Shown in pieces: positions 1-64,000 of a DNA stretch of 64,000 nt. The notes beneath the pieces were generated by a model. It worked only from the letters and a program-made list of their open reading frames with translations, was not told where the DNA came from and searched no databases. This stretch comes from Heteronotia binoei. Lineage: Eukaryota. Numbering within the stretch: position 1 is the stretch's first letter; each line of letters starts with the position of its first letter. Both the position numbers and the translations under genes were made by a program. Location of the stretch: NCBI RefSeq assembly GCF_032191835.1, contig NC_083231.1, positions 55,056,001 to 55,120,000 on the forward strand, written 5' to 3'.

Positions 1-499
1 TCACTGCAGAAACTTTGAAAAAACTTAAAAAATGAAATGCTCTCTGCCTGGGAAAACATGAAATAGCAAGGCTTTGCAAGCCTCTCCCCCACCACCGGAA
101 CTACTCAGGTTAGCAATGGCTCTCCTTTGTCATATCCCCCTTTGGTTGTGGGTTCCCAACTTAAAGTACTCACTAGGCACTAGTTTTACTCCACTGAGAA
201 GAGACAAAGCTGGCTCAAGGCATCAATGCTTGGGTTGCAACGACACAACTCCAGAAAGCTTCAGCTGGCCAGAGGAACACTGGGAAGCTCCTCTCCATTG
301 AAACACATAGACAAAATTGCAAAGAAAACGTGGAGTGGATTTTCCATTCACCTCTGCTCTGTCCAGAAGCCAGAGTGGGAAATCCATTCCACATTTTCTT
401 TGTAACTTTGCTCTCAGCTTTAGCCTCTGCAAAGAGAAGGCAGGAGCTGGCAATGTCATCGCAACCTTTGGACCTTTGCAGCGTGAGGTCGGGAAGGGG

Positions 500-576
500 A
501 GAAGAAAGCCCTGTGGGCCTGATCGAAACCCTGGGCAGGCCGGTTTGACCTGTGGGTCGCATGTTTGACACCCCTG
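500..576. mobile_element. Terminal fragment of a hAT element (TIR ...gtttgacacccctg)
   Basis: CAGGGGTGTCAAAC-type terminus preceded by GC-rich subterminal sequence. Confidence 0.5.
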
Positions 577-734
577 CTTTAGACCCTCAGAAACAGCACT
601 TTTCTCTTGGATTTCTCATTCTGTCAGTTTCCATGTAGATAGTGATCAGTAGAAGAAAACTTCTGTTGAAGACACAACCATTTGATTTTATTACTTTTTA
701 AAAACTGATTATTTTAGAAAGTCGTATTAATGTT

Positions 735-923
735 CTGTCTGGGAAAGACAGAAGGCAAAAGAAGGAGGGGACAGCAAAAGATGAGATGGCTGGACAGCAT
801 TACTGATGTAACAAACACGAATTTGAGCAGACTTCGGAGGTTGGTGGAAGACAGGAGGGCTTGGCGTGACTTTGTCCATAGGGTCGCAAAGAGTCAGACT
901 TGACTGTACGACTGAACAACAAC
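735..923 (+). mobile_element. RTE-BovB LINE 3' end fragment
   Basis: gggaaagacagaaggc...gatgagatggctggacagcat...gtccatagggtcgcaaagagtcagac...ctgaacaacaac follows the BovB 3' end; probable TSD attaatgtt/attaacgtt. Confidence 0.85.
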
Positions 924-1152
924 ATTAACGTTAATAATAAATGTTGTTGACCTACAATAGCATTTTACAAATGTCTGTCTATATAGCTTTCTTTGTCTGA
1001 AGAGCTCTTACAACTCATTACAAAAAACCCAAAAATCCAAAGTATCATTAAGCAATCATTAGGATACTTAAAGGTTGCACTTAAATTTAAAGCTTGTCTG
1101 CATGAGGCAGAAGTATCGGTGTTCTCTTTAGTTACATTTTTCTCTTTTGCAG

Positions 1153-1389
1153 GAATTATTTATCTGATATCAGCTCTCAGTAATGTGGAACATAGCAGTG
1201 TACTGCTGGCTGTCTCTGCCCGAGATGGAGGTGGTCTTTGTTCAGTTGTTAATGCAGTTGTGACTGTGAGGATCCTCCAGACTGCCATGGCTCCTGCTGT
1301 ATTTGAGCGATCACGCTATACATTTTCCATCCCTGAAGATATCCCTGAAGGCAGTGCTGTAGGAACAGTCAAAGCAAGGGAGCCTTTGA
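1153..1389 (+). CDS. DCHS2: DCHS2 exon (GIIYLIS...AREPL), phase 1-1
   Basis: ttttgcAG acceptor, GTAAGT donor at 1390, 237 nt cadherin-repeat peptide. Confidence 0.9.
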
Positions 1390-4300
1390 GTAAGTGTCCT
1401 TGGAATTTATTTATTTTTATTTATTTTATTCGATTTATATCCCGCCCTACCCCACCGAATTCATTCAGACAGATTCCAGAACCCCAGATTGCTATGAGTT
1501 GCAAACATATGCAGCTGATACAGCTATAGTTATTTAAGCTCTTTGCTTGACAAACAAGCAGAAATCAAAATAATTAATACTAAGCCTTAAGCCAATCCAA
1601 TAGCTGTTAATTGAAGGGAATGAGAGCATTTTCTCAAGTGTGTTTTGATGCAATGTTTCCTTACAGTTTCTTGGCATTAAAATCACATAAACAGGGTTTT
1701 TTTTCTAGTTACAACTATTAGAAGCTTATAGGAAGTGTTGGGTGCAATCCACATGCACTGTTAGGGGATTCCAATTCATGTCTCCTGCACAATAAGATCA
1801 CATTTTAAAATGGTTAAAACCAGCCCCCCATTAACATACATATCATTAAAATAATTAAAAACACAGTTAAAATACAAACAAAGACATAAAAATGAACAAA
1901 ACACTGGGCAGGAAGGAGGAATCATGGATGAAATGGTAAATGAAACAAAACAGTCTTCAACAACTGGTGGAAAATGGTAACAAAAGGGGACAGATGTATC
2001 TCCCTGGGAGAGAGTTTCAGAGTTTTGTTGCTATGACTGAGAAGGCACTCTTCCACATGTCATAATCTTAGAAGGTGGGTGCACCAAAGACAGGCCTCCA
2101 AAGATAATCATCATGGTTGGAGGTACACGATCCTTCAGAAATGTTGGTCCCAAATAATATGGGGCTTTGAAGGTCAACACCAGCACCTTGACTTGTGCTC
2201 AGAAGAAAATTGAGAGCCAATGAAAGTGGGCCAAGATTATAATGACATGGTTCCTATGACACACACCAGTCAACATGGTGGCTGCAGTGTTCTGTACCAG
2301 TTGAAGTTTCTGAACATTTCTCAAGGGCAGCACCACATAGAGCATATTTCCAAAGATTTATCAAAGGCAGCCCACATAGAGTAATCTAATCTAGACTAGT
2401 CAGGGCTAGATCTTTTCTGCCCAGGGAAGGCTGCAGCTGGCTAACCAGTCAGAGCTGGAGAAAGCCACTCCTAGCTACAGTTATCACCTACTTATCTACT
2501 AGTAGGCCTAAACCCATTTTCACTGGCCCAAGAGCATCCCCAGACTACAGACCTGTTCCTTCAAGGGGAGTGCAACCCATTCCAGAATGGGTGATACCTT
2601 AGATCCTGGGTCAGACCTTCCGTCCATCAGTAGCACTTCTGTCTTGTCAGGATTAAGCTTCAGTTTATTAGCCAACATCCACTCCAGAATCACCTCAGGC
2701 ACTGGTTCAAGGGGTTTTCAGCCTCCATGGGATAAGCTGAAAGTGTGAGATTTATAATATCTATAAGTAGAATACTGTTTATAAAGTTTCCCCCATGACA
2801 ATTTGTTTTGAATGGTGGCATTTATGAAACCTTTGCAAAAACATTTTCAATGGTTCTGTCATTAAAAATATTGGTGAGGAAATGGGCATGCTCAGGGGTT
2901 TTTTTGTAGCAGTAACTCCTTTGCATATTAGACTAAACACCCCTGATGTAGCCAGTCCTCTAAAAGCTTACAGGGATTTTAGTAAAGGGTCTACTGTAAG
3001 TTCCAGGAGGATTGGCTACATCAGGGTTTGTGGCCTAATATGCAAAGGAGTTACTGCTACAAAAAAAGCCCTGGGCATGCTAGTAGGCAAGTTGTATGGG
3101 CAGTTAAGGCTGTAATACATATATGCTTTTTTCTGAAGATTTGTTTTGTGGGGGCACTGCTGAATCGTTTAAAATTTGTAAAGCATAGTGGGGTTTTCAG
3201 CATAAGAATAGAGGATATCTTTTGTGAGCGAACTTCAGTCTGTGGAAGAGACTTAAATAGTTTAATTAATAAATAATTATGGATACAAAATTATTTCTTT
3301 TAGCACTGTAGAGGCAAGTATATTAACCACATAATATTTTACTAAGATTGTAGAATGTGGACTAACACTAGTCCATGTGGGTTTCATTATTAACATTCCA
3401 TGTTTTCCTATAAAACATTCTTTTCCTTATCCTTGAGAAGCTCTGCCTGCCTTCTCCAGACTCTAGATATGTTATAACCTCTTAGTTGTACACTGGATTC
3501 AGGCTTTGATCATTTGGTTCTCACAGTAGCTACACTGAGGAATTAAAATTGCATGGAATATTTTTGTTTCCTTAGTGTAGAATTCTTCAGTTTAAAATGA
3601 CCTAGCGGGTGAAAAGTTCCAGTATATTCTGTATGAGAGAAATGATGCTTGTTTCTTCACAAAGTGTTAATTCACAGCTTTGGGGGGAAAATATAGATCT
3701 AAAAAATGGGTTAACATTTAAGTAGGCTCTGTAGAGTGCCCGTTTCTGTGGTGCACTCCAGAGATACCAGCAAGGAAACTGAGAGCTTAGGCAGCAAACA
3801 TCTGCAAGAGCGGTCTGAGTTGTTCAGCTTAGTTAGTACTGCCATGTCATATATGTTACAGATGTTCAAAAGTATATTCTGTTAAGTGGAGCCTCTAAAC
3901 AACCAGATGCCTGACTTTGGTTGTGCTTTGTCTCTCTTACAGATTTCTTGGAAACAATTTCATACAGAATTTCTTCGGGCGATCCCTATGGAAGATTCTC
4001 CATTGACCCTCAGTATGGCATTATCCGCACCAAAAAATTCCTTGACCATGAAACCGATTGCCACACAGTTCTTACAGTGCAATCACAGCTGGGAAGCTTC
4101 CCTGTCTACAGCAATGCGCAGGTCAACATAACTGTGATAGATGTCAATGACAACCCTCCGGTGTTTGTTATGGAATCTGATATTATACATATATCACATA
4201 GCACAATATCTGGCACAGCTCTGTACTTAGCTCATGCAGAAGACAAAGACAGTGGGCTAAACGGAATGATCAGATACACAATTGTGAGCAATCAATCAGG

Positions 4301-7300
4301 TATTTTTACCATTGATCCGGTTCTTGGAGTGCTGTATCTTGCCAAGTCTCTGGATACCAATAAGCCGAAAGAGTACACAATACGCATTGCAGCTGAAGAT
4401 CATGGAAGTCCTCCTTTGAGTTCTTTGATGGTCCTGACTGTGATTGTTGATGAACAGAAGGCACGCCCCACCTTGAGTTTTGAAAATTTGGTCTATCACG
4501 TGGATGTCAGAGAGACATGTTCCATAGGTGCCATAATTCTTCAAATACAAGCCCAGACATTAGATCCACAATATACCCCTGGGGCATTTGTGTATTCTTT
4601 AGAGCATAACACAGATTCTGCTTTGTTTAGAATTGACCCCAAAACAGGAAACATTTACCTACGAAATGCCTTAGACTATGAACTAACTCAGTCACACAGT
4701 TTTAGAGCTTATGTTACTAGCCCAATGGATAAGCCAGGGCAAAATGCAAGTACATCAGTAATTGTTAGCGTCGTTGATGAAAATGACAATTCTCCTGTGT
4801 TCATGCGTGATGTCTATTTTTTTGAAATTGAAGAAAGTTCATTACCCCAAGGTGTGGTTGGCATACTCACAGCAGTTGACAAGGACTCTGGGAGAAACGG
4901 ACAGCTCTCCTATTTCCTCTTATCTGGTGGCAAATATTTCAAGATCAATTCCAACACAGGTAAAATATTTTACAATCTCCCCATGTTGTTTATGAAAAGT
5001 ATAGTCTCTTCCTAAACAGAAGTGATTGAAATATATCTCTTTTGTAAAAAAATGTGTTGCAACTCCAGATTTAGAACTGAAAGCAGTGAGGTAAAGAGAT
5101 ACACAAAGAAAGAAACAGCCTGACTGACTTTTCTTTATTAGTTGACTTTAACTGTTTTATTTAGTCAAGGGTGATTTTCCTCTGCTAAGGTTGGGGTTGT
5201 AAATGCCGTTAGAATAGAAGTACTGTGATATGAAGTTTGACCAGAGCGATCCCCACCTGACAGACTGAACCCTAAATGCAGCTATTGCAGGTAAGACTTA
5301 AGGTAAACAGTGTGTGTGGGGGGAACCCTTTATTAACTTCCTTGGGTGGAATTAAGATGTTCACTAAAGAGCTTGAAATTATGCCCAAGTGCTGGGCTTG
5401 TGTTACAGTATTGCAGAGAGCAGCTATCAGCCAAGGTTTTATTCTTCAGATAAATCTTTAGCGTTTTGTCAACCTTCGGAATCTCACAGTATAAATATAA
5501 GCTCCTTTGGGGAATTCCAGTTCTTTAGCTAGCTTTCCACGGAAACTGGGATTGAGACAACATAGGGTGCTTCTTTCACACATGCCAAATAATTCCATTT
5601 CAATCCACTTCAGCAACTGTTTGCTAGTGGAATTTACCATTTTACACTGCAAAATCCAGTTGCAAAGTACATTGAAAGTGCATTATTGAGTATGTGTAAA
5701 AGTGCTAATAGTTTTTTAGCCTGTTTATACTCAAAGCCAAGCTTTCAGACTGTATAGGAGCTGATAGTTTGACAGATTTATCTCTCCACTTCCACATGAA
5801 AGGCTCCTTTAGCCATCTGTCACACCCTCATACAGTGAATTGACAAGATATATAAAAGATTTATAAATAATCAGACCAGTAGATCACATGCAGTGTTCCT
5901 ATTTTTTTTAACATATGGCTACAATTAAGCTGGGATTAATTTCAAACAAAATGTGTTTGATTCTACTAGTCTTAACTCTGTACAATAAGATATGTAGTTA
6001 CAAACAACCCACAAAAACATTTAAAAGTAGTACCAGTGGAGACCCTCTAAACTCCTGCAGAACTGCAGAGTCTGGTGACAAAGAGTAGCCCTGTCTTTTC
6101 GTATGTTAGTTAAGATATATAAAACCCATCTGGACAATTTACTTTAGACCCTTTGATTGTATTATCAATTAATACCTTTCATGTCAACAACATCTCTTTG
6201 AATCCATTCGTTGGACTTCTGTAGATTCCTCTAGAGCCAGTTTGGTGTAGTGGTTAAGTGTGCGGACTCTTATCTGGGAGAACCAGGTTTGATTCCCCAC
6301 TCTTCCACTTGCACCTTCAGGAATGGCCTTGGGTCAGCCATAGCTCTTGCAGAGGTTTTCCTTGAAAGGGCAGCTTCTGGGAGAGTCCTCTCAGCCCCAC
6401 CCACCTCATAGGGTGTCTGTTGGGGGAGAGAAGACATAGGAGATTGTAAGCCATTCTGAGTCTCTGATTCAGGGAGAAGGGTGGGATATAAATCTGCAAT
6501 TCTTCTTCTTTGCACTCTCCTTTCTTTATACATTCAGATGCCCTGTAGTACCTGGTTATGAGTCTTCCTGGTCCTTTTGCCTCTTTTTCAGCTTGTTGTC
6601 ATATTCTCCCACTGATGACTGTACTTCAGTTTTTGCTCTGGATTTGCTACTAGTAGGTGTAAAAATTAACCTGACTATATTTATACTTAATGTTTGCTCC
6701 TTTCAACTGTGCTATAGATATAGCTAAAATTGCCTTTGTGGCCCTAGGCATTAGTTGAGGACATCACTGCCAATATCAGTGCAATCCTATAATTTTTGCC
6801 ATGACCTTAAGGGAATATAATTCTGTTTAGGGTTACAATGTGGAACTTTGATTCTGCCTAGAATTTCCACAAGCACAAGAGGATGATTTTCACCAATTCT
6901 GTCCTTCAGCAGCTCAGAATACCCCCAAACTGAAATTCTGCTTCTAGATGACTGGAGGCTCCAGGATAGCTAGGAGGGAGAAATCAAAGATCTTCTACAG
7001 GAGAGAGAAAACAATGAAAATCTGGTATTCCTAGAAATTCTAGGGGGTATCCTGTGTGTAATACTACAATTGTAAATAGAACATAGCCATTTGAAGAGGT
7101 GAAAACTATGAAATCAAATGCCTTATCTAAGATAAACAAAGCCAGCTATTTTAACAAGGTAAAATAAAATGCTTGAAATTCAGCAAAAAGGAATGTGGAA
7201 TGAAAATCAAGCACAAGTGATGAAGACAGCTGGCAAGAGAGGCATTGCATTTTACAGATGTGGAACCTGAGACTGTATACTACACAAAAGTGGTAGTATT

Positions 7301-10300
7301 TACCATCTGGAGAATGAGTGAAGAAAAATGGCTACTAAAGATGGGTCTGGGGAGACAATGGAGATATCAAAGCAATTTACTGCAGTTCCATTGCAACAGT
7401 TTTTTTAAAGAGATACCCATAAAACTGGGATGAAGTCCAAATGCTCAAGCAAGTTTTTGCAACTCTATGGAAGATCTTTTGTCTTATAGAAAAGGGAGGA
7501 AAATGCTTGCTCTAGTAGTCTCCAAAGAGGCTGAGAGGTCCCTAGTATGTGATAAGTCAGTCAGCTGGCCAAAATCTGAAATAATGTTCACTATTTTCTT
7601 CCATTGGCAGTGAAGGGAGAGCATTTTGGCTTCTTTAGAATGGCCATCTGGCTTTAAGGTTATGGGGGTTTTGGTATGTGACATAAAGTTGCTTGGAGTA
7701 CACTGAGATTATTATAACCTCAGAAATGCAAAAGTCAGTGCTGACTGATGGGTTCTTGCAAGTATATCTGTAGTACACATACCAAATGGCAGAAGTAGTT
7801 AATGGAGTGTGTTCTGTGCAGCTGATTAAAGTGCTTCCCCTTGCTTGTTCTGCAGGTGAAATTATAAACTGGGTAGCATTAGACTACGAGCAACAAGCTC
7901 ACCACCAACTTGTTGTACTCGTGACTGACCATGGTGCTCCTCAACTTAATGCCACAGTAGCGGCCTATATTTCAGTTACTGACCTTAATGATAACCATCC
8001 CTGCTTCCCTCAGTTTTCTGCCGGAACAGAGTTCAGCATCAAGGTGTGTAGTTATTGCTTCTCACCATTTTTTGTTTCTGGCTTTAAAAGGCACCTCTGT
8101 TTCATATGTGAATCTTGTTAATGTGGAATAGCATGGCAGAGAGAATATTTAATGGAATGTACAATCCATCCAGTGTAGCTATTGCATTGACATTACAGCA
8201 AAAGACCTGTCATGGCCTACAGCCACCATTTATTTGTTTTGAGCACCATCTTGTGGTGACATGATTGAACTGGGAGTAAAAATATGGGTAGAATTTAGCA
8301 TGTAATTAAAGAAGTTTCACAGGGTAGCTGCGTTCCATCTACAGTAAAGTGGTTAGATTTGAGTTCAGTAGCACCTTATAGACCAGCAAGAGTCTAACAA
8401 TGGGAGCTTTGCCTCCTGAAATCTTATACCCTGAAACTCTTGTTGGCCCTTAAGGTGCTACTGAACTCAAATGGAATAATTAAGGAAATATGTGATCAAC
8501 TAGTCAATGAACATAATACTCTTTTACTTATCTTGTGATTGGCAATCATAGCCATGTTATTAAACAGAGGTAACATTCTCCTCCTCATTATCATTGTTGT
8601 CCTCTTTCCTTTATAACATCCAGCCTTATGAATAAAGCTTGCCCAGTGTGCTGTTTTGTTTGTTTTTGGATTTTACCATGGGCTAGTGTGGCTACTTACA
8701 TTTTTTGTCCATATATTCTAAACTGTATTTCATGCCATGGTTAATGTTGAAAACTCAGATTTATGTATGTGTTTTTCGTGGAGACAGGAATACTTTTGAC
8801 TCCCACCTGAGTCAAATAGCAAACGTCAGGGTTTAAGTCTGTAGGCAATCTGGATATTTTTGATTGAACCGTCTAGAGTATCAGGAGTGGCAATGCTAAT
8901 TGAAACATCTGTTATCTGAAATAATTAAAAGTATTGGTATATTTATTTAAGATGGGGTCCCCAACATGGTACCTGTGGGCAATGGCTGCCTGCCAAGTAT
9001 TTTTAGAAAGTGGGTGTGGCTACTTGGGACTGTTGTCCAGCAGATGAATGGTTTCAGCCACTGGTGCCACCACAGGATTCTCTTTTGCTTCTCTTTCCCA
9101 GTGTACCATTTCCCCCCCCCCCCTCTCTTGGGTATTCTCCCGGTACATGGCTCTGCCTCCTCCAGTAGCTATTTTGTGGCAGCTGCCAGCTACCTCCTGT
9201 GGCAGCCATTTTATGTTTGTGCCCACCACCCTGTGCCAGAACTCCAAAGATGCCCACAGGGTTCAAAAGTTTGGGGGGCCCTGCTTGAAGAAAGAACATA
9301 GATTTTTTTGGGGGGGGGGAATTGTACGTTGATTGTAATCTATTAGAATGAATCTGTTTTCTGAAATTCTGTTTTGTGCAAACTTAGCTATTAACTGGTA
9401 TGGAAGGTCAGTAGAAAAGATGAAGAGTCCAGTAGCACCTTAATGACTAACAAATTTTGTGGCAAAGTATGAGCTATCGTGAGTCCCAGCTCACTTCTTC
9501 AGTATGAGAAGTGTCTCACAACAGCTTATACCTGGCCACAAATTTTGCTAGTCTTTAAGATGCTACTGGACTTTTGCCCTTTTCTGCTGCTACAGACCAG
9601 TCACAAAATACCTACTGGAGGAGGCAGAGCCAACACAGCTATGCATCTTGTTGGAAGATCAAGTTTGAGAAGTGGCCAAAAAGGGCTATGGTACAGAGAA
9701 ACTGTAGAAAGAAAGCTGCTTTGTATCTATGGTTGGGGTCCTTCAGCAGACCACAGCTCAGCCCCAGGTAGCATTTATGTTTTATCTGCTTCCTTTATGC
9801 TATGAATTTAATTTTGAAGATTTGGAAATTTGGAAAGTTCAGTTGTAAACAAATTGTTTGCCATTAGGTACTGGAAGGGCAACCAGCAGGAACACTAGTT
9901 GCCACCATACATGCCAGGGATCTTGATTCCGGAAACAATGGGATGGTGTCATATTCATTGTCATCAGGTAAGAATTCCTAACTTGTCAAATGCAAAGAGA
10001 GTAATCAAGTGCAATGTATAGGATAAACGGAGCAGTAATTGTCTCATTGTTCGTACTTGTGCTCAATAAAGCATGGTTACAGTTTTGGCTTCTGTTCCAA
10101 ACCCTTCAGCATGTGAAGGGGGAGCTCACAGTTTCCATTGTATTTGGTATGCTGTTCATTTATTATGAAGTAGATTCCATGCCTTCAATCCGTAGTATAT
10201 GGGGGAGGGAATGTGTCATAAAATGTCCAGTTTTCCAACTTTTCCTTTAATTTCAGCGGCTGGAACCATGTGCCTGTCATGTACGATCTATACAACCTTG

Positions 10301-13300
10301 CCTTTTGAAGGTCACTCCTGTATCATTGGACCCTCGCACTTAAGGGTTTCATCCCATTCTCCGCCCCACCCTTACAGAATCATCAAAGGAAGATAGCAGT
10401 TCAGCCAAGAGATAAATGGGGATCATGATGGTGACACTAAAGTATATTGGTGCAGTTTAGGATTTTGTTAATTATAGATAAACGTTTTTTATATCCCACT
10501 GGGAAAATGATCCTGCCTTTCCCATGACTGGTTTGAAATCTGTGTGTAGCTATTTGTCTGCATTTGCGACATGGATCAAAAGATAATCCGAACAAACAAC
10601 GAAGCTTGTGTCTTAAAGATCATGTTTCATCCTTAGTTTGATGGAATATTTGCCTGATACTGTTCTGCAGCAAAGTTATGTTTATCTTTATTCTTGCTAT
10701 GTGAAAAATGTCATAGAAATAGGATGTGAATGGGGCATTTGAAGGCCTGGTTTTAGTTTATCTGAACTTCCTTTCCAAGCTTGCAGGTCCAGTATATGTA
10801 TTTCCTTGCAGCTGATATGATGCAGTCATACACTATGTACATTTTATTCAGGAGGGGTCTAAAATGACAGTTATTTGAACTTTATAAACCTTAATCAAGA
10901 GAACAAAAGAAGCAAGCTTTTTAAAGAAAAGCTATCATCCTATGATACCATAAAGACTAGCACATTTACTCCCACATCACTCAGGGAGCTTACTCCCAGT
11001 AAAATGCCCATAGGATTGCAGCTTCAGTCTTTGAAACAAGATTTATTTATTTGCTGCATCAGACAGTCACAGCTGCTTTACTGGAATTCATTTTTGGAGA
11101 GCTATGTAGAGGATTTACATCTGAATGCCATAACAGTATTTTGTATGCACTACATTATTGGAGAAAGTTGTCATTATTGGAAAAAGCTGTCATTCATAGC
11201 ATATTAAATATCTAGTAATTAGCATTTTTTAAATTGAAAATTGACTAGATTGTGCCTGGATAAGCTAAATGTTATCATTTACATAGGAAGAGCTCAAATC
11301 ATGTTCCACAGTCAGTTTATACTTGTATTTTTAGTGAAAGAACTCACACTGAACTATCAGAACTCAAAATTACTGTTTTCCTTGAGGAGGGGAAGGGAGT
11401 GAATAGAAATTATTACACAGAGTTGTAGCCTTCTCTAGCTTCACACACACTTGAGAAAATGGTTAGTGTGCTGGACTAGCACATAGGAGGCCCAAGTTCA
11501 AATCCCCACTCAGTCTTGACGTTCACTAGGTATCTTGGGCATGTCATTGTCTTCTAGTTCAGGGGTGGCCATTGGTAGCTCTCCAGATGTTTTTTGCCTA
11601 CAACTCCCATCAGTCCCAGCCAGAGTTGTTGTGATGATGGATTGTGGAAGGCAGAGCAATATTATCCTGAGCTCCTTGGGAAAAGGTTAGGATAAAAATG
11701 GAACTGATAGAATATAGCTTTGTGAGATTCGTATGTCAACCCTTGAGGGGGAATAAAGTCACTGATTCTTTTTGGTGTGGTCTAAGAAAATGCAGTTGGA
11801 GTAGGAGTCAAGGTAGATGCAGCTTTTGATTTATTTGTTTACATCATAGAAAAATACCCCACCAAACTTCATATATGTATATCTAATCTCTCTCAAAAAA
11901 TACACATGACTGTGCTCTAGGCTGCTTACTATGACCGTTTGCACAGTGACAAGTTCTGAGGTATACTGTTCGGATGCTGAAATTAAATATTCAGGTGAAA
12001 TTGTTTGCAGAATCTGGCTGGATGATGAAGCAAACAAACTTTTTTACAAGGAAGAGTAGGGGAGTTGGAACTTAGAAATAGAGGCATGTCCATATGTTAT
12101 AGACAAATGGCTTCCCATGCAGTTGCAAGTTCTGTATTCTGTATTAGGCAAGTCAGTCAGCTCAGTCTTAAAAATTACCTTTTGCTGCAGTGATGCATGC
12201 TGTGATTTGTCTCCCTGTCTTATAATTCTAATCCTTAGCTCTGCGCATTGGCTGATAGAGAAGGACCATCTTACTCTATGGAACTTGACAGCCATTCACT
12301 TAAATCCTTATACCTTATTGTTACAACTGGAAAACAAACATTTTCTTCCTAAGTAGAATTATACCTTTCTAATTCTACTTAGAATAGCACTGAAAGTGGT
12401 TGCACCTGTAGCTCTATAGGTTCCAAAACCCCATATGAGTGCCACGTAAAGAGGATGGAATGGATTTCTTGTCTTTGCCTCTGTTCCATGTACTTGCAAG
12501 GGCAAACATTAACTAGCTGTTTGCAAACTGAGAATCAATTTTGCTGTTGCACTGGAACTGATACCCATCTAGGATTGTCACCTTCCAAGTGATCTTGGAA
12601 GGTGACAATTACAAGTGATCTTCAGGCAACAGAGATCAGTTCTCCTGAAAAAAATGACCACTTGAGAAGGTGGCTTCTGTGGCATTATATCCCATTGAAG
12701 TCCGCCCCCCCCCCCACCAAATCCAGCGCTCTTCAGGCTCCACTCCCAAAATCTCCAGGCATCTCTCAACCCATAGATTGCAACTCAAGACTCATCTGAC
12801 AAGCTGTGTGAAGTCTTTACTGTTGATAAGAGACAGAAAGTATATGACAAAACTGTTTCAGATAAACTTTTTTTCTGGCAATGACATTCAGGACCAAACT
12901 ATGTGCTAGGGGATTTCTGATTGATTTCTTTGCTTTACAAAAACAAACAAAAATGCAGCTACCAATTTGATTGGGAAAGACCTTGGTCATTACACCTCCC
13001 CAGTCTTTTTCCTTGTGCTGCTTTCTCAGTTGGTGCTTCTCAGTCCCCCACTACCGTTTCCCCTGTGGGACAGGGAGAATCACCTTCTGATTCTCTTTCT
13101 ACTAGGGATAGAGAGGAAGGGGTAATTTAGATGAGGAAAACAGCAGTGAGGAAAAATTTGAACACTCTCACCCACATTGTTGTTTTGCCAATTAAATTAT
13201 CAACCCTTCCCCCCCATCCCTAGTCCAGCTACTTTTAGTGTAAGAAGAGGAATAAAGATAGATTCAGGTGGGTAGCCATGTTAGTCTGAAGCAGCAGAAC

Positions 13301-16300
13301 AAAGTTTGAGTCCAGCAGCACCTTTAAGACCAACAAAGTTTCATTCAGGCTGTAAGCTTTCTTGTGCAATCTCACTTCTTCAGAGACAGCCTGTGTCTGA
13401 AGAAGTGTGCTTGCACATGAAAGCTTATAGTTTGAATGAAATTTTGTTGGTCTTAAAAATGCCACTGGATTCAAAGAGAAAGAAGGAAGGGGGAAGGAGT
13501 CGATATGGCTCTCCTGTTGAAATGTTCACCATTCAGACATGGAGGCTTTGTTTGCTGGCTCCCATTTCTCATTATTAAGTGCTGATCTTCTGAAAGCATT
13601 GTTGCTTGGCACAATAGAGAGTAGTTTTGTGTGGTAGATGACATCAGTAGCCTAAACTCCACATTTAAGAAAGTGTCATATAATAGTGCGTAAAACGAAA
13701 TTGTTCCGTTAACCATATTTCAGCTTGATGATTGTTTTTGCTCCCTGGTTGACCGTTTTCTTTTTGAAATAATTTTAAAGCAAAGTCAGGAAAAGCCGTC
13801 TGTATGTGGGTGCTGCGCCTAGTTTTCACTCAACATTTTATATTCTTGCTTCACAGTACATAATGCACAAATGGGTATTTATTTCTGTAGCTTAAAACAA
13901 TTGGTGTACAGGTTAAGGGAAGAGATATTTTTCATGGTATTTTGTGCATGCCATCTTTTCCAGTGGTGGGATTCAAATAAATTAACAACAGGTTCTATGT
14001 CGTAATGACCATTTTAACTATACCAAAAGATATACCGAAAGGCAGTTTAATAATTCACGCATTAAATTATGGAGTTTACTGTGCTAATCCAATGATAATT
14101 ACACTAGGGTTTGTAGAATCTTTCGGGCTCAAGTGCCGTGTTCTACTGGAGAAAGTATTTCTTCCAAAAAAACTTTCTCCAGTAGAACACGGCACTTGAG
14201 CCCGAAAGATGCTACAAACCCTAATGATGATGCCAGCCATGAAAACCTGAAATCTTTGATAATTACACTCTTTCCCCATATGTGAGTTCAAGAATGACTC
14301 GGGGATGCAAACAAAACAGAAGTGTTGTAGAACAAACGGAAGAGTGTGGAATCAAACAGGGCATGGGGCAAACACAAAAGTGTGGAACCTGTTGCCAGAG
14401 GAGGACTGTGGCTCAGCGGTAGAGCCTCAGATTGGCTTGCAGAAGGTCCCAGGTTCAATCCCTGGCATTTCCAATGAAATGGGTTGAGAAGGACATTGAC
14501 CTGAGATCCTGGCTCAGTGTTAGAGCATCCGCTTCACATGCAGAAGGCCCCCGGTTCAGTCCCTGCTATCTCCAGTTCAAAGGACAGCTGGGAAAGACGT
14601 CTTTCTAGCTGGCACCCTCTCAGTAGTCACAGATGTACTGCATTAGATGGGCCAAAGTTCTGACTCTGTATCAAGAAATATCATACATTACACCCTGACA
14701 TGGGCAGCTCAGGCAAGCCTGATCTCATCAGATATCAAAAGATAAGCAGGATCAACTGCAGTTAGTACCTGGATGGGAGATTCCCTTGGAATACCAGCAG
14801 GTGGGAAGACAAGCTGGATTCAGCCACCTCTCTGAATATCCTCCAGAGATACACGCACGCACGCACACACACACACATACACAGAGACTCAGGGTTGAGG
14901 GGGGGCATGATCTATCTAGGTCACCCAGCCCTACGTTTTGCATTATAACCTAACCTGCCATAAAATTAATCAAACTGAAAGAAAAGACAACTTAAAACTT
15001 TCTGAGTAGGGTTGCCAAGTCCAATTTAAGAAATATCTGGGGACTTTGGGGGTGGAGCCAGGAGACTTTGGGGGTGGAGCCAGGAGTCATTGGGGTAGAG
15101 CCAAGATCAAGGCTGTGACAAGCATAATTGAACTCCAAAGGGAGTTCTGGCCATCACATTTAAAGGGGCAGCACACCTTTTCAATGCCTTACTTTTATAG
15201 GAAATAATGAAGGATAGGGGCACCTTCTTTTGGGGCTCATAGAATTGGACCCCCTGGTCCAATCTTTTTGAAACTTGGGGAGTACTTTGGGGAGAGGCAC
15301 TAGATGCTATACTGAAAATTTGGGGCCTCTACCTCAAAAAACAGCCCCCCCAGAGCCCCAGATATCCACAGATCAATTCTCCGTGATTTTCTATGGGAAT
15401 AAATCTCCCTAGGGAATAACAGAGTTCCCAGCAGACATTCCCCCCCCCCGCTTTCTGACGACCCTGAAGTGGGGGGAGGGCCTCCAAACCAGGGGATCCC
15501 TGCCCCCACCTGGGGATTGGCAACCCTATTTCTGAGCCATAGGAGGAAATTGCAATTCAGTTTGGGGCCATGACTGCGAATTGAGAGGGCGTCATCTTTT
15601 CTCGACAGCACCAACAACAGCTAACAAATTGTCAGGATTGGGGGGTGAGGAGAGAGCTGGGGAAGCCAAAATACTATTTTCTATATCACCCTGGGAAGTG
15701 CCAGTATATTATGAACATGAATCTACAAGCCTTGCATGGAGCCCTTCAGTGATATACTGGCACTTCCCAGGGTGATATAGAAAATAATTAATATCAACTA
15801 ACATTTTAAAGAAAATATAACAAACGAAAAAAAAAACCCAAAAGGAACCTTCTGAAGGGAAAGAGCTTCGTCCACTTTTGAGAAGTTCTCCAAGCCGTGG
15901 CAGCGAAGCCTCGGTCTCCCTGGAAATCAGCTGCAGACTCTGAGGACGGCGAAGGCGATGCACGCACACGGCACGCTGCTTTTAGAAGGCACACAGAAGC
16001 CCCACCCCCTGCAAGCACGCCAAAAGCACCCTAGATTGCCTGCTCTCTCCTCTGGAGCCTGGAGGGGGGGAAATGTCCCCGGCAGCCACTCCGCGATGCC
16101 TTCTCTGTGGGGTAAACCTTCACCTTTTCTGTGGGGTAAACGATCTTGCCGCAACGGGCACAGCTGGGGTCATGGCTGCTGGAGCGGAGGGACTGCGCCG
16201 CGCTGGTGGAGTGGAAGGGAAAGGGAGGAAGTGAAGAAGGCAGCCTGGCAGCGGCGAGAAAAATCAGTGTGAGCACCTGCAGGGGTTAAATGGCTGCCAG

Positions 16301-19300
16301 AGCGGAGGAGCTGCTGCTGCCGCCGCGCTGCTGGAGTGGAAGGGGAAGGAAGCAAAGAAGGCAGCTGTGACAGCAAGAAAAATGTGAGCACCTGCAAGGA
16401 GGCGAAGGGAAGCAGGCGCCCGGCCAACAACCGGTTCTGTAGAACCAATAGCAAATTAGGTATGGGTTCTACAGAACCGGTGCTAACCGGCTGAATGCCA
16501 CCTCTGATCTTTTCCCCTTTTGAATATTTAGAACAGATGTGTTATGCTTAAAGGAGAAATGGCTAGAATAAAACATTAAAAAATGGGGAAACCCTAAGCA
16601 CAACTTGACTCTGGCTTTTCTATACAACAAGCTCCAGTGAAATGGATGTATCTCAGATGGAAATGTAAACTGAATAGCAACCAAATCCAGTGGTAGGAAG
16701 GGTCACACTGAATTTGGAGCTGTCTGAGAGGCACCTACACACAGTGGACTTGCAGGGTAGGGTGAAGCAGCTCTTACAACTTCCTTGCTTATAGGAACTC
16801 CTTTTTTATGTGGTGTATGAGCAGTTAACAACTAAGCCCAAAGCAAACAAACTGGAACTCATGAGACTGACTGAGGATTATCAATAGCAGTTTACTTTAT
16901 AATCCTAGTTAAATAATTGCTCCTTGGGCTGAAAAATTAGTGTTACCTTTAAGAGGTGGAGCTCTCTCTAAGGCTTAGAAAATAACCACAGAGTCATGTG
17001 GGTTAACTTTGTACATTCTGGCTGCTGTGGCAGTTGAGGGAGGTTGAGCACAACAAATGGAAGAGTAGGGTTTGGGTAGAAAATCACTCATGAGCATTTG
17101 ACCAGATATTTTTTATATTCCACTTTCCTTAATGTTCAGTTCTATTAATGGTAACATATCTTTTCTAGGAGAAAGTTTAGGTCACTTTCAGATTGACAGC
17201 AGTAGTGGTGAGTTAAGAACTACTGAATCTCTTTTATATAATTGGAAGTCAACCTACAGAATGGTAGTCACTGCAGCTGATCAGGGAATCCCTTCGCTTC
17301 AAGGACAATTGGACATCAATGTTGAGGTACTGGCTTAAGAAAGTATTCTGTTTGGTCTACAGTGAATGTCTTCAGCAAGAGGCAGAACCAAGACGTCTAG
17401 AGCCCCTTCCCTCCCTCTAGTTTAAATGTCTCTCTGCAGAGTGGTTGTGAAAACAGGAAATGTATTATTGGACTTTAAATACATGAGACATTAACTGTGG
17501 CCTGAATAGTTATACCTTCTGCTCCATTATGAGGAAGTGATGGGAAGAGGAGAAAAGCTATAAACCTTTTAAGTGTAGAGGAGAATGCAACATGGAAATT
17601 TAGCTGAGATGCAAAGGTTAACTGTTTTTATTGTCTGTATCCTGTTGCTTCTTTATCTGCTAGTGCTGACCTGATTAGAGATTTTTTTTTTAAAGGAGAG
17701 ACCCTAAATAGGGAGTTCAGGATCCACCAAACAGTTCCACAGAACGCACCCATTTTACATCACAATTCTTGGTTTACCGCCTGATGGGCAAACCACAAAG
17801 ATATGCAAATGTTTAATACATGCATTTTTGTAGCTAGTTTATTTTTGCCACATTCCAAGCCATATATTTTGGTCAGTTATAATTTAATAGCCTCTGTTCA
17901 CTGAAGACTTACTCATTTCTCAGTGGCCTATTCGTGAAAAGAGCATTAATGGCTGGAAATGGCAGCACCTGTAGCTTACTTCCAGAGAGTGTTAAATTCT
18001 ACCCCTGGATGAAATAGCATTTATGGCTTGACAGGATATCAGAGTCTGTTAAAGAATTTTGAACCTTTTACAGTTTGTCACTTTTGGTTTCCTTGTAAGT
18101 TGGTGTATCCCTATTTCTAGAATATTGTTTCCCCATTTATGGGCTGCCCTTCAAGCCCTTTGTTGAAGACTGAGTACTGCTGATATCTCAGGCACTGGAG
18201 CAATAGGTAAATTCTTCCCCAGCTCAGTTTGGAATTTAATTAAACAAGCCTACATATATATTAAAAGAAATCAGTCTGTTTGTTTTTTCCAAGCCCAGTT
18301 CTGAGATTCAGTAACCCTGTTGTGCTTCTGATGACATCACTGGGAGTACTGCAGGACTTCCCCATAGCCAGGTTGGTAGATATGTGGAGGGGTGGGGGGA
18401 ACAGTTTTTCTCAACTTGGTTTACAATCTAAGTTGAATTCTCAGTCATTAATGCTTGACTCAGATTGGGTTATAAACCAAAGTTTGTAATGTGAACCTGG
18501 TTAATTATGAAGTTTAGTTACATCACTTATGCATTGCCACTAAGACAGTCATTTTAGTTAGTTTTAAATAATTATCTAGTTTTTCCCTGTGTGGCTGCTG
18601 GAAGCATTTCAGGCTGTCAAAAAGATCCTTACTGCAGCAATTCCTGCTGTGATTTAATAACCCTTCCACAGAATTGATTGGCAAATTAATCTGTTTATAG
18701 TATGTGTTGTGCTTACAGCTCAAGAGCTCTTTGGGTTACTAGGCCACTGCCCATTTGTAATTAGAGAACAGACATAGACCAGAATCCTCTTGGGAATGCA
18801 AACAATTGTGATTTCTGTTCATTTCTTGCAGGATATGAACATTCATAGAAGTGTATATGCTCAGACTATGAATAATTGATGCCCTTTAAATTACAAAAAA
18901 TGCCAATGCAGTAGAACTTAAAAAAAATTCTTTTGTTTCAGGTGATTCCACTTCCTAAAGCAAGTTCTGCTTCTTTCCAAAACATCAGACATTTTGTCAT
19001 ACCAGAAAATTTTAGGCCTGCACAGACACTGGGCTCTCTAAGACGTCCTGGTCAACATCTGTATACCAGTGAAAAGCAGCGTTATAGCATTTCTGAAGAA
19101 GACTCTGATGTTCCATTTGAAGTCGACAGCTCCTGTGGGGATCTTCTTCTTTCCAAAGAAATAGATTATGAAGCAGCATCTCGCTACTTCTTCAGAGTGG
19201 TTGTAAATGATGATCAAAACAGTCTTCCACAAAACAGTACTATTTTTGTCAGTATTGATATTGAAGATCAAAATGACCACTCACCTTCTTTCCAGAATGA

Positions 19301-22300
19301 CTTTATTGTTATTGGTGTAGAGGAAAACGTGCCTGTTGGCACTTTGGTATATACATTTAACGCAAGAGATGGGGACGGCAGTTTTCTGAACAGCAACGTA
19401 CGATATTCTTTACACAGGAATAACTTCAGTGAAAATCCATTTCTCATCCATCCTTTTTATGGTAGCTTAATCACAGACATCCCCCTAGACCGTGAGATGG
19501 TGCAATCTGTTATCCTGACAGTTGTGGCAGCTGATCAAGCTGTAAACTTTACTGACCGCAGACAAGATTCACTGACTGCCAAAATAATCATTTTGGATGT
19601 CAATGACAACCACCCTACCTTTCTTTCATCACCTCTCTCCTACATCAGAGAAGATGCAGAGATAGGCTCCCCAGTACACTCCATAGTTGCTCATGATCCA
19701 GACCAAGGAAGGAATGGACAGATCACATATTATCTTCTCTCGAGTAATGAAGACCACATGTTTTCACTGGACAGATCTTCAGGTAAAGTCAAATTGGCTT
19801 CAGTGAAATTTCAGTCAGAATTATCTTAATCTAAGCTTTTTAATAAGACAATAACTGCACATACAGCAAGAATGATATAGAAAGAGGTCTTTTCAACACA
19901 CCAAATATTTTCTTCCCTAGACTATTTCTATTTGGGGTAACAGCATGTTGAGGGCATGTATGGCAGAAGCTCTTTCTGCTTGTGCGCAGTCCAGCCTACA
20001 GTGAGCTCAGCATGTGCCATAGAAAGGGAGAAGAAACTGCAAATTACATGTGATTGTGTCAAATAACAAGGTCCCTACAGACCTCTGCTCTGAACTCCAT
20101 GATGTGGCAGTCAAACCTTAATAAACGCTGAGGTGAGGCCGATACATAAAGACTGTTCATAACACGTGTCGATCCATGGTTATGGACAGTTAACAGTAGC
20201 TTGATGTGATGTCCAAATTGACATTTTGCTGGTTTGTGTCAGCAAATCAGAATTGGAAACCGTAGTTTGACTCATGTTTGTGCTAATTATGACATTCTGT
20301 GCCATCTGAATCGACAAGCGGAATTTACATTAGTCATTCCACCTCCAGAAGGCACTGCATCAGAAGAGAAAAGTGTTGAGTATATAAGTAATGGTGATTC
20401 CCTAAGCATGACCTTTTCAGTGCTGTTATCTGCCTGCAAGCAAATTCTTCCTGTTGGTAGAGTTTGAGAATGGTTCAGGGTACAGGAATAAAGAAAGACA
20501 AACAAAACCAGTGAAACACACTTACTTTTGCAACAAAATAAATAGCAGCTGCAAGTATTTTAATGACAAGCATCCAGCTGAAAACCACATTAATTCTAAT
20601 CTGCCTGCAAACCCAATATCATGCTCCTGTCTCAGTGTTGGAGCCTCACCTCCAAGCTCAGTTGTAAAGTGTGTGAAAAATCACATGCATTCTCAATTTG
20701 GCATACAGCAATTGCTTCTCCAGGTAGTCTGGTGGTATTCTCAGAAAGTTGCTACTGAATTAGAATTCCCAAGGGTAAAGCTTTAGCTCATAAAATAAAG
20801 AGTTATCCTTGAGCATTTGGCATCTCAAACCAAATGTTTGGCCTCCAAATTACAGTTATCACAAACCGTAGTTTGGCATTACTTGTGATCCAAGCCATGG
20901 TAATATTGTAATGACAGAAGCTGCACTGGAATAAATCAATGTCCATGTGTTGATTCTTCCTCTTTACAATAGGACTGCTAACAATCACTTTTGCTTTGGA
21001 CTGTGAAAACCAAGAGTATTACAACTTGACCATTGTGGCTGTGGATGGTGGCACTCCAGCACTGTCTGCAACTCAAATTCTGACGATAATTGTTCTTGAT
21101 GTAAATGATGAGCCACCAGTGTTTACAAAAAATCAATATCAGGCTTCCATCTATGAAAATAAAGATCCAGGAGAAGTTGTCATTAAAATGAAAGCTACAG
21201 ATAAAGATTCAGGTAATCAGCTCTCTCCCACCCCATCCCCCCAAAAGATGTTCTTGTCATATGGAAAATGTGATACTCTCCTGTCTCCTTTTTGATACAA
21301 ACTCCTAATTTTCGACTCAAATTCTTTGTCTAGATTTTTTTTACATACGGAACTCCTGCCAGAGTTCAGTTGTAGTTTGTTCACGCAGGTGGTCTAAATT
21401 CATACAGAAGTGGTTTTGATTACATTTGTGCATCTATATCTACAACATTAGACTTAAAAAAATGAGTAAAAAGCTCTGAAGATATCCTGGTCTGTTCCTT
21501 TTCTGCTATGTATGCAACATTAACTGATCACAGATTTTTGCACACAACAACAGATGGTAGGTGCTGGTTCTGGATAAGGCTCACTGCACATTCCTCTGTA
21601 GAACCGATGGCTGGATGTGGATTGGTAAATGTAGCAAGCAGATTACACTGAGAAAGTCCTCCTCGGCCACTTTTTCAGAAGCAGTTTGCCACAAAGGACA
21701 TTGTACTGATTATTGCAAATACGCAATAATCTGATTTGGCCAGAGTGAGGCACTGTAATCCCAGACATTTTTCATCAACAAATGAACTGATACAAAGGCT
21801 TACTTAAAATTTATTTTTCTAGTTAAAAGCTAAGGTTAAGAACAAAAGGAGAATGGTGTGAGCTCACAATATTTTCACACTCTTAGGCTGAAGAAAAAAT
21901 TATATGGTTTTAGGGGAATTCAATTCTAGAAGGGATTATACAACTCTGCTCTGGTAAGACCTCACCTGGAGTATTGTGTTCAGTTTTGGGCACCACATTT
22001 TAAGAAGGATATAGACAAGCTGTCTATAATGCAGAGGAGGGTGACAAAGATGGTGAGGGGTCTGGAGATCAAGTTCTATGAAGAAAAGCTGAAGGAGCTG
22101 AGCATGTTTAGCCTGGAGAGGAGGTGGCTGAGAAGTGATATGATCACCATCTTCAAGTACTTGAAGGGCTGTCATACAGAGGATGATGTGGAATTGTTTT
22201 CTGTGGCCCCAGAAGGTAGGACCAGAACCAATGGGTTGAAATTAAAACAAAAGAGTTTCCGGCTCAACATTAGGAAGAACTTCCTGATCATTAGAGCTGT

Positions 22301-25300
22301 TCCTCAGTGGAACAGTCTTTCTCGGGAGGTGGTGGGCTCTCCTTCCTTGGAGGTTTTAAAACAGAGGCTAGGTGGCCATCTGACAGCAGTGAGATTGTGC
22401 AAGAGATTTTCCAATACTACATTTTCTCCTGAAGTGATGCTTTGGGGTTAATTCCCACTGAAGAATATGCATAGAAACATATGTTGCAATCATTGTCCAC
22501 ATGAATTTCAATATATTTGGACTGTAACTTTATACATACCCATAGGCAGGGAAATACTAAGCTAGTAATACCTGAAATAGAGCTGCTGAGCTGTCCCCCA
22601 GTCTTAATATGCTGTATGGCTTTTATATTCATTTTTATATCAGCAGTATGAACAGAGCTACTTAAAAGATAGACCAGAATACAAAATTATGTGCTGCATA
22701 GGTTGGGAGGCAATGCCCCCCTCCCAAAAAAGCCAAGCCTCTCATGATTCCCAACAAATTATTCCCAAAACTGAAACAATTAAGAATCTGTTTCTTCAGC
22801 ACAGAGAAAGGTTCATTTTCAGGCCGAAACTGCATGTGATGTTACCCAGATGGCCTGTATGTGTATGTATCTTGGCTATAGAAGCATCCCTTTTAACATG
22901 TCCAGAACCCATATTCATGTGCGCCTAGGGCACATTACTGGAAACGTTTGCCAAGTTGTATGCCAGGGTCCAAGATTTGAGCTAATGCCTCATATGGGTG
23001 TACAGATTCTTAGAAATGGGTTCAAAGTTGAAAGTTTCTGTAGAAAAAAACGACTAGCAAGAGGAATTAGCAAAAATGATACAAAGTTAGAAAAACACCC
23101 ACACACTAAATAAATGTTCTATAAATCCTAGCATCTACTAAATGCTAACCTAAGCAAAGTTAGAAAAATGGGCTGGGTAAGGAGGGAGTGAACATATGAG
23201 CCTGAGGGTGGGTGAAATCCAGTAAGATTCATTGGAAGAAATGAAAAAGCAGCGGTGGAAAAGTGGAACATGGTCTTTCGATGTGCCTGCATTGGAGTGC
23301 AGGTCTGATGCACATCCCTGATACATACTTCCACAAGGGGATTGTAGCCATTTACTGGAGCCCAGTGGCTAGAACAAAGTGCTGGGAGATCTGAGGCTAT
23401 CAGTAGAGGTGCTTAGTATGGCTCTTTGGATCATGGCTATCATATTATACAAATAGTGGACCCCAGTCATTCCCAGTTTAAAAGAATTATTACAGTGGTA
23501 TATGACAGGTATACAGCCTGCTGTCTATTGTTTTTGGCGGGGGGGGGGGGTTGTGGCAGAAGAGACTGACCAAATTGAAATATTGAATATTTGAAAAGGA
23601 CAGAAATATATAGTGTTGTGGGCATTACGGAGAAAGTGACTAAAGAGAATTTGTCAACCCTTTCCCAAATCCTAGAGCTTAGTGGCAGCACACAAAAACG
23701 ATGGGCCTTTATAGTTAGGACAGAGAAAATGAAGTCCTTCATGTAGCACCTGATTAAATTCACTGACCCAGAGTGTTTAGAGTGATTTGGCCATTTCCCA
23801 CTGTAGCTAAATGAAATCTCCATGAGACAGTATTCCCCTGAATGCCAGGAGCCATGGAAAAGCCAGAGGGAGAGGCCTTGGCTTCTATGCCCCTCCTGGA
23901 GCATCTGGCAGCCACTGTGCAAAATGAGATGCTGGGATGCATTGATCAGGTTGAGCAGGCTCTTCTTGCATTCTTATATAATATGCAGTAACCTAAGATG
24001 TGCATTCACTGTTCTTTGTTCATAATGTAGGATTAAATTCATTTTAGTTAATAGCATCAGTTATTTTGCTGTGTAGCACATTATGAAAATGATGCCATGC
24101 TTTCCTCAAGAGAGCATTTGAGTGCAAGAAATATGGGAGCAATTTATTCCAAAGCAATAAAGGATGAGAGTAGGAAATAAGATTCCCACAACATACAGAA
24201 GGCATACAGCTGTATAAAGAAACCAACAGCTGCTAAAGTTCCTAAGTGGCTTTTTCTCCTGCAACTCTCAGGTGTGATAATGATCTCACACGATAACCAA
24301 GCAGTTTGAAATACAATATGAACTGTGTAGCTGTGGCTCCCTCTGCTCTTAGTAAAGGCTATGCTGGGGGGAGGCAGAAATATCGTATGGGCTCTTATTG
24401 GCAGAAGGAGACCTTCTTAAACAGTTAGAGCCTTGGGTGAACAAAATAGTTTTCAGTCAGTGATGCCACCTCATGGTGAGATTCTTGTGTAACTAGGGCT
24501 GAGCAAAGGCTTGCGCAGAGGGGGTCAGAGGGTTCAACAAACACTGTTGGTGTGGGTCACCAGCATAAAAATGGGGTCGATCCCTTGTGGGACCAGTTTC
24601 CACCCTAAGTACTTTTAGGATGAAGTTTGTGTTTCCATTTTTAGTCTGTTGTTGCTTTTTCGCTTGTGGGCAACATAAAAAAAATGATGCAGTATGTTCA
24701 GAATGACTTGAACAGCTATACATCTGTTCTTATATTAATACCATCTTATTCTTTTATATATACATTGCAGCTCAGCAGCACCTTAGAAACCAATAAGATT
24801 TTGGGGATCGGGGGTATGAGCTTTCAAGAGTCAAAGCTCCCTTCAGCAGATATGATTTGGAGTGGAAATCTCTGAGGTCCCAGTAAGAAAGTGAAAGGGG
24901 TGCTGCAAGAAGGATTTCAGAACTGCCCCCCAAGCATTTCCTCTCTGCTCCAGTCAAACTGATTACAATGTACACTGTATACTGCACCTCTGCATCCTGA
25001 GTCCCTCCTTTGCAACACCCCTCCCACTTTCTGAATGGGATATAAGGACTCAGAGATCTCCATTTTGACTTGATGAAGAGAGCTTTGACTCTAGAAAGCT
25101 CATATCCCCCAAATCTTGTTGATCTCTAAGGTGTTAGGGGACTCAAGTCTAGCTGTTCTGCTACAGACTAATGTGGCTACTCCTGAAATTATTCTTCTGT
25201 GTTTATTAGACAGTGGACTTGTGTGTAGGTGTTCTCAAGATTTGTACATTTATCAAAACATTGATTTACTGGTGTTGATTACTAAATTTTGCAATGGTCC

Positions 25301-28300
25301 TTCTCAGACGTCATAGCTTTTCCTTCATATGTAAATCTGTGTCACAACCTGTACATTTTCGTTGCCTTCTTGAGAACCTTGAGACTACTTCTGCAAATAC
25401 AGGATGCCTTTGATTTTCAGCTCCTGTTGATATCTAGAGTTTCAAGAAGTCTTTTAATGTAATGTAGTATTTTGAGAGAGAGAGAAATCCTACTGGGTGT
25501 ATGCAAACTCTTGGACAGTCCTGAAAATGCTTTTTAGATCTTCTTTAGAGTTTTTAAGTCCTTCCCCTAAAGCTGCCCTGAGCCTGCATAATAGAACAGA
25601 AATTATTTACATGATTAAATAACATGCAGGAAACACTACAGAGATAATTATGAATCTATTTCTATTTCTCTATGAATTTATTTCTAGACTCCTTTGTGTG
25701 AAACATTTACTCAAGGAGCTAGCTAATAAACCAGTATGAGATGTTACTGATTTCTGCTTTGTATTTTAAGGAACCAATTCTCTGCTTCAGTATGAAATTC
25801 TTCCGGGACCTGGGCATGGGATTTTTCAGATAAACTCTGATACCGGTGAGATTACATCAGCCATTTCACTTGATAGGGAGACACAAGATACCTTCACTAT
25901 TAAAGGTAAAAATAATTGGAATGTGACATGGAAAGCTTCATGTTATGTAGGCATCTAACTATGCTGGACATGATCCCGTGGACATTGAGTCAGTTTAATG
26001 GATGTTGTATAAATTGTGCATGTGATTGAAGTGTTACTTTTTTCATTGGGATTTTATTGGAAAGAAATTCACTGTGTCTTACACTCATTGTCCTCAAATT
26101 CAGTGGAAAAAGAACAGTGTAGTATTTTCAAAAATATGTGCTTATGTTTTGTCTTAGGAGGAATCTAGCATTACCAGGTCTGTGTTGGAAAATACCTGGA
26201 GATTTTAGGGGTGGATCCAGGAAAGGGCAGGGTTTGGGGAAGGAAGGGGCCTCAGTATGGTACAATGCCATAGAGTCTGCCCATCAAAGCAGCCATTTTC
26301 TCCAGGGAGCTGATCTCTGCCAGCTGGAGATCAGTTGTAAAAGCTGGAAATCTCCAGGCCCCATCTGGAAGCTGGCAACCCTAACTCAGGAATATCATAT
26401 TTAGTTAGCTGTTCTGATATTACAGTTTAGCAGTCAAACTACCTGAATGTGGTATTAAAAATTAGCTCTGTTATGTGCCTCTCTACTCAGTGCTGGCTCG
26501 AGACAGTGGAAGCCCTGTTTTATTCAGCACAGCATCAGTTGTCATCAGAATACTGGATGAAAATGACCATTCTCCGAAGTTCCTCCTTCCTGCTTCTGAG
26601 ATCCAGATTCTGGAGAATCAAGACCCTTCAGTAATATCATCTATACTGGCTGTGGATATGGATGCTACCAATAATGGAGCTGTGCGATGTCACATCATTG
26701 GTAAAGTACAGTGCTTTCTAATGACAAACATTTCAAAACAAATGTTTATTCTTTGCAATTACATTTATGGCCCACTGTTCTCACTGAGGTTCAAGGCAGA
26801 AATCCAAAGCTATTTTATTTAGCTTTATTTTTTTTTTAAACATTCCATTTATGTTACAAGTTGTGTTCTTTGGCCCATTTTACGCATTTGTTAAAGCCTT
26901 GTGCTTAACTGTGCAATCCTAAACAAAATTGCACCCTCTAAAACCATTATTTGTCCGTTTAGGATTACACTGGAAATCACTGTGTCCTGCAATACAGGAA
27001 ATAAACTTGTGCTTGCTGGAGTTATATTAGGTCAGTGTACCCAGAGTGAAACTGTAGCATCTCTCTTTCAAGCAAATAGGGTCCTGTCTGTAAAAATGTT
27101 GCTAACTAGTGCAGCCAGTATGACTTGCACTATGAGAAATTCTGAGCCACATAATTCCTTTCCTTTTACCATTTTTTTTATCAATCCTCTTGTCCAAAGA
27201 GGTATTAGTGTAAAGGGATGTTTTTTGATATGTACTGTATTTTAGATGATAGATTTCTGCTACCCACCCTGTTCTGTTCCGGATTCAAATGTGTGTGTCT
27301 GTGTTTTAATCTTTGGTCTACTAAGAGAATATTTTGGAGATTTTGGATCTCATTAAATGAAAAAAATGGCAGTGGCTCATAGGGTGTGGCACACTTTATT
27401 CACCTCCTCTCCAAATTCAGGCCATTTTTCAGCAGTCCCAAAACAGAAGTTTTTTCATACAGAATATTCCCCAGTCCAACCTCTAGCCTCTGCTGGACAT
27501 TAGACCGCAGTTGTTGAGAGATATATCTTTCTCTGCTTAAAACCCTGGAAACAGTTGCCAGTTCAGAGGAGACAATTATTAAACAATGGTCCACTGGTCT
27601 GATTTGGTAAAAGACAACTTCATATGTTCATATCCCTTTTTTGTTCATACACACCTTTGCCGCAGAAATTTTCTGCTTCGCTTTTTTAAAATTAAAAAAT
27701 CCTATATTCTGACTTCCCATAATTGCTTCACAATCTTTGTTCATTTTTTAAAACAAATAACATTAATACTTCAGCCCAACTCATGTAGATGGGAATGAGC
27801 AAAATACCTCTATGCCTTTTTTGCAGTTAATGTAGATTTGGACTGTTTCACTGATGCTGGCAAATACTGTCTTGCTCAGAAGCACAATTACAACAGATTT
27901 TACAAGGTGAATTTGGGGAGGATGGAGGGAAGACATCCATCTGGCACAAGGGTTGCTTTGTAAATTGATGCTTTGCATTTACTGTCATCACTGTCCACAA
28001 ACTTAAATGAAAACCAGGTTTTTATTCTCATAAAAGTTGGGGATCCAGGTACCCTAAGGCACATTGTTTAAAAAAACTGGATTATATTGCTGCTTTTAGC
28101 TGAGTTGGCCTACAGAGAGAGTTTCAGAATTGTAACTAGTCCACTGACCTTTATTTTTTGCTTCATTTTAAAAGATGGAAATGTTAGGGGATACTTTGCT
28201 TTGAATGAAACTTCTGGAGCCCTCTCCACCACTTGTGCCTTGGACAGAGAAACTGTCAGCAACTTTACTCTCATCATTGAGTGCTTTGACTTGGGCAATC

Positions 28301-31300
28301 CACAGAAAAGTTCCATGACCCACGTACAGCTCACCGTCCTTGATGAAAATGACAACAGTCCTTTGTTTTCAAGGAACCACTATCAAACCTCTGTGAGAGA
28401 AGACTTTGGAGAAGGATCAGCAGTTCTTGAACTGCAAGCTGTTGATGGAGATGAGGGCCCAAATGGAGAGGTTCGATACTCTATCATGGATGATACCCTT
28501 GGAACATTTACCATTAACCGGATTACTGGCACAGTAACTACGGCAAAACCACTGGACCGGGAGAAAAAATCTCACTATATATTCAGAGTGGTGGCAACTG
28601 ACTCAGGAATCCTGGGACCAAGAAGCAGCAGTGTTACTGTCACTGTGCTAATTGAGGATGTCAATGATAATAGCCCTTTTTTCCTACAGAATCCTGTCAA
28701 AGCTTCTGTGCCTTTTCAGACATCTGTGAATCAGACCATAGCTACTGTGAAGGCCAGTGACCTAGACTTAGGTTTGAATGGTGCTGTGAATTTTATGTTT
28801 GAAACACCAGAAACCATGCTTCAGGTGGACCCAAATACAGGTGAAATCTTTCTTCAAGAACCTATACCTCATGAGGGTTTTGTTACCTACCTCCTCATAT
28901 TGGCCTCTGATCAAGGAGTTCCAGCTAGAACAGCTACTGCTGTTTTGGCCATCACTTCTGAAACATTAACAGAGACTATTTCACTCTGTCACAGTCAGTA
29001 TGAAGTAACCATGCCTGAAAACACTGAAAAAGGTAGGTAGCCTGTTATAATTTGTGCTTACTACACAGTTTTGCTATCATGAATTCTTATACAAAATAAA
29101 GCAGCCTATTACTTTGGGGATTTTGAACCTGAATGTCTTTTGAAAATAGCTTAATAGCCATTATGATGTTGGCAAGGTGCGATCTGCTAGCTTTCTTGGT
29201 TTTTGAATTTTCAAAGATATACTGTACCACAAATTAGGAAAGGAAATTTGACACTACACCACAGTCTCATCTTTCTGTTCTGCTAATTCATTATTCTTCA
29301 TAGATAGCCATTATAAGCTTTGTAATTAGAATTCAGCAAGATGACCAAAATGTTGATGCATACTCTTTTAATGGATTTGCCAGAGGAACAAAATTTGAAG
29401 TTTAACAAATTGATGTAGTCGCTCCAGGCACACTTGAGGTTGGTTGAATATTACAGTGATTTCTTAAACCTTTTCAAGCCCACTGATTTCAGTGGACTTA
29501 GAAAGGTGCAATTATGCCTATAATGGAACAGGAGGTTTTATGTACAGTGGGAAACATACATATGTGTGCTATAATATGTAATTTTCAGTCATTTAAAATC
29601 AAAGTTATACAGATATAATAAAGAGGAGGAACCATGACTCAGTGGTAGATCATTTGCCTGGCATATAGATGGTCCCAGGTTCAGTCCTTAGCATCTGCAG
29701 TTAAAGGATTTGGCAGTAGGTGATGTACAAGATGGTGAGACCCTGGAGAGCTACTGCGAGACTAAGTAGACAGTACTGACTTTGATGGATTCCGTGTAAG
29801 GCAGGTTCATGTTTTCAAGATTCTAAGCTTCCTGTTGAACATAAACTATGTAAAAATATACCATGGTCAAACCCTATTATTTGGAAATAAGTTCTACAAA
29901 GCAGCAGGAGTTGCATCCAGATAATGAACATTAGGGTTCAACTGGACAATTCTAAGACTGGGAGATTAGTTTTTATTGTCATTCCATGAACAACATCTAT
30001 GAACAAAGGAAAACTTTCTTGTGTGATCTTATCTATAAATGTTACAGTCCTTTTTATTATATATTTTTATTTTAATTACCCCAAACAGAAAGAGATTAAA
30101 ATATAATAGCAGTGGTGGCAGGTTCACAAATATGCCTTTATAAAATATGTCCACGCACAATTGTTATCTATATAGCATATATTCAAATGTTGCTAAAGTA
30201 GTAAAGTCCTAGGTCTATTGGATTACTGGAGGTGTGCATGTATTTTTCCAGTGCTGTAATGTAAGTCTTTTAGGAACAGTAAGAGCATGGATAGTCCATT
30301 TTAGTTGACCATTAGTTAGTCTCCAGGAGATGGGCAAATAGTTTAAATGTTCATAAGCCTTCTCAGAGATGAATGAATACTGTAATACAAAATTGATATG
30401 AGTAATTACTTCTGACAATTTAACTAGAAGCAAAGAAATATTTATTTTTGTCTTTTATTTTTTCCTGTTGTTTTGGGGTAGAAACAGGTTTGTGGTGGGG
30501 TTACAACCCTGTGGTGCCTCCATTTTACCCTATGGGAATCAGTCTCCATAGGGAATAATGGAGTGCCCAGCAGATGCTTCCCTCCCCCCTGCACTTTCTG
30601 ATGACCCTGAAATGGGGGAAGGGCCTCCAAACCAGAGGATCCCCTGCCCCCAAAAGGGGATTGGCAGCCATAAACCTGACATATTATTATGAAAAATATA
30701 TTTATATAGTTAGCATGAAGACAGACAATTTAATGAAAATATACCACAGATCAAATAGCAAACAAAACAAAAAAGCTAACTTTGTCTACCTAGCTTTGTC
30801 AGGAGCTATGTTAGGTGGCGAAGGCCTCTAATGTGCGCCCTACTGTCTCAACAATTACAAAGCATAGTAGGAGTAGGTTAAAGTTGTCAGGCTCAAGTCC
30901 TCACTCCAAAAATGCTCCAAAATGAATCCCAACAGACTAACAGTTTTTGCTTTGTTTCAGATAAACCTTTTTCCAGGGAATATTTTGGTTTTGTTGTCAT
31001 TCCAAAAGGAATTTGGCTGATGCTCTGTTCCTTTAATTTTTGATGCCTCTTCTCAGTCAGTATGGAGTATCCAATTCAATATATTTTCTCACCTGGACAG
31101 TTATGCTAATCTCATATCATTTACTTCATGGATGTCATAGCCATTGCTAACATTTAGCTCACATTAATCACTGGACAGACATATGGAGTACTCAATAGAG
31201 AGAAAAAGCAATGTGAACCTTGGTGGATGGTGATATTTTGTATTTATATTTGAGTGCAATATTGTAAGAATTTAAACACAAGAATTTCAGTAAATTTATT

Positions 31301-34300
31301 TTATATATTTAGTTATTGACACGGTGAGATGTTCAGTTTCCAGATTTGCAGTCTATTTTCCTTTGGTCCCATTTAACTCTCTAATCCCATTTGGGGCAGG
31401 GGATCCTCTGGTTTAGGCTCTCCCCCCACTTTAGTGTCCAATAGGCCCTCCATTATACCCCATGGAGACTGATTCCAATAGGCCAGGGGTGGCCAACGGT
31501 AGCTCTCCAGATGTTTTTGCCTACAACTCCCATCAGCCCCAGCCAGCATAGCCAATGGCTGGGGCTGATGGGAGTTGTAAGCAAAAAACATCTGGAGAGC
31601 TACCATTGGCCACCCCTTCAATAGGCTATAATGAAGAATCAGTGGGTCTTGGGGGGGGCTGTTTTTTTGTGGGTAGAGGTACCACATTTTCAGCATAGCA
31701 TCTGGTGCCTCTTCTCAACCCCCCCCCCCCAAAGTTTCAAAAAGATTGGACCAAAGGGTCCAATTCTGATTCATGAAAGCTAATGATGGAATAAATGGTG
31801 GTCTTCATGATGCTACTACACTCCTGTTTTGCTTTGGAAAATCTGCTCTTTTCTCATAGGCATGGAATCCAGCCCATAATTTGCTGAAGATTGGTCTAAG
31901 TTTTCCGATGTAGATGTTGCTAAGGTAACTCTGATCACTGATCAGAATAATGGTACTTGTGATTCAGTAATACGTACAGCTGTTTCACACCTCTCGGTTC
32001 CACCTTTTACTTCTGAATGGATTCCCATCATTCATGTATTCTGCTTGTAATTTCCTCTCAACATCTGAGCCTTTGCAAAGGGCATCATGTGTATTTCCTA
32101 CATAAATGTTATTGCTTATGTGGCTAGCTTAGAAGCAAATAGCAAGGCAATTAACATTTCCTTTGTTGTTAAAAAAGAAATTATAGCGTAAAGTACTAAA
32201 CATGGATTGTTTTGAACTAGCAGGAAAGCCAAACTAGAAGGATGGTACATTCCATCTCCAAAATGAAAGTCTGTTTGTATTTACAAGATGTTTCCTGTAA
32301 TATAATAAAATCTCATTTGGAAAAGGTCAATGTACAGTAACCTGAATCTATCACAACTGATTAAAATCAATTTCCATGTTGCAAAATTGGTTTCACAACT
32401 GGCAGGCTAATTCTTGACAAAATGTTGTTAAAAATATATCATGCTAAATATTTTTTAAACTTGTGACTGTTAAATATGCTATGCTTGGTCAGGATAATGT
32501 CTTGCGTTTAATTTATTCTTCCTGCCTGTATTGCAAACTGTGTTTGTTGTGTCTGTTTCTGTGACAGACCAACTTTCTTCTGGACAGTTGTATGCTTTCT
32601 CTGATATTAATAGCAAACTGTGCATATCTTCATGATGCATCACCAAGTGCTAGTTTTTACCACACTGAAAAAGTGTATCCTGATGAAAATGTTGACACCC
32701 TCTTGCAGTATGGCATGGGACATCTGCTCTTTGAGAAAAATTACTCACAGGCTTATGATTCTTTTGGATCCTAGCTGACATTTTGTTTTTCTTTACCTAA
32801 TAGTCCTCCTGGAAAAGAACATTTTTTTCCCTCACCTTTCTAATTACTTGAGAATTCTTTCATGATGCCCTCATTAAGCATTGATATCCCCAGTTCTTTC
32901 TGCCATTCATTGTAACAAATGTATTCTAAATCCTCTGTAATCTTTGTTTTTGAATTCTACAGTTTTCCAAAATATGGACTGCTGGTGTTCAGTGAGCAGT
33001 TTTATGAATGTGCTGGATGGCTGAGCTGCTAAGCACTGTTTTAGAGAACCGGGGGGGGGGAGAACCCTCCTCTTTTTACTTGCATGTAATCATGCGCTTA
33101 CTCATCCCCTCATGCTCAGAATCAGTTAGTTACTTTTGATATAATGCTAGCCCCAGTTGCTTGTAACATCTGAACTGACAAACTATGGCTGACAGTTGTA
33201 GTTCAGAACATGGGTGTCCACAGGGAAGGTAAGGGGGTGCTTAACCCTGAAATGTAAATGTGCTGATTTTTAATGTACTTTGACTCATACAAACTTCCAA
33301 CTAGAGGTGTGTTGTGATCTTTGAGCAATCCCCCCCCCCCCCCCAATCAGCAGTAATTTCTGCAGGTATTCTTGGTTTGGAGAACAAAGTGTAGTTTGCC
33401 AACTGAGATATAAGGGCACTAAATTGGAAGTCACTAGCTGTAACATCCTAAGCAGCGCCACCTGTCTAAACCTATTGACTTGAATACTTAAGATGGCACT
33501 GTAATTGACTCTGATATCGCCAGTTCTTTCTGCCGCTCACTGTAACAAATGTGTGGGGAAGGAGCACATGATTTGTTCATGGGATGCCAAACCCTAGTTT
33601 GCAGTTACATTTGATCTATACTAAATCACAGTTATAACAGTGCATAAAGTTCTCCAAACAGAAGGTGAATTCCTAAATTTTCAAAGTTTGACCTCACATG
33701 GAACAGGTTAAGATAAGCTCTTTTGAAGTTTTAGTTATGGCAGGTTTTTTTTCTTTTTTGTGCTTGTAGGCACTTCTGTTTTCACCCTTCCTGCTTATGA
33801 CCATGGCTTGCTGGGAAAGAATTTAAAGTACACCCTCATCAGTGAGCATGAAGACATTTTCTCCATCCATCCCATCACGGGTAAATCAACCTATTTATTT
33901 GCAGCTGTTCTAAAACCGTTTGAGGCGTTAGCAGAATATTTTCCACATTGGAATTGTGATTGCTTTTGTACAAACATTGTACAAACATTATCTCAGTGGT
34001 TAGTGTTAGTTTATTTAAGCAACAGTAGAAGCTAGCCTTTGTTCTCTGACCAAAATGTGTTGCTACAAAATTAGACTTTCATAGGATTGATTTTTCTCCA
34101 AAACTGTCTGAAGATTCAGGACCTGAGTCACACTCCCATAGCGATAATGGTGACCAAGCAAACAGTGTAGTAAAACTGAGATAAAAGAGCCTGATGCTTA
34201 ATTTGACATAGTTTTGCACAGGAGTTATCTGGCTTAAAAAAGAAAAAGAAAATTAACACAAACTTGCTTGTCTTTTGCTGCATTTACCATCCATTAAATG

Positions 34301-37300
34301 CCACATTTTAGTATCCAGGCGTCCTTCCTTCTATTCTCTATGCAAAATGGTAATAAAAACGTACTGAAGAAATTCTATCAAAAGGCTATATGTATATGCA
34401 GAAAGAGCACTCTTGACTCCTTATTTGTTTAAAATAATGATTACAGTGTAGTGAACTCACATGTGTTTGCATTATTCAGTTACTTTGTTATGGGCAAGAA
34501 AAATGGGTTTTTATGTGTGTGTGTGCATATGTACCAACATGCATAAAGGGAGTTCAGGAGCCATTGTGCTGCTCCCACCACTGGTGTACATCCAGAGGTA
34601 CTGGCTCTGTCCCCCGTTAGCCTTGTCCTTATGCACATGCAAGGTCCATCTTTGTGACTGGTATTTGATGGGAGGGAGCTTTGACTCTCAAAAGCTTGTA
34701 GCTGGAAAATCTTGTTGATCTCTAAAGTACTACTGGACTGTGATAGCCCTGTGATAAACTATGTTTGAAAAGCATCATGTGTACAGGGTCTCAGTGTGTA
34801 GGATTTCTGTGTATGCACACATATGTGCCCACTGCTGAACAAACACACTTAGAGCAGGGCTGGGCCAGCATGCTCTGATGTCATGTAGGGCAGGGATGGG
34901 GCCAGTGTGCCTGCTCCTACCCATCTCTGCAGATTGGTTCTGTATCCAGATCTTTCAAATTTTAAGTGAACACATGTCACATAGCTGTCAACCCTCCCAA
35001 TATCTGCAGCCATGTTGTCAGTGCAGCTGAACTTTTTACACCTCTCTGTCACTTCCCAAAATGTTTCCTCCATGGAAGTGTTTCCTCTCACAGTCTTGCA
35101 CAATCCTTGTTTAAGGCTACTTCTATAAAATTTGTAGTCCAGTTCCCCCAGATTTAATGGAAGTTCATCTTACCACTGTGCTGCTCTCAGTGTTAATGCT
35201 TCCCTAGTCCTCCAGAGGAAGAGAATTGTATCTGAAAGACTAAGACACAGTATGTGCAACATGTAAGCTTAACTTAGCAAATTCTGGATTTAGAGACCAC
35301 AAGTGAACTTCCCAGCTCCCAGATGTTAGCCAAATTGCCCTCAAGTGAGGTACAGGAATTAATTTAGGTGGGCAAAGATGGCAAAATTATCAGGGTCAAC
35401 AACCTGTGTATACCAGAGTGGTTTTTCCAAGAGCCCAATCCCAATAATGAGGAGATGGTAAACTTAAATGGGTATTTATTAGGAAAATAGTTCAAACATT
35501 CAGAAAAATAAAAATCACACCCACAAACACAGTCGTAGGAATAATAGCAGGAAAACTGGATAGAGAAACACATGAGGACAAAACACAGACAGGGTACATA
35601 CTTTACCTCTCTTGAAGGCTGAAGAAGGAATGGTCCAGTAGTGAAGACTATAAGGGGGAGGCAGAGATGACAAGCATCACTTGCCATAATAGGGCCCAAT
35701 TAGGTAAATAAATAAATAATAAATAATTTTTTTATTTATACCCCGCCCTCCCCGCCGAGGCAGGTAATTGGGGATGGCTCAGGCAGCAAAATGGGGATAC
35801 TGTAAGAGACACACCTGAGTGGTCAAGCACATGGCTTTTTATAACCAGATTCATATCCCCAGCCAATGATATCACATAACCCCTGACATAGAGGTCAGAT
35901 GACCTGTGACATTGCTACATGTGACCCCTGATGTCATTGTGGGGGCAGGCTCCCAGGGAAGTTTGGAAAAAGGGTTAAGGGTATTGATGGAATTACCTTA
36001 TCTAAACAAAGAAGCATAGGTGGGGAATTTAGAGTCAAATTGCTATCTTTTTGTAACACCATAGCAAATTCAATTTGGATGGCCTGCATGACAGGATTAA
36101 GTCTTGGGCAAGTTGGCTACTTCTTTATGTCCAGTGATCTCCTCAGTTGTTGACAGGAACAGTCTTTTGTTACATGTGCGGACGTAACACCAAGTCCTTT
36201 GTTAACTGCCTTGACACACCTGGAGTATGTGGTGTTCTTGCCTGGCTCTCATGTTGTCCAGCAGGAACAAGATGGTTGTTGTTTAGGATCTCCTCCATCA
36301 TGGCTTCTGGTGAAGGCTGCTCTTGGGCGCTGTCTTCTGCTGCGTGACTTGGCAGCTTCTTGGGGAAGCCTGATCTGGAGTCCTTCTATACAGGGGAATG
36401 CTCACAGTCACAGCAATACCAGGAACAGGCAGGGAGCTGGCTGGAGACTGGTAAGGAACAATGCTGCATGATCCACACAGAGTAATAGTCCGTATGGGAG
36501 GTGACATAAATGCTTAAAGTCAAACAGGATTCACTGCCTGTAGACAGTAGGCAAGTGGGTATTGGGTATTAATGTCCATACTGGGTTAGTTCTTACACCA
36601 AATATTTTCTGATTACCACTGAATATTTGTAGAAGCGGTTTGCTTGTGCTTGCAGTGGCACAGGTCCATAACATAAGTCCATAACAACTAAGATTCCAGG
36701 GAGTCTGGTCAGAGCCAGAGTAAACACAGTCCATTAAAGATGGAAGAGGGGGCTCAGGCTTACACAGAGTTCTCTTTAAATCCTACAATAATATATCTCA
36801 TTTTCTCTCTATTAAATAACATGGAACCTGGAAAATATAACAATGTGAGAAGTTCACAACAGATTTTCAAAAAGTAAACCACAACAAAAATACACAACTT
36901 GGCAGCACCAAAAAGATAAATTCTTTTTCACATCAGCCAAAGATTACTTCCCAGCCTCTTCTGACTCTTAATTGATAACTCTTGAAACTCAAGTCATTTT
37001 TATTTGATTTCTCTGAAATTCAGACACCTCCTTTTTCAGCTGTTTTACAGTAACAAACCTAAAACTTTATAACTGATTATTAAGCAGCTTTTATTCCAGA
37101 GAATTTATGATATGATAAACTGTTGGAACTGTTTTTGTGTAAAATGTAAAACAACCCTGTCATTGAAGGATATTGTAGTCTATCATGATTTATTGTAGCT
37201 ACCAAATAGAAAAATACAACTAGGAGTCTACACCAAACTAGGGGAAGCAGCTATTCCATTTTCTCTGTTTTTGCTTCCTCCCCTCCCTCCCCCCACCCCT

Positions 37301-40300
37301 TGTCTCAGTTTCTCTCTGTGTTGTTTTTTTTCGCATTCATTCTTTCTCCCCCATCTCCACTGTTTCTTTTTGGGTTGAGCAGGGAAAAAATGTCTACAAA
37401 GGACACATTCATGGTGTTTCTGTGGAAAATCATTATACTGAAGGGGAATCCTGGCCCTGTGGTGATTATTGGGCTCCCACACATTGCTCGGACTGGGCAC
37501 CACCCCTGCCCTTTGCCTGCACACCCAAGATGAAAGCTTTGAGAAGGCCCCTCCCTTCTAAATGCGCTGAGTCCTCATCTGAGAATGACTCACCTGGCAA
37601 AGCACTGCTGCAGGACTCATTGTGGGATAGCGTGGCTTCTGAGATCTTCTCTACTTGGCTCTTCTTGATTCCATGCAGTCAGAGTACATGACCTAGTCAC
37701 CCAGTGCAGCCCCCACACTTGAAGTCAGGCAATGCTGAGTGCCCTTCTCTGTTCCCTTAAGATGTCCCAGTACTGCTGGGTCCTGCTGATGCAGGCATCC
37801 TGAACACTGAATCCCACTATTGGGAAGTGCTGCAATCCAGCACACCCAAAGAGGAAGGCCACAGATTGGTTGGAAGAATTAGGAGCCAAAACCAGGAAGA
37901 TCTGTGCCCTTATCTGAGTTTATAAGATGAGCTGGCTCACTATCGAACAGCTAAAACAGCCCTTTAGTACTCAATCAAGTAAGCAAGCTGAAGAAGCAGA
38001 AAGATGTGATCAAATTTAAAGGGAAGAGTTGGCTCCCAACAACCAGCTGAGCCATAGGAGCACATGGCCGGTCACGCATCTGAGTGGCCTTTAAATCTCA
38101 ATGAAAGGAAGCAAGCCAAAAAGGCAAGGAATATCTGATTGAATTTAAAGGGACAAGCCAGCTGCTAACAAAAAGCTGAGATGCAGGAGCACATGGTCCA
38201 CTTATCAGCTGGAAAGCCCTTTAAACCCCAAGGAAGGAAGGCTAACAACAGGTATTGCTTTAAATCCCAAGGAAGGAAGCATTCCTAGAGTGCTTCTGAT
38301 TCAAAAATGAAGAGAGGGCGAACTAGCCAGGGTGCAGGTTTAAATACCCACTGGGGCTCCACACACCCCATCGTCTCTAGCCACAGTTACGGTAGCAGCT
38401 GCCTAATTGCTGCTGCTAGCCCTACCCCTACCAGCCTGTAGGCAGCACAAACTTGTAACCAAGCTTCATTCTGCTTGCCTGCCCACCTTCCAGACTTCAA
38501 TGGATGTCTTCTGGTGAGTCGGGACCGTATTTCTCTGTCCCCAACCCCATAACTCTCTCTTTTCCATCCAAACACCCACTCTTCCTCTCTGATTCTCCCT
38601 CTTCTAATGCATGTCAGTTTCTGGCAATCTCTGTCACCCACAACTCTTGCTGTCACTCTTTCTTGATCTGCCTTGCAATGCTTCTGTCTCTCTCTCTCAC
38701 TCACACATACTCTGTCTCTTTTACCTTCTCTCTTTTTTGTTCTATCCCCCAATGTCTTCTGTCTGACACATACATGTTCATTTTCTCTTTCTTTTTGTCT
38801 TGCTCAGTCCTTTCATGCAGCCACCTTCCCCCCACCCCACAACCAACCCATCAGTGTGTGAATGGAGCAAGCAGCTTACACTGAGGCAGTTGAGGGGGTG
38901 GTGGTAGCAGTGCCCGCCCGTCTGTCTGTCTGTGCCTTCCATTCTTCCTGGCCTTATCCCCATCCCCTGCTCTGCCCAGGCTTCTCTCCCTGGTCACTCT
39001 AGCCCCTGTCTGTCTTCCAGCTCCCCAAGCTTTAGGGAATGGCATGGGGCGGGGGGAGGCAGTGCCTGCTCTCAGCAGGAGCTTGCCCGTTTCCAACCTC
39101 TTCCATGTGCTAAAAGGCAGGTGAATATGGGGCAGTGTAGTGATGTCTGCTGTTGCAGCTGATGTTCCTGTTTTGGGGGAAATTTAATCCCCTTCATTCA
39201 TTTTTTTTAGAGTTTTCTATGTTGTTTTTTTAAAAAACCTGGATATTCCCCAAGTTTGTAGAAAGATATCCCTTGTGTAAATGTTGCTCTAATCCTCAGA
39301 TGTAAGTATCCACAGATGATATATGATTGCATAGCCTCTATATGCATAACTAACAAGAGAGAGTACAGTTCTAGACCTGAAAGGGGAAGGGGGGCTCCAG
39401 TATCAAAATTAATGTTCACGTGCAAAAATACATGCTGTATAGTAGCCCATCAGGGAGAACGAAGTTGTACAGTATACTATGTTCACAGTACCATCATAAC
39501 ATGAAAAGTGTTTTAGTCTTGTCCATGAGAAGGAAAACAACTCCAAATATTGTGAGTGAACATTCAAGAATACATTTCTACACACTCCTGTTATATGTTC
39601 TCAAATATGGAAGATTTTTTATGTTGCAAGTTTTACTGACTGCTACCTTGAATCTCTAAGATGTTGGTGTACTATGCCATCTTTTCCAGCCATGTCAGAC
39701 ATGTAGAAATCTGTTTCTGTATAGGTGTCTGTTTTTCCAAGTTCCCAGTCAATTTCTTATCTAAATCCTCTCCAATCTTCCATTGGCTGAGGGATGTGCA
39801 TCAACTATTGGCCCATCAACCACCATTCAGGGTTTGTTGCATTCCATTGGCTGAGAATTGAGGCACTGCTTTGCAGAAGAGAGTAAGAAAGTTCCCTCAG
39901 TTGGCTGATAGAGGGAGGAATGAAATAGTCACAGAAAGCCTTCCCAAATTGGCTGAGGGCTCCTCCTCCTCTGGGGAGCCAAACAGCCAGAAAGACATAG
40001 ACAAAAAAAAAGGCATGCCTTCCCAGTAGAACAATGATATTTTATTCTAGATAGAGAGAGAGGAAGAGAGAGAATGTGGTGTCCTATGTTTAAGCTTGGG
40101 CCACTGGGGAAGCTGCCTTTTTATTCCCTCAGTACCTGTTGCTAGCCAACCAACTTGGTTCTGTCAGTAAAAGGTGTGGGGGGAGAGGCTCATTCAAGGC
40201 CTATTTTGGCCTTTGAAGGAGAACTCATTGGGGCCACTTCTGACTATGGTTGCCAGTTCCATGTTGGGAAATTCCTGGAGATTTTGTGGAGGAGTCTATG

Positions 40301-43300
40301 GAAGCCACACTTTGAGGAGAGATAGGAGATGCCCCAGCTGGGACCCAATCTCCAAAGCAGGTATTTTATCCAGGATGAGGAGAGAAATCTGTTGTCTGGA
40401 GTTGAGTCGTGATACCATGAGATCTTTAGCCTCCACCTGGAGGTTTCCTACCTTGGGCCTGGTAGCACCTTCTGGGTGACTTAATGCCATCTGACTGACA
40501 TGACTTAAATAGGCTCCTGTTCAGCAGTGACCCCCCTATGACAGCCACTGTGAGGTGACAGTCTGGGGTCTTGCTGTGGAAGCTGACTGGGTGATTTTAG
40601 ACCACTTTCAGGTAATCTACGTCACAAGGTTGTTATGCTGATCAAAAGGGGGAGAGAAAATTGATGTAAGTTGCTTTGGTTGCCACTGCAGAGAAAGACT
40701 ACCTTTTTCTTATGTGGAAGCTGCAGGGAGGGAGGAGATAGAAAGCTGAAGTCAGAGGGGCAGATAAGGGTAGGTTATTGGTTATAGCTGTCTTCTCAAC
40801 ATACCTTGCCTCCCTCTATCTTTCCCTTCTCTCCCTGCCTGCCCCTGCCAAAGCCATGACACTCACCCACAGCAAATTTCTAGTACCTGTTATATTTGTC
40901 CCCACAACAACATTACTAGTAGTCTATAAGTCATTTGAGATTGCTGATTTGATTCACTGTACTTTTCATGGAAAAAAAACTATTAAGACATAAATGATGA
41001 TCACTCTGGTAGAATGACTGGTAACTTCCCTTTAATTCTCCAATTTAGTTTGCGATTTTTTTATATATAGTATTAAACCTCAACAAAATTACAAATATTC
41101 AAGTGAAGAGGGTTTAAATGTTCTAAATATATTTGTGGAAAATGCATTGTAATATAAAGTATGTCTTTTCAAAAGTTCTCATATAAACTATCCACAGTCT
41201 AGATTTTATTAGTAAAGTTTCTGTGTGCTAAGTGAATACCATCTGATTGCTGAAAAGTTTAAAAACATAACTTCCTTTTGGATCTGGAAACAGATTATAC
41301 TGCTTAGTTAAACCTCAAGTATGTTTTTTAATAATCAATTATTGTATTGACATGACTGTCTTATTTAATCAAGCACACATTTGGAAACATTTACCTAAGA
41401 TGTTTTCAGCAACTGTGTTGCTAATTGAAAAGAATCAAGATATCCACATGCTGGAAAACTTTATTATCTAATACATCATACCCATTTTTAATCTCCAAGG
41501 TACCTCAGGGTAAAATATGTGGTTCTCCCTTCCCCATTTTATCCTCATAAAATCTATGAGTAGGCTGAGAGCATGTGACTGGCTGAGTGGAGATTTGGAC
41601 TCAAGTCTCCCAAATCCTAGCCTAGCACACTAATTGCTACATAATATAAATAGAGCCCTGCTGGATCAGGCCAATAGTCCATCTAGTCCAGCATCCTGTC
41701 TTACAGGGTGACCAACCAGTTCCTCTGGATGGCCAACAACAAGACATAGAGGCCAGTGTGCATCACCAACGTTGAACATAATTTGCCATATTGTCACCCA
41801 GTCAGCCTTGGTTTTCACCATCCTGAATAATTCTGTGTCCTTTGCAAACTTGGCCACTACACTATTCTGACTCTCACTGTGTTGGCAGAATAAGGTATAA
41901 ATTTCACTTCATTCATAACTACCAAAGGATTTCTTCATCTTCGGTTGTTTTATTATTCTTTTAAATTATTTTGAGATATGATAGGAGAAACCTAGGGTTG
42001 CCAGTTCCAACTCAGGAAATATCTGGGGACTTTTGGGATGGAGCCAAGTTGTGATAAACATGATTGGAGTTCTGGCCACCACATTTAAAGGGACTGCGTT
42101 CCTTTTAAATGCCTTCCCTCCATTCCTTCTTTTGGGGCTCATAGAATTGGACCCCCCAATCTTTTTGAAACTTGGGGAGAGGGATTGAGGAGAGGCAGCA
42201 GATGATCTGCTGAAAATTTGATGCCTCTACCTAAAAAAAGAGTCCCCCCTGAGCCCCAGACACTCACGAATTGATTCTCCATTATATCCTATGGGAACCT
42301 ATCTCCATAGTGTATAATGGAGTGCCCAGCAGATATTTCTTCTGCCCACACACCCTGCTTTTAGATAACCTGAAGCAGGTGGAGGGTCTCCAAACCAGGG
42401 GATCTCCTGCACCAACTGGGGATTGGCAACCCTAAAGTTTCTGAGTGTTCATTGTTTTTGATGAAATGCTTTCAGCCTGGAACTAGACCAGCAATCCATA
42501 TTCCCCTTTATCAATATCCCTTCTTACTCTGCTGTCTCAGTACCATTTAAGTGTAAGAAGTATAACCAGAGTACCAGCAGCTACACTATGAGAAAGTTAC
42601 TCCATCCCTGGCTGTTGTCTAGGAATTCTTTGCATTGATGCACCTGTACTCTCATATCATCATATGAATGGGTTTTTAAAAATTCAGAAAGGGAAAGACA
42701 GCCATTGCAGTTTTAAGTTGTCAGCACATTGTAGTAACAACTCTTAGGACTCTTAAAGTCAACTGGGGCAGTTCTTCATGGTTTACCTACGAGCTGGAAT
42801 TCTAAACCATGGTTCATTTCCTAGTATAGAATCACAGTTTGTAGGAAAGAGACAGTATGGAGGTATACTGGACAAAATGGAGGTATACTGGAGACTTACA
42901 GAATTAAAACACCTTCCATTTGTATTGGGAAGAGGCAGAGAGAGCTTTAATTACATTCAGGTTCATTACCAGTGGACAGTTGTTTGTGATGTCTGAATGC
43001 ATGGCTAGTTTTCTATGTGGAGAGATTTTATTGGTATAAAGTATGTCACACACATACCCCGTGAAATTAGGCCTGCCAATCCCCAGGTCCCAGCGGGGTT
43101 TCTTCCGCTTTCCCAGGCTCCTTCCCGCCCCGAGTCAGCTGGCCGGCGGGGGGAAGCCCCGCCCCCAGAGGACCATGTGCCTTTCTACCTCTGGAGGCTT
43201 CAGGCTCCGATTGAAAGGCTTCCTCTTGGAATGGGGTGTCTGTGTTACTTTGAAGAAGTTGGCAGCAACTCGTGAGTAGAGAGGCTAATCCCTCGCTTTG

Positions 43301-46300
43301 GAGTTGCCAGAAACGGGGAGGGGGGGAGGGGGAGAGGGAGGGAAATGTCTGCTGAGCACTTCATTATTCCCTAAGTGGAGATCGATTCTCATAGGGTATA
43401 ATGGGGAATTGATCTGGAGGTTTCGGGGGCTCTGGGGGAGCTGTTTTTTGAGGTAGAGGCACCAAATTTTCAGTATAGTATCTAGTGTCTCTTCCCAAAG
43501 TACCCCCCAAGCTTCAAAACGATTGGACCAGGGGGTCCAATTTTATGAGCCCCAAAAGAAGGTGCCCCTATCCTTCATTATTTCCTATGGAAGGAAGACA
43601 TTTTAAAAGGTGTGCTGTCCCTTTAAATGTGATGGCCAGAACTCCCTTGGAGTTCAATTATGCTTGTCACACCCTTGTTCCTGGCTCCACCCTCAAAGTC
43701 TCCTGGCTCCACCCCCAAAGTCCCCAGATATTTCTTGAATTGGACTTGGCAACCCTACGTGAAATGTGTCACACACACACTCACACACACCGTGAAATAT
43801 GGATTTCTGCCAATTAACCTCCATTTACTTCATTTTTCCACTTCCTTCCCCAGTGCATTCTTAGAATTGTAGTCAGACTGGTGCTTGCACAGGGGTCTAC
43901 CTTTACCGTTTTTTTCTGAAGTACTAGGTTTGAGTCCAGTAGCAGTGGAGACCAACAGGATTTTCAGGGTATAAGCTTTTGAGAGTCAAAGGCACACTTT
44001 GTCAGATATGAATTGTAATTTCCAAAACATTTGACATTAAGAAGTGCAGTTCCCAGAATGCTCTGGGGAGGCAAAGAGAGAGCACCTGATGTATTCGCGC
44101 AATGTAGCTTCAAGAATACCTGCCATTAATTCCAGCTGTTAGGGGAACTTTAATTCCCTGAGTGAACTGAAGGGAACCAGGTAGAATTTGAGGAATAAAG
44201 GAAGATGGAGAAGGCACTTCAGGAATTTTTCTCTCCTTTAGGCTGCCTCATGCTGCCACTGCATAATTTCCCATTAGTAGGATATATAAAGTTGAGTTTG
44301 TCAAAGAGATGAGGGGAGAATTTTTCTCTGGCTCAATTCCATCCAGGTCAGAAAGGTACTTGGCAGCTAGGAAGCTTGCCTTATACTCTAGCCAAAGTAG
44401 TACATACTTTGATACCATTTTCTAGATCTTGTGGCTAAGAAGGAAGCAGTCATAAGGCTATAAACTCCAGAGTCTAAACTTAATGTTTGGAAGTTAAGGA
44501 GATGGCAGAAGAACTGAGGTTAGTAGCTATACATCAGTGATTGTGCAGAATTATTCCACTCTAAGTCAGTTGGTTTCATTGGAGTTGGACTGGAGTAACT
44601 GTATGGAATCACACATGCTGATGCTAGCTATACAACTTTGATGCTATGGTGCTAACCAACAAGACTTTGCAAGTTCATAGATTAAGAAAATTGACAGTGC
44701 TAATGAATTAATTTATTGAAATGCACCTACCAACATGGAGACCTCTGGAGTAAACTCATTACGTTGATAAAGGTGGAGACAAAATGAAGGCTACTGGGGT
44801 AGTAACGATTCAGGAAGGTAAGAGTATGCCATCAGCCATCATCTAAAGCTCTTGCAGCAGCTGATCTTTGGCTGCTGTGCTTCTTGCTTTAGTCTAATAG
44901 GGAACAGATGTTCTCCCACTCTTGCATAGATTGTTTTTTTGCCAGATTGCCATTATGGTTTTAATTTATGCACACTGATTTGGAGTGTGATCAGTGTGAG
45001 GAAATGAATTCTAGATTTACAGTTTTGTTGGTTTACTATGCAAAAAGTAGCACCATGTTTCTTAACATTTAACTACCTTTGTGGGGGGGTTTGTTTCATT
45101 AAAATATATAGGTGTAATCACAGTAGAGAAACCAGAATTTCTTGACTATGAAGTCAGGCAAAAGTTACATTTTACAATCGTAGCTGACAATGGCCTGAGC
45201 TCAGTGCTGTGTGGAATGACAGTATTGATAGAAGACATGAATGATAATGCACCTCAATTTCAACAAAGCTGTTTCACAGCATCAGTGTGGGAAGGCCAAC
45301 TCTACAGCACATACATCATGCAGGTAACTTCAAATATGTGTTTAAACTATGTTTTTCCAGTTAGGGATAGTCATACTTTATTTGGACATTTTCATGAACT
45401 TGATCTATTTGAAAAAAAAAAGAAAATAGAAAAACATTACATTGAGGACTACTTAGTCCAGTGGTTTCTATCTAGAGGCTAAATTCAAATCCTGTGTTTT
45501 TAATTAATATTTTAGTGCGCTATAAATAAATTGACATATTTTGTTTAATCCATTTTAACGTTGTTCTATTTCCAACTTTGTGGTACCCAATTCAGTTGTT
45601 ATGTTATGTATTCCCAGTTTTTGTTGTATTCCTTTTGCATGCAAATTGGGAGGGATGGTGGCTCAGTGGTAGAGCATCTGCTTGGGAAGCAGAAGGTCCC
45701 AGGTTCAATCCCTGGCATCTCCAAAAAAGGGTCCAGGCAAATAGGTGTGAAAAACCTCAGCTTGAGACCCTGGAGAGCCGCTGTCAGTCTGAGAAGACAA
45801 TACTGACTTTGATGGACCAAGTGTCTGATTCAGTATAAGGCAGCTTCATATGTTCAAATTCAAATCTGGGAGCTCTCTATGTGCCATAAGATAAGCTGCT
45901 AAATGGGCTACCACAACAGCCTTTGGTCAAGTACAAACTGTAATACAGACAGAGTATATCAGTTGGTAATTCAGTAGCCCATTTATGTTCCAGAATGTAA
46001 ATTTCACCATTTTAGGATAAGCATGAATTTTGTTCCCATTCAGATCTATGCAACAGACCCTGACAGTGGAATAAATGGAGAACTTAAATATTCAATTTTT
46101 TCTGGCAACACAAATGAAGCATTTCTCATTGATTCAGCACAAGGAATTATATCAGCCAACATAGTCCTTGATCGGGAAGGCATTTCATCATACAGGTTTG
46201 TTTATAATCAATACATCTAATTCTTGGCATGGCCTTGAGGCCATGAACAGACCAGACAGATCTTTCTACAAATCTGAGGAAAGCCTCTGGCTTGCAGAAA

Positions 46301-49300
46301 TATCTGTAATCTTAAAATAATACACTGGGGAAGTTAACCCAACCCCTCAAATAAAAGAAGCAGTTCCCATAGCTTTAAGAAACAAATGCCCTCTGTTGTC
46401 ATTGGCAGTCAACAACAACAACAGTTTTGCCAGTGTTCAGGTCTTGGTTTTTGTCAGTAAAAGGTGAGCAGAGGAAGAAGGGCCAGGCTTGGCAGCAACA
46501 ACTGAGCAACTTGTATGACCCACCCAGGCCTGGCTGCTTGCTGCTCTTCAACAGCAGCTGACCCATGAAAACCAGTGTGGTGTAGTGTTCAAAGTTTCAG
46601 ATTAGGTTGTGGGGGGCTCAGATTCCATTCACTGCTCTGCTGTGGAAATTCATGGATGACTTGGGGACAGACACATATTCTCAACCCAGTCTACTTAATG
46701 GGGTTGTTATGAAAATAAAGCTGTTTTGGGTGCCTGTTGTGGACATAAAGCTGTTTTGGGTGCCCATTGTGTGGGAAGACAGCAGGAAAAAGGTAGAGGA
46801 TATGGGGGCTGCCAGGAGGAGGAAAAGAGGGAATAGTGCAGGGAGCGGGTTAAAGAAGAAAGTGAGATTCCCACCCCCACAACAAGTTGTAGATTCCCCT
46901 CTGCACAACTAGGACCAGCTCAGCAGTTTTCCCGAGCCACACAGCAGCAGTGTTGAATGGCTATTTAAAAAAAAATAAAGCAGAGTCTGAGATCAGAACA
47001 CAGCTGCAGAGTGAAGGAATGGCACCTGGCTGCCCTTCAGTTGTTTTTCATGCTGAAACAGCATGAGGAACAGTGATTTTCCTTTTTTTGCTGCTATAAT
47101 GAGGGAATACCCCCCACATGCTGTTTTGGTACAGAAGATGGCTAGGGAAAGACAGGAGCCTTTCCTCCCCACCTGGTGGTATTCAGGATCCAACTCTTTA
47201 AAAAATACTGTCTGATTTGGCCCTTACCCCTCCAGTTTTGTGAAGCCAAAGGAAATTTAGACCAAGCAGGCCCATCTGAATCTTTCCACCATAATTACTT
47301 TGTTTTCATTTTCCACTTCACATACTCTTTTAGGTTTAGGCATCCCACAATGTTAATATTTTTAAATTTTTCATCTGCAGTGACTTGTTTAAAACTTCAC
47401 AGTTTCCCTCCAAAACACCAAGACTTGGAGATGTATCTATGAGAGAGTGAGTGTGCACACATGTGCATATGTGTCAAGGTTTTTCCCATTCCAGAGTATC
47501 CCTGTCCTTCCCAAACAAGCTGAAGATAATTTATCTGCACTATGTTCAGTGGCTCCACACTTGTCCAGTGCTTTTTTGTAGTTACTTGCAAATTAAGCTT
47601 TCCCAGGAATTCCCATGGAGCATGATACTTGCCCCTAGCTGCCAGGATTCCAGTCAGAAGGGGTTCCAAAATCCATCACTAAGGAAGAGGGAAGACCATG
47701 CTGTAACCCTAGGAAAGTGGCAAAAGATGTTTTATAAATGGCTGTTGAAACAATTTGGCAAAATGATTTTTTTTAAAATTGACACTTCTGTAGTTGTTTA
47801 TTTTGTATGTATCACTGTAGACTACAGTATAAAACCAAACCATGCTTTGGTATACAGGCAAGCTTGAGATTTGTATGTCAAGTCATCCCATAATGTACTA
47901 CAATCCTCACCTCCCACTTTCTGTTTTGCAGCAATTGATCATTAAATCCGGCATTCTATTGGATTGATTCATGGTTCCCAAACCAGGAGTTCAGGAAAAT
48001 ATACCTCCTATGAACCGTTATGGAGGTTCATGAAGTTTGAGGTGGGTTCGTGTGGGCTCTGAAGGCATTTAAATACCTATAAAGGCCTTCAGAGCTCACT
48101 CGGAATTCAGTCAGGCTGGCCTGACCCAGCAGTGGGCTCCGAGAGCATTTAAACGCCTCCAGAGCTCACTCAGGATGAGGCTGAACTTCTGAACCTGACA
48201 AACCGTGAACCTTCAACAAATCTCCATTTTCCTGGTTTATACCCTTCCCTACTGGAAATCATGGAGCTTTAGTTAAGTGAAGAACAACAAACCACAGTTT
48301 CCTGGTTTAGGTATAATAGCTGGCTGTGGGTTAGATCCTTTGGAGTGTAAGCAGCAAATATCTTTATGTGCTCCATAAAGCCATGCAACTTAGCAGTGGG
48401 TGCTGCGGTTAGGAGGAAGAACTGGGAGATATAAGTCTCAGACTGATTCCTCAGTAGCAGTTGCTCCACACGTGGGCTTCTGCTTGAGCCAGCTCAAGTG
48501 ATCAGTTCCCCATCATTTGCTGCACAGGTGCCTTTTAATCTGCGGCTACCTCCCATTCGCCTTGCAGCCACCAGATCTGTTTTTTTGGCAATGCGGTCAC
48601 CGCAAGGGAGATGGGAGGTAGCCATGGATCAAAAGGCTCCCTCACAGCAACTGGTGGGGAATTGATCACTTGAGCTGGCTCAAGCAGAAACCTGGAGGCA
48701 GAGCAATTGCTGGTGATGAATCACTTTCTGTCTTTCTCTCCCACCAATGCCACTTCTCCATTGGCACAAGGACAACATGGAGATTTTACTGGACTTCACC
48801 TCCTCACTCCATCTCCCCAGGCTGTGTGGTTTTTTTAAATTGATAACCACCAGGTTTTGGGAGGTCTCAGAGGGTTTGTGAAGGAATGGGGAAGCAGAGA
48901 AGATCAGTAATCAGAAGCACATTCTTCTTGTACTTCATGGGCTCCAAAAGTATTGTTTACCTGTAGAAGGAAGATATCTGCTGAAATCAGGAGAACTGTC
49001 TCCACACAGAGGGGCATCAGAGTTTTTTCTTTACCTACCACAGAGGTTTGTCCTCTCACCTGAATTTTTAGTACCCAAAATGCTGTTTATGAAATTTGAG
49101 GATCCCTACAGAATGCCTTTTCATTCAGTATTTGGTCTCAGGTACATCCAGTGCTGCGATGAATATGAGAATTGTTGCATCCTGGCCATACTTTCAACTT
49201 TTTTGAACAGGACTTCAGAATTGTTTCATTTAATTATCCTTGTTGCAAACTGCATGTACAGAAATATACAAGTGGGTGGCCTGTGACACTTGTGGGTGGA

Positions 49301-52300
49301 GAATTCCTTCTTCCCTTATTGTGTTCCAGGCTCCACCACCCATCTTAAGCCTGGCATTGACAACAACATTGAATTATTATTTTTAAATGGTTCCTTGACT
49401 ACTCAATCAGTAGACTATTACATTTAAAGTAACAACCATTCACAATAGAGGATTCACTTTTTCAAAACTTAAATTAACTGTTATTTCACCTCAGCAGTAT
49501 ACTGGTCTGAAATGTTAAGGCCCTTAAAATAGGGGCTTCAGAGGGGAAGTGCTGACAGAAGTTTAATTTAAATGTCTTGGTTGAGATGTTTTTATGGCGT
49601 TTTCTTTTTCACTGAAACCTAAGGAACCGATTATTTTAGTAAATATTTCCATATGTACCTTACTGATATACATTCTAGACAAAATATGAAATTATGTGTG
49701 TTTACAAACTCAAATGCAAGTCTGTAATTCAAGTAATATGTTCTGACAATTTTTGAGCCACAAAAACTTAGAGCAGAACTGGTGTGGTAGATGAATGGCA
49801 GTGGATTCTGTAGATTAAATTTCAGTTTATTGTGCCCAGCTCTCTTGTGCAAATAATAATAATGCCATTTGTCACTTTTGAAAGGAAGTTGCTGTGTCAA
49901 ATATGAAGAAGATGAATTCTGCGTATTGGTTTAATAAGTGTATATTCTGGCATCCCAAGTTTTGAAGTAAATTATAATGAAATTCATAATAAAAGACAGG
50001 CTTCTAAAGGCAAAGGAAAAATACCGCTTATTAATTTAAACCTGTTTACAGTATGTAAAACATCCAACATCCATGAAGTATCAGTGTCAGTCCCTAGTCT
50101 TGCTCTCCCTGCCACCCTTTTTATCAGTTTATGGTTCACAAACTCTGTCTTTTCCCAGAACTATATTCATGATGATGAATTAATATTATTGGTATTTATC
50201 TTGACATTCTGAAGCAATTTAATTGGATTGCTTTATTCTTTTATGTGTAACTTTGCAAAAAGCATTCTTAACAGATCCAGAGTGCTTTTCTTTAAAGAGA
50301 GGTAACTGTTTACTGTTCACAGCCAGGCAGGCATTCCAATCCAGTGATCATCCAGACTCTCTGTCCACATCTTAATGCAGAGATTGGACGCATGTCCACA
50401 TCAGACTACTATGGGTATTACTAATCGAAAACTCACTTTGGAGTGTGGATAATTCTGGAGTGAGTCCATTGAATATTTCTTAAAGGTGACAAGAGTGCAA
50501 TACCTGTAGCTGTTTTGTATAAAAAATATTAAGCATTTTGAGAATATTGATAAAAGAACAATAGGGCAAGATCCATTTTAGCAGAACAATGCTCGTGAAA
50601 CAAGTGTTCCTGCCTCTCCCCTTCAAGGCTGTCCTGAGCCTCTTTTACCCCCAAAAATCATGTTCTTGAGGAGAGGAAAGTTTGCAGAGAGAGGAGATGA
50701 TTTCCCTTCCTCTTTTCCCATGGGAGAAAATGTGTTCTGTTAGTGAAAAACATAGCTAGGATCCACCCTACAGAAATATATAGATATTTTATTTCTGGAA
50801 GATGTTAACATGATGACCTTGTTGTGGCTAATTTTTAATAGGTTGGTTTTACAAGCTGCTGATGGGGGAGCTCCCAGGCTATCAGCTACGAGCACAATAG
50901 AAATACAAGTAGTGGATGTCAATGATAATGTTCCAACTCTCCAGCCACTAGGCACAGTGGAACTCCCTGAAAGTAAGTGGGGTGACTGCTAGGCTGTAAT
51001 ATACATTTTTGAAATGGCAATGGCTGTTCAAAAGTAGTACTTAATTGGGCATTACATGCAGAGAATGCTTCATTTTCTGGTGTTTGTTTTTGTAGCCTTT
51101 CCAGACCCATGGAAAGATTGTACACTGGGTCACAGAACCAGATGGAGGAATAGCCACAGAAGTCGGGGGCAGGGTAGCTGAAATAGTTCCTTCTTCTTCC
51201 ACAAGGGCAGTTCCACTGAGGATAGGGGAAGCGGTCTCTCCTCATCCCCTTGTTCTTCCTCATTCCAGTTTACTGCCTCACATACCTCTTCCTCTGTATA
51301 GCTCCTACAACGCCAAGATTAATAATTGGGGGGTGGGGGGAGGGCTGAAAGAACTTCTGGAAAGGAGAGAGAGAAACATAAGAAAATGTCATAGATACTG
51401 CCCATTAAATGCTTAATATTCTTGTGGTATATTTATGCTAACTGTTTATAGAAGCCTTTGAAGTCACAAGTATTGGTTAAAATATACTGCTACAAGAGTC
51501 AGATGTCAAACGCCTGAGATTTAGTTTTTGTTTCCATTTTGGGAAAATAAATGCAATTCATAAGCCAGTACTCCCTTATTAAATGTTGCTATTCTGGTTT
51601 TGTTTACAGAAGTAACACTGATGTTATGAAAATAAAATAACGATAAGGAATCCACTGAAGACAGTAGAACTAAATAGGGATGCTAGAGATCTTCTTCGTG
51701 GTCTCTGTGCAGTCCCACACATGGGTCTTGCCGCAGGCAACGGATCCATTCCTCGGAGCTCCAATAGCTCGTTTATAACGTCTTTTGGCGCGCTTTCCTC
51801 CCGCTCTGGGGAGCAGGCAGCGACCGCGCATGCCTGGAGCGGGGGGAGAGCGCCCCTTCCACTCAGTTTCTTTCCTACCGCCGCCCGGACAACACCTCCC
51901 TCGCTGCGTTCCTCCTTAGCTCGTCTGTTACTTCATCCGCTTCTTTCCTCCTTCACTGGTATCGTATTTCTATCTCTTATATCTTCTCTTTCGTCCCAAA
52001 AAAAAAAACAAAAAAAAAACAAAAAAAAAACCCCGTTCTGCGCTTTCTTTCCCCTTTTCTCCCTTCCCCCCCCTCCCTTGTCCGGGGCGCATGGAAGGGA
52101 AAGTTACCTTCAAAAAGTGCACGCGCTGTGGGACCAAAATCCCTACTACAGACGGCCACAGCCACTGCCTTTTTTGCTTGGGGGAATCTCACCGAGTCGA
52201 CTCCTGCCCTCATTGTGCGAATTTCGGAAAGCAGGCCCGAAAAAACCGCGCGGCAAGGCTCCGGAGTTTCCTGATCGAGTTGTCCTTAAGGGCTATGCCC

Positions 52301-55300
52301 ACATCGGGCTCGCCGCCTCCCCAACAACAAGCGGGAGATTCGGCTTCTACGGACGTGTCTCTCGCTAAACAGAAACACAAGTCCGATAAAAAATCTTCGA
52401 AGCACGCCGAGACCGGCCATAAGGCTTCGAAGAAATCGCGCCACCTGGAACCCACGGGTCCGGCGCACAAAAAGTCTCGTCATCCCGGATCGGCCGATTC
52501 GGGCCCGAGGAAACTCCACGCGCACTTGGCTCCCAAGAAGCCTCAGCCTCCAATTTCGACATCGACCTCCATGGATCCTGTGACTCCAACTCAGCCTGCT
52601 CTTCCGCTTGAGTTGACGACTCCGTCGGACGTCATCACCGACATGCCCCAACTGACGCCTCACACATCTACAGCAGTTGAGGTCATACCGGTCCACTCTC
52701 GTTCGCCCTCGGTGCACAGCGTGGTCCCGACCGACTTCCTTGAACCCGATCTTACTAGTGAGTCTACCCAGACCTACCTGAAACCCCCGCTTCGAATCGG
52801 ATCCTTCCGCGATATCGGGATTTCTCCCCTGTATAAGGACCTCCGAGACGTCGGGATTTCTCCCCTGTACAAGGACTCGGCCGTTCAGGCCTCAAACAAG
52901 GGGCGCTCTCGCTCACCCTCACGTCGACTACGATCCCGGTCACCGCTCAAGGCTCGCTCCAGATCACCGCGCCGGCGCCGAGACTCCGACTCCTCTGATT
53001 ATTATCGGGACTATTATGCCCCCAGATACGACCGGCACCACTCTCGCTTTCATCGTCCTTCTCGTTCTCCTTCTCTTGAGGGCTCAGGTTATTCCCCGTA
53101 CCAATACGAGGACTCTCCTAGACCCCGTGATCGACTCCGTGACTTTTCTCGACGACTCCGCGATTCTCCACGCCGTGATTACTCCCGGGATCGGACCCGA
53201 CAGCCACGCCCCCGCGGCTTCGACCATGACCTCTCTTCTCCACCCCGTGACCAAGATCGGACCCGTGAACATGCCTATCCTCGGGATCGGATCCGAGAGC
53301 CGGACTACTCTCGCTATTCCCCTCGACTCCGCGAAAGGCTTCGGGAATCTGTTCGTCACTCTGATCTACAGCGACCCCGGGACCACTACCAGACAGAGGA
53401 CGCTAGACCGCGCACTCCATCAGCCTCGGCCGCGATTGCTCCTCCGGTCTCCACTCCTACAGACCAACCTGCTCAGACGATGAAATCTCAACCTGTTCCT
53501 TCGGACCCGATCCGACCCCCGCACTCTCCCTCGGGTGAGGATTCCCACTCCGACCCGGAATCGTCAGCATCCTCAGACTCCGAGGACCGTCCTGACTCGG
53601 TAGCCTCGGATTCGGTACCACAGCCCCGACTATCTCCATCTGATGCGTCCAAGGCCTATCTCCACCTAATTACAACCATGGCCGAAGCCCTCAACATTAC
53701 TCTTCCGTCGGACTCACCTAAGGTCTCTGACCTTGTACACGACCTCGTGCAAACGGACTTTCCACCGGGCTCGCTTCTTCCCATGCTCCCGGTACACCTC
53801 GAAGGCCTCCGCGAAACCTGGGACAAACCTGCCTCGGTTCCACCTACCGCGAAACGCTTTGACTCTCTCTACAGAGTTCACGCTCCTGAGGCTAAATTTC
53901 TTGCTTCTCATCCGGCGCCCAACTCCATTATCGTGCACTCAGCCACTAAGGCTAAACCATCCAGACATCCGACACCTCCTGACCGTGAAGGCAGGAAATT
54001 GGACACCCTGGCAAGAAAAATTTTCGGCCTTGCCTCTACAAATTCTAAACTAAACAATTATTTAGCCTACTTTTCAGCCTATGTCTACAACTTGGCTAAC
54101 CAATTTACGCCTCTTATTTCCGCCCTTCCTGAACCCTCCCAAAGAACGGCCTCCGGCTTGGTATCAGAGCTATCTAGAGTGTCCAAGCAACAGATCAACA
54201 CCATACGCCATGCTGTTTCTTGCTCGTCCAGGGTTTTTGCATCCTCTGTTGCCTTACGACGCCACGCCTGGCTGAGGTCCACAAATCTACAACCGGACAT
54301 TAAACAAAAAATAGAAGACCTTCCCTTCGATGGCCTCGGCCTTTTCCATGCTTCTACTGACGAAGTCTTAGCCTCGGTGGATGATGGCCGCAAACGTGCC
54401 AAGCGCTTGGGAGTTTCCCAACCGTTTTCCCAGCGTCCCAACCGTGCAAAGCCCTGGAGACCATCATTTCAAAGACGCCAAGGGTCACCTAAGCGTACCG
54501 ACTTCTGGAAGAGGAAGACTGGCCAGCAGAAACCGCAGTTTCAACAAAGACCGCGGTCACAACAGGCCAAAAAACCCTCCCTTCCTTCTAAACAGTCTCT
54601 TTGACTCCCCCGTACCGCTCTTCAACACACGTCTGTCACCGTTCCTTCCGACTTGGAACTCGATAACAACCGACTCCTGGGTGCTGACCATCGTGCGTCT
54701 AGGTTACGCAATCGAGTTCATTTCTCCACCTCGCCACCACTATTTCACAGCTACCCCCCCCTCTCCCCTCCTCCGTCAGGAGATCCTGGACTTGCTCCAC
54801 AAGGAAGCCATAGAGCCCGTTCCCCCCCTCCATCGGGGGACAGGCTTCTATTCAAGATACTTCCTTGTTCCCAAGAGGGATGGAGGAAGGCGTCCCATTC
54901 TAGATCTAAGGAAGCTCAACAAGCACATCGCATACAGGAAGTTCAGAATGATCTCCCTGCAGTCCATTCTGCCTCTTATCCCCAGGAATTCCTGGATGGC
55001 TTCCCTAGACCTTCAGGACGCTTACTTCCATGTGACAATCCGACCTCAACATCGGAAGTATCTACGATTTGCCATGGGCCGGGACCACTACCAATATGTG
55101 TCCCTACCTTTCGGCCTCTCCACTGCGCCCCGCGTGTTCACCAAGTGCATGGCGGTTGTGGCAGCTGCACTTCGCACTCGGAACATTCCAGTCTTCCCGT
55201 ACATCGACGACTGGCTCCTGGTGGCCCCGACACAACAGCAATTGGAGCACAACCTCGACACAGCTCTCACTCTTCTGAGCTCCCTGGGTCTCCGCGTGAA

Positions 55301-58300
55301 TACATCAAAGTCGCACCTCACACCTACCCAGGACCTCAAGTTTATAGGCGCCCTTCTCTGCAGCTCCCTGCATCGAGCTTTTCTCCCAGAGGATCGGGCA
55401 TGCACTATTATTGCCCTAGCCAAGGCAGTTCAACAGCAACCCCGTCAGTCTGCGTTCACAATCCAACGCCTGCTGGGCCTTATGGCTGCAACGACATCTG
55501 TCCTTCGATTTGCCAGACTGCGAATGCGACAACTGCAGATCTGGTTTGTTCGAGCCTACAACCCTCAAACGCAACCGCAAGCTGCTCTGCTCACTATCCC
55601 ACAGAGAGCGCTTCTATCTCTCACGTGGTGGACTGTGCCCAACAATCTACTAGAGGGCAAGCCGTTTCTACCGACTTCCCCTACGACCACTATAACAACA
55701 GATGCCTCCAAGTGGGGATGGGGAGCCCACCTAGAGGACAAAACTGTCAGAGGGCTTTGGACGACCACCGAGAGACTCATGCACATAAACTGCTTAGAAC
55801 TGATCGCGGTGCACAGAGCTCTTCAATCATTTCTCCCATTAATAAAGGGCCAGCATGTCCAGATCTCTACGGACAACATGGCGACTGTTTATTATATAAA
55901 CAAGCAAGGGGGCACCAGATCCCTCCGTCTCTGTCGTATAGCCGTACTGCTCTGGGAATGGTGTGTCAAACACAACATATTTATGACTGCCATTCATCTC
56001 CCCGGTGTGGAGAATACCTTGGCCGATTCCCTCAGCAGGTTTCGGATAGACGACCACGAATGGTCCATCACTCCGACCTACCTTCGCAGCATCTTCCGCT
56101 GCTTCGGAACACCCGAGGTGGACGCCTTTGCATCCAGGAACAATGCCAAGTGTCCTCAGTTTTATTGCAGGAGGGGCAACGACGCCTTTCTGCACGATTG
56201 GACAGGTCCCCTTCACTACTTCTTTCCACCGACCCCCCTTCTGACACGTGTGTTGGTGAAAATAACTCAGGATGGCACAGACTGCATCCTCATTGCGCCA
56301 TGGTGGCCTCGGCAACCGTGGTTCACGAGGCTGCTTCAACTGTCACGCCACACTTACTGCCGGCTTCCTCCTGCGGGCGACCTCCTCTCTCAAGCCAACG
56401 GTCAGGTTCTTCATCACAACCCTCGGGTCCTGGCCCTGACCGCCTGGAGAATACGGCCACCTTCCTCTCTACAGAAGTAGCCAATGTCATCCTCAACGCA
56501 AGAAAGCCTTCCACCAGACTTTCTTATCAGCGTAAATGGAAGCGCTTCTGTTCCTTTGCAACATCTTCTCAACTGCAGCCGGAAACGGCTCCACTTCCCC
56601 TAATTCTGGACTACCTACTTTCCCTACAGAAATCCGGACTCTGTTATTCCTCTGTGAAGGTTCACCTTTCTGCGGTTTCTGCTTTCCACAAGCCGATCGA
56701 TGGCAAGACTGTGTTCTCCCATCCCTTATCAAAGTCCTTTCTCAAGGGCTTGTTGCACCTCAACCCACCGGTTAAACCATTTGTTCCGACATGGAGTTTA
56801 TCGTTAGTCCTTTCCTGCTTGATGAAAGCCCCTTTTGAGCCTATGGCTACCATAGACCTCAATCTCCTTTCCTGGAAGACAGCATTACTCGTAGCCCTCA
56901 CCTCGGGCAAACGGGCAAGTGACTTATGCGCTTTCCGCTACGATCCTCCCTACACCATTTTCCACAAGGACAAAGTTGTTTTGCGACCGGACCCTGCGTT
57001 CCTGCCTAAGGTTGTCTCCCAGTTCCACTTATCAACCTCAACTTCTCTACCAACGTTCTTCTCCAACCCATCCGACCAGGGACAACGAGCCCTGCATTCC
57101 TTGGACGTTAGAAGGGCGTTATCCTTCTACCTTGATCGTACACAACCTTTCCGTAAGGACCCTAATCTGTTTGTGGCCTACGGAAACCCCCACAGGGGTC
57201 TTAAAATTTCTACCCAACGTCTGTCAAAGTGGGTAGTCAGTGCCATCAGGTTGTGCTACGAACTGGCTAAGCAGCCTTTGCCCGACGGCCTTAAGGGCCA
57301 CTCTACTAGAGCGGTCTCCACGTCTTCGGCCTTTCTACAAGGCGTGTCTCTAGAGGACATTTGTGCGGCTGCATCCTGGTCCTCTCCATCCACGTTCGTC
57401 TCCCACTATGCGATGGACGTTCGTGCGAGACGTGACGCCTCCTTCGGCCAAGCGGTCCTCAGATCCATCTTCCTCTGAAGCCAGGGGTGAGTGCATCCGC
57501 TTCCATCTTTACACTGCAGACCACGTCACATGATGGTTGATTGCGTGATTGCATGTGATTTGATTTTTCCTGTGACTAACCTTTTTCTTTACCAGCACCC
57601 TCCTCCAGTCCATCCAGCTGGCTAGTCACCCATGTGTGGGACTGCACAGAGACCACGAAGAAGATAAACAGGTTGCTTACCTGTAACTGATGATCTTCGA
57701 GTGGTCATCTGTGCAGTCACACACGCCCACCCAGCCTTCCCCGCTGCTGGCCTCTTGTGATTCTTCCGTAAACTTACAGTGTCATTGCCGGCGGCGGCTG
57801 GAAGAAACTGAGTGGAAGGGGCGCTCTCCCCCCGCTCCAGGCATGCGCGGTCGCTGCCTGCTCCCCAGAGCGGGAGGAAAGCGCGCCAAAAGACGTTATA
57901 AACGAGCTATTGGAGCTCCGAGGAATGGATCCGTTGCCTGCGGCAAGACCCATGTGTGTGACTGCACAGATGACCACTCGAAGATCATCAGTTACAGGTA
58001 AGCAACCTGTTTATCCTTCTGTTTCTAGAAATGAAATCTCTTTGGGGTCTATCTTTAGTGACATGATAGTTGCTGCATAATGGCTCTTCCCTCTACACTC
58101 AGCAATTCTGGAAGTAATCAAATAGAACAGGGGTGGTCAATGGCATGGCCGATGGCTGGGGCTGATGGGAGTTGGCCACCCCTGAAATAGAAGAAATCTA
58201 CATTGGGTTGAATTTTAGCAGTGCCCACATAAAAGGCTGGTTTAAGTATGTGTTTTTTTCCTATTGCTCCTTCCCATAGCCTCTGAACCTTAAAATGCTG

Positions 58301-61300
58301 GTTCTGAAGGTTGTGGGATTTGTAGAAATGAAAAGCCACACCTTCACTGAGGAGGTGAAAGCAATCTGGGTTACTCCTCTCTGCTTGTTCCATCAGTGGA
58401 GCCCTTTTGATCTAATCAGTTTTGTGGTTTGCAGTGAGAGAGGTTGCAAAAATGTTGTAAGCCATGCAGGCAACCATACTTATCACAGATTAAAATATTT
58501 TAATGTCATATTTTACTGTCATATTTTAATGTCAAATCTAGACTTCATAAAAATAGAATATGTATAAAAGGCTTGCATTTTATAAAACATGCAAAAAGAG
58601 CCATGGCTAGGGTCTCACCTTTGAATATGTCTCTTGCAGATACTCCACTTGGCTTCTTTGTGATTCAAGTACTGGCAGATGATATGGACCTGGGCCCACC
58701 TCTTCACTACAGTTTTGCTGAGGGTGGTAATCCTGGAAGGAAATTTGCCATTGACAAGTACAAGGGAATAATCACATTGGTGCAGGCATTAGACTTTGAA
58801 GAAATTGCTCAGCTTGAACTGTTGATCAGAGTTTCAGATTCTGTGCATCAAACCACAGAAAAACTTTTAGTCCTTATATCTGATATAAATGATAATCCAC
58901 CAGTATTTACTCAGGATGCATATCAGGTAAGAACAAAAATATTGCCTTGGAAGCTTTTATATGTAATACTTCTGTCGTGTGTGCTTGAACTACTTTAATC
59001 TGTTTTCATTTCAGGTGGTGATACCAGAACTCACAGCTATAAATGATTCTCTCTTAACTGTGTGTGCCACAGACAGAGATTCAGGGAATAATGGAAAGAT
59101 ATCCTACAGAATTCTCTCATCCTCTGATGCATTTTCTGTTGATCCAAAAAATGGTGAGTCTGCATGCATTTGGTATGGAATGTGCATTATGGATTGTATG
59201 ATTGTACATCCACATAGCCACATGTAATTACAGTAGTCACTGGAGAAAGTCAAACTGTAGATTTCAGCTAGAATAGACATGAAACACAGGTAGAAAAACC
59301 AGCCATGTTAAAGCTAAAAGACAATGATATTGGAAATCTTTTACCTTCAGGCTGCCTGCAAAGCACAGTGACAGACTTCCATGCTGTCCCTATTCCATGA
59401 AAAATGGCAAAAGTTTAAAATTAGACTTCTCTTTTAGAATGCTGTTCAGCACAAATTCTTGGAATTAGTGAATGGATTTTGTGGAAGGGATTGTTGCTGA
59501 TCCTGAAAGTCAAAGTACCTTTAGGAATGGCATTAGATATGGCACAATGGAATTATCAGAATCCCATCCCCAGTTATGAACTCTTGTTTCATGTGTGCAG
59601 GAGTTTGCAAAAAAAGGGGAGGGTCAGGTCTGCCAGTTCTCCTTTTCCTCTGCAGCCAACTGTACTGTTCTTCCAGAAGATTACCTTATCTGCAGGAACT
59701 TTTTTTGGTTGCTGTGGAAAATATCAGAAAAGATTGCTTAAAACATTCTTGGTAGCTTGGAAAACCTTATTCTACTAAAATGTATAACAAACATCTCTGC
59801 CATGTTTGTTTGTTTTTTAATTTACACATAGTAGCCTATATTTTCAGGTTTGAAATGTTTTCAAATTGACAGGTGTTCCTTCCTCTTCACAGAGCACAGG
59901 AACAAAATAAACTGAAGCATGTTTCATCAGTTCATTTATCCATTCATTTAATTCCACCGTTCTCCCCAAATGGGGACCCTATGTGGCTCACTACAAAAAC
60001 TAAAGTACAATTATACAAAACAAATGAACAAGAGAATGGAAGAGGGAAGGCTTCTAAAATGTAGAGTACTACTTCTGTCTTCCTCCCTCCCAGGAAATAT
60101 TTCTGCCAGCTCTAGCCTATATCTTCAGGCTAAGATGAAGAGTTACTGGAAGTTTGTTACACCATAATGTATTTTTTGCTTTGTTGTAGGATCCCTATTT
60201 TTGACTAAGCCAGTGATGTACCAGGACAAAAATCCAATTATTCAACTCCTAGTGGAAGCAATTGACCATGGAAATCCTCCTTTGACTGCGGTTACTTCAG
60301 TGATTGTACATATACAGGATGTGAATAATTATGCTCCTCAGTTTACAATGGCAGCATATAATCTCAGTGTAAGAGAAAATCTGTCAATTGGAGAAAAACT
60401 GCTCACATTTTCTGCTCTTGATAATGACATGACACATGAAAATAGCTACATTGAATATTCCATTATTGGTGGTAATGGGAGTAACAAATTTCTTGTGGAA
60501 ATGTTTGTCATTGGACCACAATCTCCAAATAAAGTGGTTGGGAATCTTGTGTTGAGAAGCCTTCTAGACAGAGAGAAAATGTCATTTTACCAATTATTAA
60601 TTCTTGCATCTGACCGTGGAACTCCTCTTCTAAACTCCACAGCTACTGTATCCATCACAGTTTTAGATGTTAATGACAATCCACCTATATTTACCAGCTT
60701 GGAATACCATGTTCATGTTAGAGAAAATACCCCAGTAGGAAGTCATATTACTGTGGTTTCAGCAAGTGATTATGATGCTGGATCTAATGCAGAGGTCACT
60801 TACAGTATTGCCTCTGGAAATGAAAAGGAACATTTTCGATTAGATGGGAAAACTGGCTCCCTTGATCTGGTCCAACCTCTAGATTATGAAGAAACAGTGA
60901 CATTCAGTTTGACTATTCAAGCCTCTGATGGAGGAGCTGGTCTAAAAAATATGGCTTTTGCTACTGTTTTTGTCAATGTTCTTGATGATAATGATTATGC
61001 ACCAGTATTTGTGCTCCCCAACCTGGATTGCAGAGTACATGAAAATCTGCCCCCTTTTTCTTTTGTATGCACAATTTCTGCACTAGATTTTGATACTGGC
61101 CCCTATGGTCATCTTTCTTATGCCATCCAATCATCATGTTTGTCTGGCCATGGAACTTCTGTTGATGATGACATGTTTCTCATAGATCCTCTGACTGGGG
61201 CTGTCTGTACTAAACAAGTCCTTGACTTTGAACATCAGAATAAATATTGTTTTGTAGCTCAGGCAAGAGACAAGAGTGATGCCACAGCAACTGTTACAGT

Positions 61301-62825
61301 TCGGGTGACAGTTGAAGGAACAGATGAATTTGACCCAGTTTTTAGCCATGACCAATATTTTTTCAGTTTTCCTGAAAGGAATGAAGCAGGGCAGCTGGTC
61401 GGCAGAGTGTCAGCATCAGATTATGACAGAGGATTGGACGGTGTTGTTCATTACAGTCTGCTAACAGCATCCCCTTTCTTTTCTGTGAACCAAAGCAATG
61501 GGGCTGTCTATTTGACTAAATCTTTTCACAGGAAAAGGAGCAGCATAAAGAGAAAAGAAGGCACCCTTGAACTGCTTATAAAAGCTCATAGCCCCAAACT
61601 GGACTCTAAATTTAGCATATGCACAGTTCTGGTGAACATTTCTGATACTCCAGAGAGCTCTTCCCTGTTGGCACCACACACCTTGACCATTGGTATTGCT
61701 GCCTTTACTGTACTGTTCCTGTTTCTTGTCATCAGCTTTGCCATGCTTATTGTGAGATACAGACAAAAAGATGCAGTGAACTCCTGTGAGAAAAAAGAGA
61801 TCCCATGCTGTTCAGCAACAGATTTGAATGCAGATAATGAAAGCAGTGCCCCTGAAGCTGCTCAGAATACTCCAATTCCTGCAGCAAGTACCCTTCCCAT
61901 GAGCTCCATAGCTGAATGGCTAAGTTTGGTAGGCATTAGAGAAAAGAAGGATATGGCCAATCCATGCAGGCATTCAGACTCCAGTGGCCATGGTTCTGCA
62001 GAAGGCGAAACAGCAGAAGATGAGGAAATACAGAGGATTAATGAGCATCCTTGCAGAAAGAGTTCTGGCTCAGCTTTAAGTGACCGAGGCTCACGGATAC
62101 CAGACTCAGGAATTCCCAGGGACTCTGATCAGCTTTCATGTCAGTCTGGAGAGACAGATGTGGTTGCTGTGAGTCAAAGTGCAGAGACTATTCCACTCTT
62201 CAGAGATGGAAGTGGAGGAGAGGAAATAAATTGCAACACAAGGTATACTAGCAATAACATGTCATTACTTCAGAACATGAGGATAAAGGAAATGGACGTC
62301 ATGACAGACATCACACGAGATTGTAGCTTTATACTTGATCGCCAGAACTCCCATTATGGATCTCTTGCTACACTAGTAGACTCTGATGAGGATCTTAGAG
62401 GTAGTTATAACTGGGATTACTTGCTGAATTGGGAACCCAGTTTTAAACCTCTTGCATCTGTGTTCAGTGATATTGCAGAACTGACAGACGAAAGCATGAA
62501 AACATACAGCTTACCTAAGAAGAAATCTTTCATTTTCCCCCCTCCCTTGATTACTTCTGTAGCCCAGCCTGGTTTAAAGACAGTCCCCCCACGAATGCCA
62601 ACTCTACTGCCTGGTCAGGTGTTTAAAAACTGTCCCCACTCACCCCTCCTCCATAATCTAAGATATCCTCCATCAGCCATGACTCCAAGTTTTTCTCCTT
62701 CTCTATCCCTGCTTACAGTGCAGACCCCTGTGGCATCCCCACTGACTTCACACCCTAGCCTCAAGGGGATGTGCCTAAGTCGGCTAACATGTGAACTTTC
62801 AACAGAAGAAGAAATTCAAGTGTAG
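1153..62825 (+). CDS. DCHS2: Dachsous cadherin-related 2, spliced 3' portion (17 exons, 7652 nt coding; 5' exons lie upstream of the window)
   Basis: Many cadherin repeats (DxNDNxPxF, AxDxD, LDRE/LDYE), a TM helix ([22 protein letters not shown]), Dachsous cytoplasmic motifs ([34 protein letters not shown]) and C-terminus EEEIQV resembling DCHS2 rather than DCHS1; all junctions join in frame. Confidence 0.93.
1960..2715 (-). mobile_element. Degenerate L2-clade LINE ORF2 3' fragment
   Basis: Minus-strand peptide [18 protein letters not shown]...[11 protein letters not shown] typical of L2-type RT C-terminal region. Confidence 0.75.
2893..3073. mobile_element. Palindromic hAT MITE (181 bp)
   Basis: Whole element folds back; CAGGG...CCCTG ends; perfect TSD GGCATGCT. 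Confidence 0.88.
3943..4959 (+). CDS. DCHS2: DCHS2 exon (NFLETISY...INSNT), phase 1-1
   Basis: tctcttacAG acceptor, GTAAAA donor, 1017 nt, about three cadherin repeats. Confidence 0.93.
6233..6510 (+). mobile_element. tRNA-derived SINE (Squam3-like)
   Basis: A box tggtgtagtgg, B box ggtttgattcc, tail ataaatctgcaattcttcttctt. Confidence 0.75.
7856..8043 (+). CDS. DCHS2: DCHS2 exon (GEIINW...FSIK), phase 1-0
   Basis: ttctgcAG acceptor, GTGTGT donor, LDYE and DLNDN motifs. Confidence 0.9.
8322..8472. mobile_element. PLE-derived palindrome, same family, degenerate
   Basis: atttgagttcagtagcacctta ... taaggtgctactgaactcaaat inverted arms. Confidence 0.65.
8952..9283. mobile_element. Old hAT (Charlie-type termini) non-autonomous element
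   Basis: ggggtccccaac ... gtttggggggccctg degenerate TIRs. Confidence 0.55.
9410..9598. mobile_element. PLE-derived palindrome, same family
   Basis: agtccagtagcacctta ... taagatgctactggact arms; minus-strand CTGAAGA-A-GTGAG...CTCAC-GATA core. Confidence 0.65.
9868..9967 (+). CDS. DCHS2: DCHS2 exon (VLEGQPAG...YSLSS), phase 0-1; absent from the ORF track
   Basis: ccattAG acceptor, GTAAGA donor; encodes [33 protein letters not shown]. Confidence 0.9.
11461..11700 (+). mobile_element. Squam3-like SINE interrupted by half of a hAT MITE (11560-11623)
   Basis: SINE head ggttagtgtgctggactag...ttcaaatccccac; inserted caggggtggcc...cccagccag equals the left arm of the 31484 MITE. Confidence 0.6.
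12570..12780 (+). mobile_element. Degenerate short hAT MITE, TAGGGTTGCC family
   Basis: Shares cagagatcagttc...ctgga..aaaatg and ctccacccc..aatctcc motifs with the 26166 copy. Confidence 0.55.
13265..13474. mobile_element. Penelope-like element (PLE) derived palindromic repeat
   Basis: Inverted arms gagtccagcagcacctttaagaccaacaaa / ttgttggtcttaaaaatgccactggattc flanking head-to-head hammerhead-like cores. Confidence 0.7.
13393..13430 (+). ncRNA. Minimal hammerhead ribozyme motif of Penelope-like type
   Basis: CTGAAGA-A-GTGTG-cttg-CACAT-GAAA-GCT-T with short stem I; mirrored degenerate copy on the minus strand at about 13349-13390. Confidence 0.6.
14105..14256. mobile_element. Near-perfect 52-bp-arm hairpin insertion, probably a second PLE family, nested in the hAT element
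   Basis: 14105-14156 and 14172-14223 are reverse complements with 1 mismatch; 12-13 bp direct repeat tgataattacac(t) flanks it. Confidence 0.7.
14395..14680 (+). mobile_element. Two tandem tRNA-derived SINE heads/body (Squam2-like)
   Basis: ggctcag.ggtagagc...gcagaaggtcccaggttcaatccctggcat twice, at about 14400 and 14510. Confidence 0.7.
14716..14797 (+). mobile_element. 5S rRNA-derived sequence (SINE3-type head or 5S pseudogene)
   Basis: gcctgatctcatcagat...aagataagcagg...gttagtacctggatgggaga...ggaatacc aligns to the 5S internal promoter boxes A, IE and C. Confidence 0.75.
15007..15528 (+). mobile_element. hAT non-autonomous element with TAGGGTTGCCAA TIRs (Blackjack-like), nested in the larger hAT
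   Basis: Perfect TIRs and perfect TSD TTTCTGAG (14999-15006, 15529-15536); internal 24-bp tandem repeat gactttgggggtggagccagga. Confidence 0.88.
15675..15786. repeat. Perfect 35-bp inverted repeat with 42-nt spacer
   Basis: tattttctatatcaccctgggaagtgccagtatat / atatactggcacttcccagggtgatatagaaaata. Confidence 0.85.
16119..16173 (-). pseudogene. LASP1: Captured fragment matching the LASP1 N-terminus (LIM domain start), frameshifted
   Basis: gcagccATG AC CCC AGC TGT GCC CGT TGC GGC AAG ATC GTT TAC CCC ACA GAA AAG GTG = M(N)[16 protein letters not shown] versus recalled LASP1 [18 protein letters not shown]. Confidence 0.85.
17169..17326 (+). CDS. DCHS2: DCHS2 exon (GESLGHF...INVE), phase 1-0
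   Basis: ttttctAG acceptor, GTACTG donor, AADQG motif. Confidence 0.88.
18942..19782 (+). CDS. DCHS2: DCHS2 exon (VIPLPK...LDRSS), phase 0-1
   Basis: tttcAG acceptor, GTAAAG donor, 841 nt, DQNDH and DVNDN motifs. Confidence 0.93.
20973..21212 (+). CDS. DCHS2: DCHS2 exon (GLLTITF...TDKDS), phase 1-1
   Basis: tttacaatAG acceptor, GTAATC donor, 240 nt, DVNDEPP motif. Confidence 0.9.
21925..22390 (+). mobile_element. CR1 LINE 3' fragment
   Basis: [20 protein letters not shown]-type sequence and [12 protein letters not shown]...RTRTNGLKL...FRLNIRKNF peptide. Confidence 0.9.
23560..23960 (+). mobile_element. Old CR1-like 3' fragment
   Basis: Degenerate ...gacagagaaaatgaagtccttc... and ...ctgattaaattc...gtgat similarity to CR1 3' ends. 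Confidence 0.4.
24768..25185. mobile_element. Longer PLE-derived imperfect palindrome, same family
   Basis: Two opposed agctttgactc/gaaagctcata cores separated by about 210 bp of self-complementary spacer. Confidence 0.65.
25771..25905 (+). CDS. DCHS2: DCHS2 exon (GTNSLLQY...FTIK), phase 1-1; absent from the ORF track
   Basis: attttaAG acceptor, GTAAAA donor, LDRE motif, 135 nt. Confidence 0.9.
26166..26383 (-). mobile_element. Short hAT MITE, TAGGGTTGCC family
   Basis: Ends ctggcaacccta; same internal motifs as the 12570 copy, opposite orientation. Confidence 0.7.
26491..26700 (+). CDS. DCHS2: DCHS2 exon (VLARDSG...CHII), phase 1-1
   Basis: ctactcAG acceptor, GTAAAG donor, DENDH motif, 210 nt. 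Confidence 0.9.
28175..29032 (+). CDS. DCHS2: DCHS2 exon (DGNVRGY...ENTEK), phase 1-1
   Basis: ttttaaaAG acceptor, GTAGGT donor, 858 nt. Confidence 0.92.
29623..29816 (+). mobile_element. tRNA-derived SINE (Squam2-like), old copy
   Basis: Collinear with the 45648 copy. Confidence 0.75.
31484..31618. mobile_element. Palindromic hAT MITE (135 bp) inserted in a TAGGGTTGCC-family fragment
   Basis: caggggtggccaacggtagctctccagatg foldback; perfect TSD CAATAGGC. Confidence 0.9.
33770..33880 (+). CDS. DCHS2: DCHS2 exon (GTSVFTL...HPIT), phase 1-1
   Basis: long T-tract plus gtAG acceptor, GTAAAT donor, 111 nt. Confidence 0.85.
34665..34740 (+). mobile_element. Single-arm fragment of the PLE palindrome family
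   Basis: gggagctttgactctcaaaagcttgtagc...tactactggact. Confidence 0.55.
41757..41860 (-). mobile_element. CR1 RT fragment
   Basis: [15 protein letters not shown]...WQIMFNV matches CR1 RT KFADDTKL...WQMxFNV. Confidence 0.75.
41993..42434 (+). mobile_element. TAGGGTTGCC-family hAT element (internally deleted relative of 15007-15528)
   Basis: Both TIRs present, collinear with the 15007 copy; no matching TSD. Confidence 0.82.
43068..43757 (-). mobile_element. TAGGGTTGCC-family hAT element, young copy, reverse orientation
   Basis: TIRs TAGGCCTGCCAA / TTGGCAACCCTA; TSD CGTGAAAT; retained CpGs. Confidence 0.88.
43925..44010 (-). mobile_element. Single-arm fragment of the PLE palindrome family
   Basis: gagtccagtagc...gggtataagcttttgagagtcaaag...cagatatg. 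Confidence 0.55.
45112..45323 (+). CDS. DCHS2: DCHS2 exon (GVITVEK...YIMQ), phase 1-0
   Basis: tatAG acceptor (weak tract), GTAACT donor, LDYE and DMNDN motifs. Confidence 0.88.
45648..45856 (+). mobile_element. Full-length tRNA-derived SINE (Squam2-like)
   Basis: A box tggctcagtgg, B box ggttcaatccc, tail ...gcagcttcatatgttca. Confidence 0.85.
46044..46195 (+). CDS. DCHS2: DCHS2 exon (IYATDPD...SSY), phase 0-2
   Basis: ccattcAG acceptor, GTTTGT donor, LDRE motif. Confidence 0.9.
46573..46790 (+). mobile_element. Squam3-like SINE with an internal 30-bp tandem duplication (46715-46774)
   Basis: ccagtgtggtgtagtg...ttcagattcc; ataaagctgttttgggtgcc twice. Confidence 0.6.
48447..48720. repeat. 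Foldback (MITE-like) element, about 275 bp
   Basis: ttctgcttgagccagctcaagtgatcagttcccc / ggggaattgatcacttgagctggctcaagcagaa plus inner arms. Confidence 0.75.
50842..50972 (+). CDS. DCHS2: DCHS2 exon (LVLQAADG...LPE), phase 2-1
   Basis: tttaatAG acceptor, GTAAGT donor, DVNDN motif. Confidence 0.9.
51689..51888 (+). repeat. DIRS left inverted terminal repeat
   Basis: 51716-51872 is an exact reverse complement of the right ITR core; CCAAT at 51761 and TATAA at 51774. Confidence 0.93.
52091..54604 (+). CDS. DIRS Gag-like ORF1 (837 aa): N-terminal Cys/His finger, RS/RD-rich middle, LAP2alpha-like C-terminal domain
   Basis: CTRC...[14 protein letters not shown]...CPHC; C-terminal [10 protein letters not shown]...ALRRHAWLR...LPFDGLGLF typical of DIRS1 Gag. 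Confidence 0.88.
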   Translation: MEGKVTFKKCTRCGTKIPTTDGHSHCLFCLGESHRVDSCPHCANFGKQARKNRAARLRSFLIELSLRAMPTSGSPPPQQQAGDSASTDVSLAKQKHKSDKKSSKHAETGHKASKKSRHLEPTGPAHKKSRHPGSADSGPRKLHAHLAPKKPQPPISTSTSMDPVTPTQPALPLELTTPSDVITDMPQLTPHTSTAVEVIPVHSRSPSVHSVVPTDFLEPDLTSESTQTYLKPPLRIGSFRDIGISPLYKDLRDVGISPLYKDSAVQASNKGRSRSPSRRLRSRSPLKARSRSPRRRRDSDSSDYYRDYYAPRYDRHHSRFHRPSRSPSLEGSGYSPYQYEDSPRPRDRLRDFSRRLRDSPRRDYSRDRTRQPRPRGFDHDLSSPPRDQDRTREHAYPRDRIREPDYSRYSPRLRERLRESVRHSDLQRPRDHYQTEDARPRTPSASAAIAPPVSTPTDQPAQTMKSQPVPSDPIRPPHSPSGEDSHSDPESSASSDSEDRPDSVASDSVPQPRLSPSDASKAYLHLITTMAEALNITLPSDSPKVSDLVHDLVQTDFPPGSLLPMLPVHLEGLRETWDKPASVPPTAKRFDSLYRVHAPEAKFLASHPAPNSIIVHSATKAKPSRHPTPPDREGRKLDTLARKIFGLASTNSKLNNYLAYFSAYVYNLANQFTPLISALPEPSQRTASGLVSELSRVSKQQINTIRHAVSCSSRVFASSVALRRHAWLRSTNLQPDIKQKIEDLPFDGLGLFHASTDEVLASVDDGRKRAKRLGVSQPFSQRPNRAKPWRPSFQRRQGSPKRTDFWKRKTGQQKPQFQQRPRSQQAKKPSLPSKQSL
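54381..56480 (+). CDS. DIRS reverse transcriptase - RNase H - Dam-like methyltransferase ORF (true start uncertain)
   Basis: RT motifs [19 protein letters not shown]; RNase H TDAS, HINCLEL, TDN, ADSLSR; MT motifs DAFAS...N.K, DAF...W, YFFPP. Confidence 0.93.
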   Translation: MMAANVPSAWEFPNRFPSVPTVQSPGDHHFKDAKGHLSVPTSGRGRLASRNRSFNKDRGHNRPKNPPFLLNSLFDSPVPLFNTRLSPFLPTWNSITTDSWVLTIVRLGYAIEFISPPRHHYFTATPPSPLLRQEILDLLHKEAIEPVPPLHRGTGFYSRYFLVPKRDGGRRPILDLRKLNKHIAYRKFRMISLQSILPLIPRNSWMASLDLQDAYFHVTIRPQHRKYLRFAMGRDHYQYVSLPFGLSTAPRVFTKCMAVVAAALRTRNIPVFPYIDDWLLVAPTQQQLEHNLDTALTLLSSLGLRVNTSKSHLTPTQDLKFIGALLCSSLHRAFLPEDRACTIIALAKAVQQQPRQSAFTIQRLLGLMAATTSVLRFARLRMRQLQIWFVRAYNPQTQPQAALLTIPQRALLSLTWWTVPNNLLEGKPFLPTSPTTTITTDASKWGWGAHLEDKTVRGLWTTTERLMHINCLELIAVHRALQSFLPLIKGQHVQISTDNMATVYYINKQGGTRSLRLCRIAVLLWEWCVKHNIFMTAIHLPGVENTLADSLSRFRIDDHEWSITPTYLRSIFRCFGTPEVDAFASRNNAKCPQFYCRRGNDAFLHDWTGPLHYFFPPTPLLTRVLVKITQDGTDCILIAPWWPRQPWFTRLLQLSRHTYCRLPPAGDLLSQANGQVLHHNPRVLALTAWRIRPPSSLQK
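54605..57478 (+). CDS. DIRS tyrosine recombinase ORF, same frame as gag, with a long N-terminal part overlapping the RT ORF
   Basis: YR catalytic motifs SGKR, HSTR, W and Y in [12 protein letters not shown] from about 56460 onward; frame open from the gag stop to 57478. Confidence 0.9.
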   Translation, partial: LPRTALQHTSVTVPSDLELDNNRLLGADHRASRLRNRVHFSTSPPLFHSYPPLSPPPSGDPGLAPQGSHRARSPPPSGDRLLFKILPCSQEGWRKASHSRSKEAQQAHRIQEVQNDLPAVHSASYPQEFLDGFPRPSGRLLPCDNPTSTSEVSTICHGPGPLPICVPTFRPLHCAPRVHQVHGGCGSCTSHSEHSSLPVHRRLAPGGPDTTAIGAQPRHSSHSSELPGSPREYIKVAPHTYPGPQVYRRPSLQLPASSFSPRGSGMHYYCPSQGSSTATPSVCVHNPTPAGPYGCNDICPSICQTANATTADLVCSSLQPSNATASCSAHYPTESASISHVVDCAQQSTRGQAVSTDFPYDHYNNRCLQVGMGSPPRGQNCQRALDDHRETHAHKLLRTDRGAQSSSIISPINKGPACPDLYGQHGDCLLYKQARGHQIPPSLSYSRTALGMVCQTQHIYDCHSSPRCGEYLGRFPQQVSDRRPRMVHHSDLPSQHLPLLRNTRGGRLCIQEQCQVSSVLLQEGQRRLSARLDRSPSLLLSTDPPSDTCVGENNSGWHRLHPHCAMVASATVVHEAASTVTPHLLPASSCGRPPLSSQRSGSSSQPSGPGPDRLENTATFLSTEVANVILNARKPSTRLSYQRKWKRFCSFATSSQLQPETAPLPLILDYLLSLQKSGLCYSSVKVHLSAVSAFHKPIDGKTVFSHPLSKSFLKGLLHLNPPVKPFVPTWSLSLVLSCLMKAPFEPMATIDLNLLSWKTALLVALTSGKRASDLCAFRYDPPYTIFHKDKVVLRPDPAFLPKVVSQFHLSTSTSLPTFFSNPSDQGQRALHSLDVRRALSFYLDRTQPFRKDPNLFVAYGNPHRGLKISTQRLSKWVVSAIRLCYELAKQPLPDGLKGHSTRAVSTSSAFLQGVSLEDICAAASWSSPSTFVSHYAMDVRARRDASFGQAVLRSIFL
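57628..57724 (+). other. DIRS internal complementary region (ICR)
   Basis: 57628-57665 is the reverse complement of 51689-51726; 57666-57724 is the reverse complement of the right terminus (ending 58012). Confidence 0.95.
57787..58015 (-). repeat. DIRS right inverted terminal repeat with 3' extension
   Basis: Reverse complement of the left ITR plus about 28 nt of extra terminal sequence. Confidence 0.93.
58128..58184. mobile_element. 57-bp mini hAT MITE, deletion derivative of the 31484 family
   Basis: caggggtggtcaa...ttggccacccctg with perfect TSD AAATAGAA. Confidence 0.85.
58640..58926 (+). CDS. DCHS2: DCHS2 exon (NTPLGFF...DAYQ), phase 1-0
   Basis: cttgcAG acceptor, GTAAGA donor, LDFE and DINDN motifs. 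Confidence 0.9.
59015..59153 (+). CDS. DCHS2: DCHS2 exon (VVIPELT...DPKN), phase 0-1
   Basis: catttcAG acceptor after an 88-nt intron, GTGAGT donor. Confidence 0.9.
60190..62825 (+). CDS. DCHS2: DCHS2 terminal coding exon (last cadherin repeats, TM helix, cytoplasmic tail, TAG stop)
   Basis: ttgtAG acceptor, open frame to TAG at 62823-62825. Confidence 0.95.
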
Positions 62826-64000
62826 GTTTTTCATTGGTACACAACATTAGTTGAACATTTGGCAAAAAGTGTTTGCCATGCTTTTTAATGAGCACAGCAT
62901 GCCTTGTCTATGTATGTAAATATTTTTATTTTTATGATCTAAAAAGGATTATTTAGCTAAATGTTCTACCTGTCTAGCTTCACATTTTACCATTTGTTTA
63001 TTACCTTTGTGGTATTCTTTTTTGAAATGCTCGGATTTCTACTGCGAAAAAGTAAATTCTGCATGCTCTTCTCACCAAGGGGAATCCCAGCTGAGGGATA
63101 AAAAACTTTCACATTTATGCTTGCTCTTAAAAAACTGGTGAATTGAGTGGTGGTGGTAGTGTTGGTGGAATTTGTTGGATGCCCATGGTCTCCAGGGAGC
63201 CAGTAGTTGACACATATGGCTGGTTGCTGCCCTTCAGGCAAGTATAATGATATTTTATCTCCTCCGCTAAACTACTCCTGTCCTTTTGGTTAAGCACACT
63301 TCAGCTGGAGCAAAACCGAGCCGTTACATTATATTCAATGCATGCAGAATCATAGACAGGCACACATTTTTGTGTGGTACACATTCATTGTATCAGATCA
63401 GCGTATATAGGCCAGTACTTTTTAGATTTTCTTTTGCTTTGATGTATACATAAACACCTTTGCACCTTTTTTTCTTGATAGGAGTGAATATTAAACCAAA
63501 CAAGCCTAATGGGGAACATTAATTTATGAACTGTATATTTGCTTAATATGTATGCATATAACAAAATATAACCAAAATGTATGGTCATGACAATAACTGA
63601 TATAATTGCTTAACTAAGTAATGTAACAGTTTTTGAAATATAATTTTTATATATTTTTCTACTGTGAAGCCTTAATTTTTATTCTCATCTTTTCAATATA
63701 CTAAGGTGAGGTACTCAGGATAAGCAGGGCTAGGGCTTTGTCTGAATCTTCCTCCAGTGGGAGAAATATAACAGAGGCAGAGATTAATCTAATACTGGCA
63801 AGTAAGGTGCCTGAGTTTGGAAAACTTGTTTGGCTTACAGTACAATCCTAACATTTTCTTGGGAGTAAGCCAAATTGAATAGATCTGAATAGGATTCTGA
63901 GTAGAAGTGTTTAGGATCGCTTCCTTAAATACTATAACCTGTGTTTTGTTCCACCTAGGGTTTAGCCCTAAATTGTGTCAATAGTATTTAAACTAGTAAT

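What the first reader, a model, noticed from the sequence alone, without database searches (positions are those of the whole stretch)
16099..16290. LASP1 N-terminal fragment captured inside a hAT transposon
Seen: the minus strand reads gcagccATG AC CCC AGC TGT GCC CGT TGC GGC AAG ATC GTT TAC CCC ACA GAA AAG GTG. Known (from memory): LASP1 begins [20 protein letters not shown], and LASP2/NEBL has KVVY, so the 14-residue run [14 protein letters not shown] points to LASP1. It has a Kozak-like context, a 1-nt deletion after the ATG, a GC-rich leader and a 24-nt duplication (VYPTEK twice). No downstream LASP1 sequence or poly(A) follows, so it does not look like a processed pseudogene. Inference: a host first-exon piece was picked up by a DNA transposon (Pack-TIR-like capture) and placed antisense in a DCHS2 intron.
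Basis: partly seen in the sequence, partly recalled or inferred. Interest (0 to 1): 0.85.

Follow-up and report, generated by a model that had tools for sequence, protein, structure and literature searches.

The report
LASP1 first-exon fragment inside hAT transposon
A 2.5-kb cut-and-paste (hAT-type) transposon in an intron of a gecko cadherin gene carries a broken copy of the 5' leader and first 18 codons of the LASP1 gene; this is a genuine but apparently dead example of a known kind of gene-fragment capture.

Summary

- **LASP1 fragment.** The minus strand at 16173-16119 reads the start of LASP1. It matches squamate LASP1 residues 3-18 at 16 of 16 positions, including the squamate-specific Ser4. 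One base is missing after the ATG.
- **Nucleotide match.** The coding piece and its leader align to the LASP1 loci of two other geckos (85-86% identity, E 4e-18). The last 23 nt before the ATG match Gekko LASP1 at 19/23. Nebulette and mammalian LASP1 controls match at 9/23, which is chance level.
- **Cargo layout.** The leader is present twice in tandem, and 19 nt of coding sequence are repeated at a 24-nt spacing. The exon stops five codons short of its splice donor. No other LASP1 exon lies in the 64-kb window.
- **Carrier.** The fragment begins about 80 bp inside one end of a non-autonomous hAT element (13961-16506). The element has 15-nt terminal inverted repeats (13/15) and a perfect 8-bp target duplication, ATCTTTTC.
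- **Orientation.** The fragment lies antisense to a dachsous-like cadherin gene.
- **Class.** It is a Pack-hAT (Pack-TIR), a class catalogued in animals by Tan et al. 2021.

The scan has noted more than ten similar captures elsewhere in this genome. I could not test copy number, the same-genome parent locus or expression.

The parts
13953..13960 (.). Left copy of the 8-bp target-site duplication, ATCTTTTC
   Evidence: Read directly from the sequence; identical to 16507-16514.
13961..14100 (+). Left end of the hAT element; the terminal inverted repeat CAGTGGTGGGATTCA is at 13961-13975
   Evidence: Exact pattern match. AT-rich subterminal DNA that shares only the 15-nt terminus with the other end.
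14102..14226 (.). Nested palindromic MITE-like insertion, 59-nt arms, 95% complementary
   Evidence: Inverted repeat I2.
14402..14583 (+). Nested tRNA-derived SINE heads, two tandem tRNA-like units
   Evidence: ARAGORN tRNA-Ala-like call at 14402-14473; direct repeat D1.
15008..15528 (.). Nested hAT-like MITE with TAGGGTTGCCA... ends and its own 8-bp duplication TTTCTGAG
   Evidence: Read from the sequence.
15675..15786 (.). Nested palindromic MITE, 35-nt perfect arms
   Evidence: Inverted repeat I3.
15843..16098 (-). GC-rich cargo of unknown source (GC 0.62, CpG observed/expected 0.62); either a second captured piece or filler DNA
   Evidence: Composition. No similarity to the two gecko LASP1 loci or to the rest of the window.
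16099..16117 (-). Repeated copy of the 19-nt VYPTEK segment, 24 nt downstream of the original; marks a template-switch junction
   Evidence: Direct repeat D11, 18/19 identical.
16119..16173 (-). LASP1 coding fragment: the ATG and codons 2-18 plus 2 nt, with 1 nt missing after the ATG. Exon 1 is cut 5 codons before its splice donor.
16174..16287 (-). Proximal copy of the LASP1 5' leader, reaching about -115 from the ATG
   Evidence: 19/23 anchored identity to Gekko LASP1; anchored alignment z 5.1, 0 of 500 shuffles as good.
16282..16426 (-). Distal copy of the LASP1 leader, about -147 to +9, ending in a decayed start (CCATTTAACCCC). Its junction with the proximal copy lies at a shared ACCCC.
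   Evidence: Anchored alignment z 6.3, 0 of 500 shuffles as good.
16427..16506 (-). Right end of the hAT element: terminal inverted repeat CAGAGGTGGCATTCA at 16492-16506 and a subterminal 26-nt palindrome at 16430-16481
   Evidence: (I4).
16507..16514 (.). Right copy of the 8-bp target-site duplication, ATCTTTTC
   Evidence: Read directly from the sequence.

Best explanation
This is a Pack-hAT: a non-autonomous hAT transposon whose interior was partly replaced by host DNA. The host DNA covers roughly -147 to +56 of the LASP1 gene, that is, the 5' leader and the first 18 codons of exon 1. The most likely mechanism (inferred, not shown) is repair of a double-strand break in the element by copying from an ectopic template, with several template switches. 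Those switches would explain three features: the tandem doubling of the leader at a shared ACCCC, the 19-nt repeat of the VYPTEK segment, and the abrupt change to unrelated GC-rich DNA. The cargo is a dead pseudo-exon. It is frameshifted after the ATG, lacks the exon's splice donor and has no further exons. It now lies antisense in an intron of a dachsous-like cadherin gene, and the element later received at least four nested repeat insertions. Whether capture happened before the element inserted here or in place afterwards is unresolved.
For: LASP1 identity:
- The top PDB hit is LASP-1, E 3.2e-6.
- The fragment matches squamate LASP1 residues 3-18 at 16/16, including Ser4. Mammals and turtle have Asn4; nebulette has Gln4 and Val11.
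- blastn places window 16196-16119 on Gekko LASP1 exon 1 at 85% identity and on Eublepharis at 86.5%, both E 4e-18. These are the only hits of the whole element in those loci.
- All seven substitutions against the Gekko coding sequence are synonymous third-position changes.
- The 5' leader matches Gekko at 19/23 (P about 7e-6) and Eublepharis at 15/23. The NEBL and mammalian LASP1 controls match at 9/23.
- Both whole leader copies align to Gekko -180..-1 with z 5.1 and 6.3, and 0 of 500 shuffles score as well.

Transposon:
- The termini match 13/15.
- The 8-bp duplication is perfect.
- There is no long ORF and no transposase in the element.

Known class: Tan et al. 2021 report 370 Pack-TIRs in 100 animal genomes, 208 of them hAT, with microhomology at breakpoints (PMC8277862).
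Against: - The parent LASP1 locus of this same genome could not be examined, so the breakpoints and microhomologies are inferred from orthologues that are tens of millions of years diverged.
- The two element ends share only the 15-nt terminus. No second copy of either end was available to confirm that they belong to one hAT family.
- The source of 15843-16098 is unknown.
- The two leader copies are only 86% identical. That sits oddly with a coding piece that has no amino-acid change.
- Capture by template switching is a model taken from the literature. Nothing here shows it.
Confidence: 0.8

Rival explanations
1. In-place gap filling. A plain hAT element was already in this intron, and a later break inside it was repaired by copying from LASP1. 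On this reading the cargo never transposed and is single-copy. This is a variant of the best explanation, not a contradiction of it.
For: Tan et al. 2021 conclude that most single-copy animal Pack-TIRs arise this way. No second copy of the cargo lies in this window. No other note in the scan mentions LASP1, although a blank there carries little weight.
Against: The cargo starts only about 80 bp from one terminus, whereas Tan et al. report breakpoints skewed towards the interior of elements. The scan's unchecked notes list many hAT elements in this genome with different first-exon cargo, which fits capture while the family was active. Neither point is decisive.
Confidence: 0.4
2. The captured CpG-rich LASP1 leader is not inert. 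It acts as an orphan CpG-island promoter or regulatory element that gives antisense transcripts within the cadherin gene.
For: The cargo keeps CpG observed/expected at 0.58-0.62 and GC at 0.61. Native gecko LASP1 islands score 0.63-0.75 and the flanks 0.05-0.19. This is despite enough age for four nested insertions and 14% divergence between the leader copies. [quoted passage not shown]
Against: No RNA or DNA sequencing run was listed for this stretch, so there is no expression or methylation evidence. It is unknown whether -147..-1 includes the LASP1 transcription start or core promoter. The retained CpGs may simply mean the capture is younger than the leader divergence suggests.
Confidence: 0.1
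3. The LASP1 piece is a processed pseudogene, or a remnant of a segmental duplication, that lies between two unrelated hAT ends by coincidence.
For: The two ends share only 15 nt.
Against: Only the 5'-most roughly 200 nt of the gene are present. There is no exon 2 or later sequence and no poly(A), whereas retrocopies are 3'-biased. LASP1 homology starts right at the hAT subterminal palindrome. One perfect 8-bp duplication flanks the whole unit.
Confidence: 0.03
4. The resemblance to LASP1 is due to chance.
For: The coding piece is only 17 codons long. A search of 1.8 billion representative proteins gave no hit at E of 0.001 or better, as expected for so short a query.
Against: The match covers protein and nucleotides, and continues into the untranslated leader, anchored at the ATG. 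The lineage-specific Ser4 is present.
Confidence: 0.01

Closest known systems
Pack-TIR / Pack-hAT elements of animals (Tan et al. 2021, Nat Commun, PMC8277862)
   Same: A non-autonomous TIR element with a target duplication carries a short non-coding-competent fragment of a host gene. The junctions show duplication or microhomology that suggests template switching. The cited frog example also carries a 5' UTR piece inside a hAT (hAT-N8_XT with CAPSL).
   Different: Copy number, parent locus and age were not determined here. The host is a gecko, and neither 'gecko' nor 'Anolis' appears in that paper's main text. The cargo is a doubled leader plus a truncated first coding exon followed by unrelated GC-rich DNA.
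Pack-MULEs of rice and other plants
   Same: Capture of GC-rich 5' gene fragments by a DNA transposon. The fragments are often chimeric and usually non-coding.
   Different: A different superfamily (Mutator, with 9-bp duplications and long TIRs). Pack-MULEs number in the thousands and are often multicopy and transcribed. None of that is shown here.
Maize Ds-type deletion derivatives with filler DNA (Ac/Ds, hAT superfamily)
   Same: A hAT element keeps its ends while the interior is replaced during faulty gap repair, with short duplications at the junctions. This comparison rests on established knowledge, not on a test made here.
   Different: The filler here is an identifiable host gene start taken from another locus. 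No autonomous partner element was identified.
Processed pseudogene (L1-mediated retrocopy)
   Same: A dead copy of part of a gene at an unrelated locus.
   Different: The piece is 5'-only, has no poly(A) and no spliced exons, and sits inside TIR and 8-bp TSD boundaries.

Membership tests
Pack-TIR (Pack-hAT) | Terminal inverted repeats typical of the superfamily at both ends | tested here: met
   CAGTGGTGGGATTCA at 13961-13975 (+) and CAGAGGTGGCATTCA at 16492-16506 (-), 13/15 matching. Only the terminus is shared between the two ends.
Pack-TIR (Pack-hAT) | 8-bp target-site duplication flanking the whole unit | tested here: met
   ATCTTTTC at 13953-13960 and at 16507-16514, 8/8 identical.
Pack-TIR (Pack-hAT) | Internal sequence derived from a host gene and not from a transposon | tested here: met
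   LASP1 5' leader plus codons 1-18: 85-86% identity to Gekko and Eublepharis LASP1 exon 1, E 4e-18; leader 19/23 identical; Ser4 signature present.
Pack-TIR (Pack-hAT) | A parental copy exists elsewhere in the same genome | not testable with these tools
   No tool reaches this genome outside the window. No sequencing run was listed.
Pack-TIR (Pack-hAT) | No transposase of its own (non-autonomous) | tested here: met
   ORFs within 13961-16506 are 105 aa or shorter and lie in nested repeats or GC-rich cargo.
Pack-TIR (Pack-hAT) | The ends belong to a repeated hAT family of the genome | not testable with these tools
   No other copy of either end lies in the 64-kb window. The scan's notes on similar elements are unchecked and give no sequences.
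Processed pseudogene | Spliced multi-exon content, 3' bias and a poly(A) tail | tested here: not met
   Only residues 2-18 of LASP1 are found in the window. No poly(A) follows the fragment.
Functional LASP1 / LIM-domain coding exon | Intact reading frame from the ATG, a complete exon and its splice donor | tested here: not met
   From the ATG the frame gives [17 protein letters not shown] and then a stop. The exon ends at GTGAA, 13 nt short of the GACAAG|gt donor seen in geckos. There is no Pfam LIM hit.
CpG island | At least 200 bp, GC at least 0.5, CpG observed/expected at least 0.6 | tested here: inconclusive
   The whole cargo is 547 bp with GC 0.61 and observed/expected 0.58. The LASP1 part is 308 bp with 0.62. 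Both are borderline.

The most novel reading that the evidence does not exclude
This element may be one of hundreds in a genome-wide Pack-hAT system in this gecko that preferentially picks up CpG-island first exons. That would be an animal counterpart of rice Pack-MULEs, and far denser than the roughly 4 Pack-TIRs per genome reported for animals. On this reading the dispersed islands, including this LASP1 leader, stay unmethylated and act as new promoters, here antisense within a cadherin gene.
Probability: 0.15. Interest if true: 0.65.

Novelty: new member of a known kind. Interest (0 to 1): 0.35.

Why it matters
Taken alone, this is a clean reptile example of a DNA transposon carrying a host first-exon fragment. 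The capture breakpoints are unusually easy to read: a doubled leader, a 19-nt repeat and a switch to foreign DNA. That is useful for understanding how such chimeras form. It adds no function, because the cargo cannot encode LASP1. Its wider value depends on the pattern in this genome. The scan has noted more than ten hAT elements with different first-exon or CpG-island cargo in the few percent of the genome read so far. If a whole-genome census confirms that, it would show a 5'-biased gene-capture system in a vertebrate that scatters promoter-like DNA.

Tried and rejected
- **Sequencing runs.** The look-up of sequencing runs on the cargo, kinds 'any' and 'rna': none was listed. Read laying could therefore not be used, and there is no depth, copy-number or expression evidence.
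- **Representative-protein search.** The 44-aa frame against the 1.8-billion-protein library gave 0 hits at E of 0.001 or better. This is expected for a 17-residue match and is not informative.
- **Homologous-protein search.** The 84-aa open frame (region 39-84) returned no candidates because of the length filter.
- **Pfam.** No family hit for the 44-aa frame; it is too short for the LIM model.
- **Local alignment of the leader.** With strict scores the leader against the gecko upstream regions gave only z 1.8-3.5. I replaced this with alignments anchored at the ATG.
- **Paroedura LASP1 locus.** No DNA was returned because the gene range exceeds 100 kb.
- **Cluster listing.** Two listings of the LASP1 cluster did not show a protein from the window's own species.
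- **GC-rich tail 15843-16098.** No similarity to the two gecko LASP1 loci or to the rest of the window, and no recognisable coding frame.
- **Scan findings by sequence.** Blank for both the hAT end and the cargo. The operators state that a blank here means nothing.
- **Composite-transposon reading.** I considered two complete hAT elements moving the DNA between them. I rejected it because no inner TIR lies next to the cargo, and the cargo is rearranged rather than one contiguous host segment.

Full report
**Observation.**
- On the minus strand the window reads GCAGCC-ATG (16173-16171). The next bases, shifted by one missing nucleotide, encode [16 protein letters not shown] and end at GTGAA (16119).
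- A phmmer search of all PDB chain sequences puts LASP-1 (1zfo_A) first at E 3.2e-6. Other LIM proteins score E above 0.1.
- The 19-nt VYPTEK segment recurs 24 nt downstream at 18/19 identity (D11).
- One feature was missed. The roughly 120-nt leader is itself tandemly duplicated (16164-16296 and 16282-16420). The distal copy ends in CCATTTAACCCC, a decayed ATGAACCCC.

**Is it LASP1?** I had no access to the rest of this genome, so I reached real LASP1 sequences indirectly.
- A degenerate DNA pattern for CARCGK[I/V]VYPTEKV, searched in the metagenome collection, returned two mammalian LASP1 mRNA contigs (L002, L003) and a nebulette/LASP2 exon 1 (L001).
- The full LASP1 protein encoded by L002 retrieved squamate LASP1 proteins.
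- Through those proteins I obtained the LASP1 loci of Gekko japonicus (L004) and Eublepharis macularius (L005).
- All squamate LASP1 proteins examined begin [23 protein letters not shown], apart from a single G8S change in Eublepharis. The cargo matches residues 3-18 at 16/16 against the Gekko and Paroedura sequences.
- The match includes Ser4, where mammals and turtle have Asn. Nebulette has Gln4 and Val11.
- At nucleotide level, the only part of the 2.5-kb element that hits these loci is window 16196-16119. It aligns to exon 1 plus the adjoining leader at 85% (Gekko) and 86.5% (Eublepharis), E 4e-18.
- All seven substitutions against the Gekko coding sequence are synonymous third-position differences.

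**The leader.**
- Anchored at the ATG and ungapped, the last 23 nt of both cargo leader copies match Gekko LASP1 at 19/23 (P about 7e-6).
- They match Eublepharis at 15/23. That is the same as Gekko against Eublepharis.
- The nebulette and mammalian LASP1 controls match at 9/23, which is chance level.
- A 3'-anchored semi-global alignment of each whole leader copy against Gekko -180..-1 gives z 5.1 and 6.3, with 0 of 500 dinucleotide shuffles as good. The signal is weaker against Eublepharis and absent against the controls.
- The distal copy aligns back to about -147, directly next to the hAT subterminal palindrome.
The caveat is that orthologues stood in for the species' own gene.

**The carrier.**
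- CAGTGGTGGGATTCA (13961-13975, +) and CAGAGGTGGCATTCA (16492-16506, -) are 13/15 inverted termini.
- The 8 bp outside each terminus are identical, ATCTTTTC. This is the hAT hallmark.
- The element has no transposase ORF.
- It contains later insertions:
  - a palindromic MITE at 14102-14226;
  - tRNA-derived SINE heads at 14402-14583;
  - a hAT-like MITE at 15008-15528 with its own 8-bp duplication TTTCTGAG;
  - another palindromic MITE at 15675-15786.
- Beyond the 15-nt terminus the two ends are unrelated.
- No other copy of either end or of the cargo lies in the window.

**What the cargo is not.**
- tblastn with three gecko LASP1 proteins finds no other exon in 64 kb, and no poly(A) follows the fragment. 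It is therefore not a processed pseudogene.
- From the ATG the frame runs 17 codons to a stop.
- The exon is cut 13 nt before the GACAAG|gt donor seen in geckos. It cannot encode LASP1 or splice as exon 1 does.
- The 256 bp after the LASP1 piece (15843-16098) are GC-rich, but match neither gecko LASP1 locus nor anything else in the window. Their source is unknown.

**Mechanism (inferred).** The layout along the minus strand is:
1. the hAT end;
2. LASP1 -147..+9;
3. LASP1 about -120..+56, joined to the previous piece at a shared ACCCC;
4. the 19-nt repeat;
5. foreign GC-rich DNA.

This is what repeated template switching during synthesis-dependent repair of a break in the element would leave. 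It is the model proposed for Pack-MULEs and for animal Pack-TIRs, for which Tan et al. 2021 report microhomology at most breakpoints (PMC8277862). Two variants remain open: capture before the element transposed here, or in-place gap filling of a resident hAT. Tan et al. favour the second for single-copy cases. I could not determine copy number, so I leave this at roughly even odds.

**Context.**
- The host gene runs on the + strand, with cadherin-repeat exons at 3921-5015, 18933-19829 and 28087-29040 and a terminal exon at 60201-62825.
- Its nearest Atlas cluster is 'Dachsous-like'. I did not verify that the paralogue is DCHS2.
- The cargo keeps island-like composition: GC 0.61 and CpG observed/expected 0.58. 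Native gecko LASP1 islands score 0.63-0.75 and the flanks 0.05-0.19.
- That could mean the capture is recent or that the cargo is protected from methylation. There are no data to decide, since no sequencing run was listed.

**Comparison and novelty.**
- This is a new member of a known kind. Tan et al. catalogued 370 Pack-TIRs in 100 animal genomes, 208 of them hAT, including a frog hAT that carries a 5' UTR fragment.
- The scan has already noted the same phenomenon on other DNA of this genome: CCDC50, TERT/RAB26, CHCHD3, LONRF1, SLC22A31, KLHL21, MSC and other cargos.
- Those are unchecked AI notes. If they hold, the density would be far above published animal figures, with a bias towards first exons and CpG islands.
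- That genome-level pattern, rather than this single dead fragment, is what could be of real interest.

**Verdict.** Movement with the cargo and the DCHS2 identity remain unproven. Interest is modest.

Noticed in passing
window 51689-58015: A DIRS-like retroelement with long open frames of 837, 699 and 941 aa on the + strand looks largely intact.
   Followed up: no
window 15008-15528: A 521-bp MITE with TAGGGTTGCCA... inverted ends and a perfect 8-bp duplication (TTTCTGAG), nested inside the larger hAT element. It carries a 22-nt tandem repeat at 15042-15103.
   Followed up: partly
window 13305-13475, 14102-14226 and 15675-15786: Three near-perfect palindromic units with 85-, 59- and 35-nt arms, probably foldback MITEs, within 2.5 kb.
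   Followed up: no
L002 and L003 (metagenome contigs ERZ786672 and ERZ786673): Two 'metagenome' contigs are spliced mammalian LASP1 mRNA, which indicates host transcript contamination of those assemblies.
   Followed up: no
window 13961-16506 compared with L004 and L005: None of the nested SINE or MITE sequences of the element hit the 60-kb LASP1 loci of Gekko or Eublepharis at E below 0.01. This suggests that these repeat families are lineage-specific.
   Followed up: no
window 16076-16098 (minus strand): The first bases of the unknown GC-rich tail contain, in reverse complement, CGGCAGCCA, a 9-mer also present just before the LASP1 ATG. This may be a trace of an inverted template switch, or chance.
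   Followed up: no
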